A stretch of DNA of 64,000 nucleotides from an uncultured Pirellulales bacterium. Lineage in GTDB: Bacteria > Planctomycetota > Phycisphaerae > Sedimentisphaerales > SM23-30. The notes under the pieces were generated by a model. It saw only the letters and a program-made list of their open reading frames with translations. It was not told where the DNA came from and did not search any database. The DNA is taken from contig CAZOMV010000007.1 of assembly GCA_964580995.1 (NCBI GenBank), positions 11,096-75,095 of the forward strand, given 5' to 3'. Shown here piece by piece: positions 1 through 64,000 of the stretch (its first letter is position 1; the number at the start of each line of letters is the position of its first letter). The translations under genes were made by a program, and so were the position numbers.

Positions 1-1
1 G

Positions 2-715
2 ATTGTCATTCCGACGTACAACGAGAGCCACAAGATCGGTCGCGATATTGCGGCGGCAGGTGCGTTTCTGGCGGAGCAGGGCTGGCGGGGGGAGATTATC
101 GTGGCCGATGACGGCAGCCGGGACGGGACGGTAGAAGCGGCGAAAGAGAAAAAGGAGCATCTGCCCGGCGGGGTGGAACTGCGGGTGATCGCGTTTGAGC
201 ATCGGGGGAAAGGATACGTGGTGCGGATGGGTATGCAGCAGACGAAGGGGGACTACATTATGTTTGCCGACAGCGGGATGTGTGTGCCGTACCGGGATGC
301 GCTGCGGGGGCTGGAGATGATCCGGAGCGGGCAATGCGAGGTTGCGCACGGGTCGCGGCGATTGTCGCAGACGAAAATCGACCGGCCGCAGAACTGGTAC
401 CGGAAGGTTTGCTCGCGGACCTTCCGCTGGGTGGCGCACCGGTTTATGCAGATACCGGCGGAATTGAAGGATACGCAGTGCGGGTTCAAGATTTATCGCG
501 GGGATGCGGGGCGGGCGATTTATGGCCAGTGCATTACGGACGGGTTTATGTTTGATGTGGAGACGATTCTGCGGGCGAAGAAGCTGGGATATCGGATCGC
601 GGAGTTTGCGATCGAATGGACGTGCGACCGGGACAGCCGGATCACGCCGGCGCGGGATATCGGGCTGATTTTGGGGGAGCTGTCGCGGATTAAGAAGGAT
701 ATCGCGGCAGGTTGA
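2..715 (+). CDS. Family-2 glycosyltransferase (polyprenyl-phosphate sugar synthase-like), 5' end cut by window edge
   Basis: The frame is open from base 2 (IVIPTYNESHKIG...VADDGSRDGT...), showing the GT-A/GT2 N-terminal PxYNE and DD-type motifs. Stop is TGA at 713-715. The ORF track lists only the part from the internal GTG at 101. Confidence 0.85.
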   Translation: MVIPTYNESHKIGRDIAAAGAFLAEQGWRGEIIVADDGSRDGTVEAAKEKKEHLPGGVELRVIAFEHRGKGYVVRMGMQQTKGDYIMFADSGMCVPYRDALRGLEMIRSGQCEVAHGSRRLSQTKIDRPQNWYRKVCSRTFRWVAHRFMQIPAELKDTQCGFKIYRGDAGRAIYGQCITDGFMFDVETILRAKKLGYRIAEFAIEWTCDRDSRITPARDIGLILGELSRIKKDIAAG

Positions 716-721
716 TAGGAG

Positions 722-747
722 CACGGCCAAGATGGCCGTGGCACAAT
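722..747. repeat. 26-nt hairpin element, copy 1; probable bidirectional terminator
   Basis: CACGGCCA-AGA-TGGCCGTG forms an 8-bp perfect stem with a 3-nt loop at 722-740. It lies in the 37-nt gap between convergent stops at 715 (+) and 753 (-). The exact reverse complement of 722-747 recurs at 51573-51598. Confidence 0.6.
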
Positions 748-752
748 CAGGA

Positions 753-1739
753 TTATTTGAAAAATAGTGTATGGTTTTTCCAGGGGCCGAAGGGGAGGAT
801 TTTTTCTTTGTCGGTTTCGGTGGGCTGGATGAAGACCAGTGCCAGGGTTTCGAGGCGGCGGTCGCAATATGTTTTTACCTGATCGGGGGTCATCACCAGA
901 AAGGCCGTGGAGAGGGCATCGGCGGTAGCGCCGTCGGGGGCAGAGGCCCAGGCGGCGAAGCGGCCGGTGACGGGCTGGGCGGTGCGCGGATCGAGGATAT
1001 GCTGGCCCTGCTGGAGGCCGGAACCGCTGAAGGCCTGATCTTTCAAGTGGAGGCTGGCCAGTAGTTTTTGGGGATCGCGGGGATGGCTGATGGTGACGGG
1101 CCAGCCGGTGACGCCGCGGGGTGAGCCGACGGCCAGGGCGGTACTGTAACAGTGGAGCAGGGCCGCGGGGATGTTCCAGTCCCGCAGGAGGACGGCGAGT
1201 TGATCCAGGGCAAAACCTTTGCCGATCCCGCCCAGGTCAATTTGCAGATGATCGATGAGGACCTGCACGGTCAATTTATCTTTGTTGAGCTGGAGGAGGT
1301 TCAGGCCGGTGCGGCGGCGGGCGTAATCCAGTTCATCGGGTGGAATGTTTTGGCGGGGGGTTTTGTCCTTGTTCAGGAGGCAGTTCATCAGCAGGCCGAC
1401 GGTGACATCGAACGCGCCATCCGTTTCGGCGTAGAGACGGGCGCTGATTTCCAGGGCTTCGAAGGTTTGCTCGGACACAGTCAGCGACTGGCCGGGGGGC
1501 AGGTGATTGATGCGGGTGATGTCGCTGTTTTCGACGTAGCGGCTGAGTTTTTGTTCGAGGCGGTCCAGCTCGTTGAAGGCGTCGAGGGAAAACTGGCGGG
1601 CATAGTCTGGTTCCTCGTCGGCGATGATGATCTCAAAGGTGGTGGCCATGGCTTCGTGCTGGAAACGATGGAGGCGGGAGGTGATGTTTTCTTCCTGCGG
1701 GTTCAGATGGATTTGGGTTTTGGTTTCGGATTCAGTCAT
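753..1739 (-). CDS. apbE: FAD:protein FMN transferase (ApbE family)
   Basis: I trimmed the 525-aa ORF to ATG 1739 (MTESETK...), which forms an ATGA overlap with the upstream stop. ApbE-like blocks present: AMATTFEIII, DVTVG, IDLGGIGKGFALD, GSGLQQGQHILDPRTAQP. The upstream ~200 codons are Pro/Arg-rich shadow sequence overlapping the next gene. Confidence 0.85.
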   Translation of the reverse strand: MTESETKTQIHLNPQEENITSRLHRFQHEAMATTFEIIIADEEPDYARQFSLDAFNELDRLEQKLSRYVENSDITRINHLPPGQSLTVSEQTFEALEISARLYAETDGAFDVTVGLLMNCLLNKDKTPRQNIPPDELDYARRRTGLNLLQLNKDKLTVQVLIDHLQIDLGGIGKGFALDQLAVLLRDWNIPAALLHCYSTALAVGSPRGVTGWPVTISHPRDPQKLLASLHLKDQAFSGSGLQQGQHILDPRTAQPVTGRFAAWASAPDGATADALSTAFLVMTPDQVKTYCDRRLETLALVFIQPTETDKEKILPFGPWKNHTLFFK

Positions 1740-3349
1740 GGGGCGGTATCCGGTTTCTGCTGGGAGGCAATGAGACGCTGCTGGAGGTCGCTGGTGAGGT
1801 AGCCGCGGAGTTCGATGGCCGGCCGCAATTCCAGATAGGAATCGAACAGAGGCACATATAAATTTTTCTGGCCGGGGGGCGGGAGCTGGTAGAGTTTTTC
1901 GATAAGCTCGGATTCCAGCGAGGGGGAGGCAATCACCAGGTCGCAGCCGGCGATTTGATCCGTGACCCGGTCCAGCCAGCGGACATGGGGGAAAGAGCGG
2001 AGGTACCAGGGCAGGGGCCAATAGTCGTGGGCGGGGCAAATCACGGCGATGTTCGTGTCCCGGCCTTGCGGCGCGATTTGGACGACGGCCTCGATTCGAT
2101 CGACGATCGGGTAGATGTCGGGGGAAGTATGGCCATAGACGTAGGGATTGGCGGTATCGGCACAGTATTTGTAGTTGGCCTGATACCCCAGCCAGACCAG
2201 ATGGATGGCACCGGCCAGCAGGAGAATGCCAAAGACGATTTTCAAAGGTACAGCCTTGAGCATGGCGAACAGGACCACAATCGCCACCGCCGCCAGCAGG
2301 ATGAAGCCGTGCAGGAAGCCCAGCAGACACCAGGGGGTTTTATAGGGAATGGCGGAGTAGAGGATGGCCATGATGAGGGTGTAGAAGGCGAGGAAACGGA
2401 GCAGGGACAGGCTGATATTGGTTTGTGCGGCAAGGATCGCTTTGCCGCGGCGGGTAAAAATGGCAAGCAGGCCGAGGAGGGCCAGAATCACGATGAGGCT
2501 CTCAGTCCAGAGGGGGCGGTTGGGTTCGTGGTTATAAAGAAGCAGTTGGAGGTAGTAGTACCAGGGGTGGAGGTGAAAGTCATTCTGGCCGGCGCGGTCC
2601 AGATAGGTGGACCAGAAACGGAGGGAATCGAGCACACCGGGGATATGGGTGAAGAAGGAGGAATAAAAGGCGGCGGATACCAGAAACGCAGTGACTATCA
2701 TGAGAAAGACATGGAATATATTGATTTTCGGGCGGCCGGCGGCGAAGGATTTTTTATTGATAAGGTAAACCAGCAGGAGAGACAAAATCATCGAGCCAAA
2801 GGCGATGACGCAGGTCTCCTTGGTGGCGTGGGCCAGGCCGATGAACATGCCGGTCAGTAGAATCCAGATGAGTTTGCGGCTGCGGAGGTAGCGAAAACCG
2901 GCGGCGATGATGCCGAAAGTGAAGCAGACCAGGAGGATTTCCTGGATATAGTAGCGGCTGTAGTAAACCAGGGCGGGCGAAACAGCAACCAGAAATGCGC
3001 TACAGGCAACGATGCGGGTGCCCAGGGCGGGGATGAGCCAGAGATGGAGAACAATCAGCAGGACACCGAATAAAACGGGGACGATGCGGAGGAGAAATTC
3101 GTTGACCTGGGTAATCTTCTGAGCACCGCCCAGCCAGGCGGGGATGAGGGTGAAGTAGTTGAGAGTCGGGCCGTGATACTCGTTATAGTCGTAGATATAC
3201 TCATGAAATTCGAGAAGCCGCCCAAACTTGACAGCGTGGACGGCTTCATCGGTATGCATCGGGCGTAATTCCAATTCCGGCAGCCGCAGGCACAGGGCCA
3301 GCAGGGTCGCCGACAGAATGAGAATCAGGCCGGTTTCACTGGATTTCAT
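1736..3349 (-). CDS. GT-C fold membrane glycosyltransferase (ArnT/PMT-like, TIGR03663-like)
   Basis: 537 aa with 12 or more hydrophobic helices. The first loop is 'RPMHTDEAVHA', matching the GT-C Asp-Glu loop. ATGA-type overlaps occur at both ends (1736-1739 and 3346-3349). Confidence 0.75.
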   Translation of the reverse strand: MKSSETGLILILSATLLALCLRLPELELRPMHTDEAVHAVKFGRLLEFHEYIYDYNEYHGPTLNYFTLIPAWLGGAQKITQVNEFLLRIVPVLFGVLLIVLHLWLIPALGTRIVACSAFLVAVSPALVYYSRYYIQEILLVCFTFGIIAAGFRYLRSRKLIWILLTGMFIGLAHATKETCVIAFGSMILSLLLVYLINKKSFAAGRPKINIFHVFLMIVTAFLVSAAFYSSFFTHIPGVLDSLRFWSTYLDRAGQNDFHLHPWYYYLQLLLYNHEPNRPLWTESLIVILALLGLLAIFTRRGKAILAAQTNISLSLLRFLAFYTLIMAILYSAIPYKTPWCLLGFLHGFILLAAVAIVVLFAMLKAVPLKIVFGILLLAGAIHLVWLGYQANYKYCADTANPYVYGHTSPDIYPIVDRIEAVVQIAPQGRDTNIAVICPAHDYWPLPWYLRSFPHVRWLDRVTDQIAGCDLVIASPSLESELIEKLYQLPPPGQKNLYVPLFDSYLELRPAIELRGYLTSDLQQRLIASQQKPDTAP

Positions 3350-4122
3350 TCGACTGGTTTGCCGAAAACTTCCACTTCGACGTAATGGTTATATTCGTTG
3401 GCGTTGTTGCCTTTGCTGTAGAGGCGGACATAGCGGCCCTGCACTCCTTTGGCATCGATCAGCCGGCCTTCGGAGGTTTCGATGTAATTCATGTCTTTGC
3501 CGACGCCCATACCGCTGGAATTGTCATCATCGTTGTTGAAGATGGTGGCCACTTCGATGAAGTCGGGGTCTTTGGAGACCTGGACGATGACATCGGAGTA
3601 AACGCGGGCCTGCATGTGATAGTGCCAGACCAGGACGGCATAAATATCGTACACCTTTTCCAGGTCGATGGTGACATGCTGGACCATGGGGCCTAATTCG
3701 ACATAACTGCCGTCGGAGCCGGCCTTGTCACCATCGGTGATGTAACTGAGTTCGCCGATGATGGGGTTTTCGTCGGAACTGGTAATGGGTTTGCCGACGG
3801 CAACATTGGTGACACCTTTGGGGGCGAGCATCGGGGGCCGGGCCTTGCCGAGCGGTTTTTCCAGATTGTTCACTTTGATATTCTGGGGCGTGCCGACGAA
3901 CATGGCTGGGGGCAGCTCGATGGGCAGGGGGACCATATCCCCTTCCGCGGTTGGGGCCGGTGTGTCATTATTGGCAACCGGTTCGGGTGCGACAGGCTGG
4001 TTATTAGCAGGCAGCTTGGGGTCAGGACCCGGCTGCTCCTTCTTGCAGGAAACCAGAGCTAGGCTGGCAGAAAGCAAAACAACCGTAAGAAGCCAAACGT
4101 GGGAAGAAAGCAATTTTTTCAT
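3346..4122 (-). CDS. Lipoprotein with C-terminal discoidin (F5/8 type C)-like domain
   Basis: Signal peptide with lipobox (SLALVSC), followed by a Pro-rich linker. The C-terminal jelly-roll-like block ends ...GRYVRLYSKGNNANEYNHYVEVEVFG. Confidence 0.7.
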   Translation of the reverse strand: MKKLLSSHVWLLTVVLLSASLALVSCKKEQPGPDPKLPANNQPVAPEPVANNDTPAPTAEGDMVPLPIELPPAMFVGTPQNIKVNNLEKPLGKARPPMLAPKGVTNVAVGKPITSSDENPIIGELSYITDGDKAGSDGSYVELGPMVQHVTIDLEKVYDIYAVLVWHYHMQARVYSDVIVQVSKDPDFIEVATIFNNDDDNSSGMGVGKDMNYIETSEGRLIDAKGVQGRYVRLYSKGNNANEYNHYVEVEVFGKPVE

Positions 4123-4198
4123 TCTTTTATCAACCTCAAGAAAAACAAAACTTACCTAACTGCTTATGCAGTAACAAATTAATGATTACCAGACAATA

Positions 4199-4227
4199 AG
4201 TCTAACCTATTTTTTGGCGTTTGTCAA
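4199..4227 (-). promoter_or_regulatory. Candidate sigma70-type promoter (TTGACA-17-TAGACT)
   Basis: On the minus strand, TTGACA (4222-4227) is followed by a 17-nt spacer and TAGACT (4199-4204). This sits about 75 nt upstream of ATG 4122. Consensus match only. Confidence 0.3.
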
Positions 4228-4324
4228 GAATTAAGACGCCAACGTCAAAAGCTCTTCGATCCTTGTTATTGGGGAACCAGAGCCGTTTTTGGATGTCAAT
4301 ATCGACTTTTGGCGGTTCCGTCAA

Positions 4325-5662
4325 TTAAGCCTTTTTCCCGGGGGTAAGCTGAATGGCGGGCGGCTGAAGGCCGGCTTTGGCCAGCAGGGCGTATAAGATG
4401 AACCCGATGATGAAGGCGATGACGGGAGCGGGGTTAATCCAGCCGAATTTCGACGGGCTGACCGTGGGAAGAATTGCCACGATAAAACCGACGGCCCAGG
4501 CGATATAGCCGGCCATATTAATCCCTTTGCGCGGGCCGGCCCATTTGTTGCCGCTGAGGAGATAATCGGCCAGCATGGACCCGCAAATCGGGCCGAAGGA
4601 GGCGCCAATGATGGAGAACACACCTACCAGGTTCAAGGCGACGCCGGTGGCGGCCAGGATGATCGCAATGACCGCACCGATCAAGACCATTACCATCTTA
4701 TTGGCGGTGGGGAACATGGTGCCGATACTGTTGGCAGCGATCAAAGAACAGAAACAGGCTGGGGCAAAGCTGGCGATGGCAAAGAGGATAAACATCCATT
4801 GGGCCAGTTTGCCACCCTGGGACCGGATGACGGCATCGAAGGCGAAGGAATCGAGGGCGGGATTGGCGCCGTGGGCGCCAGCGATGGCGATGAGGGGCAG
4901 ACCACCGGCAAAAACGATGGCCAGGGCCACACCGACCAAACCACCCATTCTTACATCTTTTTCATTGCGGCTGCCCGTGCCAAAATCCACACCGGCGGCA
5001 CCGGCCGTAGCGAAGAAACCGACGACGATGCTAATCATGGTCAGGAATCCCGTGATGGGTTTGGCATTGGGGGCGACCTGAAAATCACCGGCGGTCCCGA
5101 CATTGGAAAAAAATACAAAAAGAATCATAACCAGGGGGACAATAGGAAGGAAGGTAGCGACTTTCGCGACGTATTTGATCCCCTTGACACCCATAAAGGC
5201 GGCAGCCAAACCCCAGATGATGGAGACAACAATAAACGGAGTAGTACCTGGAGTGCCATCTTGTCCCGCGGCCTGAAGGATGAAACTGCTCGCCACGGCG
5301 GTATTAACCGCCAGCCAGCCGAACTGAAGGAGGCCCATCAGCAGGCCGGGCATGAGAAAGCCGCCCAGGGTGCCGTAGGTGGAGGAACCGACGACATAGA
5401 GAGGGTAGCCGGTTTTCATGCCGAAAAGGCCGGGAACCAGATAGAAGAGGAAATGGCAGATCAGGGCGGCGGCGACCAGGCCCAGCAGGCTCAGGCCCAG
5501 GCCCGCCTGCGGCAGGGTGCCGTTGGCGATCTGCATATAAAAAACGACCCACAAAAAGATGCCCGCATAGGTGGGGGCGGTGTTTTTGTACCAGGGGGCC
5601 CGGTTTTCGGGCGGATTGGGTACGGCCATTTTCAGATAATTCGGAACCATTTCGTTACTCAT
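4325..5662 (-). CDS. NCS1 / cytosine-purine permease-like transporter (CodB-like)
   Basis: 445 aa with about 12 TM helices. Blocks align by eye to E. coli CodB (YGTLGGFLMPGLLMGLLQFGWLAVN; DFGTGSRNEKDVRMGGLVG). AAGGAG lies 8 nt before ATG 5662. Confidence 0.7.
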   Translation of the reverse strand: MSNEMVPNYLKMAVPNPPENRAPWYKNTAPTYAGIFLWVVFYMQIANGTLPQAGLGLSLLGLVAAALICHFLFYLVPGLFGMKTGYPLYVVGSSTYGTLGGFLMPGLLMGLLQFGWLAVNTAVASSFILQAAGQDGTPGTTPFIVVSIIWGLAAAFMGVKGIKYVAKVATFLPIVPLVMILFVFFSNVGTAGDFQVAPNAKPITGFLTMISIVVGFFATAGAAGVDFGTGSRNEKDVRMGGLVGVALAIVFAGGLPLIAIAGAHGANPALDSFAFDAVIRSQGGKLAQWMFILFAIASFAPACFCSLIAANSIGTMFPTANKMVMVLIGAVIAIILAATGVALNLVGVFSIIGASFGPICGSMLADYLLSGNKWAGPRKGINMAGYIAWAVGFIVAILPTVSPSKFGWINPAPVIAFIIGFILYALLAKAGLQPPAIQLTPGKKA

Positions 5663-5674
5663 AACAGATTCTCC

Positions 5675-8113
5675 TTATAAAAAACCTTTCGCGACGTTTT
5701 GTTTTTTGCTGGTCCCAGTCAGCGTCAAGAGGGTGTGGATGACGACGAGGACCGCCAGAGCTATCGTAGTGTACTGGTGCGTATGATAGAGGAAGAACTG
5801 GCCGGTGGTGCCGAAGAGGTTGAACATGCTCAGGACGCTGGAGAGCATGACGGGCAGGGCCAGCAGGCCGATCAGCCAGAAACAAAGTTTCCGGAGCGGA
5901 CAAACGGAGGTGGCGGCCAGGAACCGGCTGGGATGCGCTCCCAGCAGGATCAGCAGGGCCAGACAGATCATGAAGGGCGGGGCGATGGTGCAGTGGAGCA
6001 TGAGGAGATAGCCGGTCATGGGTTTGCCGGTAAGGAAGAAGGCATAGAAGCCGGTGCCGGCCAGGACCAGGAAGCAGAGGAGGCCGGCCAGATAGATCAG
6101 CTTCTTCAGGAAGCCGTACCAGCGGTTGGAGCTGGGGACGGCTGGTTCCGCCGCGGCCATTTTCGAACCGGCGGCCAGGGCGGCCGCGACGGTCAGGCCC
6201 CGGAGGCAGTAGAGCAGCAGAATGGCGGCGATCAGGGCCGAGGCGGCGAAGGCGACCGTTTTCAGCATGGGACGAAATACGAAGGAACTGTTGAAAAGGG
6301 AGACATAGGTTTCGTCCAGAGGAAGGAAGTGAATCATCCTCTTGAACAGGCCGCGGTCGGAAGGCAGGGGGCTGTCGATAGCCAGGGCGGCCTGGTAGAA
6401 GGGAGCGTCGTTGGTGTGGCAGTCGGGACAGCCGCGAACGCCCAGCGATTGCGAGGCCGGCCGGACATCGTGGGCCAGAGGCCAGAGATACGGCTGGGCC
6501 GCTTCGTTTTCCTGTGAAACCAAGGCTCCGGCGTCATCCAACTGGTACATTTTACCGCCGCAAATATACACGGCAGTGCCCTGTACGAACGGCTGGCCTT
6601 TCAGGGTGGTTAGTACCTGGGTAATCATATTTTTGAACCAGGCTTCCTTTTCGGCCGTTTCCGGTTTCGCTACCTCTCCGTCAGCGAGATTTTCTTCCGG
6701 CATTTCCGGCCAGGTAACCGAGGCAGGCAGTTCATAGCCATGTAAGAGAATTTGGCTGGCAACCTGTTTGACCTCTTCGGGAACCAGGGGAACGACCTGG
6801 CCCTCTTTAAGCTGCGCCCAGAAGGCGGGCCACAGCATTTTGTGAGGTGCGATTTTGCCGGGCGGGGAATTGGGATCCACCGGCGGCAGTTCCGCCAAAA
6901 CCGGAGAGAGAATATGGGGCAGGGCATCCGGAGCCTTGTTCACCGTTTGCAGACCCAGGCTGTGCGCCCGGGATGTTTTTACAAAGGCAGCGGCATCGGT
7001 GGGCCAGGGGCCGCTGTGACAGGCCGTGCAGGCGAGCTTTTCAAAATGGACCGTGGGGATACCCACGTGTGTAGGTTTGGGTGAACCGAGCCGGCCGGCA
7101 TCAGGATTCTGAGGTTCATCGCTGCCGAGATGACAGCCTTCGCAGGTCAGGGTGGTAATGGCGGAATTATTATCCGCTCGTTTTTCCCCTTCATACCCGT
7201 GATTGATATTGTGATCGACGGTATTGCGATGGCAATCCACGCAGGCCAGGCCGGCTTTCAGGTGGACATCTTCATCCACATCCGTCCGCTGAGCATGAGT
7301 CTGGCTGGTGGAATGACAGAAATAGCAGCGTTCATTGGGAATAGCACGGGTCAGATGCAACTGAACCTTGTTCTCGCTATTGAAGCGGCTGGCATCGTAC
7401 TGAACGACGGGATAATCCAGGGATCCATCTTCCGGCACCCAGTGATCGGGTAATTTTTTTACCGAGCCGGTCACCCAGGCAAAGCTGCTGGTGGCCGTGT
7501 TGGCCCAGCCGAAATTCTGTTCGGCCAATTGTATGGCACACTGGGCCTGATCGTGGAAGGGTTCGGCATCGTGACAGGCCAGGCAATTGATTTCCATCGT
7601 ACCGGAGACATTCCAGCGGCCGGCAATGGGATCAATCGTTTCGCCGGATGGATCCGCGACACTGCCGCCGGGGAAATGGCGGCTGAAGACCTGGGTGAAA
7701 TCCCAGTCGGACAGCCCTACCTGCTGGGGTTTGTAGGTTCCTTCCCAATTGCGATACGACAAAGGAATCTGGGTGGCGGCGGCACAATCCCAGTAAATCC
7801 AGGGTTCCCCTTTATGGCCGGGATCGATATTTTCCTCGGCCGCATTGAAGTGCCAGCCATGACTGATTTTATCATAATCATGACATCGCCCACAGGTCTG
7901 CTTGGTGGAAAAAGGCCGATCGGAATCAGGGAAAATGGTCCCCGCATCTTTGTCATAGATCTTAATCAGGTGGACCGGCTGAGACAGATTTCCATCACCG
8001 GTATCCCCGATCATGGAGGAAGCACTTTCCTGAGCCGGTAAAGGCAAGGTACAAGCTACAAGGCAGATCACGGCCAGTGCGGTGATCCGGGACACAATAT
8101 TACGTTTTATCAT
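5675..8113 (-). CDS. Heptahaem c-type cytochrome fused to a C-terminal polytopic (cytochrome b-like) membrane domain
   Basis: Seven CxxCH motifs: CGRCH, CLACH, CYFCH, CVDCH, CEGCH, CTACH, CPDCH. There is an N-terminal signal anchor. The last ~200 aa form about 5 hydrophobic helices containing His residues. I prefer ATG 8113 (GGGAG 7 nt upstream) over ATG 8134. Confidence 0.85.
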   Translation of the reverse strand: MIKRNIVSRITALAVICLVACTLPLPAQESASSMIGDTGDGNLSQPVHLIKIYDKDAGTIFPDSDRPFSTKQTCGRCHDYDKISHGWHFNAAEENIDPGHKGEPWIYWDCAAATQIPLSYRNWEGTYKPQQVGLSDWDFTQVFSRHFPGGSVADPSGETIDPIAGRWNVSGTMEINCLACHDAEPFHDQAQCAIQLAEQNFGWANTATSSFAWVTGSVKKLPDHWVPEDGSLDYPVVQYDASRFNSENKVQLHLTRAIPNERCYFCHSTSQTHAQRTDVDEDVHLKAGLACVDCHRNTVDHNINHGYEGEKRADNNSAITTLTCEGCHLGSDEPQNPDAGRLGSPKPTHVGIPTVHFEKLACTACHSGPWPTDAAAFVKTSRAHSLGLQTVNKAPDALPHILSPVLAELPPVDPNSPPGKIAPHKMLWPAFWAQLKEGQVVPLVPEEVKQVASQILLHGYELPASVTWPEMPEENLADGEVAKPETAEKEAWFKNMITQVLTTLKGQPFVQGTAVYICGGKMYQLDDAGALVSQENEAAQPYLWPLAHDVRPASQSLGVRGCPDCHTNDAPFYQAALAIDSPLPSDRGLFKRMIHFLPLDETYVSLFNSSFVFRPMLKTVAFAASALIAAILLLYCLRGLTVAAALAAGSKMAAAEPAVPSSNRWYGFLKKLIYLAGLLCFLVLAGTGFYAFFLTGKPMTGYLLMLHCTIAPPFMICLALLILLGAHPSRFLAATSVCPLRKLCFWLIGLLALPVMLSSVLSMFNLFGTTGQFFLYHTHQYTTIALAVLVVIHTLLTLTGTSKKQNVAKGFL

Positions 8114-8143
8114 GCGAATCTCCCGTATGAGCATATTATCCAG

Positions 8144-9517
8144 TTACACCAGAAAATCTTCCGGTTTGAAATCCAGCCGGCGGGCGGCTTCCACGGCTTC
8201 GTTGACTTTCAAGACCGCGACGGCGGTTTCGTAGCCGATTTCGCCGGGGCAGCTCAGTTTGGCCTTGCCGCGAACGGCATCGAAGAAATTTTGCAGGTGC
8301 GGCTGGTGAAACGGCTGATCCATTTCCACCAGCAGATTGTACTTGGGAGGTTTGGGAGAACTTCGCACATCCACCACGGATTTGCTGGGTTCGGGCTGGC
8401 CGATACCGGCGTCCCGTTTGATATACCGCTTCTTTTCCCACTGGTACCATTGTTCTTCCGTGACGCCCTTTTCGCGATAGACGGCATTCCGGGCGGCTTC
8501 TTCGGAAGTGGACAGGGAACCCTGATCGCCCATGAAGGTTTCAAAGTAGCCGTTGCTGCTGTTGGTGGTCAGGGTTTGATACGAGGCACGCACGACACCT
8601 TCTTTGGTTTCATATTCATAGATGGCGATTACATTGTCGTACCACTCGTGATCGGTCCAGTAATCGACGCCGCCGCTGGCCATGACGGAGCGGGGCTGGG
8701 TCTGAAGGAACCAGGTATAGATATCGATCTGATGGGAGCCGAGGTCCACAATCGGACCGCCGCCCAGGCCCTTGTACCAGCGCCAATTCCGGAACTGTTT
8801 CATGTCTTTGTAGCCATATTTATTCAGGGTGGCTTCATCGAGTTCGGTATTTTTGGCATATCCTAAATCTTCACAAGCGGCCCGGCTGCGGTTCCACTGG
8901 CCGTTGATGGTGGTGATGCGGCCCAGGATTTTGGCTTCCTGGATGAGTTTCTCGTAGCAGAAGATGTAACGGGGATTGCTGCGCCGCTGGTGGCCGATCT
9001 GCAGCAGTTTGCCGGTGGCTTTGGCGGCTTCCACCATCTTCCGGGCGTTTTCCAGGGTGTTGGACATTTCCTTTTCGCAATAGACATGGAGGCCCGCGTT
9101 CATGCCGGCGATGGCATGTTCGGCATGCCAGAAGTCGGGGGTGGCAACGATCAGGGCATCCAGGTCTTTCTCCTTATCCAGCATTTCTTTGTAATCGGTA
9201 TAAGGAGTACCCACATGGCCGAGCTGTTTCTGCCGGCTAAGCTGGCCGGAAACCCGTTTGAGATTCCAATTTTCCCAGATATCACAAACCGCTTTGAAGC
9301 AGATACCGGAATTTTCACCCATCTTCAGGCAGGCGTCCAGGAGTACCTGACCCTCGGCACCGGCACCCAGCAGGGCGACATTAATCTGATCGGGCTTACC
9401 AGTCAGCACGGTCTGCCCCTTGGCCAGGGGCGAGAACATCAGCCCCGCACCGGCGGCGGCGGTGGAACGCAGAAAGGTGCGTCGATTCATACCTTGATTC
9501 GTATTCACTTCAGTCAT
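8144..9517 (-). CDS. TAT-exported Gfo/Idh/MocA family oxidoreductase
   Basis: Twin-arginine signal MNRRTFLRSTAAAGAG, Rossmann motif ALLGAGAEG, and a Gfo/Idh/MocA-like core (ATPDFWHAEHA...YCEKEM). Confidence 0.9.
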   Translation of the reverse strand: MTEVNTNQGMNRRTFLRSTAAAGAGLMFSPLAKGQTVLTGKPDQINVALLGAGAEGQVLLDACLKMGENSGICFKAVCDIWENWNLKRVSGQLSRQKQLGHVGTPYTDYKEMLDKEKDLDALIVATPDFWHAEHAIAGMNAGLHVYCEKEMSNTLENARKMVEAAKATGKLLQIGHQRRSNPRYIFCYEKLIQEAKILGRITTINGQWNRSRAACEDLGYAKNTELDEATLNKYGYKDMKQFRNWRWYKGLGGGPIVDLGSHQIDIYTWFLQTQPRSVMASGGVDYWTDHEWYDNVIAIYEYETKEGVVRASYQTLTTNSSNGYFETFMGDQGSLSTSEEAARNAVYREKGVTEEQWYQWEKKRYIKRDAGIGQPEPSKSVVDVRSSPKPPKYNLLVEMDQPFHQPHLQNFFDAVRGKAKLSCPGEIGYETAVAVLKVNEAVEAARRLDFKPEDFLV

Positions 9518-9558
9518 TTGCTAAAAACTCCATAAAAAATCATTCAAACTATTTATAT

Positions 9559-12500
9559 TTATTCGCTAATTTGCACTTTGAGGCCTTCCAGCTTACTGCC
9601 GTCCAGAGCGCGGAAGCGGGCACAGGCGGTCCAGCTGGCACCACCCTGGGTTACCTTCATCAGCAGGGTATTCCAGCCCTGTTTCAAGGTGACTTCCACT
9701 TTGTCCTGGGCGGGTTCCAGTGCGCGGGAAACATTTGTACCATGAACGGCCTGGCCATTCAACCAGATTTTGATCCCGTCATCGCTGCCGGCCTCCAGCC
9801 GGACCTTCTGCTCCTTATCGGACCATACCTTGGTGCGAAGGTAGGCGGCCCGGTTGTCACCGCCGATGGCCTTGTCCAGTTCGGCCAACCAGGGACGGTT
9901 GGCATCGCTGGAGGGCGGCAGGACGGCCCATTTCACGTCCTGGGCATCCGGTTGTTCCGGGGCAAAGACGGTATCGAACAAGGCGATATTGTTCGCATTA
10001 TCCTTGGTGTAGGGGCCGGAATATTCCCAACTCACGATATAATCGTCGAACCGTTCGGCGGCGTTGATGATTTCGCGGGCCTGCTGGCGCAGGGTATCAT
10101 TTTGGGTCTGTTTTTCGATCTTCTGCATAACCGCTTTGGCCCGCTGGGGATCCGAACCCATCAGGGTCTGGGCAAGCTGGACGGCGGCCACTTCGGCTTC
10201 CTGCCGCAAAGCGTCGTTCTCCAGCAAAGATTCTGCCATGGCCAGGGCTTCCCAGGATTTGGCATTGGGCAGATTGGTGACCACCATTTTCTTTTCGTTC
10301 TCGTTGGCGGCCATATCCATCGCTTCCTGATAGCGTTTAAGCATATCCGCCGGCGAGAGGTCGCCAGCCAGCCCGATCAGCCGCACATAGCCGCGAAACG
10401 CCAAGGCCCGATGCGTCGCCTCTTTCGTGGATTGGACTACCTTGAGTAAATCCGCCATGGGTTTGGCGTTGGGCCATTCGCCCAAGGCCCGGATCGCGGC
10501 AATCTGCAGCTCCGCCTGATCGCTTTGCAAGGCTTCCGACAGGACGGGGAGGGCACTATCGGCCTGAATCCGGCCCAACAATTCCAGCAAAGAGGCTTTC
10601 ACGGACGAATCTTTCACGGAGGGATATACGGCCAGGACATCTTTGGCCCGCTGGTTTTCATCGGTGATCTTCAAGGCGACAGCGGCGGCAGTTTTGACTG
10701 CCTCGCCGCGCAGCCGTTCATCTTGGATCTGGATTAAAAGCTCCGTCAGTTTAGCCATATCATCAGGACCGGCGGCTGTCTTGAGCGTTTTCCAGGATTC
10801 CATCTGGATTTCCGGGTCGGAATGGGTTGCGGTTTTCAGCAACAGGGGAGCCGCCGATTTGATGTCCCGTTTTTCGATGCTTTTAATCAGTTCCACCGCC
10901 ATTTTGGCATCGGTTTTGGGTATCTGAGCGAGGATTTCCTTATCGATATCCGGGCCGCTCAGGGTGTAAAGACTGTCGCGGGCGGTTTGCTGTTCCGCGC
11001 CTTTGCGGACGGCGGCGGCCTCCGCCAGTACCAAAACAGAACTGGCATCGCCTACCTGGGCCATCGCGGTCAAGGCCGCTAGCCGAACCGATTCGAGATC
11101 GCTGTTGGCGGCTTTGACCACCGCCTCTTTGGCGGCGCCATCGCCGCGATCGGCCAGGGAAGCGAGCAACTGCACCTGACCGGCTTCGGGCAGGGCGGCC
11201 AGTTCCGCGGCAATCCGCTTGATATTCAGGCCGGGGGCTTCCCGCACCAGTTCATTGGCGACGGTTTGAATGTCGGGCTGTTCGTTTCGCAAGGCATCCA
11301 GAATTATTTTTTCGGAGTTTTTGGAATCCGCATAGACCATGCCTTTAAAGGCGGCCATGCGAATCGCGGGGGGATAGTCCTGGGCGAACATTTGTTTATA
11401 GATTTCCAAAGCTCTGGCATTTTTCTTTTTGCTGACCAGATCATCGCCGCAGCGCAGATACGCATCGCAGAACACCATTTGCTGATTCTCCGCGGCAGCG
11501 GGGACCGCCTTGGCCAGGAGGTCCGCGGCCTGCTCGCCGCCGATCTTACCGAGGGCGATAATAGCTGCCGAGGCAATATCCGCGGGGGTATTGCCGTCGC
11601 TGATCAGTTGGCCCAGCGGGGCAACCGCACTTTCCGCCCGCCGCTGGCCGAGGGTATTGATAATGCCGACTTTTACATTGCCGTCGGTCTGGTTCAGAAC
11701 CTGCAACAAAGCCTCATCCGCAGCCGGGGAAGAAATCCGTTCCAGGGCATAGCGGGCCATATCCGCAGTATCGGGATTTTTGACCATTTCGGCTAATACC
11801 GGGACCGACTGTTCGGTGCCCATGATGCTGAGCTGCTTGCAGACGAACTGTTTGGCAGCCAAGGTGGCGTTGGACTGCAAAAACTGCACTAGCGATTTTT
11901 CGATTTGCTTTAAGGCGTCGGGGGAACCGTAGGAGGCCTTGATGTAATCGTACAATTCCGTCAGGGGGATCCGATCCTGGCCGTATTCATAGGCAGTGCA
12001 GCTTGACAGCAAGGATTCCAGGCGGGAGGTATCCGGCTTCCAGGGCAGCGGGGTGGTATCGGCGGCCAGATCACCGAAGGCGAACTGGATGCCGTCCAGA
12101 TAATGCTGGAGGATCATGCGGTTCCAGAGAAGAGGGTGGTTGTGACCGAGCGAGCAGTAGAAAACCCGCCCTTTGCCGAAAGTACGTACCCAACTGACGG
12201 GATAATCCGTTTCGCCGGGGCGCAGATCCGCAACCTGGCTGGTGGCCGGGTCACTCATATCCAGGCTCATCAGAACGCGGGCATTTTCCCGCAGCTTCAT
12301 TTGTTTAATGCGATAGATTTCGTCGCTGATCTTGAAGCCTTTCCCCTCGAACGCCTGCATAATGGCGTGTTTGGGGTCGTCGATTTTGAAGGCCCAGGTG
12401 CCGCCGGCCGTCCACGGATGGCCGTCAAAGACGCCGCCCATCATTTCCGCCGCTTCGGGCCAGTTGTAAAAATTATCGGTGGCGGCATGAATCCCAATCA

Positions 12501-12906
12501 CACCTTTGCCGCCTTTGACAAAATCCATCAGGCTTTTGCGCAATTCGGGATCGTCAAAGGTCAGCCGCACAGTGTTGTTGAACAGCACCCCATCAAATTG
12601 ATTCAAGCTGTCCGGCCGGAACACGTTCATATCCGTGCTGGTGGTTACGGCAAAAGCGCCGGTCTTCTGGCCCATGACCTCCAGGGCCTTCTCCACATAG
12701 GGAATGGAGCTGTGCTGGAAGCCCAGGGTTAGGCTGAACACCAGCAGTTTGCGCGGCTGGGCCGGCTGGACGCGGGCCTTGTCCGGCGCGGCCTGCTCGA
12801 TCTGCTGGATTTCTTCCGGCGAAACGGCCCATCCGGCCTGGGGCAAAAAATACCAAACCAATAGAAGCATCAGGGAGGTTACAATATACTTTTTCCATCT
12901 ATTCAT
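9559..12906 (-). CDS. Secreted ThuA-domain / HEAT-repeat / C-terminal beta-sandwich protein (1115 aa)
   Basis: Signal peptide present. ThuA-like block: LLVFSLTLGFQHSSIP...GVIGIHAATDNF...VFYCSLGHN. The following ~600 aa are HEAT/PBS-lyase-like helical repeats. The C-terminal ~160 aa (…GSDDGIKIWLNGQAVH…LLMKV…) form a module shared with the protein encoded at 24955..27516. Confidence 0.85.
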   Translation of the reverse strand: MNRWKKYIVTSLMLLLVWYFLPQAGWAVSPEEIQQIEQAAPDKARVQPAQPRKLLVFSLTLGFQHSSIPYVEKALEVMGQKTGAFAVTTSTDMNVFRPDSLNQFDGVLFNNTVRLTFDDPELRKSLMDFVKGGKGVIGIHAATDNFYNWPEAAEMMGGVFDGHPWTAGGTWAFKIDDPKHAIMQAFEGKGFKISDEIYRIKQMKLRENARVLMSLDMSDPATSQVADLRPGETDYPVSWVRTFGKGRVFYCSLGHNHPLLWNRMILQHYLDGIQFAFGDLAADTTPLPWKPDTSRLESLLSSCTAYEYGQDRIPLTELYDYIKASYGSPDALKQIEKSLVQFLQSNATLAAKQFVCKQLSIMGTEQSVPVLAEMVKNPDTADMARYALERISSPAADEALLQVLNQTDGNVKVGIINTLGQRRAESAVAPLGQLISDGNTPADIASAAIIALGKIGGEQAADLLAKAVPAAAENQQMVFCDAYLRCGDDLVSKKKNARALEIYKQMFAQDYPPAIRMAAFKGMVYADSKNSEKIILDALRNEQPDIQTVANELVREAPGLNIKRIAAELAALPEAGQVQLLASLADRGDGAAKEAVVKAANSDLESVRLAALTAMAQVGDASSVLVLAEAAAVRKGAEQQTARDSLYTLSGPDIDKEILAQIPKTDAKMAVELIKSIEKRDIKSAAPLLLKTATHSDPEIQMESWKTLKTAAGPDDMAKLTELLIQIQDERLRGEAVKTAAAVALKITDENQRAKDVLAVYPSVKDSSVKASLLELLGRIQADSALPVLSEALQSDQAELQIAAIRALGEWPNAKPMADLLKVVQSTKEATHRALAFRGYVRLIGLAGDLSPADMLKRYQEAMDMAANENEKKMVVTNLPNAKSWEALAMAESLLENDALRQEAEVAAVQLAQTLMGSDPQRAKAVMQKIEKQTQNDTLRQQAREIINAAERFDDYIVSWEYSGPYTKDNANNIALFDTVFAPEQPDAQDVKWAVLPPSSDANRPWLAELDKAIGGDNRAAYLRTKVWSDKEQKVRLEAGSDDGIKIWLNGQAVHGTNVSRALEPAQDKVEVTLKQGWNTLLMKVTQGGASWTACARFRALDGSKLEGLKVQISE

Positions 12907-12951
12907 TTTATTACTCCAGATTGATAAAAATCAGTCCAATTTTCGGGGCCG

Positions 12952-14391
12952 TTACTGTTCCAACTGTTTGATGCGAATATTCCGGAACCAGATCGGGTGG
13001 CCGTGATACTGCAAGCCGATCAGCCCGTCCCGGGCCATATCCTTGTAGGCAATATTGAATTTATTGGGGGAGCCGTCGGGATTTTTGCCGGCCTGCGTCC
13101 ACTGGTTCAAATCCATATCGATGACCGGCACTTCATTCAGTACCACGTGAATCTTGTTATCCCGGCAGGTGATGATATAACGGTTCCACTGGCCGGCGGG
13201 TTTGACGGCATTCGCGCTGGGCGAAAGGCAATCGTAGATCGCGCCGCACTGGCCGTGCGGGGTGCCGTCGCCGGTTTCATGAATCTGCACTTCGATGGTG
13301 GTATTAATCCAGTCATTCAGGTCGGCACAACGTAAAAAGACACCGCTGTTGGCGTCTTTGGACAATTTGAATTCCAGATCCAGGATATAATTGCCGAACC
13401 GTTCCTTGGTCCAGATATCGCCGCCGCCGCGCGGGCTGAGCAAGCCGCCCTCTTCGACCACCCAACTGCCTTCGCTGGCCGCCCAGCCGGTCAGATCCAT
13501 ACCGTTGAAAAGCCAGCGCCAGGTGGGATAGCCCAATTTGGCACTTTCCTGGTCGAAATAGCGGATACACTGGATGATATCGGGGATGGAGTTATCCCAG
13601 TTGTATTCATATTCAATCGTAAAGACACCCTTGAAATTCTGGCGGTCCAGTTCGGCCAGCATCGCCTTGGCATCATTTTTGCCCGTTCCCCAGATAACAT
13701 CATGGGCATCGGGATTATTGAATTCGTTGACATCCTTGAAGTGCAGGGAAATGATGCGGCCGGAGAGTTTTTTCAAGGCCTCGACCGGATTGACGCCGGA
13801 ACGCATCCAGTGGCCGGTATCGGCACAGGCCCCGATGCGTTTGGAACGGCCCTGGCATACCTCCAGCACCTTGTCCGGATTCCAGTAGCCGGAAGGTTTG
13901 GGATGGTTGTGCAGGGCGACATTGATTTCATATTCATTGCAAAGGCGGTCCACCAGATCAAAGGCCTCGACCGGGGGTTCGGAGGTGATGGTTTCGATTC
14001 CCATCTCTTTGGCGAAATCGAAAACCTTGCGGCATTCCGCTTCGTCATTGGGCAATCCGACCACCCCGTAGCAAACCAGTTGAATGCCGGCGGCGGCCAG
14101 TTTTTCCCGGGCTGCCTTGCGGATTTCCGGGGTGGCCATATGGCCGAACGGGGCATCGGGCTTTTCCTTGCTGAAGGATTGGCCGGGGAAGGCTTCGATA
14201 TAGCTAAGGCCCATCAGTGCGGCATTATCCACCGCTTCGCAAAACGTGGCTTTATGGAAAGTCCAGGCCTGCACGGCCAGCCGCCAGTTTTCCGGGGCAT
14301 TCAAAACCGCATGTCCGGCCTGGGCCGGGGCCGCCAGAACTACAGAACCAATCATTCCCAAAAACATTAAAAATACATAACGCTTACTCAT
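12952..14391 (-). CDS. Secreted xylose-isomerase-like TIM-barrel (sugar phosphate isomerase/epimerase family) fused to DUF1080 (3-keto-disaccharide hydrolase-like) domain
   Basis: Signal peptide present. TIM-barrel blocks: IGACADTGHW, LHFKD, FTIEYE. DUF1080 blocks: LFNGMDLTGW...NSGVFLR...IEVQIHE...GAIYD...GLIGLQYHGHPIWFRNIRIKQL. Start is ATG 14391, with GGAG 9 nt upstream; the ORF-track start at 14400 is GTG. Confidence 0.85.
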   Translation of the reverse strand: MSKRYVFLMFLGMIGSVVLAAPAQAGHAVLNAPENWRLAVQAWTFHKATFCEAVDNAALMGLSYIEAFPGQSFSKEKPDAPFGHMATPEIRKAAREKLAAAGIQLVCYGVVGLPNDEAECRKVFDFAKEMGIETITSEPPVEAFDLVDRLCNEYEINVALHNHPKPSGYWNPDKVLEVCQGRSKRIGACADTGHWMRSGVNPVEALKKLSGRIISLHFKDVNEFNNPDAHDVIWGTGKNDAKAMLAELDRQNFKGVFTIEYEYNWDNSIPDIIQCIRYFDQESAKLGYPTWRWLFNGMDLTGWAASEGSWVVEEGGLLSPRGGGDIWTKERFGNYILDLEFKLSKDANSGVFLRCADLNDWINTTIEVQIHETGDGTPHGQCGAIYDCLSPSANAVKPAGQWNRYIITCRDNKIHVVLNEVPVIDMDLNQWTQAGKNPDGSPNKFNIAYKDMARDGLIGLQYHGHPIWFRNIRIKQLEQ

Positions 14392-14446
14392 TTTTTGCAC
14401 TCCATATAAAATTGAAAACGTATAAAACCTGTTTTACTCAATTACT

Positions 14447-15787
14447 CTATACATACCAGGGGCTGCGCGTGGACCGGGCCAAAAGCCGCTGGGCCTCGGG
14501 ATTGTTCAAAATTTCTTCTTTTTCGGGATCCCAGCGGATGGGGCTTTTGGTCAGCATGGCGATATTCAGCAAATGGCAGATGGTCGCGGTGCGATGACCG
14601 ATTTCCACGGAGGCCATCGGCTGATTGCGGGTTTTCACGGCATCGAGGAAATTCCGGTGGTGGCCGGGGCTGCGTCCCAGATGAACTTCCTCCGGCCGCA
14701 GTGTTTCCTGCAGCAGCGAGGCCGGCTCGGCCTCCAGCATTCCGCCGTGAATATGGATAAAGATCCAGCCGTCGCTGCCGATGAATTTCAGGCCGCGGGG
14801 ATCGACGCTGGCGCCGATCATTTTTACCCCGTTGGCATAGGTGCATTCGAAATCATACTTCATATAGGCATCGTACAGGCCGCTTTTGGGTGCCTCGCCT
14901 TCGGCCCGCAGCTCCACCGGACCGGTATGATCCGTACCGTTGCCCAACTGGCCGATATCGATAATGTGGGCGCCGCGGTCGGTCATCTCCCCGCCGCCGT
15001 AGTTGAAAATGAACCGCCACCAGAAATGGCAGCGCCGTTCGGTATAGGGAACCCAGGGAGTCGGCCCCAGCCACATGTCATAATCCAGACTCTCCGGAAC
15101 GGGCATATTGGGAAAGATATTTTCATTATTGATGATTTCCAGGTGATGCGGGTCGCTGTTGGGCATGTTAATCTGGATGGTATGCAGTTTGCCGATGCGG
15201 CCGTTGCGGACCAGTTCGCAGGCAAACCGGACGCTGTGCCGGGACCGCTCATGCGTACCGTTTTGCAGAATCCGCCCGTAACGCTGAACCGCCCGGCGTA
15301 CCGCGATCCCCTCGGCAATGGTATTGACCAGCGGTTTTTCACAATAGATATCCTTGCCGGACTCCGCCGCCGCAATCGTAATCAAGCCATGCCAGTGGTC
15401 CGGGGTGCCGATGGAAACCGCGTCGATATCCTGCCGGGCCGTTAGCTCGCGGAAATCGCGGTATTCCGCACAGCCGTCCCCGCCGCCGGACTTATCCTGC
15501 TGGGCGTAAAAATCCTGCACGATTTTTTTCGCCCGGGCCTTGTGATTGGCATCCACATCGCAGACCGCCACCACCTGGACTTCCGGCTGATTCAGAAACG
15601 CCTGCATGTTGCCGGTCCCCTGGCCGCCTACCCCGATACAGCCCATCACAACGCGGTTGCTGGGGGCCACCGCACCATCCAGGCCTAGGGCACGGCCGGG
15701 AATAATCGTGGGAAATCCGATGATGCCGCCGGCAGAGGCCAGGGCGGTACCTTTCAGAAATTGACGCCGGGAAATTTTTTTGGTCAT
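14447..15787 (-). CDS. TAT-exported Gfo/Idh/MocA oxidoreductase (paralogue 1 of tandem array)
   Basis: TAT signal SRRQFLKGTALASAGG, Rossmann motif GCIGVGGQG, and block IGTPDHWH...YCEKPL. Confidence 0.9.
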   Translation of the reverse strand: MTKKISRRQFLKGTALASAGGIIGFPTIIPGRALGLDGAVAPSNRVVMGCIGVGGQGTGNMQAFLNQPEVQVVAVCDVDANHKARAKKIVQDFYAQQDKSGGGDGCAEYRDFRELTARQDIDAVSIGTPDHWHGLITIAAAESGKDIYCEKPLVNTIAEGIAVRRAVQRYGRILQNGTHERSRHSVRFACELVRNGRIGKLHTIQINMPNSDPHHLEIINNENIFPNMPVPESLDYDMWLGPTPWVPYTERRCHFWWRFIFNYGGGEMTDRGAHIIDIGQLGNGTDHTGPVELRAEGEAPKSGLYDAYMKYDFECTYANGVKMIGASVDPRGLKFIGSDGWIFIHIHGGMLEAEPASLLQETLRPEEVHLGRSPGHHRNFLDAVKTRNQPMASVEIGHRTATICHLLNIAMLTKSPIRWDPEKEEILNNPEAQRLLARSTRSPWYV

Positions 15788-15816
15788 ACTTTACATCCTT
15801 TTATTTTTATTATTCC

Positions 15817-17130
15817 TTACAGCCGCCAGGGACTGCGCATCGCACTGCCGAGCATCTGGGAAGCGGCCGGGTCGCCGATAATCTCTTCGGTATCCGGATT
15901 GAAACGAATCTTTCTGCCCAGCAGCATCGAAATCTGACCCAGATGGCCGGGCGAGGCGGACCGATGCGCTACTTCACACGGGGTCAGGGTAGTGCTGCGG
16001 GTTTTAATGCAATCCAGGAAATTACGCTGGTGGCCGGGCGAACGGTACAGGTTAATCTCATTCGGGCTGAATTTTTCTTCCAGTAAACTTTTGGGTTCCG
16101 CTTCCAAAAAGCCGCGGTTCACCCAGACCCAGCCGTCTTCTCCAATCCATTTGGTCCCGTGGCCGATCTGGTCATAGCCGCCGGCCATAATCATCTCCAG
16201 GCCGCTGGCATATTTAACGGTCACATAATATTTGGTGGCGGCATTCCAGAGTCCGCTGGAGGGAAATTCTCCCTTGCCGTCCACTTCGACCGGGCCGGCA
16301 TAGTCCAATCCCAAACCCCAGTGCGCGATATCCACATGGTGGCCTACCCAGTCCATCAGTTGCCCACCGCCGTAATCCAGATGCCAGCGCCAGCTCGTAT
16401 GGAGCCGTGCGGGACAATATGGCTCATAGGGGGCCGGGCCTAACCAGAAATCATAGTCCAGCTCCGGGGGAGGCGGGCAGATGGTTTCCTGACCGGTATT
16501 ACCGAAATCAGAAAATCCGGATGGTAATCCCACTTCTACCCGCCGGACCTTGCCGATGCGGCCATTTAAAACCAGTTCACAGGCGAAACGGAAATTGCCC
16601 ACGGACCGCTGCCAACTGCCGGTCTGCCAGACCCGGCCATAGCGTTTCACCGCATTACACATGGCCCGGCCTTCCTCGAGAGTATGCGACAAGGGTTTTT
16701 CACTATAAATATCTTTGCCGGCCTTCGCGGCGGTGATCGCACAAATCGCATGCCAATGATCCGGTGTAGCGCAGGAAACGGCGTCAATGTCCCCCCGGGC
16801 CAGCAGGTCACGGAAATCATGGTAGGCTTTGCAATCCTGATTGCCATATACTTCATCAACCCGGTTTTTCGCCTTGTTGAGATGTTTCTGGTCCAGATCG
16901 CAGACCGCGACGACCTGACAATCTTTTTCATTCAGAAAGGCATTCATATTATCCCCGCCCATCCAGCCCACACCGATACAACCTAGTGTAATCCGATTAC
17001 TGGCTGCGACCGAACCATCACGTCCCAGGGCGGAAGAGGAAATCAAATAAGGAAAACTGACCGCACCGGCGGCGGCCAGCGAAGACTTCTTTAAAAATTG
17101 ACGTCTCGAGATGGTCTTTTTGTCTTTCAT
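15817..17130 (-). CDS. TAT-exported Gfo/Idh/MocA oxidoreductase (paralogue 2)
   Basis: TAT signal SRRQFLKKSSLAAAGA, Rossmann motif GCIGVGWMG, and block ATPDHWH...YSEKPL. Confidence 0.9.
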   Translation of the reverse strand: MKDKKTISRRQFLKKSSLAAAGAVSFPYLISSSALGRDGSVAASNRITLGCIGVGWMGGDNMNAFLNEKDCQVVAVCDLDQKHLNKAKNRVDEVYGNQDCKAYHDFRDLLARGDIDAVSCATPDHWHAICAITAAKAGKDIYSEKPLSHTLEEGRAMCNAVKRYGRVWQTGSWQRSVGNFRFACELVLNGRIGKVRRVEVGLPSGFSDFGNTGQETICPPPPELDYDFWLGPAPYEPYCPARLHTSWRWHLDYGGGQLMDWVGHHVDIAHWGLGLDYAGPVEVDGKGEFPSSGLWNAATKYYVTVKYASGLEMIMAGGYDQIGHGTKWIGEDGWVWVNRGFLEAEPKSLLEEKFSPNEINLYRSPGHQRNFLDCIKTRSTTLTPCEVAHRSASPGHLGQISMLLGRKIRFNPDTEEIIGDPAASQMLGSAMRSPWRL

Positions 17131-17157
17131 AATCGTATCCTGAAATATCCAGCTATC

Positions 17158-18519
17158 TTATATACGCCAGGGAGACCGCATGGGTCGAGCGACCATTCGG
17201 TCCATTTCTTCATCATTCACGACATGTTCGGTCACCGGGTCCCACTGCAAGGTCCGCTCGGTCTGGAGGGCAATATTCAGCAAATGGCAGATCGTGGCGG
17301 TCCGGTGGCCCACTTCCGCCGGTGCCATCGGCAGATTTCGGGACTTGATGGCCTCGAGAAAATTGCGATGGTGGCCGGGACTGCGGCCCAGATGGATTTC
17401 TTCCGGGCGGATGATTTCCTGCAAAAGGGAAGCCGGCTGGGCTTCCAGCCGCCCGCCGTGAATATGAATGAAGATCCAGCCGTCGGTACCCTCGAATTTC
17501 AGGCCGCGCGGCTGGTCGATACCACCCAGCATTCGCACGCCATTGGCATACTCACATTCAAAGGTATATTTATCGTAGGTATCAAACAAACCGTTGCGCG
17601 GAGCCGAACCCCGCGCGGAAATTTTGACCGGGCCGGAATCATCGGTATTATTGCCCAACTGGGCGATATCAATGATATGGGCGCCGCGGTCGGTCATCTC
17701 CCCCCCACCGCATTCCAGTATATAGCGCCAATAGAAATGGCCGCGCCGGCGGGTATAGGGATACCAGGTCGTCGGGCCTAGCCACATATCGTAATCCAGT
17801 CCCGGCGGGACCGGCATGGGCGGCTGGGGGCCGATGGCAATCTGATTATCCACGGGCATATTGATGCGAATCGTGTGCAATTTACCAAGGCGGCCATTGC
17901 GGACCAGTTCGCAGGCAAACCGGACACTGCTGCCGGAACGCTCGTGGCTGCCCGTTTGCAGAACTCGTTTGTATCGTTTTACCGCCTCGCAAACGGCCCG
18001 TCCTTCCGGGATGGAATTCACCAGCGGTTTCTCACAATAGATGTCTTTGCCGGCTTTGGCGGCGGCGATGGAAACCAGGCCGTGCCAATGGTCGGGCGTG
18101 CAAACCGTGACCGCATCGATATCCTCGCGGGCCAGCAATTCGCGGAAATCGTTATAGCCGGCGCAGCCTTTGTAGGTGCCGTCGGTTTTTTGCTGAGCAT
18201 AATATTTTTCTGCGCGCTGGCGGGCGGGATTCCGGCCGGCGGTCGTACTGCCTTCAAACTGATACAGTTTGTCATAATCGTCGCTGCCCTCGTTGACATC
18301 GCAAATCGCCGCTACCTGGACATCGGGTTGTTCCAGAAACGCCAGCATATTCCAGGTACCCTGCCCCCCGGCTCCGATGCAGCCCATCACAATCCGGTTG
18401 CTGGGGGCTACCGTGCCATCCAGTCCCAGTGCGGAAGAGGGAATGATATACGGAAAGCCTATCGCGCCGGCGGCGGCCAGCGAGGTTTTCTGCAAAAATT
18501 TTCGTCTGGATATTTTCAT
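17158..18519 (-). CDS. TAT-exported Gfo/Idh/MocA oxidoreductase (paralogue 3)
   Basis: TAT signal SRRKFLQKTSLAAAGA and Rossmann motif GCIGAGGQG. Closely resembles paralogue 1 (VRFACELVRNGR[IL]GKLHTI, ATICHLLNIA). I prefer ATG 18519; position 18537 is TTG. Confidence 0.9.
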   Translation of the reverse strand: MKISRRKFLQKTSLAAAGAIGFPYIIPSSALGLDGTVAPSNRIVMGCIGAGGQGTWNMLAFLEQPDVQVAAICDVNEGSDDYDKLYQFEGSTTAGRNPARQRAEKYYAQQKTDGTYKGCAGYNDFRELLAREDIDAVTVCTPDHWHGLVSIAAAKAGKDIYCEKPLVNSIPEGRAVCEAVKRYKRVLQTGSHERSGSSVRFACELVRNGRLGKLHTIRINMPVDNQIAIGPQPPMPVPPGLDYDMWLGPTTWYPYTRRRGHFYWRYILECGGGEMTDRGAHIIDIAQLGNNTDDSGPVKISARGSAPRNGLFDTYDKYTFECEYANGVRMLGGIDQPRGLKFEGTDGWIFIHIHGGRLEAQPASLLQEIIRPEEIHLGRSPGHHRNFLEAIKSRNLPMAPAEVGHRTATICHLLNIALQTERTLQWDPVTEHVVNDEEMDRMVARPMRSPWRI

Positions 18520-18561
18520 GGCTTGTCCCTTTTCCAAAGTCCTACCATGACTGGTGTATTG

Positions 18562-19860
18562 TCATATATTCCACGGGCTGCGGCGCGATCGGGAAAGCAA
18601 ACGATTGCCTTCTTCACAATTGGTGAACCGTTCCTGAACCGGATCCCAGTGCAGGGGCAGGCCCAGTTGATACGCCAGGTTGCCCAGGTGGCAAACAGTA
18701 ACGGACCGGCAGCCCGTCTCCACATCACAGATGGGTTTGCTGCGAGTGCGGATGGCCTGGAGCCAGTCGGCATAATGATTGTCACTTTCGTATAAGTGGA
18801 TCTCATTGGGGCCGATGACCTGCCGCATCAGGCTTTCGGGCCAGGTTTGCAGATAGCCCCGGTTTACTTCCACTTTTCCTTCGGTTCCGGTAAAGAGGGT
18901 ACCATTGGCCTCATCGCGGGTCATAGTCACACCATTGGCGTATTGGTAGGTCAGGACTTTATAGTCCTTACCATCCGGCGGGATGATCTCCACCGGCCCG
19001 CTCTCATCCATCCCCAGACCCCACTGGGCAATATCGAAATGATGGGCGCCCCAGTCCGTCATGCCGCCTCCGGAATAATCCCGATACCCCCGCCAGTTGG
19101 GATAGATATCGATGCTGATGTGAGGGGCCAATTCCGAATGGAAGGGCCGCCAGGGAGCCGGTCCCAGCCACCGGTCCCAGTCCAGGTAATCCGGCACCGG
19201 CTCAGCCGGCAGGAAACATTCTTCCGAGGGACCGCCGATATTCACGGTAACCGTTTTCAACTCTCCAATATAACCGTTCCGCACCAGCTCGCAGGCAAAC
19301 CGGAAACCCGACATGGAACGCTGCATGCTGCCAGTCTGAAACACCCGTCCATACCGCCGGACCGCCCGGGCCATCGAACGGGCCTCCGCTATGGTTAGGG
19401 ATAGAGGTTTTTCACAGTAGATATCTTTGCCAGCCTGGGCGGCTTCAATCACGGGTATCTCGTGCCAATGGTCAGGAGTCGCAATCACTACCGCATCAAT
19501 ATCGTCCCGTGCCAGCAGTTCCCGAAAATCCCGATAAGCGGCACATTCCATTTTATTGGATTGGCTGGCGTAATGGTTTTGGGTGATTTCCTTGGCACGA
19601 TTCAACTTCAGGTTATCTACATCACAGACCGCCAAAACCTGGGTGCCGGGCGTATTCAGAAAAGCGGACAAAAGTCCGGTTCCCTGTTTCCCCACCCCAA
19701 TAAAACCCAGGTTAATCCGGTCGTTAGGGGCGATAATACCCGTTCTGCCTAAGGCAGAGGAGGAAATTATGTGAGGAAAACTGATAGCACCTAACGCGGA
19801 GGCTATCGTATTTTTCAAAAAATCACGACGCGTTCCTTTCACCTTGCTTTTTTTCGGCAT
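18562..19860 (-). CDS. TAT-exported Gfo/Idh/MocA oxidoreductase (paralogue 4)
   Basis: TAT signal TRRDFLKNTIASALGA, Rossmann motif GFIGVGKQG, and block ATPDHWH...YCEKPL. Confidence 0.9.
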   Translation of the reverse strand: MPKKSKVKGTRRDFLKNTIASALGAISFPHIISSSALGRTGIIAPNDRINLGFIGVGKQGTGLLSAFLNTPGTQVLAVCDVDNLKLNRAKEITQNHYASQSNKMECAAYRDFRELLARDDIDAVVIATPDHWHEIPVIEAAQAGKDIYCEKPLSLTIAEARSMARAVRRYGRVFQTGSMQRSMSGFRFACELVRNGYIGELKTVTVNIGGPSEECFLPAEPVPDYLDWDRWLGPAPWRPFHSELAPHISIDIYPNWRGYRDYSGGGMTDWGAHHFDIAQWGLGMDESGPVEIIPPDGKDYKVLTYQYANGVTMTRDEANGTLFTGTEGKVEVNRGYLQTWPESLMRQVIGPNEIHLYESDNHYADWLQAIRTRSKPICDVETGCRSVTVCHLGNLAYQLGLPLHWDPVQERFTNCEEGNRLLSRSRRSPWNI

Positions 19861-19988
19861 TCGGGATTACTCCAAAACCTTGGGCAAGATCATTTAACAA
19901 AGACCATGCTTTCTATAATGATTCAAAACCGGGCATGACGTTAGGTCAAAACTTGGGTGAACACAAACTGGCTGGCCCAGGTTTCGAT

Positions 19989-20981
19989 TTATTCATCAAA
20001 CGAGGCGTCAAAGGCTCTTTTAGACGGTTCAAAATCGATGGAGCGGACAAATTCACAGGCTTCCAGGGCGCCGTGCTCGCGATCCATCCCGCTGTCTTCC
20101 CATTCGACAGAAAGAGGCCCGGCATAATTGGCACGGTTCAAGGCCCGAATGATTTCCTCAAAATCAACCCCGCCCCGTCCGAGCGATCGGAAAACCCAGC
20201 CTCTGCCGGGCTGACCAAAATTCAGATGGGAGGCCAGAATCCCGCTGCGACCATCCAATTGCAAAGCGGCATCTTTCATGTGCACATGATAAATCCGATT
20301 GGGAAATTCGTTGATAAAACAGGCCGGGTCAACCATTTGCCAATGTAAATGGCTGGGGTCAAAATTAAATCCGAAGGTCTGGCGATTTTTGACAGCTTCC
20401 ACAGCCCGTTTGGCCGTGATAATGTCGAAGGCGATCTCGGTGGGATGCACTTCCAGGGCGAACTTGACACCGCATTCATCAAAAACATCCAGAATCGGGT
20501 TCCACATCTTGGCAAAATAGGCAAACCCTTCCTCCACCATCTGGTCGGAGACGGGGGGGAAACTATATAACATATGCCAGATGGACGAGCCGGTAAAGCC
20601 GTTGACCACCTTGATCCCCAGATTTTTGGCGGCACGGGCGGAATCTTTCATTGCCTCGACGGCCCAGGCACGTTTCTTCTTGGCATTGCCGACACATTCC
20701 GCCGGTGCGAACATATCGGTACGCGAGTCATCATTCGGATCGCAAACCAACTGCCCAGCCAGGTGATTGCTGATGGCGAAAAGCTGGAGGTCATTTTTCT
20801 CCAGAATCGCTAACTGCTTTTTGCAATAAGCTTTATCTTTGGCGGCCTTGGCAACATCCATATGGTCGCCCCAGCAGGCCAGTTCCAGGCCGTCATAGCC
20901 CCAACCGGCTGCCTTTTCCGCTAAAACTTTCAATGGTAAATCCGCAAATTGTCCCGTGCAAAGTGTTACTGGTCTAGCCAT
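19989..20981 (-). CDS. Sugar phosphate isomerase/epimerase (xylose-isomerase-like TIM barrel), cytoplasmic
   Basis: Sequence [17 protein letters not shown]...[13 protein letters not shown]...[12 protein letters not shown]...YHVHMKD. No signal peptide. GGAG lies 8 nt upstream of the ATG. Confidence 0.85.
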
Positions 20982-21025
20982 AATTCTTCTCCAAATCGTA
21001 AGTTACGGTTATGTAATGGTTACAT

Positions 21026-22198
21026 TTAACGTTTCATTTTGGTCCATTTGGACTTGCTTTTGGCGCTGGTAAGCAGGGTATCGATAAACAACATGCCCCG
21101 CAGACCATCGTCCACCTTGGGAAAATCATTTTCCAGATCCGTCGGTTTGGTTTTGGCCAAATAGGCCCGCAGCGTATCGGCAAAATTGCAGTAGGTGTTG
21201 GCAAACGCCTCGATGAAGGCTTCCGCATGGCCCGAAGGCAGCCGGGTGCCCCGGGCGGCGGCTTTACTCTTGGCGGCGATATAGCCGTTGCCGCGCCGCC
21301 AAACCTGAAGCGGGGTATCCGCTTCTTTCACATATAAATAGTTGGGATGCTCCTGATGCCATTCCAGACTCTTGTTTTCACCATAAATCCATATGGCCAA
21401 ACCGTTTTCCTCACCGATGGAAATCTGGCTGGCGTGGAGAACACCCCTGGCGCCGTTATTGAAATGAAGCAGGCAGTTGCCGTCATCATCCAGGCGGCGC
21501 CCTTTTACGAATGTGGTCAAATCTGCACATATCTCGGTAATTTTCAGGCCGGTTATGTATTCCGAGAGATTTTCGGCATGGGTCCCGATATCGCCCATGC
21601 AGCCGGCCCCGCCGCTCTGTTTGGGATCGGTTCGCCAGGATGCCTGCATCTGGCCGGTCTTTTCAAGAGGGGTGGCCAGCCAGCCCTGCGGGTAAATCAC
21701 CACGATCTTCCGGATATTTCCCAAATCCCCCTGCCGCACCATATCCCGCGCCAGCTTGACCATCGGATAGCCGGTATAATTGTGCATCAGGCCGAAGACC
21801 TTGCCGGTTTTGGTGACGATTTTCTTCAGATCACGGGCTTCCTGCACATTCAGAGTCATCGGTTTTTCGCACATGACATGGAAACCAGCCTGTAACAGGT
21901 CCCGGGCGATGGGGAAATGCCAGTTATTGGGGGTCGTTACAGCCGCGAAATCAATTCGCTCTTCCGCGGGCAGTTTCAGTTCCTTTTCGATCATCTCGGC
22001 ATAAGTCGAGTACACCCGCTTGGCATCCAGGCATAATTCCTGACCCATCTGTTTGGATTTATCCGGATTGATATCGAAGGCACCGGCAACCAGTTCGATC
22101 CCGCCATCCAGCCGGGCGGCCTTCCGGTGAACCTCCCCGATAAAAGCGCCCGGTCCGCCCCCTACCATACCCATCCTCAGCTTGCGATTCAGTTTCAT
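21026..22198 (-). CDS. Gfo/Idh/MocA oxidoreductase, cytoplasmic
   Basis: Sequence MKLNRKLRMGMVGGGPGAFIGEVH..., with no TAT signal. I prefer ATG 22198 (AAGGAAAAA upstream) over the ORF-track start at 22231. Confidence 0.85.
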   Translation of the reverse strand: MKLNRKLRMGMVGGGPGAFIGEVHRKAARLDGGIELVAGAFDINPDKSKQMGQELCLDAKRVYSTYAEMIEKELKLPAEERIDFAAVTTPNNWHFPIARDLLQAGFHVMCEKPMTLNVQEARDLKKIVTKTGKVFGLMHNYTGYPMVKLARDMVRQGDLGNIRKIVVIYPQGWLATPLEKTGQMQASWRTDPKQSGGAGCMGDIGTHAENLSEYITGLKITEICADLTTFVKGRRLDDDGNCLLHFNNGARGVLHASQISIGEENGLAIWIYGENKSLEWHQEHPNYLYVKEADTPLQVWRRGNGYIAAKSKAAARGTRLPSGHAEAFIEAFANTYCNFADTLRAYLAKTKPTDLENDFPKVDDGLRGMLFIDTLLTSAKSKSKWTKMKR

Positions 22199-22532
22199 GT
22201 TTTTTTCCTTTCGCAAAAAATTCCCGGTCATTTACCTTAAATTATTATAAAATTATGTGAAATAGTGGTTTACGATTATTCCATTGCAGCCTGTCGCAGA
22301 TGCCATAACCTGATGAAACGACTAGTTTTAACTATTAGTGAATATATTTCAATAAAAATTCGCCTCCCTTTCCTCTTTTTCCCTGTTCTCTTCTATGTGA
22401 AACTTCTTCACCAGCATACATCCGTCGGTAGCTTAATTCTACTCTTTTTATTAATTTTGGTTGACAATACCCAAAAAAAACGGGTTAATCTACCAAAATT
22501 AGCCATTGGTAAATTTTATACAAAATTTTCCC

Positions 22533-23543
22533 ATGAAAAAAACATCCAAAGTACAGCCTGCGATTTTTTATGATGTGGACCGGACCTACCGTGCCGACTC
22601 GTGTGAACCGTTGCGGAAAGCCAAGGAAAGAGGGGAACTGGCCCATGCCGCCTTTGCCCGCCGGAGTTATCCGGGGTACAGGCTGCCGCCCAAAATCATG
22701 CCGGAACTCTGCGTGGCCTGTGTATGGGATGCCAAACAGGACCAGACCTGGGGGCTGCCGATGCACCGCAATGAAGGGATCGAATTAGGCTATCTGACCC
22801 GCGGGAAACTCGATTTCATCGTCGAAGAAAAGTTATATAAACTCAAGAGCGGCGCCCTGACCGTAACCCGTCCGTGGCAGCCCCACAAAGTAGGCGATCC
22901 GCTGGTCCATGCCAGCCGGATGCACTGGCTGATCCTGGATGTCGGGGTTCGCCGGCCCAATGAGGCGTGGAAATGGCCCAACTGGTTTACTTTTTCTCCC
23001 GGCGATTTGGCCCGCTTGACGGAACTGCTGCGCTATAACGAACAGCCGGTCTGGCAGGCGAACGAACGAATCGAACGTTGTTTCGAAAATATCGCCGAAT
23101 ATGTCGGCACCGGCCAGCCGGAACAGGTCCAGACGCGTTTGCAGCTCAATATCAACGAATTGTTTCTGGAAGTGTACGAGATGCTCCAGGAGCAGGACAT
23201 TCAGCTCGATTCCCATCTGGCCACCACCAAACGCAATGTCGAGATGTTTCTGGAAGCCCTGCCCAAACATATCGATTACCCCTGGACCCTGGAGTCCATG
23301 GCCAAACACTGTGACCTGGGCCGCTCCCGCTTTACCCACTACTGCCGGCAAATCACCAACATGTCCCCCACCGAATACCTGATCCATTGCCGGATCGAAG
23401 CGGCCAAAAACATCCTGAAATACCATCCCCACAAAAAAATAACGGAAATCGCCTTTTCCTGCGGATTTGAATCCAGCCAGTATTTCGCCAATGTCTTCAA
23501 ACGCTACGTCGGCTGCTCGCCCAAGCTGTTTCGCGCCGGGTAA
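22533..23543 (+). CDS. AraC-family transcriptional regulator
   Basis: Cupin-like N-terminal half plus a C-terminal AraC double HTH (…WTLESMAKHCDLGRSRFTHYCRQITNMSPTEYLIHCRIEAAKNIL…IAFSCGFESSQYFANVFKRYVGCSP). Divergent from the sugar cluster. I prefer ATG 22533; position 22506 is TTG. Confidence 0.9.
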   Translation: MKKTSKVQPAIFYDVDRTYRADSCEPLRKAKERGELAHAAFARRSYPGYRLPPKIMPELCVACVWDAKQDQTWGLPMHRNEGIELGYLTRGKLDFIVEEKLYKLKSGALTVTRPWQPHKVGDPLVHASRMHWLILDVGVRRPNEAWKWPNWFTFSPGDLARLTELLRYNEQPVWQANERIERCFENIAEYVGTGQPEQVQTRLQLNINELFLEVYEMLQEQDIQLDSHLATTKRNVEMFLEALPKHIDYPWTLESMAKHCDLGRSRFTHYCRQITNMSPTEYLIHCRIEAAKNILKYHPHKKITEIAFSCGFESSQYFANVFKRYVGCSPKLFRAG

Positions 23544-23555
23544 CTAAAAGGGACA

Positions 23556-24731
23556 TCAGGAAAGGCCGGATTCTTTCAGCACATCGTCCCTGGGTTCCGG
23601 TTCTTGATGGAAACGTTCCTTCCTTTTTGGGTTCGCCGGTTTTCCCTTACCGCCCTTTTTCGCCGGCTCTTTCCCTTCCCTGCCCGGGACCGATGGGCCG
23701 GGTTTCCTCTCCTCTGGTTGTACCTGCCGTTGATTCATCCATTCTTCCAGCTCCATTCGGGTTCTGGCCAGTTCCTGCTGGGCCGCATCCAGACTCTGCT
23801 GCATGGCCCGCTGTTCCGCCTGGATCTGTTCATATTCCTTCTGGTAATATTTTTGCTCATAGACACGGGCCTGCTGCTGCTCCTCCATTTTCCGGTTCGC
23901 CTCGGCTAACTGGTCCTTTAGTGCCTGGCATTTTTCCGACCAGTTTTCCTGCGTGTGCTGGAATTGCTCCCGCACCTGCTGAAGATCGTTATCGGTTTGC
24001 TGACAGCCGTCTTTCTGCTGCTGGATATCATTCTCCATCTGCTGACGTTCTTCTTTCCAGGCCAGGATTCGCTCTTCGAGCAGTTCATGCGCTTTGCTCC
24101 GGGACTCTTCTGCACGGAGAACCTGTTCTTTCTGCTGCTGCAATTCTTCCTCCATCCGCACCCGATCCGTTTGCCAGGCCTGTATTTTTTGTTCCAGCTC
24201 GCCCCTGATTTCCGCCAGAGCCGCTTCCAGAGCCTTCCGGCTCTGGTCCCATTCCTGGCTTTTCGTCTGCAGGGTATTCTGGATTTGATCGAAGTTTTTC
24301 CGTCCCAGGCGGTGCTGGGCGATTTCCCGCTGGAGCTGCGAATTCAGATTTGCCTTCTCCGCGGCCCATTGCTGGCTGATGTTTTGAAATTCCATTTGCC
24401 GCTGCTGTAAGGCCTTTTCCAACTCCTGGCACCGCCCTCTCTCCTGCTGCCATTGGGTGACAATTTTTTGCTGCTCACCGGCGAATACCCGTTTTTGTTC
24501 TTCGTATTTTTTCCGCATTTCCTCCAGCGCCTTCTCCGTATAACTCCGCGCCATCAGGGTGCTTTGTAAAAGGGCATCGGTATGAATAAGCTGGTTGATA
24601 CGGTACGCCAACTGCCCCTGCAGCTCCCCATGGATCCGGCGCAGGTTTTCTTCATTCTCACATCGTCGGGTCAGTTCCTCAATCAGCTTCTGCCATTCCA
24701 TACTCTCTCTGCCTCTCTGGATCGGATTCAT
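23556..24731 (-). CDS. Gln/Glu-rich coiled-coil protein with basic C-terminal tail (hypothetical)
   Basis: 391 aa, essentially continuous heptad-like E/Q/K/R-rich sequence. The tail is PAKKGGKGKPANPKRKERF. No family recognised, and the start is uncertain (ATG 24731 or 24701). Confidence 0.6.
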   Translation of the reverse strand: MNPIQRGRESMEWQKLIEELTRRCENEENLRRIHGELQGQLAYRINQLIHTDALLQSTLMARSYTEKALEEMRKKYEEQKRVFAGEQQKIVTQWQQERGRCQELEKALQQRQMEFQNISQQWAAEKANLNSQLQREIAQHRLGRKNFDQIQNTLQTKSQEWDQSRKALEAALAEIRGELEQKIQAWQTDRVRMEEELQQQKEQVLRAEESRSKAHELLEERILAWKEERQQMENDIQQQKDGCQQTDNDLQQVREQFQHTQENWSEKCQALKDQLAEANRKMEEQQQARVYEQKYYQKEYEQIQAEQRAMQQSLDAAQQELARTRMELEEWMNQRQVQPEERKPGPSVPGREGKEPAKKGGKGKPANPKRKERFHQEPEPRDDVLKESGLS

Positions 24732-24954
24732 ACATCTTGCTTATCGACAAAGAATGAAAGGCAATTCAATACCATTTCCGGAACCACACTGGATTATAGG
24801 ACCATTATTGCCATATTCGAATCCCTGCCTTTCATACCTGCGTAATTTTTTCCAGGTTGGCCGGCCAAATCCGGAAATACGTTCTGGATTAAAAAACGGA
24901 ACGGATTACAATATAAGACCGATATGCCTTTTTAAATACGTCTTGGAGATACAC

Positions 24955-27516
24955 ATGAAAGCCAAAACACGTTATTTTATGATGGGTCTTATTATATGCC
25001 TGGTCCAAACGTATGGATGCGCCGCTGCCGCCGGGGAACCGGTCGATACCGCTGTCTTATTGCGGAATCTGTACGATCTCGACCAGGTGGCGCTGTTGCG
25101 GGATAGTTCCTGTACGCAGTTTTCCAGCTATGACCGGTATGAAACCAATGCCGATGTCGGTAACTATCTGGCGATAGACGAGAATCGTACCGCCGTCCTG
25201 GCCGATATAAAGGGTCCGGGTGCCATTGTGCGAATCTGGACCCCCACCCCCCAGGGTACCCTTAAAATTTATCTCGACGACCAGCCGACACCGGTTATCG
25301 ATTGTCCCTTTGCCTCCTTTTTCGAGGATCCGCAATTTGCCCCGGTGCGAATACATATCTGCGGCGGCTATACCAGTTATTGGCCCATCCCCTACGCCAA
25401 ATCCTGCAAAGTAATCGTGGAAAAACCCGGCAATTACTTCTATTGGCAGATTACCTGCCAAACCTACCCAGCCGGTACGACGGTGGAAACCCATACGAAT
25501 GATCTTACACCTTCGGCTAAGGCTGAATTGGACAAAGTCTTGCAAGCCTGGCGAAATCCCGCTGATTTTGCCTTGCCCAGAACCAGTAAGTTAGGCGATT
25601 TTGACGGGATTGACCAGACAAACCAGTCGTTGGCACTGGCTCCGGGCGAAAACAGTACGGTCTTTTCCTCCTCTGCTCCCGGCTGCATCGATTCCATACT
25701 TATAAAAACCAGCGCCAGTATCACCGATCTGAAAAAAACTGTCATCCGGGCGTATTGGGACCAGGAAAAGAATCCCAGCATCGAATCCCCTATCCCCGAC
25801 TTTTTCGGTTCCGGTTACGCCAACATGGATCTTGCTTCCCTGCCGATGGTTATGAAACGGGGCGACTACTGCCTCTGCCGGTTTCCCATGCCGTTTGCTA
25901 AATCTGCGAACATTCAAATCGAAAATGGTTCCGAAAATCCCCTGCCAATGGAAGTGATAATTGAAAATCGCAAGATGAAGAATCTCGCACCCAATACGGC
26001 CTATTTCCATGCCCGCTGGCATCGGGAGATAACCCAAAATGGGATTCCTTTCACGATTCTGACTGCCAGGGGCCAGGGCCGGTTCGTCGGCTGTACCCTG
26101 ACCATGCAGGGCGGTGACCGGGGTGCCAGCTATCAGGAAGGCGACGAATTGATTTTTGTGGATGGAGAAAAAACGCCCTCTCTGCATGGAACCGGCACGG
26201 AAGACTATTTCAACTGCGGTTACTATTTCGCCGGTGGTCCCGCTCCTATGCCGCTTTACGGGGCGACTCAATCCAGCTTCGATGGGGTATTTCATTACAC
26301 CTCTGCCTATCGGTTCCATGTGCCGGATGCCATTCCTTTCACCCGGGAAATCGCCGTCCAACTCGAGCACGGCTTTGACCTGCTGGGCTACGACTGGACC
26401 CTGCCCGACAAACCCAAAACCGATAAGTGGTGTTTTCCCGGCTTGCCCTATTCCTGCACCACCTATTATTATCAAAAGAGTCCGCAAAGCGGCAAATCCA
26501 ATATTCCATCTGCAAGAAACCTTGAATATTTCCGCACCCTTGGTGCTCCAGCCCGTGATGCCGTCGAAGCGGAAGACTGGAATCCCCAGGCAACCGGCGG
26601 CCAGTTGCAAATGAAAAAATGGGATGATTTGACCGACGATATTCGCGGCACGATAGTCCCCACCCTGATCCCCGAAACAGCGGATGCGGCCCTGCATTTC
26701 ACCATCCCCGTGAAATATCGGGATCGCTATGAAATCATCGCCTTCCTGGCTAAAGGGAAAGACTATGGAAAATTCACCTGCATGGTCGGCGGCCAGACCA
26801 TCGGCCAGCCGGACCTGTACGCGGATGTTTCGACGATACCTTCCGGCCCGATTTCTCTGGGAGTGGCGGTCCTGGAACCAAGCGATAATTCGCTTACCCT
26901 GAAAATCAGCGGCCCCAATCCGCAGGGCCGCTTACCGAAAATCGGCGTGGACCGGTTTTTACTGCAAAGCCATTCCCCCTGGATTCTCGATTGGCAGGTC
27001 ATCGGACCGTTCGATAACAAAGGCTTTGACATTGCCCTCCCGCCGGGTGCGTCACCTTATGTCTTCAATTTTACCGGCATCGACGAGGTCTTCCCGCCGG
27101 AAACCGATGGTTTCATCGCCAGCAATGGGTATCAGGGCAAAGCCGCGGAAGTCACCTGGAAACGAGTCGCGGCCGAAGGCAACGGCCATGTTGATCTTGC
27201 TAAACATCTGGGTCTGGCTGGCGAAAGCAATACCGGCTATCTCTTCACCCGTATCTTTAGCCCCGCCGAGATGGACACCGAAATGAATGTCGCCCCCAGC
27301 GACAGCCTAAAAGTTTGGCTGAATAACCGGGAAATCTTCCGCTGCGAACTGGTCCGGGATCAAAACCCCGGCTACGGCTGCTGGATGCCCATCCACCTGC
27401 AAAAGGGTGAGAATCTCCTGCTCCTGAAAGTGACCCATTCCCTGGCTGCCTTCTGGGGCTGCTTTACCCGGATCCGGGATGCAGAAAACACCATCCGCTA
27501 TGACGCCGCTCCCTAA
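24955..27516 (+). CDS. Secreted DUF2961 / GH172-like glycoside hydrolase with C-terminal beta-sandwich modules
   Basis: Start is ATG 24955 (GGAG 7 nt upstream), followed by signal peptide MKAKTRYFMMGLIICLVQTYGCAAA. DUF2961 blocks: FHARWHRE, GQGRFVGC, EGDELIFVDGEKTPSLHGTGTEDYFNCGYYF. The ORF-track extension 24595-24954 is rejected. Confidence 0.85.
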   Translation: MKAKTRYFMMGLIICLVQTYGCAAAAGEPVDTAVLLRNLYDLDQVALLRDSSCTQFSSYDRYETNADVGNYLAIDENRTAVLADIKGPGAIVRIWTPTPQGTLKIYLDDQPTPVIDCPFASFFEDPQFAPVRIHICGGYTSYWPIPYAKSCKVIVEKPGNYFYWQITCQTYPAGTTVETHTNDLTPSAKAELDKVLQAWRNPADFALPRTSKLGDFDGIDQTNQSLALAPGENSTVFSSSAPGCIDSILIKTSASITDLKKTVIRAYWDQEKNPSIESPIPDFFGSGYANMDLASLPMVMKRGDYCLCRFPMPFAKSANIQIENGSENPLPMEVIIENRKMKNLAPNTAYFHARWHREITQNGIPFTILTARGQGRFVGCTLTMQGGDRGASYQEGDELIFVDGEKTPSLHGTGTEDYFNCGYYFAGGPAPMPLYGATQSSFDGVFHYTSAYRFHVPDAIPFTREIAVQLEHGFDLLGYDWTLPDKPKTDKWCFPGLPYSCTTYYYQKSPQSGKSNIPSARNLEYFRTLGAPARDAVEAEDWNPQATGGQLQMKKWDDLTDDIRGTIVPTLIPETADAALHFTIPVKYRDRYEIIAFLAKGKDYGKFTCMVGGQTIGQPDLYADVSTIPSGPISLGVAVLEPSDNSLTLKISGPNPQGRLPKIGVDRFLLQSHSPWILDWQVIGPFDNKGFDIALPPGASPYVFNFTGIDEVFPPETDGFIASNGYQGKAAEVTWKRVAAEGNGHVDLAKHLGLAGESNTGYLFTRIFSPAEMDTEMNVAPSDSLKVWLNNREIFRCELVRDQNPGYGCWMPIHLQKGENLLLLKVTHSLAAFWGCFTRIRDAENTIRYDAAP

Positions 27517-28736
27517 TACCAGTATTCATAGCTGTCATAGGTGACATAATAATCTGTGTAGTAATAGTCCGTGTAATAGGGATCGGTATAGTAGTAATCC
27601 GTGTAGTAATAGTCATCGTAGTATGAATCATAGTAGTCAACGTAGTAATAATCATCATAGTAATAATCAACATAGTAGTAGTCATCTGTGTAGTAATAGT
27701 AGTCATCATAGTAATAGTCATCGTAGTAATACTCATCCACATAGACCACTTCGGTGTAAACCGGCCAGTACCACACATCTTCCTCTATGATGTAAACGTC
27801 ATAGCTGGGCGGCGTATAGGCATCGAGGTAGATATGATCGATATCCCCATCGGTCTCAATGGTCGTATCCGAAATATTGTAAGCCCAAATAGTCCCGATC
27901 CCTGCCGGGCCGGCCAGAATATCACTCTCTTCGATCCAGTTCCAGACATCCAGCCAATCCAGGTAACCACCCGTCTCCACGATGGTTCCTGCCATACCGC
28001 CGTCCACATAAATCTCCCAAATCGCCAGTTGCGCGTAGATGTCCGAATCCAGCACATCCAGGCCGACCTCCAGCAGGTTCAGCTCTTCATTGGTGGCGAT
28101 GGTGGAATTTTCCAGATACCCGTCAATGGTTATGGTGCCGATGGTTTCGCTGGCATCAATCAGCGAATTGGCGGTCACATCGCCCCATACCTCCATCTTT
28201 TTCAATTCCCCGTCCACCAGCAGGCTCGCTTCCGTAACACTGCCTTCAATGGTTACTTTCTTCAAATCGCCGTTGACCACCAGGGCCGCATAGTCCAGGT
28301 TGCCCGCCAGCGTAAGATCCTTCAACCCGCTATTGATATACCATTCCACCTGGCTGCCGTCCAGATTCGCCGTGCTATACAGGCTGATCTTCTCGACCGA
28401 ATCCACCGTCAGATTCCCCAGATTACCATCGACCTTAATCTCTTTGAGGTCTTCCCCGGTCGCATCAATAACACCGATATCCACATAGCCGTCGCCCCCC
28501 GACTTCTTCGAGGCGGTAATCGTCAGCTTGCTCTTACTGCTGGTTCCCCAAACCGTAATCGTCTCGATCTGCTCACCATACCCGCTGTCGAACGTATCGA
28601 TGTCCATCTCCCCCCGCCCGGAAAGCTTCACCGTCACGCTATCCCCGTCGATATCGACACCTTTCCACAAACCGGACAGCAGACATCTCGGTTCCAGTGT
28701 TTCAACCTTCAGCATATGTGTTTTTTGAGCTTTCAT
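27513..28736 (-). CDS. Secreted repeat (beta-helix-like) protein with 'LEPRCLLS' N-terminus and 75-aa Tyr/Asp-rich C-terminal tail
   Basis: AGGAG lies 9 nt before ATG 28736. The N-terminus is MKAQKTHMLKVETLEPRCLLSG. The middle carries ~20-aa G[DN]L..[LV]T[VI]-type repeats. Of the last 75 residues, 40 are Tyr and 19 are Asp (my count). The stop overlaps the convergent stop of the GH172-like gene. Confidence 0.75.
   Translation of the reverse strand: MKAQKTHMLKVETLEPRCLLSGLWKGVDIDGDSVTVKLSGRGEMDIDTFDSGYGEQIETITVWGTSSKSKLTITASKKSGGDGYVDIGVIDATGEDLKEIKVDGNLGNLTVDSVEKISLYSTANLDGSQVEWYINSGLKDLTLAGNLDYAALVVNGDLKKVTIEGSVTEASLLVDGELKKMEVWGDVTANSLIDASETIGTITIDGYLENSTIATNEELNLLEVGLDVLDSDIYAQLAIWEIYVDGGMAGTIVETGGYLDWLDVWNWIEESDILAGPAGIGTIWAYNISDTTIETDGDIDHIYLDAYTPPSYDVYIIEEDVWYWPVYTEVVYVDEYYYDDYYYDDYYYYTDDYYYVDYYYDDYYYVDYYDSYYDDYYYTDYYYTDPYYTDYYYTDYYVTYDSYEYWY
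27516..27740 (-). repeat. Degenerate in-frame tandem repeat encoding (D/T/V)DYYY units
   Basis: On the plus strand this is a run of gtagtaata(g/a)tc-like units. It translates on the minus strand to VDEYYYDDYYYDDYYYYTDDYYYVDYYYDDYYYVDYYDSYYDDYYYTDYYYTDPYYTDYYYTDYYVTYDSYEYWY. Confidence 0.85.
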
Positions 28737-28840
28737 GGCCTTTGCTCCTTTCTTATTCTATCAGACCCGCCTTACCCCCGCCAGGTTAGAAAAATACCCC
28801 CCCACCAGCAAAATCCAGGATTTTCCTCTCCTCGCGCAAT

Positions 28841-28881
28841 AAAAAAGGGCATCGCCCTTACTGGTTGCGATGCCCTTTTAT
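28841..28881 (-). terminator. Rho-independent terminator downstream of the porin gene (hairpin flanked by A/T runs on both sides)
   Basis: GGGCATCGC (28847-28855) pairs with GCGATGCCC (28867-28875), giving a 9-bp stem and an 11-nt loop. The A6 run at 28841-28846 reads as a T-run on the minus strand. TTTTATTATTT follows on the plus strand. Confidence 0.75.
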
Positions 28882-28942
28882 TATTTGTCCCGGCGGTGCG
28901 GTGCCTCCTCATCCGAAGGAACCGCCGGACATACCATTCAAA

Positions 28943-30424
28943 TTAGAACTGGAACTGCAACTGCGTGCGCAGCAGGAGTAGGGAATTGTTCTGAATCCCA
29001 TGGAAGTTTTCGCTGCTGGCGACGATGGGCAGGTCATCAATATAGCTCAGATCCATACTGAGTTTAAGATCATTGCCCGAAAGATACCAGTTCCAGCCGC
29101 CGGCATACTCGTAGCTGTCATTGCTGCCGTCGGGATGCACACCGCCAACGCGGCTGGTCAATTCAAACGCCTTGGGCACGATGAAGTAACCGGACTGCGC
29201 GTGCCAGCCGTAATTGTCCAGGGCATCGCTCATGATACCTGTACGAACACCGTTGCCGAAATCAGCGGCATCAAATACTTCACCGCTGTCCACATCCACA
29301 TGTTGGTAGAAGCCTTCCAGATTGATAGCCAGGCCGCTATATTTTAAGGAGGCATCGGCGCCGATCATGTTGGTTTCGCCGCCCAGTTCGAAGACATCCG
29401 TTTTGCCATCCACGGCACTCTTGCCCAGGAACTTGTAGCTGTCGTTATTGCCGCCCAGGAAATGATCTTCACATTGATCATTGGCATAGGCATAGCTGGT
29501 TCCGATCATCGCTACCGGGTTTTCATGGAATTCGATGTCGGATTCGGCGTCGAAATCAGCACTCGAAGAACCCATCAGCGGGAACATCAAACGGCCGGCC
29601 ACACCGGGGCTGTTGTCCGTATCGCTGTACATGGCATCGTTGTTGTTCCGGAAACCATTGAAAACCGCTACGCGATATTCCGGTTTGACATCGCCCATAT
29701 CAAACATCCCAAAGCCTTCCACACCGGAGACCCGGTCAATGTTGAAGACCTTGTCTGCCAGGGAACGGCCCACCATCTGCAGTTTAGCGGTCGAACCGGG
29801 TTCCTGTTTGCCGAAGGGGCCTTTGAAACGCCCGGCCTTCACACCCAGTTCCGGCATAAAGGAATAGCTCAACTCATAGGTGTAGAGATACGCATCGCCC
29901 TGTTTGGTGTTATCACCCGAATCATCATCCATTTCCAGGGTGATGTTGTATTTGAGATCTTTGAGGACATGGCCCATTAACATCAAACGGGAGGTCTCTA
30001 CCTCGAAGCCCGAAGCGCTGGAATCGGCGCCATCGCCGCCCGCCGCCCGGGTACCGTCGGTATTGAGATTCCGGTTGCCGTCATCGGTGTACATATAGGT
30101 GTGACGGAACTGCAGCAAGGTATCAAATTCCAGTTTGAACTGATCGTCGCTGCTCTTGATAAAGAACCGTTTGTCATAACCGGCCGTTACCCCGGTATCC
30201 TGGGCCATACCATGCGGATCATTGGCCATCTCATTCATCAACTGTTTAACCAGCTCCGCATTCCGCTGCTCCACACTTTGATCGCTCTGCTGGGCCTCCA
30301 GCTCCGCGACCCGGTTTTGCAATGCCTGTATCTGCGCCTGCAGCTCGGCATCGCCGGCGGCCCACGCTGTCGAGCAGCCGATCAGCACGATTACCGCCAT
30401 AGCAAACTTCATACCATGTTTCAT
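28943..30424 (-). CDS. Outer-membrane porin (OprO/P-like beta-barrel) with N-terminal coiled coil
   Basis: Start is ATG 30424 (AAGGAAAAG upstream), followed by signal peptide MKHGMKFAMAVIVLIGCSTAWA. A coiled-coil segment ELQAQIQALQNRVAELEAQQ comes next. The rest is alternating beta-strand sequence ending ...LRTQLQFQF, with a terminal Phe. Confidence 0.75.
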   Translation of the reverse strand: MKHGMKFAMAVIVLIGCSTAWAAGDAELQAQIQALQNRVAELEAQQSDQSVEQRNAELVKQLMNEMANDPHGMAQDTGVTAGYDKRFFIKSSDDQFKLEFDTLLQFRHTYMYTDDGNRNLNTDGTRAAGGDGADSSASGFEVETSRLMLMGHVLKDLKYNITLEMDDDSGDNTKQGDAYLYTYELSYSFMPELGVKAGRFKGPFGKQEPGSTAKLQMVGRSLADKVFNIDRVSGVEGFGMFDMGDVKPEYRVAVFNGFRNNNDAMYSDTDNSPGVAGRLMFPLMGSSSADFDAESDIEFHENPVAMIGTSYAYANDQCEDHFLGGNNDSYKFLGKSAVDGKTDVFELGGETNMIGADASLKYSGLAINLEGFYQHVDVDSGEVFDAADFGNGVRTGIMSDALDNYGWHAQSGYFIVPKAFELTSRVGGVHPDGSNDSYEYAGGWNWYLSGNDLKLSMDLSYIDDLPIVASSENFHGIQNNSLLLLRTQLQFQF

Positions 30425-30866
30425 AATCTTTTCCTTTCGCTTAAAACAACAATAAAATTTCGCTACCTGTTCCACCGCAGAACAGTATCATTACAAAGAT
30501 TCTCCTATTTCAGGAATCAGGTCCGTCTTTTTCCTAATCGTCAAAATCGAAAAAACCACTTAAAATTATACAAATTTTATCTTCCTTCGCCGGAAATACA
30601 AAAACTCGTACCAATGCTGAGAAATGGCTTTTTTATACGCTCACCAAAATTTTTCGCGATTCGATAAATAATGCTAAAATTCCTGACGATCCGATCGGTT
30701 CCAGGTTGAACATCACGGTAAACCTTGATAACCTCTTAACGATTAGAAACATTAATAGTGCTTTAAAATTGTTTTGCAAGAAAAATTTATATTTTTATTA
30801 TAAATCAATCCAAACTCAAAAAAAGATAAATTCTTTTTCCACAGGATGTTATAAAACGGAGCCTCT

Positions 30867-31565
30867 ATGCTGCGGATGGTAATTTTTGATTTCGACGGAG
30901 TAATCGCCGACAGTGAACCGGCCCATTTTGAGATGCTCCGCCGGGTCCTCAAGCCCCACCAGATCGATTTATCCTGGGATTCCTACTGCCGAAAATATCT
31001 CGGCTATGACGACAACGAATGCGTCCAGCATATCCTGGAAGATCATGCCCAACCGGCGGCATCAGCACTGATAAAAGAGATCGTGGCCGAAAAACAGCGC
31101 CATTTCGCCGATTATATCCGGGAAAACTGCCTCATTTTACCCGGCGTCCCCGAACTACTGGCCGACCTGAAACAAAATCAGATCCTCTGTTCCATCCATT
31201 CCGGCGCCATTCGCACCGAAATTGAAACCATTCTCCACCAGGCTCGGCTCCGCGATTACTTCCGCCAAATCGTATCAACCGATGAGGTTACCCGCTCCAA
31301 ACCCGATCCCGAAGGCTATACCCTCTGCCTCAACAAGGTCAATCGTACTCTAGCGTCCGATAACCAAATCCTGCCCTGCCAGTGCCTGGCCATCGAGGAC
31401 AGCCTCTGGGGCATCCAGTCCGCCAAGGCCGCCGGCATGTTCTGCCTGGCCACCGAAACCAGCTACCCAGCCGCTCAACTGCCCCTGGCCGACAAAATCG
31501 TCAAAGACCTGACCGGCCTCCATACCGCCGACCTCCAGCAAATCCTCAACCACACCCCAAAGTAG
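30867..31565 (+). CDS. HAD-superfamily hydrolase (beta-phosphoglucomutase-like subfamily)
   Basis: Motif I is VIFDFDGVIADSE. Later blocks are ...SKPDPEGY... and LAIEDSLWGIQSAKAAG. GGAG lies 6 nt upstream of the ATG. Confidence 0.85.
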   Translation: MLRMVIFDFDGVIADSEPAHFEMLRRVLKPHQIDLSWDSYCRKYLGYDDNECVQHILEDHAQPAASALIKEIVAEKQRHFADYIRENCLILPGVPELLADLKQNQILCSIHSGAIRTEIETILHQARLRDYFRQIVSTDEVTRSKPDPEGYTLCLNKVNRTLASDNQILPCQCLAIEDSLWGIQSAKAAGMFCLATETSYPAAQLPLADKIVKDLTGLHTADLQQILNHTPK

Positions 31566-31571
31566 CGGCCG

Positions 31572-31925
31572 TTACATCCCGGCGTAGGTCTGGGCTTCCG
31601 CCAGACTGATACAGTTGTCATTGTTGCTGTCGCAGAGGGTCAGGGCGTCATTGTAGCAGGCGGATTCGGATAATTTGGTGCTGGTGTTGGTCGCCATGAT
31701 GAAGGGAATCACAACCACTTCGTGTTCCTGATCCTGGCTTTGGCAGGAGCAGAGACTGGCATGGTACTTATTATGGAACAACTGGGAGGCCTCGGCCGTT
31801 TCGAACTGTACCTGCCGTTTGGCCTCGTTTTTCCGGATTACCTTGTCGCCGGTGTACACGAACAGACAACCGGCTGACAAGCTGAACAGAAATGCAAACA
31901 TGGATACCACCATCGCTCGCCACAT
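31572..31925 (-). CDS. Small lipoprotein (hypothetical)
   Basis: Start is ATG 31925, with GGAGG 9 nt upstream. Signal and lipobox: MWRAMVVSMFAFLFSLSAGC. No family recognised. Confidence 0.55.
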   Translation of the reverse strand: MWRAMVVSMFAFLFSLSAGCLFVYTGDKVIRKNEAKRQVQFETAEASQLFHNKYHASLCSCQSQDQEHEVVVIPFIMATNTSTKLSESACYNDALTLCDSNNDNCISLAEAQTYAGM

Positions 31926-32433
31926 AATCGATACCTCCGTATTGTACCTGATTTTTGTAAAATTTCCCGTACATGGATCCACAATATATATAGATAGATG
32001 CAAAAAATAGAGAAAGGTTACAAAAAATCTTCTTTTTTCGTGTTTTTTTCAGTTTGACGGGTGCAGTTTTTCTTTTAGAAATTGTCCCGTAAAGCTTTGC
32101 GCCATCCGGCTGATTTCCTCCGGGCTGCCCGAAACGCCAGCTCCCCCATCCAGCCGCCTCCCCGTTTCCCTACCCCCGTCACCCTTTTTCACCCTTCCCG
32201 CCTGATCATTCCCCACCCTTTAGCCAGTACTGTAAGAAATGCAGGACATCCGCTCACCACGCTTTTGCCACTCCCGTGTCGCACTTATGAGTTGAATCCG
32301 CCGGTGTTTGATTCCTTTAATTCTTAAGAAAATGACAGACGGGCATGGAAATGATATATTTGGGACATTATTATAAACCGCGTGTGCAATTCCGGGAAAT
32401 ACCGGAATCGCACTCCCTACCCGGCTCGACCGG

Positions 32434-34701
32434 TTATGAACCACCAGGTTCCAACAGCCAGTACCGGGCCAGCTCGGAAAAGTCAAAGAGGTCCACGAGA
32501 CCGTCATGATTGAGGTCGCCGCCCTGGCAGAAGTTGTTGGATTCGTCGCAGGAAGTGTTGAGCCATTGGGCGGAGAAGTCGGTCAATTCCGGCAGATCGA
32601 TGGAACAGTCCGCGGTGAGGGGGTTGGAGTTAAGATCGCAATATATATATATCCCAGGATTATTCACCAAGATCAGGGGCAGCATAGTACAATAAAACTG
32701 TGTATTAAACTGATTATCTTCCAGATATAGCCACCCCAGATTAGTCAGATTTATGATTTCCGGTGGCAGGTTTATCAGATGGTTAGTGGATAAATATAGA
32801 TTAGACAAACTGGTCAGATTACAAATCTCTTGTGGTAGACTGGTCAGTCGGTTATTGGACAAGTATAGCATTTTCAAACTGGTCAAATTGCCAATTTCCG
32901 ACGTCAGGCTGGTTAATTGATTTCCTTCCAGATAGAGATATTGGATGTTGGACAGATTCGTAATCTCAGTCGGCAGGCTAGTCAGATGGTTATTATTCAA
33001 ATACAGTCTCGTCAGATTAATCAGATTACCGATCTCTGGCGGCAGACTGGCCAATCGGTTTTCACTCAGATACAATTCGGTCAGATTGGTCAGATTACAG
33101 ATTTCGGACGGTAGATTAGTCAGTTGATTACCATTTAAATACAGCCACATCAAACTGTTTAGATTGCCGATCTCTGGCGGCAGGCTGGTTAATTGGTTTG
33201 ATTCCAGAGACAGCCAAACCAAATTGGTCAGCATCCAAATTACTGCCGGCACATTGGTCAGCTGGTTATCGGACAGATTAAGCTGTACCAGATTACTCAG
33301 ATTACCAATCTCCTGAGGCAGGCTGGTTATTTGGTTAGACTCCAGAAACAGATTAGTCAGATTACTTAGATTGCCAATCTCTGGGGGTAAGCCGATCAGT
33401 TGATTATCTTGCAAATAGAGATATTGCAGATTAGTGAGATTGGTGATCTCTACCGGCAGGCTAACCAATTGGTTACTCCCCAATTCTAGCCTTGTCAAAC
33501 TAGACAGATTCCCAATTTCTGCAGGAAAGCTGGTAAAATGGTTAGAGTCCAAAGACAAATATGTCAGATTGGTCAGGCTACCTATCTCTGAAGGCAGACC
33601 AGTCAGTTGATTAGAGTATAAGGATAATCCCTTCAGACTTGTTAGATTTCCAATTGCCGGGGGCAGACTGGTCAGTTGGTTAGAGTATAGATACAAATAC
33701 GTCAGATGGGTTAGATTGCCGATCTCCGGCGGCAGGCTTGTTAGTTGGTTATCATATACAAGCAGATGTGTCAAGCTAGTCAAATTTCCGATCCCTGATG
33801 GCAGACTAGTCAGATGATTGTAGTATAGAGGCAGTTCGGTTAGATGAGTCAAATTACCGATTTCCGGTGGCAAGCTGGTTAACTGGTTACCATACAGAGA
33901 TAGTTTCGTCAGACGGATCAGATTACCGATTTCCGGCGGGAGGCTGGTCAATTGGTTCCATTCTAAATTCAATGAGGTCAGACGGATCAAATTTCCAAGT
34001 TCCGGTGGGAGGCTGATCAAATGGTTCATGCTCAAATCCAGCAATCTCAGATGTGTCAGATTCCCGATCGACGTCGGGAAGTTGGTTAGTCCGCTATGCC
34101 GCAAATATAAATTTGCCAGACTGGTCAGATTATCCATCTCAAGCGGGAGGCTAGTCAACTGGTTATAGCTCAGGAACAAAGATGTCAGACTGGTTAGGCC
34201 GGTAATTTCCGGTGGCAAGCTGGTCAGTTGGTTAGAACCCAGAGACAGATATGTAAGCTTTGTTAGATTTCCAATCTCCGGCGGCAGGCTGGTCAGTTGG
34301 TTCCAGCCCAGAGACAAGTTTGTCAGGCTAGTCAGAGTACCAAGCTCGGCTGGAAAGCTGGTCAGATGATTTTCACTCAGAGACAGGACCGTCAGACTGG
34401 TCAGATTCCCGATCTCGGGTGACAGACTGGTTAGCTGATTCCCGTGCAAATACAATGTCTTTAGATTGGCAGCATAGCCGAGGCCGGTAAGGTTGGTGAT
34501 ACCTTGATAACTTGCATCCAATTCATACAAATTGAGCATGTCGTCGGTATCGGGGTCGGTGATGCCCAGGGCCCGTTCGACGGCGGCTTTGAGATTGGGG
34601 TCGGGGAAATAGACCGGCTCGGCGGCAGGGGCGGGCCGGGCAGAAAACAGGAGAGTCAGGAAAACCGGAATCGATACCCAAATAAAGGTTTTTGCTTTCA
34701 T
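32434..34701 (-). CDS. Secreted leucine-rich-repeat protein (~25 x 23-aa LRR) with C-terminal dockerin-like Ca-binding motif
   Basis: Start is ATG 34701 (GGAGG 6 nt upstream), followed by a signal peptide. The repeat consensus is NQLTSLPPEIGNLT.LT.L.L. The C-terminus is GGDLNHDGLVDLFDFSELARYWL. Confidence 0.9.
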   Translation of the reverse strand: MKAKTFIWVSIPVFLTLLFSARPAPAAEPVYFPDPNLKAAVERALGITDPDTDDMLNLYELDASYQGITNLTGLGYAANLKTLYLHGNQLTSLSPEIGNLTSLTVLSLSENHLTSFPAELGTLTSLTNLSLGWNQLTSLPPEIGNLTKLTYLSLGSNQLTSLPPEITGLTSLTSLFLSYNQLTSLPLEMDNLTSLANLYLRHSGLTNFPTSIGNLTHLRLLDLSMNHLISLPPELGNLIRLTSLNLEWNQLTSLPPEIGNLIRLTKLSLYGNQLTSLPPEIGNLTHLTELPLYYNHLTSLPSGIGNLTSLTHLLVYDNQLTSLPPEIGNLTHLTYLYLYSNQLTSLPPAIGNLTSLKGLSLYSNQLTGLPSEIGSLTNLTYLSLDSNHFTSFPAEIGNLSSLTRLELGSNQLVSLPVEITNLTNLQYLYLQDNQLIGLPPEIGNLSNLTNLFLESNQITSLPQEIGNLSNLVQLNLSDNQLTNVPAVIWMLTNLVWLSLESNQLTSLPPEIGNLNSLMWLYLNGNQLTNLPSEICNLTNLTELYLSENRLASLPPEIGNLINLTRLYLNNNHLTSLPTEITNLSNIQYLYLEGNQLTSLTSEIGNLTSLKMLYLSNNRLTSLPQEICNLTSLSNLYLSTNHLINLPPEIINLTNLGWLYLEDNQFNTQFYCTMLPLILVNNPGIYIYCDLNSNPLTADCSIDLPELTDFSAQWLNTSCDESNNFCQGGDLNHDGLVDLFDFSELARYWLLEPGGS
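32712..34500 (-). repeat. 69-bp periodic coding repeat (LRR array)
   Basis: About 25-26 consecutive 23-codon units with conserved L/N positions. Unit boundaries are approximate. Confidence 0.85.
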
Positions 34702-34832
34702 TTTTGCCTCCAAACAGAAAGAATACTGCCAACCATAATTATGTCCTGTCAATAAACCTGGAACCAGCCAACGTTTTGCTTATATCACAGGGGCCAGAAA
34801 CGGGGTCGGACCTCTTCAATTTCTTCCTCATT

Positions 34833-35288
34833 TTATTTTCCGGGTAATTTTTTGGTGGATGGCGAGGGTAAATAATTTTCACTGGAGATGACGGATTTGC
34901 CGGTTTTTTGTTCCAGTTCGAGGCGGGCTTTTTTGGCGATGCCGCCGCCTTTTCTGCCGGCGACCTCGTTTTCAGGCAATCCCCGGGCCTCCATGCTTTC
35001 GGCGATCTGAATCAGCCGCAGGAGGGTTTCGACGTCGGCGGCATCGGTAAGGTACTTTTTCCCGTCCGCCGCTTCCATTTTCAGTCGGTGACAATTTGTC
35101 ACCGACTCACTGCCTTCTTTTTTCAACCGTTCTTTCAGTTTATTCCAATACTTTCTGGTAGTCTGGAAATCGGGCTGCTGGAGCAGGACCCGGATGATAT
35201 CCACCACGGAGAAGAACCAGGTTTCGGTTTTTTCGTCGTAATGGCGGCGAATCTGGTACCCTTCGAACAAAGCCAAGGAATGATTCAT
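34833..35288 (-). CDS. Bro-N domain protein (phage antirepressor / DinD-like), apparently short form
   Basis: Start is ATG 35288, with GAGAGGAA upstream. The sequence is FEGYQIRRHYDEKTETWFFSVVDIIRVL...YWNKLKERLKKEGSE...DGKKYLTDAADVETLLRLIQ. It ends with ...GGGIAKKARLELEQKTGKSVIS. Confidence 0.7.
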   Translation of the reverse strand: MNHSLALFEGYQIRRHYDEKTETWFFSVVDIIRVLLQQPDFQTTRKYWNKLKERLKKEGSESVTNCHRLKMEAADGKKYLTDAADVETLLRLIQIAESMEARGLPENEVAGRKGGGIAKKARLELEQKTGKSVISSENYLPSPSTKKLPGK

Positions 35289-35325
35289 GGTATTCCTCTC
35301 TAAACCAACCATTTAATCCAATATC

Positions 35326-35350
35326 AACCAGTTACAAATTGTAACCGGTT
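35326..35350. promoter_or_regulatory. 25-nt near-perfect palindrome, candidate operator
   Basis: AACCAGTTACA-AAT-TGTAACCGGTT has 11-nt arms with one mismatch and a perfect core GTTACA-N3-TGTAAC. It lies 38-62 nt upstream of the Bro-N ATG, in the divergent region shared with uvrA. Confidence 0.4.
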
Positions 35351-35667
35351 CACGTTTCACCTATCATGCTAAGCAGCTAGAAAAATCCCTGGTGGCATGA
35401 ATAGTTAGCCACCCGTTGGGGATAGGGTACGAGCTGGCGGGTGAAAAGTCAAAGAGAAAACCAGTTTTATGGCCACGGAATCAAACCCCAGGTTCCGTAA
35501 GAGCATGACTGGCATGAAGTTAGGGAGTTCCCACCCAACCGTTTTGCTTTTGGGCTTGTGGGGTTGGCTGGGATGGGGTACAATAACCGGAATGTATTGA
35601 CGGCAGTGAAAAGAAAGGGCTATCCGGGATAGGGCGGGGCGGATGGCAGGAAAGATACGCGGAAGGT

Positions 35668-38505
35668 ATGACGGAACATTATATACAGATACGCGGGGCG
35701 AAAGAGCACAATCTCAAGTCGGTGGATGTGGCGATCCCGCGCGATCAACTGGTGGTGATTACGGGCCTGAGCGGCTCGGGCAAGAGTTCGCTGGCCTTCG
35801 ATACGATCTACGCGGAGGGCCAGCGGAAGTATGTGGAGTCGCTGTCGGCGTATGCCCGCCAGTTTCTGGAGCAGATGCAGAAGCCCGACATCGAAAGCAT
35901 CGAAGGGCTGCCGCCCACCATTGCCATCGATCAGCGCGGCGGCGGCCACAATCCCCGCTCGACGGTGGCGACCACGACGGAGATTTACGATTACCTGCGG
36001 CTGCTGTTTGCCCGGGTCGGCAAGCCGCACTGCTGCATTTGCGGCAAGCCGATCCAGACCCAGCACGCCGGGCAGATTACCGATGCCCTGCTGGCGGAGC
36101 CGGAAGGGACGCGGGTGCAGATCTGTGCCCCGCTGATTCGCGGCCAGAAGGGCGAGCACAGCGACGTTCTCAAACGGATACAGCGGGAGGGATTTATCCG
36201 CGCGCGGGTGGACGGCCAGTTGTACGATGTGAAGGATATCCCCGCGCTGGACCGCAAGCGGGCGCATAGCATCGAGGCGGTGGTGGACCGGCTGGTTTTG
36301 AAGCCGGCGATCCGGCCGCGGCTGGCGGATTCGGTGGAGATTGCCCTGAAGCTGGGCGAGGGGCTGCTGCTGGTGCTGAAGGAGGCTAAGGCGGGTGTCT
36401 GGGAGGAGGTCTATTACAGTGAAAATTATGTCTGTCTGGATCATCCGGAAGTATCCATGCCGGAGCTCTCGCCGCGCTGTTTCAGCTTCAACAGTCCCTA
36501 CGGGGCCTGCCGCAGTTGCGACGGGCTGGGGACGATCCTGGAATTTGACCCGGATTTGATTGTGCCGGATCCGAATGTCTCGCTGACGGAAGGGGCCATC
36601 GACGCCTGGCGCAAGGGCGGCAAACGGATGAACATCTTTTACAATCGCCTGATTCGCCGTTTCTGCCGGGAGTATGATATCAGCCCGGATACGCCGTTTA
36701 AGAATATCCCGGCGGCGGTCCGCAAAATTCTGCTCTACGGCAGCGGGGAGGGTGAGGACGGTGTGGGTTTTGAAGGGGTCATTCCGAATCTGACCCGGCG
36801 TTTTCAGAACACCGACAGCGAGTTCGTCAAGGCCCGACTGCACGGGTTTTTGTCGGAGCATCCCTGCCGGGACTGCAACGGGGCGCGGCTGCGGCCGGAA
36901 TCGCTGGCGGTGCTGATTAACGGCAAGAATATTTGGGATATTACCCAGATGAGCATCACCGAAGCCCATGCGTTTTTTGCGAATATCGAATTATCCCCGC
37001 AGGATCAGGAGATTGCCCGGCTGATTTTGAAGGAAGTGCGGCATCGGCTGGAGTTCATGCTGAATGTGGGCCTGGACTATCTGACGCTCAACCGGATCAG
37101 CGGCACGCTCTCCGGCGGCGAGGCCCAGCGGATTCGGCTGGCGACGCAGGTGGGTTCCGCGCTGGTGGGGGTGTGCTACGTGCTGGATGAACCCTCCATC
37201 GGGCTGCATCACCGCGACAATCAGCGGCTGATCCGGACCATGCGGCATTTGACGGACCTGGGCAATACGGTGGTGGTGGTCGAGCATGACGAGGATACCA
37301 TCCGCGCCGCCGATCATGTGATCGACATGGGGCCGGGGGCCGGCGTGCACGGCGGCGAAATTGTGGCCCAGGGGAAAATCGAGGATATTCTCGCCGAACC
37401 CCGCTCACTGACCGGACGCTATTTTTCCGGGGAGCGGCAGATACCACTGCCCGAGAAACGCCGGAAGGTGAATCTCAGCTACTGCCTGCAGGTGGCCGGC
37501 GCCCAGCAGAACAATCTGAAAGACATTGACGTGAAGTTTCCGCTGGGAGTGTTTGTGTGTGTGACGGGGGTGAGCGGTTCGGGCAAGAGTTCGCTGGTGA
37601 ATCAGGTGCTGCTGCCGGCGGTGCGGCGGAAACTGTATAACGGGCGGGAAAAGCAGGGCAAATTCCAGAAGCTGCTGGGGACCAGCCGCATCGACAAGGT
37701 CATCCAGATCGACCAGAGCCCCATCGGCCGCACGCCCCGCTCCAACCCGGCCACCTATACCGGGGTCTTCGATCTGATCCGCCAACTGTTCAGCAAGACC
37801 CGCGAGGCGAAGATCCGCGGCTACACGCCCGGCCGCTTCAGCTTTAACGTAAAAGGGGGACGGTGTGAATATTGCCAGGGCCAGGGAACGCGCAAAATCG
37901 AGATGCACTTTTTGCCCGATGTGTATGTGGTGTGCGATCAGTGCAAGGGAACCCGCTACAACCGCGAAACGCTGGAGATCAAATACCGCGGCAAAAACAT
38001 CGCCGATGTGCTGGACATGCACGTCGAAGAATCGCTGAGCTTCTTCGAAAATTTCCCCAAAATAAAACAGATGCTGCGGACCCTCTACGACGTGGGGCTG
38101 GGGTACATGACGCTGGGGCAGGCCTCCACCACCCTCAGCGGCGGCGAGGCCCAGCGGGTCAAACTGGCCACCGAACTGGGCAAGGCCAGCACCGGCCATA
38201 CCCTCTACGTGCTGGATGAGCCGACCACCGGCCTGCATATCGCCGACATTCACAACCTGCTCACGGTCCTGAACCAACTGGTCGAGATGGGCAATACCGT
38301 CATCGTCATCGAGCACAATCTGGACGTGATTAAAATGGCCGATTATATCATCGACCTGGGACCCGAAGGCGGCGAGGGCGGCGGGCAGATCGTCGCCGCC
38401 GGCAGCCCGGAAGAAATCAGCCGGATGGCGCAAAGCTTTACGGGACAGTTTTTAATAAGCAAACTCCGGCCTGAAGACCGGGAAAAAACGAAAAAAAATA
38501 AATGA
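35668..38505 (+). CDS. uvrA: Excinuclease ABC subunit A
   Basis: 945 aa beginning IQIRGAKEHNLKSVDVAIPRDQLVVITGLSGSGKSSLAFDTIYAEGQRKYVESLSAYARQFL. It has two ABC modules (LSGGEAQR twice), zinc-finger Cys clusters, and YVLDEPTTGLH. Confidence 0.98.
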   Translation: MTEHYIQIRGAKEHNLKSVDVAIPRDQLVVITGLSGSGKSSLAFDTIYAEGQRKYVESLSAYARQFLEQMQKPDIESIEGLPPTIAIDQRGGGHNPRSTVATTTEIYDYLRLLFARVGKPHCCICGKPIQTQHAGQITDALLAEPEGTRVQICAPLIRGQKGEHSDVLKRIQREGFIRARVDGQLYDVKDIPALDRKRAHSIEAVVDRLVLKPAIRPRLADSVEIALKLGEGLLLVLKEAKAGVWEEVYYSENYVCLDHPEVSMPELSPRCFSFNSPYGACRSCDGLGTILEFDPDLIVPDPNVSLTEGAIDAWRKGGKRMNIFYNRLIRRFCREYDISPDTPFKNIPAAVRKILLYGSGEGEDGVGFEGVIPNLTRRFQNTDSEFVKARLHGFLSEHPCRDCNGARLRPESLAVLINGKNIWDITQMSITEAHAFFANIELSPQDQEIARLILKEVRHRLEFMLNVGLDYLTLNRISGTLSGGEAQRIRLATQVGSALVGVCYVLDEPSIGLHHRDNQRLIRTMRHLTDLGNTVVVVEHDEDTIRAADHVIDMGPGAGVHGGEIVAQGKIEDILAEPRSLTGRYFSGERQIPLPEKRRKVNLSYCLQVAGAQQNNLKDIDVKFPLGVFVCVTGVSGSGKSSLVNQVLLPAVRRKLYNGREKQGKFQKLLGTSRIDKVIQIDQSPIGRTPRSNPATYTGVFDLIRQLFSKTREAKIRGYTPGRFSFNVKGGRCEYCQGQGTRKIEMHFLPDVYVVCDQCKGTRYNRETLEIKYRGKNIADVLDMHVEESLSFFENFPKIKQMLRTLYDVGLGYMTLGQASTTLSGGEAQRVKLATELGKASTGHTLYVLDEPTTGLHIADIHNLLTVLNQLVEMGNTVIVIEHNLDVIKMADYIIDLGPEGGEGGGQIVAAGSPEEISRMAQSFTGQFLISKLRPEDREKTKKNK

Positions 38506-38587
38506 TCGCCAAATTTATTTGTGCGATTGCGTTTTCTTCCTTACTGGTAAATCGGTGAATCAAAGGCAAGAGGCTCTTTTCTTACTC

Positions 38588-39379
38588 CTATTTTAGCGCC
38601 TCCTTCATCCTGCCGATAAACCGCGCCAGCTCCCCCCGCCCGTGATCCGCCGCCGCCAGATTCTCCTCGATAATCTTCACCACCGCCGAGCCGACAATCA
38701 CCCCGTCCGCCCCCGCCGCCGCCAGCTCCCGGCCATGCTCCGGCTTGCTCACCCCGAACCCCACGCACACCGGCACCGCCGTCATCCCCTTCAGCGACCG
38801 GATCAGCGGCACCACCGCGCTGCCCAGCTCGCTCCGCGCCCCCGTCACTCCCATCGTCGAAACCGTATAAATAAACCCGCTGCACAGCTCCGCGATCCGC
38901 TTCTTCCGCCCCTGGCTGGTATTGGGTGTCACCATATACACCGAGTCCAAGCCATTCGCCTGCCGCAACCCCTCCACCTCCTCCGCGTCATCAATGCACA
39001 AATCCGCCACCAGCACGCTGTTCACCCCCGCCTGCGCCGCCGCCCGGTAAAACCGCTCCCGCCCGTACTTGCAGATCAGGTTATAATACATCAGCAGCCC
39101 CACCGGAATATCCCGGTACGCCTTCACCCGCCCGATCAGCTCGAACGCCTTATCGCAATTCATCCCCGCCTCCAGCGCCCGGATATCCGCCTTCTGAATC
39201 GTCGGCCCGTCCGCGATCGGATCGCTGAACGGGATCCCCAGCTCCAGCACATCCGCCCCCGCGTCTATCGCCGCCTTCATCAGCTCCAGCGAAACCTCCG
39301 CCGTCGGGTCCCCCAGCACAAAAAACGGAATCAGCGCCGCTCCCTGCTTCGCCGCAAACACCTCGCGATAACTCTTCAT
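38588..39379 (-). CDS. trpA: Tryptophan synthase alpha chain
   Basis: Sequence [11 protein letters not shown]...[22 protein letters not shown]...VGFGVS. Overlaps the trpB stop (39376-39379). Confidence 0.95.
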
Positions 39380-40569
39380 CGGGCACCTCCTTCAATCGAC
39401 TCCGGCCGGTACTTGATAAACGCATCCACATCCTTGTCCCCGCGCCCGCTCAGGTTAATCACAATCACATCATCCTTCTTAAACTTCCCCGCCTGACTCA
39501 CCACCCATGCCACCGCGTGCGTACTCTCGAACGCCGGGATAATCCCCTCCTTCCGCGTCAAAAACAAAAACACCTCCAGCACCTCCTCATCCGTCGCCCC
39601 CACATACTCCGCCCGCCCGCTATCCTTCAGCATACTATGCTCCGGCCCCACCCCCGGATAATCCAGCCCCGCGCTCACCGAATGCGACTCGATCACCTGC
39701 CCATTCTCGTCCTGCAAAAGATACGACCGCGCCCCGTGCAGCACCCCCACACTGCCCTTCTGCAGCGTCGCCGCGTGCTTGCCCGTCTCCAGCCCATACC
39801 CCGCCGCCTCCACCCCCACCAGCCGCACCCCCTGATCCTCAATAAACCCCGCAAACATCCCAATCGCATTGCTCCCCCCGCCCACGCACGCCGTCACCAC
39901 GCTCGGCAGCCGCCCCAGCTTCTCCAGACACTGCCGCCGCGTCTCATCCCCGATCACCCGCTGAAAATGCCGCACGATCATCGGATACGGATGCGGACCC
40001 GCCGCCGTCCCGAACAGATAAAACGTATCATCCACATGCGCTGTCCAATACCGCAGCGCATCATTAATCGCGTCCTTCAGCGTCCCGCTGGCCCCCGTTA
40101 CCGGCACCACCTCCGCCCCCAGCAGCTTCATCTTCTGCACATTCGGCCGCTGCCGCTCGATATCCGTCACCCCCATGAAAATCTTCACCTCCATCCCCAT
40201 CTTGGCCCCGATCGTCGCCGTCGCCAGCCCGTGCTGCCCCGCCCCCGTCCCGGCGATCAGCTTCTGCTTGCCCATATACTTCGCCAGCAGCCCCTGCCCC
40301 CGCGTATTGTTCCGCTTATGCCCACCCCCGTGCATCAAAACCTCCCGCTTCAAATACCCCTCCGCCCCCACCCGCTCGCTCAGCGCCCCGCTGCGATACA
40401 GCGGCGTCGGCCGGCCCGCATAGTCCGTCAGCAGCTCCCCCAGCTCCCGGCAAAATCCCGCATCCCCGCGATACCGCTCAAACGCCGCCTCCATCTCTTC
40501 CAACGCCGGCATCAGCACCTCCGGCACATAATAACCCCCATACTCACCATATCTTCCTTTACTCTTCAT
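39376..40569 (-). CDS. trpB: Tryptophan synthase beta chain
   Basis: Sequence [13 protein letters not shown]...GRPTPLY...HGGGHKRNN (PLP lysine context)...AGTGAGQHG...GGGSNAIG...[27 protein letters not shown] lies upstream. Confidence 0.95.
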
Positions 40570-40596
40570 AATTTTTCACCTTTCCTGCCTTCACGC

Positions 40597-40636
40597 AAAA
40601 AAAAACCGCCGCCTAACTCTCCATCAGGCCGCGGTT
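40597..40636 (-). terminator. Intrinsic terminator inside the trpB leader (attenuator)
   Basis: Minus-strand RNA reads AACCGCGGCC-UGAUGGAGAGUUA-GGCGGCGGUU. Nine of ten stem pairs form. It runs into a U-tract (9 T in total, plus-strand A-run 40597-40605) that ends 27 nt before the trpB ATG. Confidence 0.7.
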
Positions 40637-40663
40637 ATCTATCTTCTCAATACAAAATGGCTC

Positions 40664-40729
40664 CTATTCCCCGGACCTTTCTGGCCGCTGACCTCGCCAC
40701 CACCACTTCGTATTTCTCACTATTTTCAT
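40664..40729 (-). CDS. trp leader peptide (21 aa, MKIVRNTKWWWRGQRPERSGE) with three consecutive Trp codons
   Basis: My own translation of the minus strand: ATG 40729, TGG TGG TGG at 40697-40705, TAG at 40664-40666. It lies between the promoter and the terminator hairpin. Too short to appear in the ORF track. Confidence 0.65.
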   Translation of the reverse strand: MKIVRNTKWWWRGQRPERSGE

Positions 40730-40765
40730 CTCACCGAATACCTTAAAATACCATTATTTACACCC

Positions 40766-40794
40766 ATTTAACCATATCCCCTCCCCTTTGTCAA
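40766..40794 (-). promoter_or_regulatory. sigma70-type promoter of the trp leader/trpBA (TTGACA-17-TTAAAT)
   Basis: On the minus strand, TTGACA (40789-40794) is followed by a 17-nt spacer and TTAAAT (40766-40771). This sits about 35 nt upstream of the leader ATG. Confidence 0.5.
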
Positions 40795-40933
40795 ATAAAT
40801 TTCATCATTATGCTAATACATTCTGTTTCGTTAAAGCGTTAACTCCAAAATACTTAAATCAAGATAATATCTGCTATTCACCGATTTTTTAGATAACAAC
40901 CAAAGATAATAAATTCAGAATTATATAGGATCT

Positions 40934-41590
40934 CTATTCTTGCCAGGGGAAAGGTTTAATAGTTTCTTGCTTTAAATTTGAGTACTCATCAAACTCTTCC
41001 TTAGTTAATGTATACCATTCATCATAAGGATAACGTCTAAAAAACTGAGCCATTGTTTCTCTAAAATGTTCCGTAGCCATATCATTAAGGCGGCACACAC
41101 GATGTTTTTTCAACGACTCCAAATCAACACGTTTGATACGCAAGATAATACGAAAATCAACTGCTCTCCTATCATTAAAAGAAAATTGTGAATCGGCAGG
41201 CAAATAGAACAATCGCAAGTTGTCATGAGAATGTTTTGTAATTAATGACTGCCACTTTTTGGGTGTACTAGGTGGATCTATACCTAATACATCCAAATAG
41301 TTATCTATTTGACAAAGACAAATATATTCACCTCTCATATTGTCACAATTTTGTGTGATGACAATCGCATCAACCGATTTCATTGGTAAAACTGCTGTAA
41401 CTGCGGTGGAATCCCCGTTCTCGACAAGTAAATCTCGCCACGTTGTTTTACGCAGCAGATCATTTTCATCAATAATAGCCATTGATGAAAGCGAAAAATC
41501 TACACGAGGTACCCCTCGAAAGATATGCCCTTGCCTAATTGGGATTTCAATGTCGATCTTTTCGTAAATCATATTACCCCTAATTATCAT
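40934..41590 (-). CDS. Hypothetical protein (218 aa), third gene of the AT-rich cassette
   Basis: AT-rich ORF that overlaps the upstream gene by 11 nt. The alternative start ATG 41572 has AGGGG 5 nt upstream. Notable motifs are PIRQGHIFRGVP and AIVITQNCDN. No family recognised. Confidence 0.65.
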   Translation of the reverse strand: MIIRGNMIYEKIDIEIPIRQGHIFRGVPRVDFSLSSMAIIDENDLLRKTTWRDLLVENGDSTAVTAVLPMKSVDAIVITQNCDNMRGEYICLCQIDNYLDVLGIDPPSTPKKWQSLITKHSHDNLRLFYLPADSQFSFNDRRAVDFRIILRIKRVDLESLKKHRVCRLNDMATEHFRETMAQFFRRYPYDEWYTLTKEEFDEYSNLKQETIKPFPWQE

Positions 41591-41999
41591 TTTCCCAGAG
41601 GCTTATTAGATATTTGGTTTCCGCATTACGTTCTTCTCTCAATCGTTTTTCAGTTTCAGTCAAAATTCGCAGGGCAAGTGCTCGGGCCTGAGCTAGGCTA
41701 ATAGGTATTCCACTTTGTTTTCGTATTGACCAAACTAAGGATGAAGCCCCGGATCGTCTAAGTTCACTGCGAGGATCAATATAACCAAGAGGAATTGTTG
41801 AAACGGTAATAGCTAAAACCCACTTTCCGATATTCCCACACAAACGAGAGAGTGTAGATTGCGATAAAGCAGTATAATCAACCTTAGGAGATATATCAGA
41901 ATGCATCTCGATTATCGTCTTCTTATCTATATCATTTGTTGTTGCTGTATACGACGTTGAGAACTCATATCTGATTTTGCTATATGTTTGATTATCCAT
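41580..41999 (-). CDS. Hypothetical small protein (139 aa), second gene of the AT-rich cassette
   Basis: ATG 41999 overlaps the upstream stop by 8 nt (ATGGATAA). There is one moderately hydrophobic stretch, GKWVLAITVSTIPLGYI. The C-terminal helix is Arg/Glu-rich. No family recognised. Confidence 0.6.
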   Translation of the reverse strand: MDNQTYSKIRYEFSTSYTATTNDIDKKTIIEMHSDISPKVDYTALSQSTLSRLCGNIGKWVLAITVSTIPLGYIDPRSELRRSGASSLVWSIRKQSGIPISLAQARALALRILTETEKRLREERNAETKYLISLWENDN

Positions 42000-42795
42000 T
42001 TTTTTCCCTAAATGATTCTAAAAGTTCGCCTTTACATAATGTAAAAAACCATTTTTCTGCAATTTCGTGAGCAGATGATATCCATCCATCAAAATCTTTC
42101 TCTTTATTTGGCGTATCATTTTCTTTTGATGATATAGTTGTTTCAAAAATAATTGCTGGTTTGTCCTCTTGGTATCCATTGGCGAAATTTATAATTCCCA
42201 CACCCTTAGGATTTGACAAAGGAATCGTTAAGTTAAGCATTAAACCCGAGGGAACGTTATCCTTTTCAAAATCACCAAAAAGGTCATAATCTATAGACAC
42301 TTTTGTATGCAAATATTTATCCAGAAATGTTATTGGATCAGTCTTTTCTCTATCATACAGTACCGCATTAATGTATCTAAGCTTAACCTCTACTGGCTTG
42401 AAGAGATGAATGTCAGATGGATACGATTCATATATTGCGTGTATCGCTATTTGAATATGTTTTTTAAAAGTGTCCCATTTATAATCTTGAGTTTCATTCA
42501 CTGTAAGAATACCTGGTCCAAGTTGTGATAGTGGCCATCGATCAAAATCTCTACGAAATTGATGTCTTACAACATTTGCGGTCAGTTCTTCTGGAACACG
42601 TGCTGAAGGGAGATCTATTATTTTAGGGTATTTTTCGCGAACATGGTCATAGTAACGCCCTAATGCAATTCGAAATCCAGGATCATGTGGAGGGAGATTA
42701 GGAGATTGTTCCAGTTCCCAATGGAGTTCAAATATGGCTTCAACCAAAGGCTTATTATTAAGTTCACAAGGGGTAGGAATATTATCGCTTAGCAT
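41992..42795 (-). CDS. TIGR04255-like uncharacterised protein (267 aa), first gene of the AT-rich cassette
   Basis: The N-terminus ...ELNNKPLVEAIFELHWE... and the ~270-aa length match my recollection of the TIGR04255 family; this is not verified. GGAG lies 10 nt before ATG 42795. Confidence 0.65.
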   Translation of the reverse strand: MLSDNIPTPCELNNKPLVEAIFELHWELEQSPNLPPHDPGFRIALGRYYDHVREKYPKIIDLPSARVPEELTANVVRHQFRRDFDRWPLSQLGPGILTVNETQDYKWDTFKKHIQIAIHAIYESYPSDIHLFKPVEVKLRYINAVLYDREKTDPITFLDKYLHTKVSIDYDLFGDFEKDNVPSGLMLNLTIPLSNPKGVGIINFANGYQEDKPAIIFETTISSKENDTPNKEKDFDGWISSAHEIAEKWFFTLCKGELLESFREKNG

Positions 42796-43153
42796 ATTCG
42801 AAACTCCAGATTCAATCTATTTCTAGCTGATAATCACTATCATGATTAATAATCGGTCAGACCAGAATATTAAAAACCCAAATTATTATTTATCTTATCA
42901 AACAAACAACTGAATCACCTAATTATTTACACAAAACCTTCGGATATTTTCAGAAACTCAGAAACCATGGAGACAAACCTATAAATTTTAAGTTTAACCG
43001 GATTGTAACCATTTTTCAAACATAATTTTACAGAAAATTTTATCTTTAATTGATAAAGTTCATGCAAATCCCTTATAATAGATATAAATGGAAATTTTCT
43101 TGGTCAATATGATCCCTTCATATAACACCATCTCGTCATTGAAAGCGTCAACC

Positions 43154-43196
43154 ACGGGGGAAACCGGTGTTCCATGCGCCCGAGCCGAACCTGCCT
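43154..43196. repeat. Partial copy (core only) of the ~175-nt intergenic repeat
   Basis: The sequence cacgggggaaaccggtgttccatgcgcccgagccgaacct matches the cores at 45880-45920 and 46455-46495. Confidence 0.7.
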
Positions 43197-43232
43197 GCAA
43201 ATCACAGATTCCTAACAACCAAAAGAGAGCAG

Positions 43233-44132
43233 TTAAGACTGCGAATCAGGCAGAATGGACTCTACGCCTCCGGAAGGCACTTCCGCTTTGGCGGTCCAGA
43301 GGATCGCATTCAGCATCATCCGGCGCAGATCGTCCAACTGCCAATTGCTGTGAAAATGCCCGCCGGTAAAGGCAAAGCCGCGCCCCCCATCCGCACGCTG
43401 CACCGCCCAGGCCACCGTTTGCATATCCGGCTCACCCGGAATTGGCGTGGCAAGAATCGCAGTCACGCGAGGATCATCCGGCAGGAACCGGATATTATAG
43501 TAATATTCCTCTTCGAGTTCGAAGGGCGCCAGCCCCCGCGCGATGGGATGATCCGGTGACGGCAACTGAGTCATGGTTCGGGCAAATTGAATCTTGGAGT
43601 ACCAATTTTTGGGGCCGGTACCATTTTCGTAGTCAAAATAGCCGCCCACCCAGTCCAAAAATTGAGGACCGGCGGTCTGGCTGGGAACAATGATGGAATA
43701 ATGGATCACGACCAGTCCGCAGCCGCGCCGCATCTGTTTTGCGATGCACTGCATCCGGTCATCGACCAGAAACGGATGCCTGGTTAGTTCCCCGTCACTG
43801 CCGTCACTGAACAGGACTATCGTATCAGCATCATTGAGGGTGGCGGCGTCCTCCGGCCAGCCATTGGTATATAGCTCTGTTTTGATGTTACCGGCCTCGG
43901 GCATCCTCTCCAGGCAGGACTGAAAAAGACGCAGGCCTTTTTCATATTCGTGGTCTCCGGGGCCGTGACTTTTTTCTCCCGCCAGAAAGACGACCTTTAC
44001 GGGTTGGTTCATGAGACCGGATTTTGAGCAGCCACAACCGCAAACCACGATCACCGCCCCCCAAAACAGCAACCGTGCGAGATGTCGAATGGAAGTCATC
44101 TGCTGAGGATCCTTTCTGACTACAATTCCCAT
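43233..44132 (-). CDS. ThuA-domain lipoprotein (trehalose-utilisation protein A-like)
   Basis: Lipobox AVIVVCGCGCS. ThuA-like blocks: VVFLAGEKSHGPGDHEY, DADTIVLFSDG, GLVVIHYS, FAFTGGHFHSNW. The start is ATG 44132 (13-nt overlap with the upstream gene) or ATG 44099. Confidence 0.8.
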   Translation of the reverse strand: MGIVVRKDPQQMTSIRHLARLLFWGAVIVVCGCGCSKSGLMNQPVKVVFLAGEKSHGPGDHEYEKGLRLFQSCLERMPEAGNIKTELYTNGWPEDAATLNDADTIVLFSDGSDGELTRHPFLVDDRMQCIAKQMRRGCGLVVIHYSIIVPSQTAGPQFLDWVGGYFDYENGTGPKNWYSKIQFARTMTQLPSPDHPIARGLAPFELEEEYYYNIRFLPDDPRVTAILATPIPGEPDMQTVAWAVQRADGGRGFAFTGGHFHSNWQLDDLRRMMLNAILWTAKAEVPSGGVESILPDSQS

Positions 44133-45556
44133 CCCTGGCGATACTCTGTGTGAAGATACTGATTCGCTTCGGGAACGTTGGTAACCTTCATATTTTTGAC
44201 ATCATAGTGCAACTCAATATTTCTGCCGGTACGGATCGCCACATTGCCCATCTGGCAGATTTCCACATAAGGCCCCGCATAGGCGAAATCATCGCCGGTA
44301 GGAGTCCCATGCTTGCAGGCCTCAATCCACTCCTGGATATGGCCGATGGAACGGGGCAACGTGGGGACCGGGCGTTTATATTCCTGCATTCTGGCTTCCG
44401 GGATCAGGCGCGGGCTGGTACTCCAGCCGCCCACCAGCAATTTTCCCTTGTCCCCAACAAAGAGCACCCCATTCTCTCCCAGGTTGCGGCCCGGCTCCAG
44501 TTCTTCCGACCGCGGCGGCAGCAGGCCGCCATCGTACCAGTGTACTTTGACCGGCGGCATATCTGCCCGCGCGGGAAAGGCATAGTGAATCATGGTCGCA
44601 TGGGGGTACGTTTCGGGATACATTTTACTGTAGCTTGCGGAAACCGTGAAGGACTCACATTGGCCGAGTTTTAAAGACCAATAGACGCAATCCATGTTGT
44701 GAACCATCATGTCGCCGGGAGAGCCGGAGCCAAAATCAAACCAGGGCCGCCAGGCACAGCCCGGCAGGTAGATGGGGTGGAAGGGCCGAGAGGGAGCCGG
44801 TCCCAGCCACAAATCCCAGTCAATGTCATCCGGCACCGGCGGGGTATCCTCCGGGCGAACAGTGGCTTTATACCAGCTATTTTCAAAGAGTAACGGCCGG
44901 TCGGTCCAGACATGCGCCTCCCGCACCGGACCGATCGCTCCATCCCAGATCCATTCATTAATCAAATGGGCATCCTCGCTCGAGTGCCCCTCGGTTCCCA
45001 TTTGCGTGGCCACCTTCGCTACGCGGGCCGCCTCGGTGATCTTCCGCGCCTCGTACACGGTATGGGTCAGCGGTTTTTCGCAGTACACATGTTTGCCCAT
45101 CTTCAGGGCCATCATGGTAATCACCGCGTGGGTATGGTCCGGGGTGGCTATCACCACGGCATCGATATTCTTGTCTTCCTTTTCGAGCATCTTGCGGAAA
45201 TCTTTGTATTTTTTTGCCTGGGGATACTGGGCAAAGGCCAGTGCGGGACTTTCCGAGCCATAATACGTTTCCCCGCGGGCCACCGCATAGTTGGCGGTGG
45301 AGTCGCCGTGTACCACATCGCATAAAGCCACAATATTACCCATGTTTCCCAGCCCCTTGCCCAGCAGTTCACTGCCCCGGCCGCCGATCCCGATGATAGC
45401 GAGATTGGGTTTTTCACTGGGGGGTACCTGGCCGTCACCCCCCAGCACATGCCGGGGAATTATAGTAAACAACGATATCCCCGCCGCACCGCTGCGAATG
45501 AATTGACGCCGGGAAATCTGATGATCCGCGTCCCGTTTGGTTTCACTTGATTCCAT
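44120..45556 (-). CDS. TAT-exported Gfo/Idh/MocA oxidoreductase (ThuB-like partner)
   Basis: TAT signal SRRQFIRSGAAGISLF, Rossmann motif AIIGIGGRG, and block ATPDHTHA...YCEKPL. I prefer ATG 45556 (GGAG 10 nt upstream); position 45571 is TTG. Confidence 0.88.
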   Translation of the reverse strand: MESSETKRDADHQISRRQFIRSGAAGISLFTIIPRHVLGGDGQVPPSEKPNLAIIGIGGRGSELLGKGLGNMGNIVALCDVVHGDSTANYAVARGETYYGSESPALAFAQYPQAKKYKDFRKMLEKEDKNIDAVVIATPDHTHAVITMMALKMGKHVYCEKPLTHTVYEARKITEAARVAKVATQMGTEGHSSEDAHLINEWIWDGAIGPVREAHVWTDRPLLFENSWYKATVRPEDTPPVPDDIDWDLWLGPAPSRPFHPIYLPGCAWRPWFDFGSGSPGDMMVHNMDCVYWSLKLGQCESFTVSASYSKMYPETYPHATMIHYAFPARADMPPVKVHWYDGGLLPPRSEELEPGRNLGENGVLFVGDKGKLLVGGWSTSPRLIPEARMQEYKRPVPTLPRSIGHIQEWIEACKHGTPTGDDFAYAGPYVEICQMGNVAIRTGRNIELHYDVKNMKVTNVPEANQYLHTEYRQGWEL

Positions 45557-45813
45557 AATTACTATCTCCAATAAAGTAAATCAAGCCGATTATCTATATG
45601 TGTATTTCTTCAAATCGCTTAGCAAACCAATCTCTCATGGGCACCAGCCCTGCCGGCTGCCCACTATGCCGATCCTGTTTCGCTGGAACACCTATTTTCC
45701 TCTTTGTGGCTCGCAATGTAAAGACCAAAATAGACAATGGCATAGGCATAATTTGTCCCTCCAGGTTTCCTGCGCAAAGCCCCGTTTTCCCTATATCTCG
45801 CCATCCCTTCGCC

Positions 45814-45987
45814 CTTGCCCAATAACGCAAAAACCGGCGGGATCGCTCCTGCCAGGCAATTCCCGCCTCTTCTCTTTACGGGGGGAAACCGGTGTTCCAT
45901 GCGCCCGAGCCGACCTTCCCATAAACCGTAGAATCCCCCAGCCACCACGAGGCGGTGGGCCTTTATTGACAATCTGAACCATGCACC
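45814..45987. repeat. ~175-nt intergenic repeat, copy A
   Basis: Aligns by eye at roughly 85-90% identity with 46388-46564. Shared blocks: gcccaataacgca, ggcgg.atcgctcctgccaggcaattcccgcc, ggggggaaaccggtgttccatgcgcccga, ccaccacgaggcggtgggcc, gaaccatg.acc. Confidence 0.8.
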
Positions 45988-46162
45988 CCCCATACGTGTA
46001 TCAATAAACATACATACTTTTGCTTGGATTCGGATAACCCAAAAAGGTGTTTTTAACACTGGCATTCCTTTAGAAAACACGATATAATTTATAAATCAGA
46101 TTTTCAAATAGTAAAGTTTTAAATACCTATCGGCGGATAACAGATATTCGACAGGATATAAA

Positions 46163-46399
46163 ATGGACACAAAAAAACTGATTACCATCGCGGAATTTAA
46201 TGAGCCGGTGGTGGCCCATATGGCCCTGGCCAAACTGGAGGCGAACGACATCCCCTGTTATCTGGCCAACGAAAATTTTGCAGCTACTTATCCGCTCTAC
46301 GCAGGTTCGTTTAGCGGAGTCCTATTGCAGGTGGAGCAGGCCGATGTGGAGCGGGCACTGGCGATATTAAACGAAAAAACCGAAGACCCTGCCCAATAA
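46163..46399 (+). CDS. DUF2007-like small protein (putative signal-transducing protein fold)
   Basis: 78 aa: ...ITIAEFNEPVVAHMALAKLEANDIPCYLANE...LLQVEQADVERALAIL. The stop codon lies inside repeat copy B. Confidence 0.65.
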   Translation: MDTKKLITIAEFNEPVVAHMALAKLEANDIPCYLANENFAATYPLYAGSFSGVLLQVEQADVERALAILNEKTEDPAQ

Positions 46400-46564
46400 C
46401 GCAGAAACCGGCGGAATCGCTCCTGCCAGGCAATTCCCGCCTCTTTTCTTCACGGGGGGAAACCGGTGTTCCATGCGCCCGAACCGAACCTTCCTATAAT
46501 CCGTAGAATCCCCCCCTCCACCACGAGGCGGTGGGCCTATTTTAGTCCATCGGAACCATGAACC
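46388..46564. repeat. ~175-nt intergenic repeat, copy B
   Basis: See copy A; same orientation. It sits between the convergent stops of the DUF2007-like gene and the GH78 gene. Confidence 0.8.
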
Positions 46565-46613
46565 GCCCGCCAGGGCCTCCCTGGACATGATTCAGAACCT
46601 TATATTCCTCTTT

Positions 46614-49600
46614 TCATTTTCCGGAATCGCGCACGCGGAAGCTGTATCGCCCCGACGCCACTTCAAACACGGCCATCTCACCATCCATGCGAGCAAATTT
46701 CACCCCCTCCGCCTCGCCAGCCGGCCGGCCGCCTTCCGTAACCATCTCCGCGCTCTCCGCCGGTACATACACCGTCGCCGTGGTATTGGCGGGAACCGTG
46801 ACATCCAACTGGAATTGCCCGTCCGCCATCTTCCACTCACTGCCAATCACTCCGTGGATCGAATCATAACGCGCCTTAACCCATTCCAGCCCCGCGCCAG
46901 GTCGCGGCCGAATCACAAAATGCTTATACCCCGGCTGCTCCTCATCCGGATTGATCCCCGCCAGCTCCCGCCAGACCCATTCGCCCACGGAACCAAACGC
47001 CCAGTGGTTGAAGCAGTTCATGCCGGGATCCTGGAATCCGCGGCCTTTCACATAGCCGTCCCACCTTTCCCAAATCGTGGTCGCGCCCATCTCGACCATG
47101 TATCCCCAGGACGGCACGGTCCGCAGGTTGATCAGCCGCCCCGCCTCATCGTGCCGGCCGTTACGGCTCAACTCCAGCATCATGCGGTGCGTCGTCTGAA
47201 TCCCCGTCGAGGGATGATCCATAAACTTCCGGATACCTTCCACCAGGTGTTCCGTCGCTTTCGGCCGCAAGGCTTCTTCCAGCAGATTGAAGTGTAATGC
47301 CAGGGCATAGCCCGATTGGGTGTCACCCTGGATTCGCCCGTCCGGCAACACATACGCCTGGTTAAACGCCGCCTTGATATCGTCGAACAGCTTGCCGTAC
47401 TCCGCGGCCTCCTCCTTTCGCTCCAGCACGCCGGCCATCTTCGCCACAATCTCGGTCGAATGGGCAAAAAAGGCCGTCGCGAAAATCTCGTTCGGAATGG
47501 CGCTGATGCCGCGGGGATAGCCTTCCAGCACCAGCGTGTCGCCGTTGAGCCAGTCGTTGTAGTCGTTCCCGCGATTCTTCTGCCAGAGTAAGTTCGGGTT
47601 GTTGTTGCGAATAAACTCCACCCAGCGCCGCGCCGACTCGAAATGCTGTTCAACCATCCGCCGGTCGGCATAATTCAGATACATCCGCCAGGGCACAATC
47701 GTGCCCGCATCCCCCCAGGCCGGCACACCCGAGAAGCTCTCATTCGGGTTAGCCACATGCGGAGCAACATCGGGATAGCGGCCGTCATCCGCCTGCGACT
47801 CGCGAATATCGGTCACCCATTTGGTGAAAAAACCGGCCATGTCGCGCTGGAAGAAAGCCGTTTGCGAGAATGCCTGGATGTCGCCCAGCCAGCCCTCGCG
47901 CTCGGTACGTTGGGGGCAATCGGTGGGCACGCTGTGCATGTTGCCCCGCTGCACCCACTCCACACAGTGCATAATCTGGTTGATGAGTTCATTGGAACAG
48001 GAAAACGAGCCGGCCTCCGGCGCCGCGGAATGGAACACCCGGCCGAGGATGGCATCAACGCCCGGTCGGCCAGGCAAACCCGTCACTTCCACGTAGCGGA
48101 AACCATGATAGGTAAAGTGCGGCTCTCTTTCCGCCTCCCCCCCGCCCCAGGTATATTCGTTGACCTGGTCAGCCCCGCGCAGATTGTCGGTGTAAATCGT
48201 GCCGTCGTCATTGAGCATCTCGGCATGACGCACGGTAATTTTGGTGCCCGCCGGCGCATCCGCCTTGAGCCGGCACCACCCCACCATATTCTGCCCCATA
48301 TCGAAAACATAGACACCCGGCTTCGGCTCAGTCATCTTCACGGGCCGCAGCTCCTTCACCACGCGAATCGGCTCGTTACTCTGTGCCACCAGAATCGCCT
48401 TCTCAGCCTCCTCCGGATACGGCAATACCTCAGCAGGCCGCCACCCGGCATCGGCAAAACCCGGCTGGTCCCAGCCGTCTATCTCCTTCGTAGCATCGTA
48501 CGTTTCGCCGAAGTAAATCCCGGCCCGGCGGATCGGCCCATCGGTCGTCGCCTGCCACGACGGATCGGTCACGACCGTCTGCTTCGAACCGTCCGCCAAC
48601 TCAATATCCAGCCGCATCAGCAGACAAAACCGCGGATCCTTCATCGCCGGCTTGGCCATCAGCGGCCCCGTCCACCACCCGCCGCCCAACTGCGCCCCCA
48701 CGGCATTCTTGCCGCTGCCCAGCAAATCAGTAACATCGTAGCTCTGGTACTGAATCCGCCGGCTGTACCGGGTCCACTCCGGCGCCAGTATCCGATCACC
48801 GACTTTCTGGCCATTGATCCGCAGCTCATACAACCCCAAACCGGTCACCGACACCACAGCCCGCTGAATCGGTTGGGCCGCGTCAAATTCCTTACGCAGC
48901 ATGGTCGCCGGCCGCTGACTGCCATCGTCCGCGCCGCCGCCTTCGGCCAGCACCCGGTCATCAACGAGCTTGCCCTTCGCCCAGCCGCCCGACTCAATGG
49001 CATCCAACGCAGTCACCACCGCCCCCTTGGTTACATTCTCCTCACCCGCCAGCACCTGCATCTCCGCCAACGCAAATCCATAGTTCTCCCCGTCGCGATG
49101 GCCCAGCCGATTCACGCTCAGACGCACATACCGCGCCTCCATCGCTTCAAAACGGTAAACCGGCGCCGAAAGGCCCGGATTCGGTACATCCGCGTTAGTC
49201 TGGTCCACAACGGTCTTCGCATCCGAGAAGTCAGCCTTTTGCCCGGCCTCAATCTTATACCGCACGGGAAACAGGAACCCGGGCGTGTCCGGTGCATAAT
49301 CATACGGACGCGCCGGGTAAAGCCCCACACCGTCGATCCTGCGTTCCGCGCCCAGATCAACCGCTACCCATTTGACCGCATCCGCTGACGTCGCCAGCTC
49401 GCTGTGATACCCGTTGTGCGGCGTTAGCGGGGCTTCAGCCGGCGCCGCAATCCACTCAGCCTGCCAATCCGTCGGCTTCAACAACCCCATCGACCAGAAG
49501 GCCGGTTCGCTCGATTCGGATATATTCCCATCCTTGTCCCACACCTGCACCTTCCAGAAACACTCCATCCGGCTTTCCAGCGGCCTGCCCTGATAAACCA

Positions 49601-49901
49601 CATGAATCGTCTGATCGCCCGCCACCTTCCCGCTGTCCCAAAGGTCCGCCTCCCCCACCGCCAGCTTCGCCGCACTGCTGGCCGCCACCACCCGATACGC
49701 CGTCTGCCTCTGCCCGCGCCCCTCCGACCGCAACACCCACGACAGCCGCGGCGCCAGCACATCGATCCCCACCGGATTCTCCAGGTATTCGCACCGCAGC
49801 CGCCCCACCTCGATGTCCCCGTCCCCCTTCGCCGCCTGGCTAAACACCGATAACGCCGCCGCCAGCCCCATCACACCTGCCCAAAGAAATGACTTAGCCA
49901 T
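46614..49901 (-). CDS. Secreted alpha-L-rhamnosidase (GH78) with inserted discoidin-like domain
   Basis: GH78 N-terminal signature: LRCEYLENPVGIDVLAPRLSWVL...RQTAYRVVAASS...LWDSGKV...CFWKVQVWD. The insert includes DAVKWVAVDLG...YVRLSVNRL. The six-hairpin region includes DCPQRTEREGWLGD. I prefer ATG 49901, with AGGAG 9 nt upstream. Confidence 0.9.
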   Translation of the reverse strand: MAKSFLWAGVMGLAAALSVFSQAAKGDGDIEVGRLRCEYLENPVGIDVLAPRLSWVLRSEGRGQRQTAYRVVAASSAAKLAVGEADLWDSGKVAGDQTIHVVYQGRPLESRMECFWKVQVWDKDGNISESSEPAFWSMGLLKPTDWQAEWIAAPAEAPLTPHNGYHSELATSADAVKWVAVDLGAERRIDGVGLYPARPYDYAPDTPGFLFPVRYKIEAGQKADFSDAKTVVDQTNADVPNPGLSAPVYRFEAMEARYVRLSVNRLGHRDGENYGFALAEMQVLAGEENVTKGAVVTALDAIESGGWAKGKLVDDRVLAEGGGADDGSQRPATMLRKEFDAAQPIQRAVVSVTGLGLYELRINGQKVGDRILAPEWTRYSRRIQYQSYDVTDLLGSGKNAVGAQLGGGWWTGPLMAKPAMKDPRFCLLMRLDIELADGSKQTVVTDPSWQATTDGPIRRAGIYFGETYDATKEIDGWDQPGFADAGWRPAEVLPYPEEAEKAILVAQSNEPIRVVKELRPVKMTEPKPGVYVFDMGQNMVGWCRLKADAPAGTKITVRHAEMLNDDGTIYTDNLRGADQVNEYTWGGGEAEREPHFTYHGFRYVEVTGLPGRPGVDAILGRVFHSAAPEAGSFSCSNELINQIMHCVEWVQRGNMHSVPTDCPQRTEREGWLGDIQAFSQTAFFQRDMAGFFTKWVTDIRESQADDGRYPDVAPHVANPNESFSGVPAWGDAGTIVPWRMYLNYADRRMVEQHFESARRWVEFIRNNNPNLLWQKNRGNDYNDWLNGDTLVLEGYPRGISAIPNEIFATAFFAHSTEIVAKMAGVLERKEEAAEYGKLFDDIKAAFNQAYVLPDGRIQGDTQSGYALALHFNLLEEALRPKATEHLVEGIRKFMDHPSTGIQTTHRMMLELSRNGRHDEAGRLINLRTVPSWGYMVEMGATTIWERWDGYVKGRGFQDPGMNCFNHWAFGSVGEWVWRELAGINPDEEQPGYKHFVIRPRPGAGLEWVKARYDSIHGVIGSEWKMADGQFQLDVTVPANTTATVYVPAESAEMVTEGGRPAGEAEGVKFARMDGEMAVFEVASGRYSFRVRDSGK

Positions 49902-50021
49902 AAATAGCTTCTCCTGAACCATAGAAAAGGATTTTCGCTCTCGTATCCTGTGCTTATAAGGCGGAGTTCTGAAACACGGTTTTCGCTCTCCCTCGCTTGC
50001 CGCGGAACGCGCCCATTCCCA

Positions 50022-51461
50022 TTAATCCCCCGCCGCCCCCAGCGGCTGCAAACCCGGACGCGACCGGATCAGACCCTTGCACTGCTTCAGCCCCTGCGCC
50101 AACTGCCCGTCCAGCTCCAGCAGCCGCTCCGCCAGCGCCTTCTTCGCCACCGCCTCCTCCGCCTTGTTCTTGTCCCCTGTTTCCGCTCCTGCCTTCTCCG
50201 CCTCCGCCTTCTCCTGGGCCGTCGGCTGCACCGTCAGCTCCTCCAGCAGATCCCGCAGCTCCTCAAACTTCTTCGGGTCCAGCTTCTCCTCCACATCCGG
50301 GTCCACCCCCCACGTGTCGCTGCCCGGCAGCCGGTGCACGCACCGACCCTTCGGCAGATAATAATAATCCGTCGTGATCTTCACCGCGTCCCCCGAATCC
50401 GGCAGCCGGAAAATCCGCTGCACCGACCCCTTCCCCCACGACCGCTGCCCCACAATCACCGCCCGCCCGTGATCCTGCAGCGCCCCCGAAACAATCTCCG
50501 CCGCACTGGCCGACCCCTGATCGATCAGGATCACCAGGTGAAACCGCGGATACGTCCCCTGCGCCTGCGCCGTCTGCTCCTGCGGCGCCGTATGCGCCCC
50601 GCGCGTGGACACAATCACCCCGTGGTCGATCATCCGGTCCACCACCTCCACCGCCGCCGACATCAGCCCCCCCGGATTCGACCGCAAATCCAGGATCAGC
50701 GCCTCCATCTTCTGCTGCTGCAATTTCTCCATCGCCGCGTCCAGCTCCGCCGCCGTCTCCTCCACAAACTGGCTCAGCCGCACATACCCCACCTTCGACT
50801 CCTCGTCCAGCATATAATCCCACCCCCCAGCCGCCTCCCGCCGCCACCCCTTGATCGTCGGCACCTGGATCCGCTCCCGCACAATCACAATCTCCTCCTC
50901 CTCCCCGTCCGCATGACGCACCTTGATCTTCACCTCCGAACCCGCCTCCCCCGTCATCTCCTTCACCGCCTTCGTATTGCTCCACCCCTTGGTCTCCTGC
51001 CCGTTCACCTCCAAAATCACATCCCCCGCTTGCACCCCCGACTTATACGCCGGCGAATCCTCAAACGGACTAATCACGATCAGATTCCCCTCCTTGCTGT
51101 CAATCCCGATCCCGATCCCCTCATAACTGCCGCTGGTCTGCTTCTGAAACGCCTCCACCTCCGGCGCTGGGATATACTCGCTGTAAAAATCCAGCTCATG
51201 CAGCATCCCGTTGATCGCCCCCGTCACCAGCTCCTTATCATCCGTCACCGTCACATAGTTCCTGTGGATCAGATCGCACACATCCACCAGCGGATCAAAT
51301 ATCCGGTAATCCCCCGCCACCCCCTGCTGCGGCCCCGCCTTTTCCTCCGCCGCCGGCCCGCCCTCCTCCTGCCCCGCCGCCACCGCCGCCAGCCCCGCCC
51401 ACACCATCACCATCGCCACCCGCATCATCCGCCGCATCCAATCCGCTCTCTTCACAGCCAT
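50022..51461 (-). CDS. ctpA: S41 carboxy-terminal processing peptidase with PDZ domain
   Basis: PDZ block GIGIGIDSKEGNLIVISPFEDSPAYKSGVQAGDVILEVNG. Peptidase blocks LILDLRSNPGGL and LIDQGSASAAEIVSGALQD...GKGSVQ. The start is uncertain (GTG 51488, ATG 51461 or ATG 51437). The promoter position argues against 51488. Confidence 0.88.
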   Translation of the reverse strand: MAVKRADWMRRMMRVAMVMVWAGLAAVAAGQEEGGPAAEEKAGPQQGVAGDYRIFDPLVDVCDLIHRNYVTVTDDKELVTGAINGMLHELDFYSEYIPAPEVEAFQKQTSGSYEGIGIGIDSKEGNLIVISPFEDSPAYKSGVQAGDVILEVNGQETKGWSNTKAVKEMTGEAGSEVKIKVRHADGEEEEIVIVRERIQVPTIKGWRREAAGGWDYMLDEESKVGYVRLSQFVEETAAELDAAMEKLQQQKMEALILDLRSNPGGLMSAAVEVVDRMIDHGVIVSTRGAHTAPQEQTAQAQGTYPRFHLVILIDQGSASAAEIVSGALQDHGRAVIVGQRSWGKGSVQRIFRLPDSGDAVKITTDYYYLPKGRCVHRLPGSDTWGVDPDVEEKLDPKKFEELRDLLEELTVQPTAQEKAEAEKAGAETGDKNKAEEAVAKKALAERLLELDGQLAQGLKQCKGLIRSRPGLQPLGAAGD

Positions 51462-51499
51462 ATCTCCAAAAATTTCCAATTCCAACACCCCACCCCCTC

Positions 51500-51528
51500 A
51501 TTCTACCCGCCCATAACCCCCCTGTCAA
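51500..51528 (-). promoter_or_regulatory. sigma70-type promoter (TTGACA-17-TAGAAT) for the S41 peptidase gene
   Basis: On the minus strand, TTGACA (51523-51528) is followed by a 17-nt spacer and TAGAAT (51500-51505). Confidence 0.5.
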
Positions 51529-51572
51529 CCAAACGAATCCCCCATCTAATCTGCGTATATCATCTTACTCTA

Positions 51573-51598
51573 ATTGTGCCACGGCCATCTTGGCCGTG
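51573..51598. repeat. 26-nt hairpin element, copy 2 (inverted relative to copy 1)
   Basis: attgtgccacggccatcttggccgtg is the exact reverse complement of 722-747. It lies downstream of the minus-strand gene 51773..52072, which is consistent with a terminator role. Confidence 0.6.
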
Positions 51599-51772
51599 TC
51601 TTCTCTTTTCATTCCCCGTTCTCTTTTCTATCCCTATTCTAATCCCGTAAACCATCTCCCGCCAAATAATCTTTCAAATGGACCCGCCGCTCCCCAACAA
51701 AAATGGGTGGCACCTTCCCGCCGCAGGTGGGGAGGTGTTCTTCTCCGAAGGGTATATTTCCCCGCTGAATTA

Positions 51773-52072
51773 TCAATCGTCATAATAGGCTTCAACCACC
51801 TTACCCTCCGTATCAAAATGAACCGTAAAGGAATTCCATTGAAACCAGTGACCATAAACCCATACTTCCCCTCCCGCATTTCCACTATATTTTTGGTATG
51901 GCTCACCAAGCATTTCTTGGACATCTTCTCTTGCCAATCCCGCCACTACTTTTTGTGCGATTTCCGGCGCCACCGGCTTACTATTCATGCTCCAGCAAAA
52001 CAAACCCAGCAAAGCCGCCATCAAAAACACCACGCCGCACACCCCCCATACCACGCCTCTTGTCTTATTCAT
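51773..52072 (-). CDS. Small membrane-anchored protein (99 aa, SmpA/OmlA-like fold guess)
   Basis: N-terminal hydrophobic anchor GVVWGVCGVVFLMAALLGLFCW. C-terminal block REDVQEMLGEPYQ...VWVYGHW...VHFDTEGKVV. The family call is tentative. Confidence 0.55.
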   Translation of the reverse strand: MNKTRGVVWGVCGVVFLMAALLGLFCWSMNSKPVAPEIAQKVVAGLAREDVQEMLGEPYQKYSGNAGGEVWVYGHWFQWNSFTVHFDTEGKVVEAYYDD

Positions 52073-52099
52073 CTCACCATCCTCTCTGCCATCCCTTTC

Positions 52100-52555
52100 T
52101 TCACAGGCCCCGCCGGGGCCGTAAGTTTCTTAGCCGGAGGCGCAAGCCTCCGGACCACGAACATCCACCCCCACCCCAGCCCCGAAGGGGCGAAAGTTTC
52201 AACCACAGGCAATACATCACCTGGTAACTCACGACCCTTTTGGGTCCGATTGGTTCGTCCCGCTATCCATCGGGTCGCTGGCGCAATACCTTGCCATCTA
52301 TGTATACTATAACACATAACATAATATCGCCCGCTACTCAATTCACGCAAGCCCCCAACTTTATGTTGGGGGTTCAAATCCACCGTCCATGTCCCGCCTC
52401 TCGTTTTCGTTAAAAAGCAGGAATCCAGAGTTTTATTCACCCCCGTATTGTCTGACGCAGCGACTAACAGGAGCGCCAACTTGCCAACCAGGCTCGCGGC
52501 GTAGTGGTGCAGGCTAGCCTGCCATTCCCGTTCTGAGTTCAACCTTCAGGTTGTC
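52100..52555. other. Hairpin-dense non-coding segment (candidate structured RNA or REP cluster), strand unresolved
   Basis: At least 7 perfect short GC hairpins:
- 52106-52120
- 52134-52153, with 8-bp stem and GCAA loop
- 52179-52191, which reads GCCCCUUCGGGGC on the minus strand
- 52233-52246
- 52352-52372, with 8-bp stem
- 52509-52522
- 52541-52552
No convincing ORF is present. Confidence 0.3.
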
Positions 52556-52880
52556 TTTCTTCTTGTTCGGAATCCAACCTGTAACCATTCTTGCTAATTC
52601 GTACCTTTTTCTTGCCGATAACGGATAACTATCATGTAATTCGGAATCCATAACTCGTAATTTCTTATACGGGAATCCATCTTCCATTTATTTTTTTATC
52701 GGCGTTTATCGGCGGATAATATTCTTTCTATTCCCGTCACCATTAATATATTCTCTTTCCTCCGTACCCCTCGGTGCCCTCTGTGGTAAAATATATTTTC
52801 TTCTCTTCGCACCTCCGCACCCCGGCGGGATGCCTTCTCGTGTATCTCCCCCACCGCCTTTTCCAATCGTTCCACATCCC

Positions 52881-54680
52881 TCATTGTTCCTTTGCACCAT
52901 TTTCCTGCAAAAGTTTAATTATTTCATTACTCTCGTTATATATTTTTGCTTTTTGTAAAGGAGTGAATCCATTGTTATCGCGTGCATTAAGATCGATATC
53001 CTTGCCCAAAGTAACAAGCAGCTTCACTAGTTCATAGGAATTCTCATTAGTATAGTTCAAAACCACATGAATCGGCGCGTCACCTTCACGGTCTTTTGCA
53101 TTTACATTGGCATTTTTAAGCAGAAGTATTTTGGTAATCTCTACATTTGCCATTTCAATCGCCAGATGCAAAGGGGTATCACCATTATAACCTTGGGCAT
53201 TAACATCCGCTCCTTTGTCGATAAGGAGCGTGGCTATGGCTGTTTGATTTTCCAATGCTTGCCCTTCTGTCAATTTCCCGCCGTATATAAATGGAAGTGG
53301 GTTTAATACCCACAATAAAGGAGTCTGGTTATTATAGTTATCTCTTGGATCTATGTCAGCTCCACTATTCAAAATAATCTCAACCAGTTCTGTCTTACCA
53401 GTTTGCACTGCATATAAGAGAGGAGTGTACCCGGACGTATCTGGTGCGTTGATATCAACTCCACGTTTAACAATATCCTTGACTTGATCAACATCCTTTT
53501 TAAGTAACGCGGTTTGTAAATCATCTGAGAAATTATATTTTGGGGTCGGTACAATACTTTTGGGCAATCCTGTTTTTCCCCAATCCTCCTTTACCAGCCA
53601 GCCCATACCGGCAGTTCCAACATATTTTTCCGGCCATTTACGATATTCTTTATTTTTCAAATCAAAAAGAACCATATTCCAGGGTGGTCCCGGGCGATAC
53701 GCCGGAGAATGGAAAAAAGAGAGAAAGGTTCTGTCATGGCTTACTACTAAAGGCACAATTTCGTTCTCCACGCTCGTAAATTCTTTTGTCTCACAATACA
53801 CTGCTTCCCGCTTGCTGCCGTCGGATTTACATCGCCATAATTGCGTGGTGCCTACCCGGAAATAAATGAAATCATCAGCCCCCCATACCGCCATGGATCC
53901 CTCCGTGATTTCCGTTATTTTTTCCGTGTTGAGATCCACCTTAACGATTTTTTCATTTTGCCGACTGCAATCCTGAGACAGCAATAAACCACGGTTTTTA
54001 TCATAATCTGCAAAAAAATAACTTCCCCAGGATTTAACCTCTGTTTTTTGGGTATTGAAATCAAAAACCTGGATTAGGGAACCAGGTATATAAACTTTTC
54101 GATTCTCAGCATCAACGGCCCAATATTCACCCAGTATGGCAGAACTGATGCTTCTTGTTTCTGGAGGAAGTTCGGGTTTCCACTCCATAATAAAAGTTTC
54201 CAACCCCAAGGTCCCATCCGTTTTTGGATTTCTTTTCAGTACGGTAAACCACACAAGAGTATTTGATGCAAAAGCATGTCCGGAAAAGTACGCTTCCTCT
54301 TTTGGAAACCCAAATTCTTCGGCAGCTATCTGTCGCAAACAATGGGCTTCACCGTCAAATTCCAGAATTTTATCCCTGGCACACATATAAAAACCAGATC
54401 CATCCGGACGAACGGCAAATTCCACACCAAATATAGGTGTCTGATTTCCAAAAAAATTATCACCATATCGAAAAGCTTGATCCAGAGAAGGGTACATATA
54501 TTTTATTTCTGGATCATAGGTCAGAAATAGCGAGTGCCTGCGGAATAGCGATACTTCTTTAAATAGGGAGCTGGAAATATCCTTTGCTGCTGTTGTTGGC
54601 GCAACCTCCCCATTCATCGAACCAATAACTACTGCGAATAAACAAACCATGCCGATCGCCGTTATGAACAAGTTTTTCAT
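52881..54680 (-). CDS. Secreted protein with C-terminal ankyrin repeats (N-terminal beta-propeller-like region)
   Basis: RBS GAGGTGA precedes ATG 54680, followed by a signal peptide. At least four ANK-like units are present (GYTPLLYAVQTGKTELVEIILNSGADID; GDTPLHLAIEMANVEITKILLLKNANVNAKD; GDAPIHVVL...; GFTPLQKA...). GC content is lower than the flanks. Confidence 0.85.
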   Translation of the reverse strand: MKNLFITAIGMVCLFAVVIGSMNGEVAPTTAAKDISSSLFKEVSLFRRHSLFLTYDPEIKYMYPSLDQAFRYGDNFFGNQTPIFGVEFAVRPDGSGFYMCARDKILEFDGEAHCLRQIAAEEFGFPKEEAYFSGHAFASNTLVWFTVLKRNPKTDGTLGLETFIMEWKPELPPETRSISSAILGEYWAVDAENRKVYIPGSLIQVFDFNTQKTEVKSWGSYFFADYDKNRGLLLSQDCSRQNEKIVKVDLNTEKITEITEGSMAVWGADDFIYFRVGTTQLWRCKSDGSKREAVYCETKEFTSVENEIVPLVVSHDRTFLSFFHSPAYRPGPPWNMVLFDLKNKEYRKWPEKYVGTAGMGWLVKEDWGKTGLPKSIVPTPKYNFSDDLQTALLKKDVDQVKDIVKRGVDINAPDTSGYTPLLYAVQTGKTELVEIILNSGADIDPRDNYNNQTPLLWVLNPLPFIYGGKLTEGQALENQTAIATLLIDKGADVNAQGYNGDTPLHLAIEMANVEITKILLLKNANVNAKDREGDAPIHVVLNYTNENSYELVKLLVTLGKDIDLNARDNNGFTPLQKAKIYNESNEIIKLLQENGAKEQ

Positions 54681-54920
54681 TATCTCACCTCTTAACCCGT
54701 TATGTGCCTCTTATCGCACAAGCTTTTCCCATTTATTTATACCATGTCTGCGTATTGCGAATTGCGTAACCACCGTCATTAAACAAGTACCATATAACAC
54801 ACCTGATCCTTACCTGCCGCCCCCATTCTACCTTCCCCCCTCAAACCCCGCCAGCCAATTCCCCACCCAACTTCTTACCCAGCCTCCTCATCCGTACCGC
54901 ATCCCTTCCATCCCTTATTT

Positions 54921-55054
54921 TTCTGCCTGCTTATGAATCGCCGTTACTTACAAATTCCTTTTTCATGAAATGTTACAGTTTGTTTTGAACATTCATTTTC
55001 TAGTGCTTTGTATTTGTTTAGAATTTAGAAATTAGTGCTTAGAATTTGTTTGCA
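54921..55054. repeat. ~134-nt direct repeat unit X1 in long non-coding region
   Basis: Shares blocks with 55159-55292: ttctgc.tgcttatgaat, atgtt.cagtttgtttt.aa, atttgtttagaatttaga and ttagaattt. Confidence 0.65.
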
Positions 55055-55158
55055 CCCAACCGCCCCGACTCCACTTCCCCTCCCAAATACAACCAAAACC
55101 CTAACTCCTTATCTAACAATAATTTAATCCGTACTACAATCCTTCATCTTCTTGTTTT

Positions 55159-55292
55159 TTCTGCTTGCTTATGAATGGATGTTACTGATAAACTCCTTGT
55201 TCGCAAGATGTTGCAGTTTGTTTTAAAAATTCAATATTTGCCGATTTTGAATTTGTTTAGAATTTAGAGTTTAGAATTTAGGATTTGGTTGC
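55159..55292. repeat. ~134-nt direct repeat unit X2
   Basis: See X1. The two copies are 238 nt apart start to start. X2 is followed by a GC hairpin, gcggcccagggccgc. Confidence 0.65.
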
Positions 55293-56031
55293 GGCCCAGG
55301 GCCGCGCCAAGCCATCCGTGTAATCCATGGTTGGTTTCTTTCCATTATCCCGCTCCCTCAATTATACCCCATATTTCTTAAATGTCAAATATAATTTTTA
55401 TTTTGTTTATATAATAACATAATTTTTTCTTCTTCCTCTTATTACTCGTAATTTGTAATTCGTAATTTCCCCCATTCCGCCCCCGTACCGCTGGCTTCAA
55501 GTCGGCCTCTTCTCTTCCCCCCTTGGCGCCTTTGCGTCTTGGCGGGACACCTTCGGACTCTCTCCCTTTCTCGCCCACCCCGCAGCGCCCAGCGGAAGCG
55601 TCATATTGCCTTCCATCCCGCGTCGTATTCGCCGTAGGCCGTGCCTACCCCCTTCCCTGCCTTCGTTATCTTTTGTTCAAATTTCCCCTCTTCACTGATA
55701 ACTAATAACCAATAACTGATAACTATTTTTTGCCACGTGTAAATACCATTCACTTTTACCTATGCTTTACTCAGGTTCTCACCTGTCTTACCCATGTTTT
55801 ATATCATTTTCTTCATCTTTTATTATACTTTCTTCAACATTTACCAACTCAACTTAACCGTTACAAATTACCAAATTTCTTACCCATCTTACCAAAAATC
55901 TTACCCAACCGTTACAATCGTTATAATCGCTACTTTATTATCGGGCTATCGATTTCCAAGTAAAATAAAGACTTACAGCCATTTTTTCGTGTCCCTTTGA
56001 TTTTACCCCATTACCCTGCTTTTCTGCTCTC

Positions 56032-56059
56032 TTGCAATCTCGACCAAATACGATACAAT
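56032..56059 (+). promoter_or_regulatory. Candidate promoter (TTGCAA-16-TACAAT) of the LPS-kinase/heptosyltransferase operon
   Basis: TTGCAA at 56032-56037 and TACAAT at 56054-56059, 45 nt upstream of ATG 56105. Consensus match only. Confidence 0.3.
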
Positions 56060-56104
56060 ACACTCCCAGTATAATTTTTAAGGCCTTTTTGTGAAAGTAT
56101 TTAT

Positions 56105-57904
56105 ATGAACTTCGGTCTGCGCCGCGATAAAAAGGACTCCCGCCTGCTCCCCCACAGCTCCACCATGCACACCTTCCTCGACGGCCTGCACTGGACCTGC
56201 CTCAGCGGCTACCACACCCGCCTCTTTTTCGACCAAACCATTAAATGGCAAGACCTTACAAACCATCCCCACGCCCGCCTCATCAAAGAAAACCCGCTCC
56301 GCCGCATCTTTCAGATAACCATCGACCAGCTCGAACTTTACGTCAAAATATACCAGCCCCAAAATATCCGCGACCGCCTCAAATGGTCTTTCCGCCCCTG
56401 GCCCAGCCAGACCGAATTCTACAACCTCCAACTCGCCCAGGCCCGCTCCCTTTCCGTATCTAAGCCTATTGCATGGGCTTACGGCTATTACCACTACCAA
56501 CCCATCGCCATCCTCATCACTGAATCCATCGGCCCCAGCTCCTCCCTCGAAAATATGCTATGGGACGATCAACTCCCCGCCGATCAACTGGACTATGCCC
56601 TCTCCGCAGCCGCAAGTATTGTCGCCAAAATGCATTGCGCCGGGATCCTCAACCACGACCTGCACGCCGGCAATATCCTTCTGGCCCCCGACCACTCCAG
56701 CGCCGCCGCTAAATTCCGTCCCTATATGATGGACCTCCAAAAAATCGCCACCGAACAGCGCTCCGGCCACGCCTCCGCCGACCCCTGGCTTGCCGCCCGC
56801 CAAAAAAATCTCGCCAAACTATTTGCCGGTCTGCGTTTGCGCACCACCCCCCCGCAGCAGGAAATGTTCATTCGCGCCTACCTCCGTGCCATCCAGCCCC
56901 ATCGCAACTGGACCGAATACGAAATCAAAAAATACCTGGCCCAGGCCCACACCCTAGCCGACCGGCACCTCCAATATATCTGGGCCAAGCATGACCGCCG
57001 GTCTCTGCGCAACTCCCGCTATGCCTGCAAGATACAACTTTCCCGCAGCCAGTTTGCCCATATCTTCCTCCAGCACAAACATCCACCGGCCTGGTCCGCC
57101 GCCGCCCAGCACCGCTTCACACCCCAGCAATGGTCCGCCGCCCTAGCCGATACCGACTCCCTCCTTCAGCCCGGCGAATTCCTCAAACAAGGCCATCGCA
57201 ATACCGTTATGGCCAAAGAACTTACCGTCGGCCCCCATAAACTGGCCGTCGTCATCAAACACTCCCGCCTATCCCAAGGCTTCCGCGGTTTCATCCAGTC
57301 GCTTTACCGGTCCCGCGCCACCCGCCAATGGTTCCGGGCTTATATGCTCATCTCCCGCGACATCCCCACCGCCTGGCCCCTGGCTGCCATCGACCGGGAA
57401 CATCACCTCCTCCTCAAAGACAGCATCCTCATCTGCGAAAAAATCCCCAATAGCTGCAACCTCAGACAATTCATCCTCGACGGCAATCTCGATAAACTCT
57501 TATACCGCAAACGGATAGAGTTGGCTGAACAAACCGGCTCCTTACTCGCCCAACTCCAGCGCCAAGGCCTGCGCCACCGCGATTGCAAGGCCACCAATAT
57601 CCTGGTTCTGCTCCAACCCGACCAACCCAACCAATCCCCCTCTTTCCGGCTGTTCCTGGTAGATCTGGATGGCCTGCGCGCCAAGCTGCCCTTTGAAATC
57701 TGGCCCAGCCATGAAGCCCTCATCCGGCTGGCCGCCTCTACCCTTTCCCTGCCGGGCTTGACGATTCGAGATATGATTCGGGTATTTCATAAATATCTGA
57801 AAATAACAGGCTTACCAGAATATAATAACCGCCTGTCCCGCCGCCGCCTCTGGAAACAATTATCCCTAAGCGCCATGCAAAAGGCCAAAAACCAAAAACC
57901 ATAA
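56105..57904 (+). CDS. Protein with two lipopolysaccharide-kinase (Kdo/WaaP/InaA, RIO-like) domains
   Basis: There are two kinase catalytic-loop motifs, NHDLHAGNILL (~56650-56680) and HRDCKATNILV (~57570-57605). Each follows a beta-rich N-lobe-like segment. Confidence 0.75.
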   Translation: MNFGLRRDKKDSRLLPHSSTMHTFLDGLHWTCLSGYHTRLFFDQTIKWQDLTNHPHARLIKENPLRRIFQITIDQLELYVKIYQPQNIRDRLKWSFRPWPSQTEFYNLQLAQARSLSVSKPIAWAYGYYHYQPIAILITESIGPSSSLENMLWDDQLPADQLDYALSAAASIVAKMHCAGILNHDLHAGNILLAPDHSSAAAKFRPYMMDLQKIATEQRSGHASADPWLAARQKNLAKLFAGLRLRTTPPQQEMFIRAYLRAIQPHRNWTEYEIKKYLAQAHTLADRHLQYIWAKHDRRSLRNSRYACKIQLSRSQFAHIFLQHKHPPAWSAAAQHRFTPQQWSAALADTDSLLQPGEFLKQGHRNTVMAKELTVGPHKLAVVIKHSRLSQGFRGFIQSLYRSRATRQWFRAYMLISRDIPTAWPLAAIDREHHLLLKDSILICEKIPNSCNLRQFILDGNLDKLLYRKRIELAEQTGSLLAQLQRQGLRHRDCKATNILVLLQPDQPNQSPSFRLFLVDLDGLRAKLPFEIWPSHEALIRLAASTLSLPGLTIRDMIRVFHKYLKITGLPEYNNRLSRRRLWKQLSLSAMQKAKNQKP

Positions 57905-57915
57905 GAGGTTTTTTC

Positions 57916-58989
57916 GTGCCTGAGTCCTTAAAAGACAGAAACTTCTCCAATATTCTCATCATCAAACCCAGCAGTCTGGGCGACGTCGTCCGCTGCCTCC
58001 CGATCCTGGCCGCCCTGCGTCAGCGTTACCCCCAAGCCCATATAAGCTGGCTGGTCCGGCCCGACTGCGCCGCCATCCTGACCCACATCCCCGAACTGGA
58101 CGAAATCATCGAATTCGACCGCAAAAAATTCGGAAAAATGGCCGCCAGTTTCTCAGCCCTCCGCGATTTCATCACCTTTTTACGGCACTTACGCCGAAAA
58201 AAATTCGATCTCATTCTCGATCTCCAGGGCCTCTTTCGCAGCGGTTTCCTCGCCTTTGCATCTGGCGCCCCAATCCGGATCGGTTTCGCCCACGCCCGCG
58301 AATTGGCCCCCTTGTTCTATACCCACCGGATTAAAATACCTCAAGAGCGGGAACACGTGGTCATAAGCAACTGGCGTTTCATGGATTATCTCGGCCTCGG
58401 CCAGCTCGAAAATCGCTACCCGTTGCCCGTCGATCCCGCCGCCGCCCAATCCGCTCAACTTATCTTCCGGGAAAACGGTCTGCCCCCTGACCACCCCTAT
58501 ATCGTTATGCTCATCGGCGGTACCGAACCGCGGAAACGCTGGCCCGCAAAATCTTTCGCCGACCTTGCCCAATCGATCCAAATAAAGTATGATATCCCCT
58601 CGATTCTGCTTGGGGCAGGATCCGAGGAACTGGCCATTGCCAACCAAATTATTGATTTGTCGAAAGTTAAGATCCTTAATCTGGTCAGCCGGACCAGCTT
58701 GCAGCAGTTGATCGCCATCGTGAAAAAGGCCCGGCTGGTGGTGGGCAACGATTCCGGCCCTTTGCATGTGGCCGCCGCCGCCGAAGTTCCGGTGATCGGC
58801 TTATACGGCCCGACCAACCCCGCTGTAGTCGGACCTTATGGCCATCTGTCTGATGTGATCCAGGCAGGCGATTCTCATCCCGGAACGGTCCGTTACAGCT
58901 ATGAGCCGCAGCACCGGATCGAAAACATTACCGTCCAGCAGGTGCTGGACAAAATCACGCAAAAACTGAAAGCCATTACTGAAAAATAA
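57916..58989 (+). CDS. Family-9 glycosyltransferase (ADP-heptose:LPS heptosyltransferase-like)
   Basis: Sequence ILIIKPSSLGDVVRCLPILAALRQRYPQAHISWLV...GNDSGPLHVAAA. Start is GTG. Confidence 0.88.
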   Translation: MPESLKDRNFSNILIIKPSSLGDVVRCLPILAALRQRYPQAHISWLVRPDCAAILTHIPELDEIIEFDRKKFGKMAASFSALRDFITFLRHLRRKKFDLILDLQGLFRSGFLAFASGAPIRIGFAHARELAPLFYTHRIKIPQEREHVVISNWRFMDYLGLGQLENRYPLPVDPAAAQSAQLIFRENGLPPDHPYIVMLIGGTEPRKRWPAKSFADLAQSIQIKYDIPSILLGAGSEELAIANQIIDLSKVKILNLVSRTSLQQLIAIVKKARLVVGNDSGPLHVAAAAEVPVIGLYGPTNPAVVGPYGHLSDVIQAGDSHPGTVRYSYEPQHRIENITVQQVLDKITQKLKAITEK

Positions 58990-58991
58990 CA

Positions 58992-59579
58992 GTGTTTTCC
59001 ATAAAAAACATCATAAAAAAGACCGAAAACTTTATTGTTTATCGAGTTCTTCACATCGATGATACCCCTCATCGCATTGCGCTGGGCATCGGCCTGGGTT
59101 TTTTCGTCGCCTGGACCCCGACCATCGGTTTTCAGATGGCGATTGTGCTGCTATTGGCGACCATTTTTAAGGCCAACCGGATTGTAGGGCTGCCGATTAT
59201 CTGGCTCTCGAATCCCTTAACCATCGCGCCGGTTTATTTTCCCAACTACTGGATCGGCCACAAACTGCTTTCCCTCTTCGGGCAGCGCCCGGAAATGACC
59301 TATGCCCAACTGAAAGAAATTTTCTCCACTCTGCACGGCCCGGGGTATATTGTCCACCATTTTTGGGAGGCGGAAACCTGGCGAAATCTCTGGCAAATCA
59401 TACTGGAATTTCTCAATATCAGTCTGGACCTTTGGGTGGGCAGTATCCTGGTCGGCGGTTTTCTGGGGGTACTATTCTATACTATTACCTATAAACTCAT
59501 TGTCTGGTATCGAACCCACCATCCGCGCGGACGGCGGTTCATGCTGAAATTGCAGCGAAAGAAACAAACACAGGAATGA
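58992..59579 (+). CDS. DUF2062-like membrane protein
   Basis: Sequence TPHRIALGIGLGFFVAWTPTIGFQMAIVLLLATIF...LSNPLTIAPVYF. Start is GTG, 2 nt after the upstream stop. Confidence 0.7.
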   Translation: MFSIKNIIKKTENFIVYRVLHIDDTPHRIALGIGLGFFVAWTPTIGFQMAIVLLLATIFKANRIVGLPIIWLSNPLTIAPVYFPNYWIGHKLLSLFGQRPEMTYAQLKEIFSTLHGPGYIVHHFWEAETWRNLWQIILEFLNISLDLWVGSILVGGFLGVLFYTITYKLIVWYRTHHPRGRRFMLKLQRKKQTQE

Positions 59580-61030
59580 ACCCTCCCGAAAATATTCAAC
59601 CCGATAAAAATGCCAAACCGGTGGCCTCCCTGGACTACCATCATCCCCTGGAAAAATGGCTTCGCCATGACTGGCTGCGCTGGATCCTGCGAAAACTGAC
59701 CGCCGATCGGCCCGGTTCCGCCCAGCCGCATCTGGAACGGGCCTTGCGAACCTATGCCGATCCCCAGGCCCCGCTGTCCGAAAAAATGCTGTACTGGCCC
59801 ATCCATATGGCATTGGACCGGATGCGCGGTTCGCTTACCCCCCAGCAGCTCCGGGGCAAGCTGGCCGGCCACCCCCCGACCTTGCGCGGGATCATCGCCA
59901 CTACCCGCAGCGTCGCCCATTTCGGCCTGACCACCCCCCAGCGATGGCTCCATCCGCTCTTTGTGGTCTGGAATTTTACCAATCGCTGCAACCTGCGCTG
60001 CAATCATTGTTATCAAAATTCCACCAACCAGGCGGCCGACGGCGAGTTGACCCTGGAACAAAAACTGCAACTGGTCGATCAATTCGGCAAACATTACATC
60101 CCAATGGTCGCTCTGGCCGGCGGGGAACCGACCCTGAGCAGCGACCTGGAACCGGTCCTGGCCCGCTGCCGGGAATACGGCATTCACACCACCATCGCCA
60201 CGCATGGCGGACTCCTCACACCCGAACGCTGCCGCCGGCTGGCCGATCAGGGTCTGCGGTATGTCGAAGTCTCGCTGGACTCGATTCATCCCGAGGTCCA
60301 CGACCGCTTCCGCGGGGTACCGGGCATGTGGCAGCAATCGATTGAAGGAATTAAAAATGTAATCGCCACCGACGGCCTGCGGGCCGGCATTGCCATGTGC
60401 GTCCATCAGGACAACTTTAACGAAGTGGAACCGATGATCGAACTGGCCGTCAAGCTGGGGGTAAGCTGTTTCGCCCATTTCAATTTCATCCCTGTCGGCC
60501 GGGGCAAGGAGATGGCCGCCAAAGACCTCACGCCCCATCAGCGGGAAGAACTTCTCCATCTCCTCCACCACTGGATGCAGAAAAAAACCATCGGCATCAT
60601 CAGCACCGCCCCCCAGTTCGGCCGGATTTCCCTGGCCAATGCTGACGAAGAGGGGATTATCTCATGCAGTCATGCCGGCAATGGTCCGGGCACCAAGGCC
60701 CGGGTGGTCGCCAAATACCTGGGCGGCTGCGGCGCCGGCCGCACCTATGCCTGTCTCCAGCCCAACGGCGATGTCACCCCTTGTGTCTATATGCCCAACC
60801 GGATCATGGGGAACGTCAAAGAAAAATCCTTCAGCGAAATTTTCCAGCAAAGCCCCTGGTGGGATCTGTTCTGCAACCGCCAGGAACGCGAAGGCAGTTG
60901 CGCCACCTGTGACTACCGCAACTTCTGCGGCGGCTGCCGCGCCCGCGCCGACGCCTATTTCGGCCGCATCGACGAAGCCGACCCCGGCTGCCTGGCCAAT
61001 CTGGAAGACTGGAAACGTATCACCGGCTAA
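59576..61030 (+). CDS. Radical SAM / SPASM-domain enzyme with ~130-aa N-terminal extension
   Basis: The CxxxCxxC motif sits in FTNRCNLRCNHCYQ. The SPASM Cys cluster is GGCGAGRTYACLQPNGDVTPCVY...CATCDYRNFCGGCRARA. An ATGA overlap joins it to the upstream gene. Confidence 0.85.
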   Translation: MNPPENIQPDKNAKPVASLDYHHPLEKWLRHDWLRWILRKLTADRPGSAQPHLERALRTYADPQAPLSEKMLYWPIHMALDRMRGSLTPQQLRGKLAGHPPTLRGIIATTRSVAHFGLTTPQRWLHPLFVVWNFTNRCNLRCNHCYQNSTNQAADGELTLEQKLQLVDQFGKHYIPMVALAGGEPTLSSDLEPVLARCREYGIHTTIATHGGLLTPERCRRLADQGLRYVEVSLDSIHPEVHDRFRGVPGMWQQSIEGIKNVIATDGLRAGIAMCVHQDNFNEVEPMIELAVKLGVSCFAHFNFIPVGRGKEMAAKDLTPHQREELLHLLHHWMQKKTIGIISTAPQFGRISLANADEEGIISCSHAGNGPGTKARVVAKYLGGCGAGRTYACLQPNGDVTPCVYMPNRIMGNVKEKSFSEIFQQSPWWDLFCNRQEREGSCATCDYRNFCGGCRARADAYFGRIDEADPGCLANLEDWKRITG

Positions 61031-61051
61031 GGCCTCAAAATTACGATGCCG

Positions 61052-62494
61052 CTATAAACTGGCAATATTCGGATTGCGTGCCGCCGCCGTCTCATCCAGA
61101 CGGCCTACCGGGGTGGTTACCGGGGCAGTCTTGAGTTTTTCTGGGTCGGTTTGAGCCAATTCGGCAATCTCGATCATCGCCGCGACAAATGTATCGATGG
61201 TTTCCTTGCTCTCCGTTTCCGTCGGTTCGATCATCAGGGCTTCCTTGACAATCAGCGGGAAATATATCGTCGGCGGATGATAACCCATATCGATCAAGCC
61301 CTTGGCGATATCGAGGGCGTGAATCCCGTGCTCCAACTGCTTCTCCGCGCTGAATACGCATTCATGCTTGCAGAGTCCCGGATAGGGCAGCTCGTAATGG
61401 CCTTCCAGCTTCTTGCGGATGTAATTGGCGTTGAGCACCGCATTCTCCGCCACCCGCTCCAGCCCTTCCCGCCCCAGCATCAGAATATACACATATGCCC
61501 GCAGAATGATCGCAAAGTTACCGTAGAAGGGGGCGATGTAGCCGATGGATTTCGGGCGGGCATATTCCAAGGCAAAGGTCCCGTCCTCCCGCTTGACCAC
61601 CAGCGAGACGGGCAGATAGTCCAGCAGCTTTTTCACCACACCTACCGGCCCGGCGCCCGGACCGCCGCCGCCGTGCGGCGTGGCGAAGGCCTTGTGCAGG
61701 TTCAAATGCACCAGATCAAAGCCCAGGTCACCCGGCCGTACCTTGCCGACGATGGCGTTGAGGTTGGCCCCGTCATAATACACCAGCCCGTCCACCCCAT
61801 GAATGATTTCGCAAATCTCCTGGATGCTCGCATTAAACAGCCCCAGCGTATTCGGGCTGGTTAGCATCAGGCCCGCCACCTGGTCATCCACCATACTGCG
61901 CAGCGCCTCAATATCCATCCGCCCGTTCTTGCTGGGAACCGTTTCCACTGTATAACCGGCTATCGCCGCACTGGCCGGATTGGTCCCGTGGGCGCTGTCG
62001 GGAATCAGGACTTTGGTTTTGCGGTTGCCTTTATCCCGGTGATAGGCGGCCATAATCATAATCCCGGTCAGCTCCCCATGCGCCCCAGCCATCGGCTGCA
62101 TCGTAAAACCGGCCATTCCGGTGATCTCCCGCAGGAAAATATCCATCTCGTACAGCACCTGCAGCGCCCCCTGCGTCAGCATCCCGCCCCGCCGCAACTG
62201 CGGCAGCAGCGGATGCAAATGGGCAAAACCCGGATAGGCCGCAATGCGTTCCGTCACCTTGGGATTGTATTTCATCGTGCAGGAGCCTAGCGGATAAAAA
62301 TTCGTATCCACCCCGAAGTTCCGCCGCGACAATTCCGTAAAATGACGCACCACATCCAGCTCGCTCAATTCCGGCAGCCGGGCGTCGCTGTCACGCAGCA
62401 GCCGCTTGTTGATATTCACCGTAGCCGGTACATCCCGCCGACTGCACCGGATCCCCCGCCGCCCCGCCACACTTTTTTCAAATATCAGTTTCAT
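61052..62494 (-). CDS. gcvPB: Glycine dehydrogenase (aminomethyl-transferring) subunit 2
   Basis: Begins MKLIFEKSVAGRRG... Blocks LGSCTMKYNP and HLNLHKAFATPHGGGGPG (PLP lysine context). ATG 62494 overlaps the gcvPA stop as ATGA. The ORF-track extension to 62695 is rejected. Confidence 0.95.
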   Translation of the reverse strand: MKLIFEKSVAGRRGIRCSRRDVPATVNINKRLLRDSDARLPELSELDVVRHFTELSRRNFGVDTNFYPLGSCTMKYNPKVTERIAAYPGFAHLHPLLPQLRRGGMLTQGALQVLYEMDIFLREITGMAGFTMQPMAGAHGELTGIMIMAAYHRDKGNRKTKVLIPDSAHGTNPASAAIAGYTVETVPSKNGRMDIEALRSMVDDQVAGLMLTSPNTLGLFNASIQEICEIIHGVDGLVYYDGANLNAIVGKVRPGDLGFDLVHLNLHKAFATPHGGGGPGAGPVGVVKKLLDYLPVSLVVKREDGTFALEYARPKSIGYIAPFYGNFAIILRAYVYILMLGREGLERVAENAVLNANYIRKKLEGHYELPYPGLCKHECVFSAEKQLEHGIHALDIAKGLIDMGYHPPTIYFPLIVKEALMIEPTETESKETIDTFVAAMIEIAELAQTDPEKLKTAPVTTPVGRLDETAAARNPNIASL

Positions 62495-63822
62495 AGAACC
62501 GCCTCCAGCGCCTCGGCCAGCATACCGATTTCCTGTTTCGTCCGTTTCTCCGTCACCGCCACGAGTATCGAATTCTCCATCCCCTTGTAATACCGGCTCA
62601 GCGGAAATCCGGCGGCAAATCCTTTCTCGATCAGCCGGCCAATCACATCCGTCGCCTCGCAGGGCAGATCCAGCACAAACTCGTTGTAAAACCACTGGGC
62701 CTTAAAATGCGGCTTTACCCCGGGAATCGCCGTCAGCCGCTGAAAGGCATAGCTGGCCTTGTCCGCGCAAAGCTGAGACGTTTCCTTGAAGCCCTCCTTG
62801 CCCAGCAGCGAAAGATAAATCAGCGATGTCATCGCACACAGCGCCTCGTTGGAACAGATATTGGAAGTGGCCTTCTCCCGCCGGATATGCTGTTCCCGCG
62901 CCTGCAGCGTCAATACATACCCGCGGCGGTTCTGCCCGTCCCGGGCCTCCCCCACAATCCGCCCCGGCATCTTCCGCACATATTTCATCCTGGTCGCCAT
63001 AAAGCCCAGATACGGCCCGCCGAACGACATCGGAATTCCCAGGCTTTGCCCCTCCCCGGTGGCAATATCCACACCCATCGCCCCGGGCGTCTGCAAAATC
63101 CCCAGCGAAATCGGATAACACGACGAAATCAGCATCGCCCCCTTTTCGTGCACCTTCTCCGCCAGATCCGAAAAATCGTCGATACACCCGAAGAAATTCG
63201 GATTCTGCACGATCACCGCCGCCGTCTGCTCGTCCAGACATTCATAAATCGCCTGCCGGTTGGCCAGCCCGTCCTGGGCATGCGTCTGCTTCAAATCAAT
63301 CTGCAAATTCCGCGTATAGGACTCGATCATCACCCGGTAAATCGGATTGACGCTGTCATCAATGATAATCTTGTTTCGTCCCGTAATCCGCAGCGCCATC
63401 ATCATCGCCTCATACAGCGCCGTCCCGCCGTCATACAGCGAGGCATTGGACGCCTCCATGTCCGTCAGCCGGCAGATCATCGACTGATATTCATAGATCG
63501 CCTGCAGCGTCCCCTGCGATATCTCCGGCTGGTAGGGCGTATAAGCGGTATAAAATTCGCTCCGGCCGGTTAACGCATACACCGCCGCCGGGATAAAATG
63601 GTCGTAAAATCCGCCGCCCAGAAAACAGGTCAGATGCGTCGAGTTCTTCGCCGCCAGCTCCGCCAGCCGCCCGCGTACCTCCTGCTCGCTCAGACCCTCC
63701 GCCAGCTTCAGGGGGCCGCTGCGCATCCGCGCCGGAATATCGCCGAACAAATCCTCCAGGCTCAGCCCCAGCTCCCCCAGCATTTCCCGCCGCTGCTCGT
63801 CCGTATTGGCTATAAATGGCAT
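62491..63822 (-). CDS. gcvPA: Glycine dehydrogenase (aminomethyl-transferring) subunit 1
   Basis: Sequence MPFIANTDEQRREMLGELGL...FLGGGFYDHFIPAAV...YTAYTPYQPEISQGTLQAIYEYQ. Confidence 0.95.
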   Translation of the reverse strand: MPFIANTDEQRREMLGELGLSLEDLFGDIPARMRSGPLKLAEGLSEQEVRGRLAELAAKNSTHLTCFLGGGFYDHFIPAAVYALTGRSEFYTAYTPYQPEISQGTLQAIYEYQSMICRLTDMEASNASLYDGGTALYEAMMMALRITGRNKIIIDDSVNPIYRVMIESYTRNLQIDLKQTHAQDGLANRQAIYECLDEQTAAVIVQNPNFFGCIDDFSDLAEKVHEKGAMLISSCYPISLGILQTPGAMGVDIATGEGQSLGIPMSFGGPYLGFMATRMKYVRKMPGRIVGEARDGQNRRGYVLTLQAREQHIRREKATSNICSNEALCAMTSLIYLSLLGKEGFKETSQLCADKASYAFQRLTAIPGVKPHFKAQWFYNEFVLDLPCEATDVIGRLIEKGFAAGFPLSRYYKGMENSILVAVTEKRTKQEIGMLAEALEAVL

Positions 63823-64000
63823 TATTCCAGTCCTTCCAGATATTTCTCATACGCCGGGGCGTCCATAATCTCCTTCACCTGGCCCGCGTCGCTCATCGCC
63901 AGCTTGCAGATCCACCCCTGGCCGTAGCAGTCCTGATTTACCAGCTCCGGCTGGGATTCCAGATCGCCGTTCACTTCCGTCACCTTACCGGCCACTGGCG
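63822..64000 (-). CDS. gcvH: Glycine cleavage system H protein, C-terminal part (5' end beyond window)
   Basis: My translation of the minus strand gives ...PVAGKVTEVNGDLESQPELVNQDCYGQGWICKLAMSDAGQVKEIMDAPAYEKYLEGLE*. A TAATG overlap joins it to the gcvPA start. Confidence 0.85.
   Translation of the reverse strand, partial: PVAGKVTEVNGDLESQPELVNQDCYGQGWICKLAMSDAGQVKEIMDAPAYEKYLEGLE

What the first reader, a model, noticed from the sequence alone, without database searches (positions are those of the whole stretch)
40597..40794. Ribosome-mediated trp attenuator: WWW leader peptide plus intrinsic terminator in front of a stand-alone trpBA operon
**Seen on the minus strand, by my own translation.**
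- A promoter TTGACA-17-TTAAAT.
- A 21-codon ORF, ATG AAA ATA GTG AGA AAT ACG AAG TGG TGG TGG CGA ... TAG, giving MKIVRNTKWWWRGQRPERSGE.
- 27 nt further on, a GC-rich hairpin AACCGCGGCC/GGCGGCGGUU that runs into a U-tract ending 27 nt before the trpB start.

**From knowledge.** This is the architecture of the classical E. coli trpL attenuator, which has tandem Trp codons and a terminator.

**Inference.** trpBA is controlled by tRNA-Trp-dependent ribosome stalling. Only trpB and trpA are present here, so the operon is split. I am not aware of leader-peptide attenuation being described for planctomycete-like genomes. The element is invisible to ORF callers. I could not convincingly pair an antiterminator by eye; I found only a weak UCAG..GGCC pairing between codons 13-16 and the 5' arm of the terminator.
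Basis: partly seen in the sequence, partly recalled or inferred. Interest (0 to 1): 0.55.

Follow-up and report, generated by a model that had tools for sequence, protein, structure and literature searches.

The report
Tryptophan-sensing leader peptide attenuator before trpBA
In front of the tryptophan synthase genes of this planctomycete (Sedimentisphaerales) sits a short upstream reading frame with three tryptophan codons and a switchable terminator. It is a classic way of sensing tryptophan supply, seen here in a phylum where I found no earlier description, and it has not been tested experimentally.

Summary
- promoter TTGACA-17-TTAAAT
- a 21-codon ORF, MKIVRNTKWWWRGQRPERSGE
- a 14-bp terminator hairpin with a run of nine U
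- trpB 27 nt further on

TrpB places the organism in Sedimentisphaerales (Phycisphaerae, Planctomycetota). The same module lies upstream of trpB in nine other contigs. Together with the window they represent five diverged sequence lineages. The module consists of a TTGACN-17/18-TNNAAT promoter, a purine-rich ribosome-binding site, an ATG mini-ORF with in-frame WW or WWW, a terminator and a U-run.

A conserved AGGNCC box at the end of the mini-ORF (40684-40669) pairs with the 5' arm of the terminator (40634-40621). The pairing is conserved, with compensatory changes. A hairpin just after the Trp codons sequesters that box. An E. coli trpL control run through the same folding procedure behaves identically.

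No Rfam family matches. I found no description of such an attenuator in Planctomycetes. About 46 related contigs lack the leader.

Verdict: a well-supported but experimentally untested new family of a classical mechanism. Interest is moderate.

The parts
40766..40794 (-). Promoter: -35 TTGACA (40794-40789), 17-nt spacer, -10 TTAAAT (40771-40766)
   Evidence: Read directly. A TTGACN-17/18-TNNAAT promoter sits at the same relative place in all 8 leader-bearing contigs examined. Homology with L081 and L169 starts a few bases upstream of the -35 box.
40664..40729 (-). Leader mini-ORF (trpL-like): 21 codons plus TAG, MKIVRNTKWWWRGQRPERSGE. The Trp codons are at 40705-40697.
   Evidence: In-frame WW or WWW mini-ORFs sit at the equivalent position in L081, L169 and L095 (MKIVRNAKWWWRGQRPERSGE), L001 (MKNAANIWYSWWWRSRQYVGPGQ), L087 (MLKENSIIFQSGWWRSRCRMGPGD), L093 (MTFNNLNGYWWCNVKA) and L166/L167 (MTRCKLNGWWWPSR).
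40659..40701 (-). Anti-antiterminator hairpin P1. The 5' strand (40701-40696 and 40691-40686) covers the last Trp codons and the 6 nt that follow shortly after. The 3' strand is 40673-40668 and 40664-40659. It encloses or sequesters box 2.
   Evidence: RNAalifold consensus. Pair counts: 88.7% paired against 21-58% when slid, with 2 pairs changed on both sides. The window MFE puts the Trp codons in a -24 kcal/mol stem.
40669..40684 (-). Box 2: the 5' strand of the antiterminator, CCAGAAAGGUCCGGGG (codons 16-20 of the mini-ORF), with a conserved AGGNCC core
   Evidence: Constrained folds. Alignment A2 columns 29-39 pair with columns 86-98: 89.4% paired against 22-45% when slid, with 3 pairs changed on both sides.
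40621..40634 (-). Box 3: the 3' strand of the antiterminator, CCGCGGCCUGAUGG. It is also the 5' arm of the terminator plus the start of its loop, so the two structures exclude each other.
40597..40636 (-). Intrinsic terminator: 14-bp stem 40636-40604 (one G.G mismatch, loop GGAGA) and a run of nine U at 40605-40597
   Evidence: -21.3 kcal/mol. Conserved with 3 compensatory pairs and 92.3% paired.
39376..40569 (-). trpB (tryptophan synthase beta, 397 aa), the first regulated gene. Its SD, AAAGGTGA, is at 40583-40576.
   Evidence: Pfam PALP. Relatives at 97-66% identity are annotated as tryptophan synthase beta in Sedimentisphaerales and Phycisphaerae.
38588..39379 (-). trpA (tryptophan synthase alpha, 263 aa), which overlaps the trpB stop
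   Evidence: Pfam Trp_syntA, E = 2.4e-85.

Best explanation
This is a classical ribosome-mediated (leader-peptide) transcription attenuator controlling a two-gene trpBA operon in a Sedimentisphaerales bacterium.

**Proposed mechanism**
1. Transcription starts at the TTGACA-17-TTAAAT promoter.
2. A ribosome translates the 21-codon leader while RNA polymerase proceeds.
3. When charged tRNA-Trp is plentiful, the ribosome passes the three Trp codons. It then covers box 2 (40684-40669, the last codons before the stop). The 5' arm of the terminator can therefore only pair with its 3' arm, and the transcript ends at the U-run at 40605-40597, a product of about 160 nt.
4. When charged tRNA-Trp is scarce, the ribosome stalls at 40705-40697. 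Its footprint melts the 5' strand of hairpin P1 (40701-40686) but leaves box 2 free. Box 2 pairs with the terminator's 5' arm (40634-40621) as soon as that arm is made. The terminator cannot form, and polymerase reads into trpB and trpA.

**Shown here**
- All the sequence elements.
- Their conservation and in-frame Trp codons in five lineages.
- The three alternative helices, with compensatory changes.

**Inferred, not shown**
- Translation of the mini-ORF.
- Coupling of the ribosome to the polymerase.
- The tryptophan response itself.
For: 1. The elements are present exactly as described.
2. The module recurs in relatives: window, L081, L169 and L095 (96-97% TrpB identity to the window); L001 and L087 (84%); L093 and L094 (81%); L166/L167 (TrpB 90% identical to that of L093). 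The flanking leader sequence is largely diverged, yet UGGUGG stays invariant and in frame with an ATG preceded by a purine-rich SD. The promoter, terminator and U-run are kept.
3. Covariance model R1 finds strong hits only at these places among 77 sources and 438 kb.
4. Antiterminator: 89.4% of cells paired against 22-45% in slid controls, 3 pairs with changes on both sides, 0 of 500 shuffles reaching the covariation score. These figures are comparable to the terminator's own (92.3%, 3 pairs).
5. Anti-antiterminator P1: 88.7% paired, 2 compensatory pairs.
6. In the five leaders folded (four lineages), with a ribosome masked at the last Trp codon and the transcript cut at the terminator loop, box 2 pairs with the 5' arm (-15.8 to -24.0 kcal/mol).
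7. The E. coli trpL control gives its known 2:3 antiterminator at -15.6 kcal/mol by the same procedure. Like the window, it keeps its terminator in full-length equilibrium folds.
8. Geometry is conserved. The Trp codons and box 2 align almost without gaps. The stop codon always lies within or just before box 2, so a terminating ribosome covers it. The distance from stop codon to U-run is 57-74 nt.
9. Promoter, leader and trpBA move as one unit. The sequence upstream of the -35 box differs between window, L081 and L169/L095.
Against: - There are no experimental data of any kind.
- Only five independent lineages are available. The helices were derived from the same sequences they are counted on, and the GGCC cores are palindromic, so some pairing comes for free.
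- For the window sequence alone the antiterminator is not significantly better than shuffles (z = -1.1, p = 0.14).
- The window's SD (GGTGAG) abuts the ATG.
- About 46 related contigs with TrpB at least 76% identical to the window's lack the leader. Many of them have trpB 40-70 nt after a serC-like gene. The element is therefore dispensable.
- In L095 about 1.8 kb separates the leader from trpB.
- Transcription-translation coupling has not been shown for this group.
Confidence: 0.85

Rival explanations
1. The conserved UGGUGG and the alternative hairpins are read by a trans-acting factor, not by a translating ribosome. Candidates are a Trp-activated RNA-binding protein (TRAP-like), an uncharged tRNA (T-box-like) or a small ligand (riboswitch). 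On this reading the mini-ORF is incidental.
For: UGGUGG(C/U)G is invariant at the nucleotide level. That would also fit an RNA motif. The window's SD spacing is poor. Most of the peptide sequence outside the W run is not conserved.
Against: - No T-box or any other Rfam family matches, even at E <= 10. The best hit is PyrR at 22.8 bits against a gathering score of 54.
- There is no chain of (G/U)AG triplets; the longest is 2, where TRAP needs about 11.
- UGG is in frame with an ATG and SD in all five lineages, even though ORF starts and stops differ.
- The stop codon always sits where a terminating ribosome would cover box 2.
- The leader is only about 140-180 nt, shorter than a T-box.
Confidence: 0.06
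2. It is a constitutive or leaky terminator, either insulating trpBA from upstream transcription or ending an upstream unit, with a chance short ORF. There is no tryptophan sensing.
For: Equilibrium folds keep the terminator even with a ribosome masked on the Trp codons. Most relatives manage without the element. Covariance-model hits at 20-30 bits are ordinary terminators, for example after rplU in L002 and L083.
Against: - A promoter lies between the upstream gene and the terminator in every lineage. A terminator placed about 160 nt after its own promoter and 27 nt before the gene only makes sense as a regulated one.
- The in-frame W run is conserved across otherwise diverged leaders.
- The antiterminator and P1 pairings are conserved.
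- The E. coli control also keeps its terminator in equilibrium folds, so that observation does not discriminate.
Confidence: 0.05
3. In addition to acting in cis, the terminated leader RNA of about 160 nt or its peptide acts in trans, as rnTrpL and peTrpL do in Sinorhizobium. This would be an extra function and does not exclude attenuation.
For: There is precedent in alpha-proteobacteria (PMC6614838 and PMC7298713, listed). In L095 the leader is kept intact although it is detached from trpB by about 1.8 kb.
Against: I looked for no target and have no evidence for one. The L095 insertion may simply be recent. The peptides are not conserved outside the W run and the stretch fixed by RNA structure.
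Confidence: 0.1

Closest known systems
E. coli / enterobacterial trpL attenuator (Rfam RF00513 Trp_leader)
   Same: - A short leader ORF with tandem Trp codons followed by Arg (E. coli [14 protein letters not shown]; here KWWWRG, WWWRSR, GWWRSR).
- Four-segment logic: 1:2 anti-antiterminator, 2:3 antiterminator, 3:4 terminator plus U-run.
- The stop codon is placed so that a terminating ribosome blocks segment 2.
- Similar energies (antiterminator -15.6 kcal/mol in E. coli against -15.8 to -24.0 here).
   Different: - No detectable sequence or structure homology (no RF00513 hit at E <= 10).
- It precedes a stand-alone trpBA rather than trpE of a full trpEDCBA operon.
- It has three Trp codons, and the leader ORF is longer after the W run (10 codons in three lineages).
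- Box 2 lies inside the ORF rather than after it.
- The phylum is different (Planctomycetota).
Actinobacterial trp leader-peptide attenuators (e.g. Streptomyces trpE leader MFAHSTRNWWWTAHPAAH; Corynebacterium)
   Same: A WWW run in a leader peptide of about 18 aa, and classical attenuation predicted by comparative genomics and partly tested (PMC1262725; PMC4833913 background; supplement).
   Different: A different phylum and a different target gene (trpE or the whole trp operon). I did not compare them for sequence similarity.
Putative TrpL in the Chlamydia trachomatis trpR-trpBA intergenic region (PVC superphylum)
   Same: It lies upstream of trpBA in a relative within the PVC superphylum.
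   Different: The chlamydial candidate is 59 aa with non-consecutive Trp codons, is predicted to be a poor attenuator and is unvalidated. There, trpBA is controlled by TrpR and YtgR (PMC7755916). The element here has consecutive Trp codons, a strong terminator and a conserved antiterminator.
Bacillus TRAP-mediated attenuation and T-box (tRNA-Trp) leaders of trp genes
   Same: The output logic is the same: a choice between antiterminator and terminator in the 5' leader of trp genes.
   Different: The sensor differs. There are no (G/U)AG repeat array, no T-box match, and a translated W-codon ORF takes their place.

Membership tests
Ribosome-mediated (leader-peptide) transcription attenuators, Trp class (a mechanistic class) | A short ORF with a start codon and ribosome-binding site, close to the promoter and upstream of the first biosynthetic gene | tested here: met
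   ATG 40729, 36 nt after the -10 box. AAGG and GGTGAG lie upstream. Equivalent ATG mini-ORFs with purine-rich SDs are present in all 8 contigs. The SD spacing in the window itself is suboptimal.
Ribosome-mediated (leader-peptide) transcription attenuators, Trp class (a mechanistic class) | Tandem codons for the regulating amino acid within the leader ORF | tested here: met
   WWW at codons 9-11 (40705-40697). WW or WWW is in frame in all five lineages.
Ribosome-mediated (leader-peptide) transcription attenuators, Trp class (a mechanistic class) | An intrinsic terminator (GC-rich hairpin plus U-run) between the leader ORF and the structural gene | tested here: met
   Stem 40636-40604 plus nine U, -21.3 kcal/mol. 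Conserved with compensatory pairs.
Ribosome-mediated (leader-peptide) transcription attenuators, Trp class (a mechanistic class) | An antiterminator helix that uses the 5' arm of the terminator and is mutually exclusive with it | tested here: met
   40684-40669 pairs with 40634-40621. It appears in constrained folds of the five leaders folded. 89.4% paired, 3 compensatory pairs. The window alone is not significant against shuffles (p = 0.14).
Ribosome-mediated (leader-peptide) transcription attenuators, Trp class (a mechanistic class) | An anti-antiterminator (1:2) whose 5' strand overlaps or adjoins the regulatory codons, so that a stalled ribosome melts it | tested here: met
   P1 is 40701-40686 with 40673-40659. 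88.7% paired, 2 compensatory pairs.
Ribosome-mediated (leader-peptide) transcription attenuators, Trp class (a mechanistic class) | The stop codon is placed so that a terminating ribosome occludes the antiterminator's 5' strand | tested here: met
   Box 2 is codons 16-20 in the window. In L093 and L166 the stop codon lies within or directly before box 2. This assumes a footprint of about 12-15 nt 3' of the A site, which is established knowledge.
Ribosome-mediated (leader-peptide) transcription attenuators, Trp class (a mechanistic class) | Read-through rises when charged tRNA-Trp is limiting, and depends on translation of the leader | not testable with these tools
   Needs Term-seq, reporter or in vitro coupled assays.
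Rfam RF00513 Trp_leader (proteobacterial sequence family) | A match to the covariance model at or near its gathering score | tested here: not met
   No RF00513 hit, even at E <= 10 on 40300-41100, and no hit at gathering score in the whole window.
T-box leader (RF00230) | Stem I with a specifier codon plus the conserved T-box antiterminator sequence, seen as a covariance-model match | tested here: not met
   No hit at E <= 10.
TRAP-regulated trp leader | An array of about 9-11 (G/U)AG triplets separated by 2-3 nt and overlapping the antiterminator | tested here: not met
   The longest chain is 2 triplets in the window lineage and 0-1 in the others. I did not test whether the genome has an mtrB gene.

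The most novel reading that the evidence does not exclude
This is a previously undescribed RNA family, with no Rfam model. It would be the first ribosome-dependent amino-acid attenuator in Planctomycetota. It is confined to part of the Sedimentisphaerales, is carried with trpBA as a portable promoter-leader cassette, and is repeatedly lost. Its operation would require tight transcription-translation coupling in a member of a phylum whose cell organisation has been debated. The terminated RNA of about 160 nt could additionally act in trans.
Probability: 0.45. Interest if true: 0.5.

Novelty: new member of a known kind. Interest (0 to 1): 0.4.

Why it matters
- Leader-peptide attenuation only works if a ribosome follows RNA polymerase closely. 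A functional attenuator in a planctomycete would be simple genetic evidence for transcription-translation coupling in that phylum. From my own knowledge, spatial separation of the two processes has been proposed for Gemmata.
- It would extend the known phylogenetic range of the mechanism. The literature I searched lists Proteobacteria, Actinobacteria and a few others, but no planctomycete.
- It provides a compact, portable tryptophan-responsive switch of about 200 nt.
- It gives a seed alignment (A2) and covariance model (R1) for annotating genomes in which gene callers miss the mini-ORF.
- Its patchy distribution, about 10 of roughly 56 related contigs, makes it a useful case of gain and loss of a regulatory element next to a conserved operon.

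Tried and rejected
- **Rfam.** The whole window at gathering thresholds gave nothing. The region at E <= 10 gave only chance-level hits: PyrR at 22.8 bits against 54, and some snoRNAs. T-box, Trp_leader and PyrR are rejected.
- **TRAP-type (G/U)AG arrays.** Absent.
- **Equilibrium folding of the full leader with a ribosome masked on the Trp or stop codons.** The terminator persists in every case. I first read this as evidence against an antiterminator. The E. coli trpL control behaves the same way, so the test does not discriminate. Truncated, co-transcriptional folds are the relevant ones.
- **Exact-protein look-up of the window's TrpB.** Not on record.
- **Other TrpB homologues fetched in the hope of more leaders** (P0004, P0008, P0009, P0015, P0050, P0019, P0010, P0007). 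All leaderless.
- **Covariance-model hits of 20-30 bits** (L002, L083, L014, L112). These are ordinary terminators; the L002 and L083 hits lie after rplU.
- **The three low-GC ORFs upstream** (40934-42795). No Pfam or PADLOC match.
- **The ORFs in the L095 insertion.** No Pfam match, so my guess of an IS605-type element is unsupported.
- **The + strand ORF 39517-40746 that overlaps the leader and trpB.** I judged it an antisense artefact of the G-rich coding strand.

Full report
**1. Observation**

On the minus strand the sequence reads as follows:
- TTGACA (40794-40789), 17 nt, TTAAAT (40771-40766).
- 36 nt further on, ATG (40729) opens a 21-codon frame, MKIVRNTKWWWRGQRPERSGE. Its Trp codons are at 40705-40697 and its TAG at 40666-40664.
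- 27 nt after the stop comes a hairpin at 40636-40604: AACCGCGGCCUGAU / GUUAGGCGGCGGUU, 14 bp, one G.G mismatch, loop GGAGA, -21.3 kcal/mol.
- The hairpin runs into nine U (40605-40597).
- 27 nt after the U-run comes the trpB ATG (40569).

The genes are trpB (39376-40569, PALP) and trpA (38588-39379, Trp_syntA). uvrA (35668-38505, + strand) converges on trpA. Pfam scans of the other large ORFs found no further trp gene in the 64 kb. trpBA is therefore a stand-alone two-gene unit here.

The leader folds better than all 200 shuffles (z = -3.8).

**2. Organism**

The closest TrpB proteins (97% down to about 66% identity) come from Sedimentisphaerales and Phycisphaerae MAGs. The guess of a planctomycete-like genome is right.

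**3. Known RNA families**

No Rfam family reaches its gathering score anywhere in the window. At E <= 10 the region gives only chance-level matches, the best being PyrR at 22.8 bits against a gathering score of 54. There is no T-box and no Trp_leader. There is no TRAP-like (G/U)AG array.

**4. Relatives**

I fetched trpB loci from genome and metagenome collections, and by exact-protein look-up. A W-rich mini-ORF followed by a terminator lies upstream of trpB in these contigs:

| Contigs | TrpB identity | Leader peptide |
|---|---|---|
| L081, L169, L095 | 96-97% to the window | MKIVRNAKWWWRGQRPERSGE |
| L001 | 84% to the window | MKNAANIWYSWWWRSRQYVGPGQ |
| L087 | 84% to the window | MLKENSIIFQSGWWRSRCRMGPGD |
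| L093 (L094 is a truncated copy) | 81% to the window | MTFNNLNGYWWCNVKA |
| L166/L167 | 90% to L093 | MTRCKLNGWWWPSR |

Each contig also has a TTGACN-17/18-TNNAAT promoter, a purine-rich stretch before the ATG and a run of 7-9 U.

Outside a few blocks the leaders have diverged (61-71% mean column identity). UGGUGG is invariant and always in frame with the ATG.

A covariance model built from seven of these sequences gives strong hits only at these places, among 77 sources and 438 kb. About 46 other related contigs with TrpB at least 76% identical to the window's lack the element. In many of them trpB follows a serC-like aminotransferase gene by 40-70 nt. In L087 and L166 the leader sits between that gene and trpB.

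**5. The alternative structures**

In equilibrium folds of the full leader, with a ribosome masked on the Trp codons, the terminator persists. The E. coli trpL leader behaves in exactly the same way, so that test says nothing either way.

The relevant test cuts the transcript at the terminator loop, which represents the moment of decision. With a ribosome masked at the last Trp codon, the five leaders folded (four lineages) all pair a conserved AGGNCC box with the 5' arm of the terminator. The energies are -15.8 to -24.0 kcal/mol. E. coli's known 2:3 helix gives -15.6 kcal/mol by the same procedure. In the window the pairing is 40684-40669 with 40634-40621.

| Helix | A2 columns | Cells paired | Slid controls | Pairs changed on both sides |
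|---|---|---|---|---|
| Antiterminator | 29-39 with 86-98 | 89.4% | 22-45% | 3 |
| Terminator | 80-93 with 102-115 | 92.3% | 23-53% | 3 |
| P1 hairpin | 12-17/49-54 and 22-27/40-45 | 88.7% | 21-58% | 2 |

For the antiterminator, the changes on both sides are at columns 29/98, 30/95 and 31/94. For example, 31/94 is C-G in L001, L093 and L166 and U-A in L087. None of 500 shuffles reached its covariation score.

RNAalifold independently finds the P1 hairpin. In the window it is 40701-40686 with 40673-40659. Its 5' strand begins in the last Trp codons and ends 11 nt after them. That is inside the footprint of a ribosome stalled there. Its loop and 3' strand hold box 2.

**6. Mechanism (inferred)**

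- With ample Trp-tRNA, the ribosome runs to the stop codon and covers box 2. Box 2 is codons 16-20 in the window. In L093 and L166 the stop codon lies within or directly before it. The terminator then forms and a transcript of about 160 nt is released.
- With scarce Trp-tRNA, the ribosome stalls at WWW and opens P1. Box 2 is free and captures the 5' arm of the terminator, and polymerase reads into trpBA.
- The Trp codons and box 2 align almost without gaps across lineages, although the position of the stop codon varies. This is what the model requires.

**7. Caveats**

- Only five independent lineages are available.
- The helices were derived from the sequences they are counted on.
- The GGCC cores are palindromic, so some pairing comes for free.
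- The window's own antiterminator is not better than shuffles (p = 0.14).
- The window's SD abuts the ATG.
- The element is absent from most relatives.
- Nothing has been measured.

**8. Comparison with known systems**

Functionally this is the E. coli trpL design. It shares even the Arg codon after the Trp run: E. coli GWWRTS, and here WWWRG, WWWRSR and WWRSR. It is not a detectable member of RF00513. It precedes trpBA rather than trpE.

The list of predicted TrpL-bearing species drawn from Merino et al. 2008, reproduced in the supplement of PMC7755916, contains no planctomycete. The only PVC candidate is the chlamydial TrpL, which that paper describes as atypical and unvalidated. Full-text searches found no description of a trp leader-peptide attenuator in Planctomycetes. 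The searched library is incomplete, so this is absence of evidence only.

**9. Verdict**

It is a new member of a well-known kind. Interest is moderate, for three reasons: a first for the phylum, the implication for transcription-translation coupling, and a ready seed for annotation.

Noticed in passing
L095:520-716 and L095:722-2492: In a 96%-identical relative from an activated-sludge contig, the intact promoter, WWW leader and terminator are separated from trpB by about 1.77 kb. The extra sequence starts right after 'TTTTTTTTTGCGTG'. It carries ORFs at 805-1203 (+) and 1207-2340 (-) or 1309-2400 (+), with no Pfam match. It is an insertion of unknown nature that uncouples the attenuator from its operon.
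   Followed up: partly
window 40808-46632: Relative to L081, the window holds about 5.8 kb extra directly upstream of the -35 box. In L081 the alpha-L-rhamnosidase gene lies 46 nt from the leader promoter. The extra segment contains a low-GC island (GC 0.32-0.39 against about 0.6 in the flanks) with three same-strand ORFs (40934-41590, 41580-41999, 41992-42795) that have no Pfam or PADLOC match. It also contains ThuA (43233-44132) and a GFO_IDH_MocA oxidoreductase (44120-45571).
   Followed up: partly
window 43156-43212, 45813-45967, 46387-46543; also L169:1-50: A dispersed intergenic repeat of about 60-155 nt (75-92% identical copies) begins GGGGGAAACCGGTGTTCCATGCGCCCGA. Its longer copies end in a CCACCACGAGGCGGTGG hairpin. 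Three copies lie in the 5.8-kb segment, and one lies on a relative's contig. Its function is unknown; it could be a MITE-like or regulatory repeat.
   Followed up: partly
window 38500-40500: The trpBA coding strand has an unusually strong G-over-C skew of about 0.37-0.46 at 61-65% GC. This skew generates long spurious antisense ORFs, for example 39517-40746 (+) and 38642-39496 (+).
   Followed up: no
window 8144-22231: A long minus-strand run of paralogous GFO_IDH_MocA oxidoreductases (at least seven), ThuA, 3-keto-disaccharide hydrolase and xylose-isomerase-like TIM-barrel genes, next to an AraC-type regulator at 22506-23543. It looks like a large sugar-oxidation or 3-keto-glycoside utilisation cluster.
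   Followed up: no
L002, L083, L084, L162, L166, L168, L170, L173, L175 (upstream of trpB): In many Sedimentisphaerales contigs the gene order is DUF1015, then a serC-like aminotransferase (Aminotran_5), then trpB and trpA (then rplU in some). The leader is present between the aminotransferase gene and trpB in L166/L167 and L087, and absent in the others. This suggests a conserved synteny in which the leader was gained or lost.
   Followed up: partly

Follow-up and report, generated by a model that had tools for sequence, protein, structure and literature searches.

Gene complement and origin of the AT-rich islet

What kind of element separates trpBA from a ThuA/Gfo pair in the 64,000-nucleotide window (the whole stretch of DNA that was analyzed), and how do the products of its three genes relate to one another? 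The original prediction described an AT-rich, translationally coupled operon of unknown function and regarded it as horizontally acquired and defense-like. With somewhat better than even confidence, we favor the reading that this islet is a horizontally acquired tripartite cassette of the toxin-antitoxin (TA) or abortive-infection type.

The islet extends over 2.3 kb (about 40800-43150) with a GC content of 0.367 in comparison to 0.585 in the flanks, so the predicted compositional drop is borne out. In the GC profile, values of 0.58-0.68 fall to 0.28-0.42 between about 40650 and 43200, and the difference stays on windowed GC as well as on GC3, which is 0.23-0.32 for the three islet genes and 0.62-0.85 for trpB, trpA, ThuA and GFO. 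TrpB and TrpA on one side and ThuA and GFO_IDH_MocA on the other are indeed its neighbors, and three ORFs of 267, 139 and 218 aa (genes A, B and C in the following), all on the minus strand and all intact, lie exactly where they had been placed. Downstream, an AT-rich 3' tail (40800-40933, minus strand), recognized from sequence and GC profile, separates the stop codon of C from the host trpBA operon with its promoter and its leader; this trp leader begins at about 40795. Upstream, an AT-rich non-coding leader (42796-43155, minus strand; GC 0.28-0.36) precedes gene A, and a truncated copy of a local repeat family (43156-43212, plus strand), noticed already in the original prediction, marks the edge of the islet. 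This repeat is present in three copies in the window as opposed to 0 expected, with the fuller ones at 45813-45967 and 46387-46543, and an Rfam search of 38000-47000 gave nothing credible.

The promoter and any operator presumably lie in the leader. It contains a tandem 8-mer (TCAGAAAC, two copies at 42950-42965) and the inverted repeat that had been pointed out before (TTAATCA..TGATTAT, about 42830-42849), which does exist but is weak and on a par with many other AT-rich repeats in this region. Sigma-70-like and promoter-like matches were not above those in shuffled sequence, and none of the repeats listed for 42796-43155 forms a convincing operator palindrome. A specific assignment of either element within the leader was dropped, since nothing exceeded chance.

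As the GC content is 22 points below that of the flanks, the gap in GC3 is larger still and the cassette recurs in unrelated neighborhoods of about ten phyla, horizontal acquisition of the islet is supported. Besides, the GC content of the module is lower than that of its flanks in 51 of 65 loci.

Gene A, a TIGR04255 protein with a predicted TBP-like fold

Gene A (41992-42795, minus strand; 267 aa) is the first gene of the cassette, and the GGAG motif announced for its start codon (ATG 42795) is present, at a distance of 8 nt instead of 10 nt. The tentative family assignment in the original prediction turned out to be right: against the NCBIfam model TIGR04255, A reaches 119.7 bits (E 1.8e-34; curated cut-off 30 bits), its residues 12-263 covering positions 2-252 of the 252 in the profile, and its homologues bear the TIGR04255 name in the source annotations. 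No match was obtained in Pfam (SecB included), in PADLOC or among PDB sequences using single and profile searches.

According to the AF2 model (pLDDT 93.8, pTM 0.91), A is predicted to form a pseudo-dimeric saddle of two tandem S1-H1-S2..S5-H2 alpha/beta repeats, which is the topology of the TBP-domain fold. Foldseek returned TBP from the PDB (prob 0.97, E 7e-4, TM only 0.26-0.36) and VETF-L of NCLDV from BFVD; SecB, RnlA and RNase H3 were all absent from the top 50 matches. Judged by TM-score, the TBP fold match is weak. As A is acidic in 94% of the family members (median net charge -7), protein binding is favored over nucleic-acid binding, which appears unlikely.

Gene C, a putative toxin with a predicted MazF/CcdB-type barrel

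For gene C, the alignment indicates a start downstream of the one originally assumed. All homologues begin at MIYE, corresponding to the second ATG at 41572, and C therefore comprises 212 aa instead of 218 aa (40934-41572, minus strand; hereafter C-long). This start codon is located 7 nt past the stop codon of B and is preceded by an AGGGG Shine-Dalgarno sequence. The 11-nt overlap of B and C (41580-41590), one of the two from which coupling had been deduced, is thus probably unused, whereas the 8-nt overlap of A and B stands.

In the AF2 model (pLDDT 92.2), C is predicted to adopt an SH3-like barrel of the MazF/CcdB type (MazF/PemK/CcdB in a broader sense) with inserts and a C-terminal aromatic extension. 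All top 50 PDB matches in Foldseek are MazF-type toxins (MazF, EndoA, MoxT), with a best E-value of 2e-4, a prob of 1.00 and a TM-score on the target of 0.62-0.74, and no housekeeping match appeared. Searches with the sequence of C gave nothing at E<=1 in Pfam, PF02452 included, and no PDB sequence in single and profile searches. With hhalign, a Prob of 0.2% was obtained both against four MazF/Kid sequences and against nine PemK proteins of sister cassettes, and C-long together with C-short gave no significant alignment to MazF/PemK. In the absence of a profile-profile signal, we do not claim sequence homology of C to MazF. Since there is no detectable sequence kinship to MazF/PemK, the assignment of C as a putative toxin is based on the predicted fold and on positional analogy. 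The earlier statement that no known defense domain is visible consequently holds at the level of sequence (Pfam, PADLOC) but not for the predicted fold of C, which is MazF/PemK-like.

C-long is homologous to the shorter C-short proteins (hhalign Prob 96%, E 2e-9), and both together form a family of 530 representatives. Among 63 C-long sequences, Q14 G15, Q74 C76, R158, R171 E172 and R180 are invariant and D16, D77 and H169 occur in 62 sequences each; a Lys or Arg often precedes the AIVITQ strand, but is not invariant in the alignment. The MazF catalytic pair of Arg and Thr/Ser has no evident counterpart in the sequence alignment, and the median net charge of C-long is negative (-5), an unusual feature in an RNase. 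At the Asp of the QGD motif, a His is found in the window copy only (D16H), and since this residue is Asp in 62 of the 63 sequences, this particular C protein may be attenuated.

Gene B, a fast-evolving middle protein

Gene B (41580-41999, minus strand; 139 aa), a putative antitoxin and bipartite adaptor, shares the 8 nt ATGGATAA with gene A (41992-41999). The protein consists of a variable N-terminal half, a borderline-hydrophobic segment (WVLAITVSTIPLGY) and a conserved C-terminal Arg/Glu/Ala helix that runs into an acidic Trp tail (..LISLWENDN). The rate of evolution is much higher in B than in C: a sequence search returned one match only, an identical one, in 5.8 billion sequences, and an iterated HMM detected the C-terminal 70-aa core in 81 loci. 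B has no match in Pfam or PADLOC, and no recognizable DNA-binding domain (Pfam), neither AbrB nor RHH, is present. We did not adopt the idea of a membrane protein, as the maximum KD19 of 1.3 in the window copy is below the usual transmembrane threshold; a hydropathy maximum as high as 1.6 is seen in no more than 18 of the 69 homologues.

Toxin exchange on a conserved chassis

The three genes are conserved as a unit: of 82 genome loci, representing about ten phyla, 68 keep the order A-B-C, and at least 526 loci were found in one metagenome scan. An overlap of 8, 4 or 1 nt joins A and B at 121 of 151 loci, and one of 4 nt joins B and C-long at 43 of 63. Small, co-oriented, adjacent and coupled genes with B directly upstream of C correspond to the layout of type II TA systems. 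Within this family A is the conserved first gene, the chassis of the cassette, whereas the third position is occupied by C-long, C-short, canonical PemK or PIN. PemK (PF02452) is above the gathering cut-off at L089 (60.8 bits), L119 (53.5), L154 (53.2), L162 (38.4) and L094-096 (24-28 bits), and PIN (PF01850) is the third gene at L114, L129, L175, L111 and L163.

Closely related loci make this exchange visible. The A proteins of L114 (PIN) and L151 (C-short) are 88% identical, and their B proteins share 66% of the first 50 aa but only 22% of the last 50 aa. Likewise, the PemK loci L154/L119 encode A proteins with 83-84% identity to those of the C-long loci L126/L125. These comparisons document a modular swapping of toxins on a conserved A chassis, accompanied by a bipartite pattern in B. 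In line with this, an HMM of the N-terminal 60 aa of B from C-short loci recognizes B at PIN loci (5e-28 to 5e-13) and at one PemK locus (1.5e-17), the conserved portion of B in C-long loci is the C-terminal helix with the tail, and Pyrinomonadaceae variants without A have a B protein reduced to 63 aa of helix and tail. Judged by these alignments, the N-terminal module of B is linked to A, while the C-terminal half changes with the toxin. That the N-terminal module tracks A across toxin classes and is lost when A is absent points to a contact between the A and B proteins, which we infer from co-variation. For this argument we used the natural swap pairs alone, as the global correlation across loci is uninformative (A identity versus B N-terminal identity, rho 0.20; versus the C-terminal half, 0.19).

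The same data argue against A as a transcriptional autoregulator of a three-component TA operon, whose TBP-like saddle would bind operator DNA and supply the DNA-binding function that B lacks, leaving B and C as an ordinary pair. The first position of A would suit such a role, as in the regulator-first tripartite TA systems omega-epsilon-zeta and paaR-paaA-parE, in which omega and PaaR are the regulators, and so would its TBP-like fold, the AT-rich repeats in the leader and the missing DNA-binding domain of B. Nevertheless, we regard it as rather improbable, given the acidity of A, which is unlike DNA-binding TBP, the A-linked behavior of the N-terminal module of B and the lack of a convincing operator palindrome in the leader.

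The variety of toxins also bears on the proposal that A is the nucleic-acid-binding targeting subunit of a split ribonuclease with C as catalytic subunit and B as inhibitor, in which the tandem TBP-like domains of A would recruit substrate RNA or an RNA-DNA hybrid. That A partners PIN, PemK and C-type toxins, which are mechanistically different, argues for a generic role via B and not for a substrate-specific one. Despite the two TBP-like repeats of A, the predicted RNase-toxin fold of C and the precedents of the anti-phage toxin RnlA/LsoA, with TBP1 and TBP2, and of RNase H3, whose N-terminal TBP-like domain binds RNA/DNA hybrids (PMC3710099), we consider this very unlikely, as both A and C-long are acidic, C has no evident MazF catalytic residues and RnlA and RNase H3 are outside the top 50 structural matches of A.

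Genomic contexts

Copies of the cassette are inserted on the same strand between drmD and drmMI of DISARM and between pglX and pglZ of BREX; some adjoin type I R-M genes, one resides on an integrase-bearing integrative element and A-family cassettes occur on 10 viral contigs. Recognized defense genes are neighbors in a minority of cases, namely at about 16 of the 82 loci in genomes, on further contigs and at 14 of 80 metagenome loci. For the 66 remaining genome loci, the 141 nearest neighbors are housekeeping genes for the most part; the homologues are not embedded within core metabolic operons. Since most loci stand alone, the solitary islet of the window among them, we rejected the general rule that the cassette is a built-in component of BREX or DISARM. 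Searches of PLSDB plasmids and INPHARED phages by tblastn with A and C gave no match, IMG/VR contains no member of the C family, PADLOC gave no significant match on the cassettes of viral contigs and a PHROGs search of A, B and C returned nothing.

The housekeeping flanks at most loci and the missing matches in plasmid and phage collections would be compatible with a mobile accessory operon of another function (regulation, stress response or small-molecule binding), in which C would resemble MazF in structure by coincidence or as a derivative without toxicity, and the window copy could be a decaying remnant; the D16H exchange and the lack of a sequence link between C and MazF fit such a view as well. 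However, near-identical A proteins head sister cassettes with bona fide PemK and PIN toxins, the same-strand embedding within DISARM and BREX operons is repeated, the three ORFs are intact and the C family maintains a strongly conserved polar constellation. Together with a fast-evolving middle gene and a tight coupling, as typical of TA modules, this makes a non-toxin operon hardly probable. The toxin-type or defense-like character proposed originally is rather strengthened by the predicted MazF/PemK-like fold of C, by PemK and PIN in the same slot and by the embedding in DISARM, BREX and type I R-M loci. A new tripartite variant of TA systems is a better description than the wholly new type that had been envisaged in case of a defense system.

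Proposed mechanism and significance

In the TA-type cassette that we favor, C would be the effector, a toxin built on a MazF/CcdB-type barrel. B would function as a two-part antitoxin and adaptor, whose C-terminal helix with the acidic Trp tail neutralizes C by direct binding and whose N-terminal part docks onto A. A would most likely hold or stabilize B and thereby set the timing of C release, a role that may be likened to that of the SecB-like chaperone in toxin-antitoxin-chaperone (TAC) systems, where contact of this chaperone with a phage protein liberates the antitoxin. The module would act in abortive infection or addiction, and would travel alone, as in the window, or as a second-line unit inside BREX, DISARM and R-M operons.

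A more far-reaching interpretation, which we put forward tentatively, takes TIGR04255 proteins as defining a large, hitherto undescribed class of tripartite immunity modules with a constant chassis and swappable warheads. The acidic TBP-fold protein A could then be an infection sensor that clamps the N-terminal segment of the bipartite antitoxin, and phage-triggered release would free the PIN, PemK or C-type toxin. Cassettes at drmD/drmMI, at pglX/pglZ or beside hsd might serve as PrrC-like guards that are set off by inhibition of the DISARM, BREX or R-M system around them. Furthermore, C-long and C-short may represent a new toxin chemistry on the MazF/CcdB scaffold, as the shared QGD, [ST]QxC[DE] and EH motifs could form a Cys-His-Asp-type active site instead of the MazF RNase site.

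The cassette family is apparently undescribed: a full-text literature search for 'TIGR04255' gave no match, and no description of an A-B-C cassette was found in the literature on BREX, DISARM, MazF and tripartite MazF systems. Its members are currently annotated as 'hypothetical' or 'TIGR04255 family' and are missed by Pfam and PADLOC v2 (no match of A, B and C at E<=1 in PADLOC-DB v2.0.0). If our reading is true, TIGR04255 is for the first time given a functional context, namely that of a conserved third component in TA cassettes, and the recurrent unannotated three-gene insert in DISARM and BREX operons is accounted for, which bears on the backup in layered defense. Besides, the analysis flags a divergent family with a predicted MazF/CcdB fold and unfamiliar conserved residues (C-long and C-short), and the natural toxin-swap pairs, in which A is 83-88% identical and the toxin family differs, are ready material on sensing and firing.

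Comparison with known systems

With PrrC and RloC, the cassette has in common that a suicide-type module is located on the same strand inside a restriction or BREX/DISARM operon, a context noted for PrrC in restriction loci (PMC3710099). The proteins are unrelated, however, and most cassettes, including the one of the window, are not beside such systems. The anti-phage systems RnlAB and LsoAB likewise bring together TBP-like domains, an RNase-type toxin and an antitoxin that is a protein. RnlA carries its TBP-like domains in a fusion with a HEPN nuclease, whereas the cassette has them in A, an acidic protein that stands alone, and its putative toxin is predicted to adopt a MazF fold; Pfam detected neither HEPN nor any other domain in the three proteins. 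Moreover, RnlA and LsoA have no sequence similarity to the cassette proteins and are not a top structural match.

Parallels also exist to MazEF, PemIK (Kis-Kid) and CcdAB, as the predicted barrel of C matches MazF, EndoA and MoxT, true PemK proteins occur in sister cassettes and the small, coupled upstream partner B ends in an acidic Trp-containing tail, to which the C-terminus of MazE is similar. In contrast to MazF and PemK, C has neither a PF02452 match nor a profile-profile signal, is twice as large, has inserts and a C-terminal extension and shows an invariant set of its own (QGD, TQxCD, EH, RR). Likewise, B differs from the antitoxins of these systems in having no AbrB, RHH or other DNA-binding domain, and the cassette includes A as an extra obligatory gene.

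The tripartite TAC systems (HigBAC, CmdTAC and TAC of Mycobacterium tuberculosis) resemble the cassette in their organization. Both comprise three genes, share a conserved third protein among cassettes with different toxin families and appear to dedicate a segment of the antitoxin to this protein (ChAD in TAC, the N-terminal module of B in the cassette). In TAC, phages are sensed by the chaperone, and chaperone and toxin-antitoxin 'warhead' are interchangeable (bioRxiv 10.1101/2024.02.24.581848; PMC11618068), and the interchangeable warheads of the cassette would be analogous, not homologous. While TAC has a documented anti-phage role with the chaperone as sensor, the cassette family is known from genes and models. 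Its A component is a 260-aa TIGR04255 protein with a predicted TBP fold instead of a SecB-like chaperone and is encoded first, whereas the third component of TAC is encoded last, and the segment with which the antitoxin would dock is N-terminal instead of C-terminal. If our reading is true, the TIGR04255 cassettes would thus be an evolutionarily independent second design of a tripartite TA system with a third protein, beside the SecB-type TAC.

Composition and gene layout of the islet

In our reading, in which function is inferred, the AT-rich islet between trpBA and the ThuA/GFO pair was acquired horizontally and is a tripartite cassette of toxin-antitoxin type that belongs to the TIGR04255 family and encodes a MazF-fold toxin. 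Windowed GC content drops from 0.58-0.68 on both sides to 0.28-0.42 at about 40650-43200. The three genes have a GC content of 0.35-0.39 and a GC3 of 0.23-0.32 versus 0.62-0.85 for trpB, trpA, ThuA and GFO, so the compositional break of the original prediction is real. Its trpBA and ThuA/Gfo neighbours were likewise upheld by Pfam, which identified TrpB, TrpA, ThuA, GFO_IDH_MocA, DUF2007, rhamnosidase and UvrA in the flanks, and the islet is a clean insertion amid housekeeping genes.

ORF calling recovered the three expected minus-strand genes: A (41992-42795, 267 aa), B (41580-41999, 139 aa) and C (40934-41590, 218 aa). The proposed 8-nt A/B overlap is present (ATGGATAA), and the earlier description thus holds for composition, ORFs, A/B overlap and flanks. 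The 11-nt B/C overlap was not supported, since all C homologues begin with MIYE (M1 and Y3 invariant in the alignment), which places the start of C at the second ATG, 41572, 7 nt past the B stop and preceded by AGGGG. The AT-rich leader upstream of A also contains a perfect tandem 8-mer (TCAGAAAC TCAGAAAC, 42950-42965), which may represent two operator half-sites or have arisen by chance.

On the trp side the islet ends at the trpBA leader, and on the opposite side at a truncated local repeat copy (43156-43212, plus strand), as predicted. The 28-mer common to this repeat family occurs three times in the window versus 0 expected by chance. Two fuller plus-strand copies (45813-45967 and 46387-46543; about 110-155 nt, 88-92% identical) flank the DUF2007 gene on both sides. 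The position of the truncated copy, directly at the upstream border of the islet, suggests insertion of the islet into or beside a repeat copy. Besides, the region upstream of trpB (40595-40795, minus strand) contains a classic Trp attenuator, for which an Rfam search gave no family match. Its leader ORF (40664-40729, minus strand) encodes MKIVRNTKWWWRGQRPERSGE, including three Trp codons in a row, and behind it comes strongly structured RNA (MFE -46.8 kcal/mol, z = -5.2) ending in a GC hairpin and U9 directly before the trpB ATG at 40569; a promoter-like TTGACA-N17-TTAAAT is found at about 40760-40795.

Properties of the three proteins

By its full-length match to TIGR04255 (119.7 bits; cut-off 30), protein A belongs to the family originally proposed for it, and Pfam, PADLOC and PDB-sequence searches gave no match. 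Its AlphaFold model (pLDDT 93.8, pTM 0.91) predicts two S1-H1-S2..S5-H2 repeats, and Foldseek relates the model to TATA-binding proteins (TBP) in the PDB (prob 0.97, E ~7e-4, with a low TM of 0.26-0.36) and, in BFVD, to the TBP-like portion of VETF-L factors from giant viruses. Of 161 family members, 94% are acidic (median net charge -7). The first protein is a conserved, acidic component with a predicted TBP fold.

Protein C, which is also acidic, belongs to no family at sequence level in Pfam, PADLOC, PHROGs or PDB-sequence searches, and its relatives comprise 91 cluster-level homologues and, in a set of 1.84 billion proteins, 530 representatives. All top 50 PDB matches of its model (pLDDT 92.2) are MazF-type (MazF/EndoA/MoxT) toxins, with E down to 2e-4, prob 1.00 and a TM of 0.62-0.74 normalised on ~110-aa targets. 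Since the profile-profile comparison with MazF/PemK was not significant, this assignment is at fold level only. Compared with MazF, the model adds i) a hairpin-plus-helix insert after strand 1, ii) a helical insert after strand 3 and iii) a C-terminal aromatic extension (FFRRYPYDEWYPL...PFPWQ), and no MazF catalytic pair is evident in C. Among 63 sequences, Q14, G15, Q74, C76, R158, R171, E172 and R180 are invariant and D16, D77 and H169 are each found in 62. The exception at D16, within the QGD motif, is the window copy alone, which carries His (codon 16, 41525-41527); judged by this substitution, its toxin may be attenuated or inactivated. The nearest relatives of this copy (68% identity) retain the Asp.

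The sole database match of protein B was itself. Nevertheless, an HMM iterated on the fetched loci recovered a conserved C-terminal core of ~70 aa, consisting of a stretch of borderline hydrophobicity (KD19 maximum 1.3), a long Arg/Glu/Ala helix (GR.ISL.EAR.IAL.IL..AE.ER) and an acidic tail with Trp (..WEDE).

Exchange of the toxin gene behind a conserved A

It is the A side that provides the decisive evidence. In viral contigs, a scan with the A alignment detected 10 loci whose TIGR04255 members are distant (23-34% identity). Two small co-oriented ORFs follow A in nine of them, and in L089 a PemK ORF was the only one called downstream. The toxin slot encodes a canonical PemK/MazF above the Pfam gathering score in L089 (60.8 bits) and in L094, L095 and L096 (24-28 bits), and a shorter C-like protein with the motifs QGD, [ST]QxC[DE] and EH..F.R[FY]F.R in L098, L090 and L091. 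In the viral loci L092 and L093, the second genes (216 and 183 aa) and the third genes behind the TIGR04255 gene (185 and 163 aa; 7434-7991 and 7031-7522) matched no Pfam family and none of the other toxin classes; the third genes may be further warhead types.

A metagenome scan returned at least 526 A-family loci. The best 80 each have an A that shares 37-52% identity with that of the window, and their third gene encodes C-long (the type in the window, there 212 aa), C-short (~173 aa, homologous to C-long by hhalign, Prob 96%, E 2e-9), PemK (L119, 53.5 bits; L154, 53.2; L162, 38.4) or PIN (L114, L129, L175, L111, L163). The toxin slot is thus filled by PIN, PemK or C-type proteins, and a comparison of the sequences indicates that toxin class fails to track the phylogeny of A. 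Between L114 (PIN) and L151 (C-short), A is 88% identical, the first 50 aa of B 66% and the last 50 aa 22%. The corresponding values are 83%, 42% and 26% for L154 (PemK) and L126 (C-long), and 84%, 28% and 20% for L119 (PemK) and L125 (C-long), the latter four loci occupying a common drmD-drmMI slot. Furthermore, an HMM built from the N-terminal 60 aa of B from C-short loci only also matches B where the third gene is PIN (5e-28 to 5e-13) and in one PemK locus (1.5e-17). B is therefore bipartite, with an N-terminal module that tracks A and a C-terminal part that tracks the toxin.

The promiscuity of A across toxin classes, together with its acidity, speaks against two rival roles that remain for it: a regulator like omega or PaaR, and an RnlA-like nucleic-acid-binding subunit, the latter favoured by the TBP-like domains that bind substrate in RnlA and RNase H3 (PMC8266594, PMC3710099).

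Conservation and mobility of the cassette

The search for C relatives, with one genome per species, gave 111 loci, of which the best 80 were kept together with two from exact look-ups. A-B-C stand in this order on a single strand in 68 of these 82, so the trio is conserved as a unit. The hosts belong to Planctomycetota, Acidobacteriota, Chloroflexota, Nitrospirota, Desulfobacterota, Verrucomicrobiota, Actinomycetota, Myxococcota, Proteobacteria and several candidate phyla. The gene junctions are tight, with an A/B overlap of 8, 4 or 1 nt in 121 of 151 loci and a B/C overlap of 4 nt in 43 of 63, and the three genes form a conserved, translationally coupled cassette.

The exceptions include contig-end truncations and decayed copies (L025, L081). 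In a Bryobacterales MAG (L010, 4786-7389), two identical opposite-strand 389-aa ORFs, presumably two IS copies, occupy the position of A beside intact B and C, a natural A-knockout still retaining the toxin gene. Four Pyrinomonadaceae/Acidobacteriota loci (L075, L078, L080, L082; ~8001-9200 in L075 and L082) have no A. In these, B is cut to 63 aa, helix and tail only, and C is fused to an extra helical C-terminal extension of 170-220 aa with no Pfam match; a HerA/DUF87 ATPase (566-570 aa) directly follows the cassette in three of them (L075, L080, L082). The co-loss of A and the N-terminal half of B, together with the bipartite B, points to an A-B contact. Since the global rank correlation of A identity with the two B halves is weak and does not separate them (rho 0.20 vs 0.19), this reading depends on the specific swap pairs. 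One 365-aa ORF spans A and B in a MAG contig of an alphaproteobacterium (L027, 183-1280), either as a natural fusion or through an assembly frameshift; if real, the fusion would support physical A-B association. Upstream of the sole archaeal C-long homologue (L049, Candidatus Methanocrinis, 6800-8630) stand two coupled ORFs of 204 and 198 aa, which matched neither the A nor the B HMM nor any Pfam family and may be a different partner set.

The claim of horizontal acquisition is supported by the GC/GC3 break and by unrelated flanks across many phyla: neighbours are hypervariable (419 flanking ORFs form 372 clusters), and module GC is below flank GC in 51 of 65 loci (median difference -9.4 points). 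Two MAGs carry two full cassettes each, Caldilineaceae (L036, L061) and Planctomycetaceae (L017, L071). The identical neighbours of the Caldilineaceae pair (113-aa and 298-aa ORFs downstream, 399-aa ORF upstream) suggest duplication of a larger element.

Association with defence operons

The recurring neighbours are defence genes. In DISARM operons, the cassette sits between the SNF2/NOV_C helicase DrmD and the DUF1156 methylase DrmMI, with DUF499 (DrmA) beyond, in genome loci L026 and L043 (L042 has the same genes in another order) and metagenome loci L119, L125, L126, L140, L147, L149 and L154; DrmD alone is visible in L173, L128 and L143. In BREX type 1 loci (DUF6079 BrxC, PglX methylase, PglZ) it lies between pglX and pglZ (L040, L044, L067, L068, L113, L115). 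An Eco57I/MmeI-type methylase is immediately upstream in L014, L018 and L050, type I hsdRMS genes adjoin it in L083/L084, and Bryobacteraceae contigs (L085-L088) also carry it on an element with integrase and excisionase. The cassette is thus mobile and repeatedly embedded in defence operons. Defence-adjacent loci are a minority. Around the remaining 66 genome loci, 141 nearest neighbours are for the most part unrelated housekeeping genes, apart from three integrases, transposases of the IS66 and ISL3 types and RhuM. The window copy falls into this solitary class without defence neighbours, and A and C had no match in the plasmid and phage collections searched. The original accessory or defence-like reading is thereby supported and sharpened to a toxin-antitoxin-type cassette with relatives inside DISARM, BREX and R-M operons, as far as function can be inferred.

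Proposed mechanism and comparison with known systems

In the mechanism we propose, C would act as the toxin, the C-terminal helix and acidic Trp tail of B would neutralise it like antitoxin C-termini on MazF, and A would bind the N-terminal segment of B, controlling its stability or availability. Tripartite toxin-antitoxin systems as such are already known. The TIGR04255 cassette family, together with its third component and the toxins of C type, appears to be undescribed in catalogues up to 2023: A, B and C are absent from PADLOC v2, have no Pfam family and match no solved structure in the PDB by sequence, and no mention of TIGR04255 was found in the searchable literature library.

The closest functional analogues would be the toxin-antitoxin-chaperone (TAC) systems, in which a SecB-like chaperone binds the ChAD element of the antitoxin, phage structural proteins compete for the chaperone, and chaperone and toxin-antitoxin warhead are recombinable (bioRxiv 10.1101/2024.02.24.581848; PMC11618068). 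Unlike the TAC chaperone, A is not SecB-like, and the relation is therefore one of analogy and not of membership.
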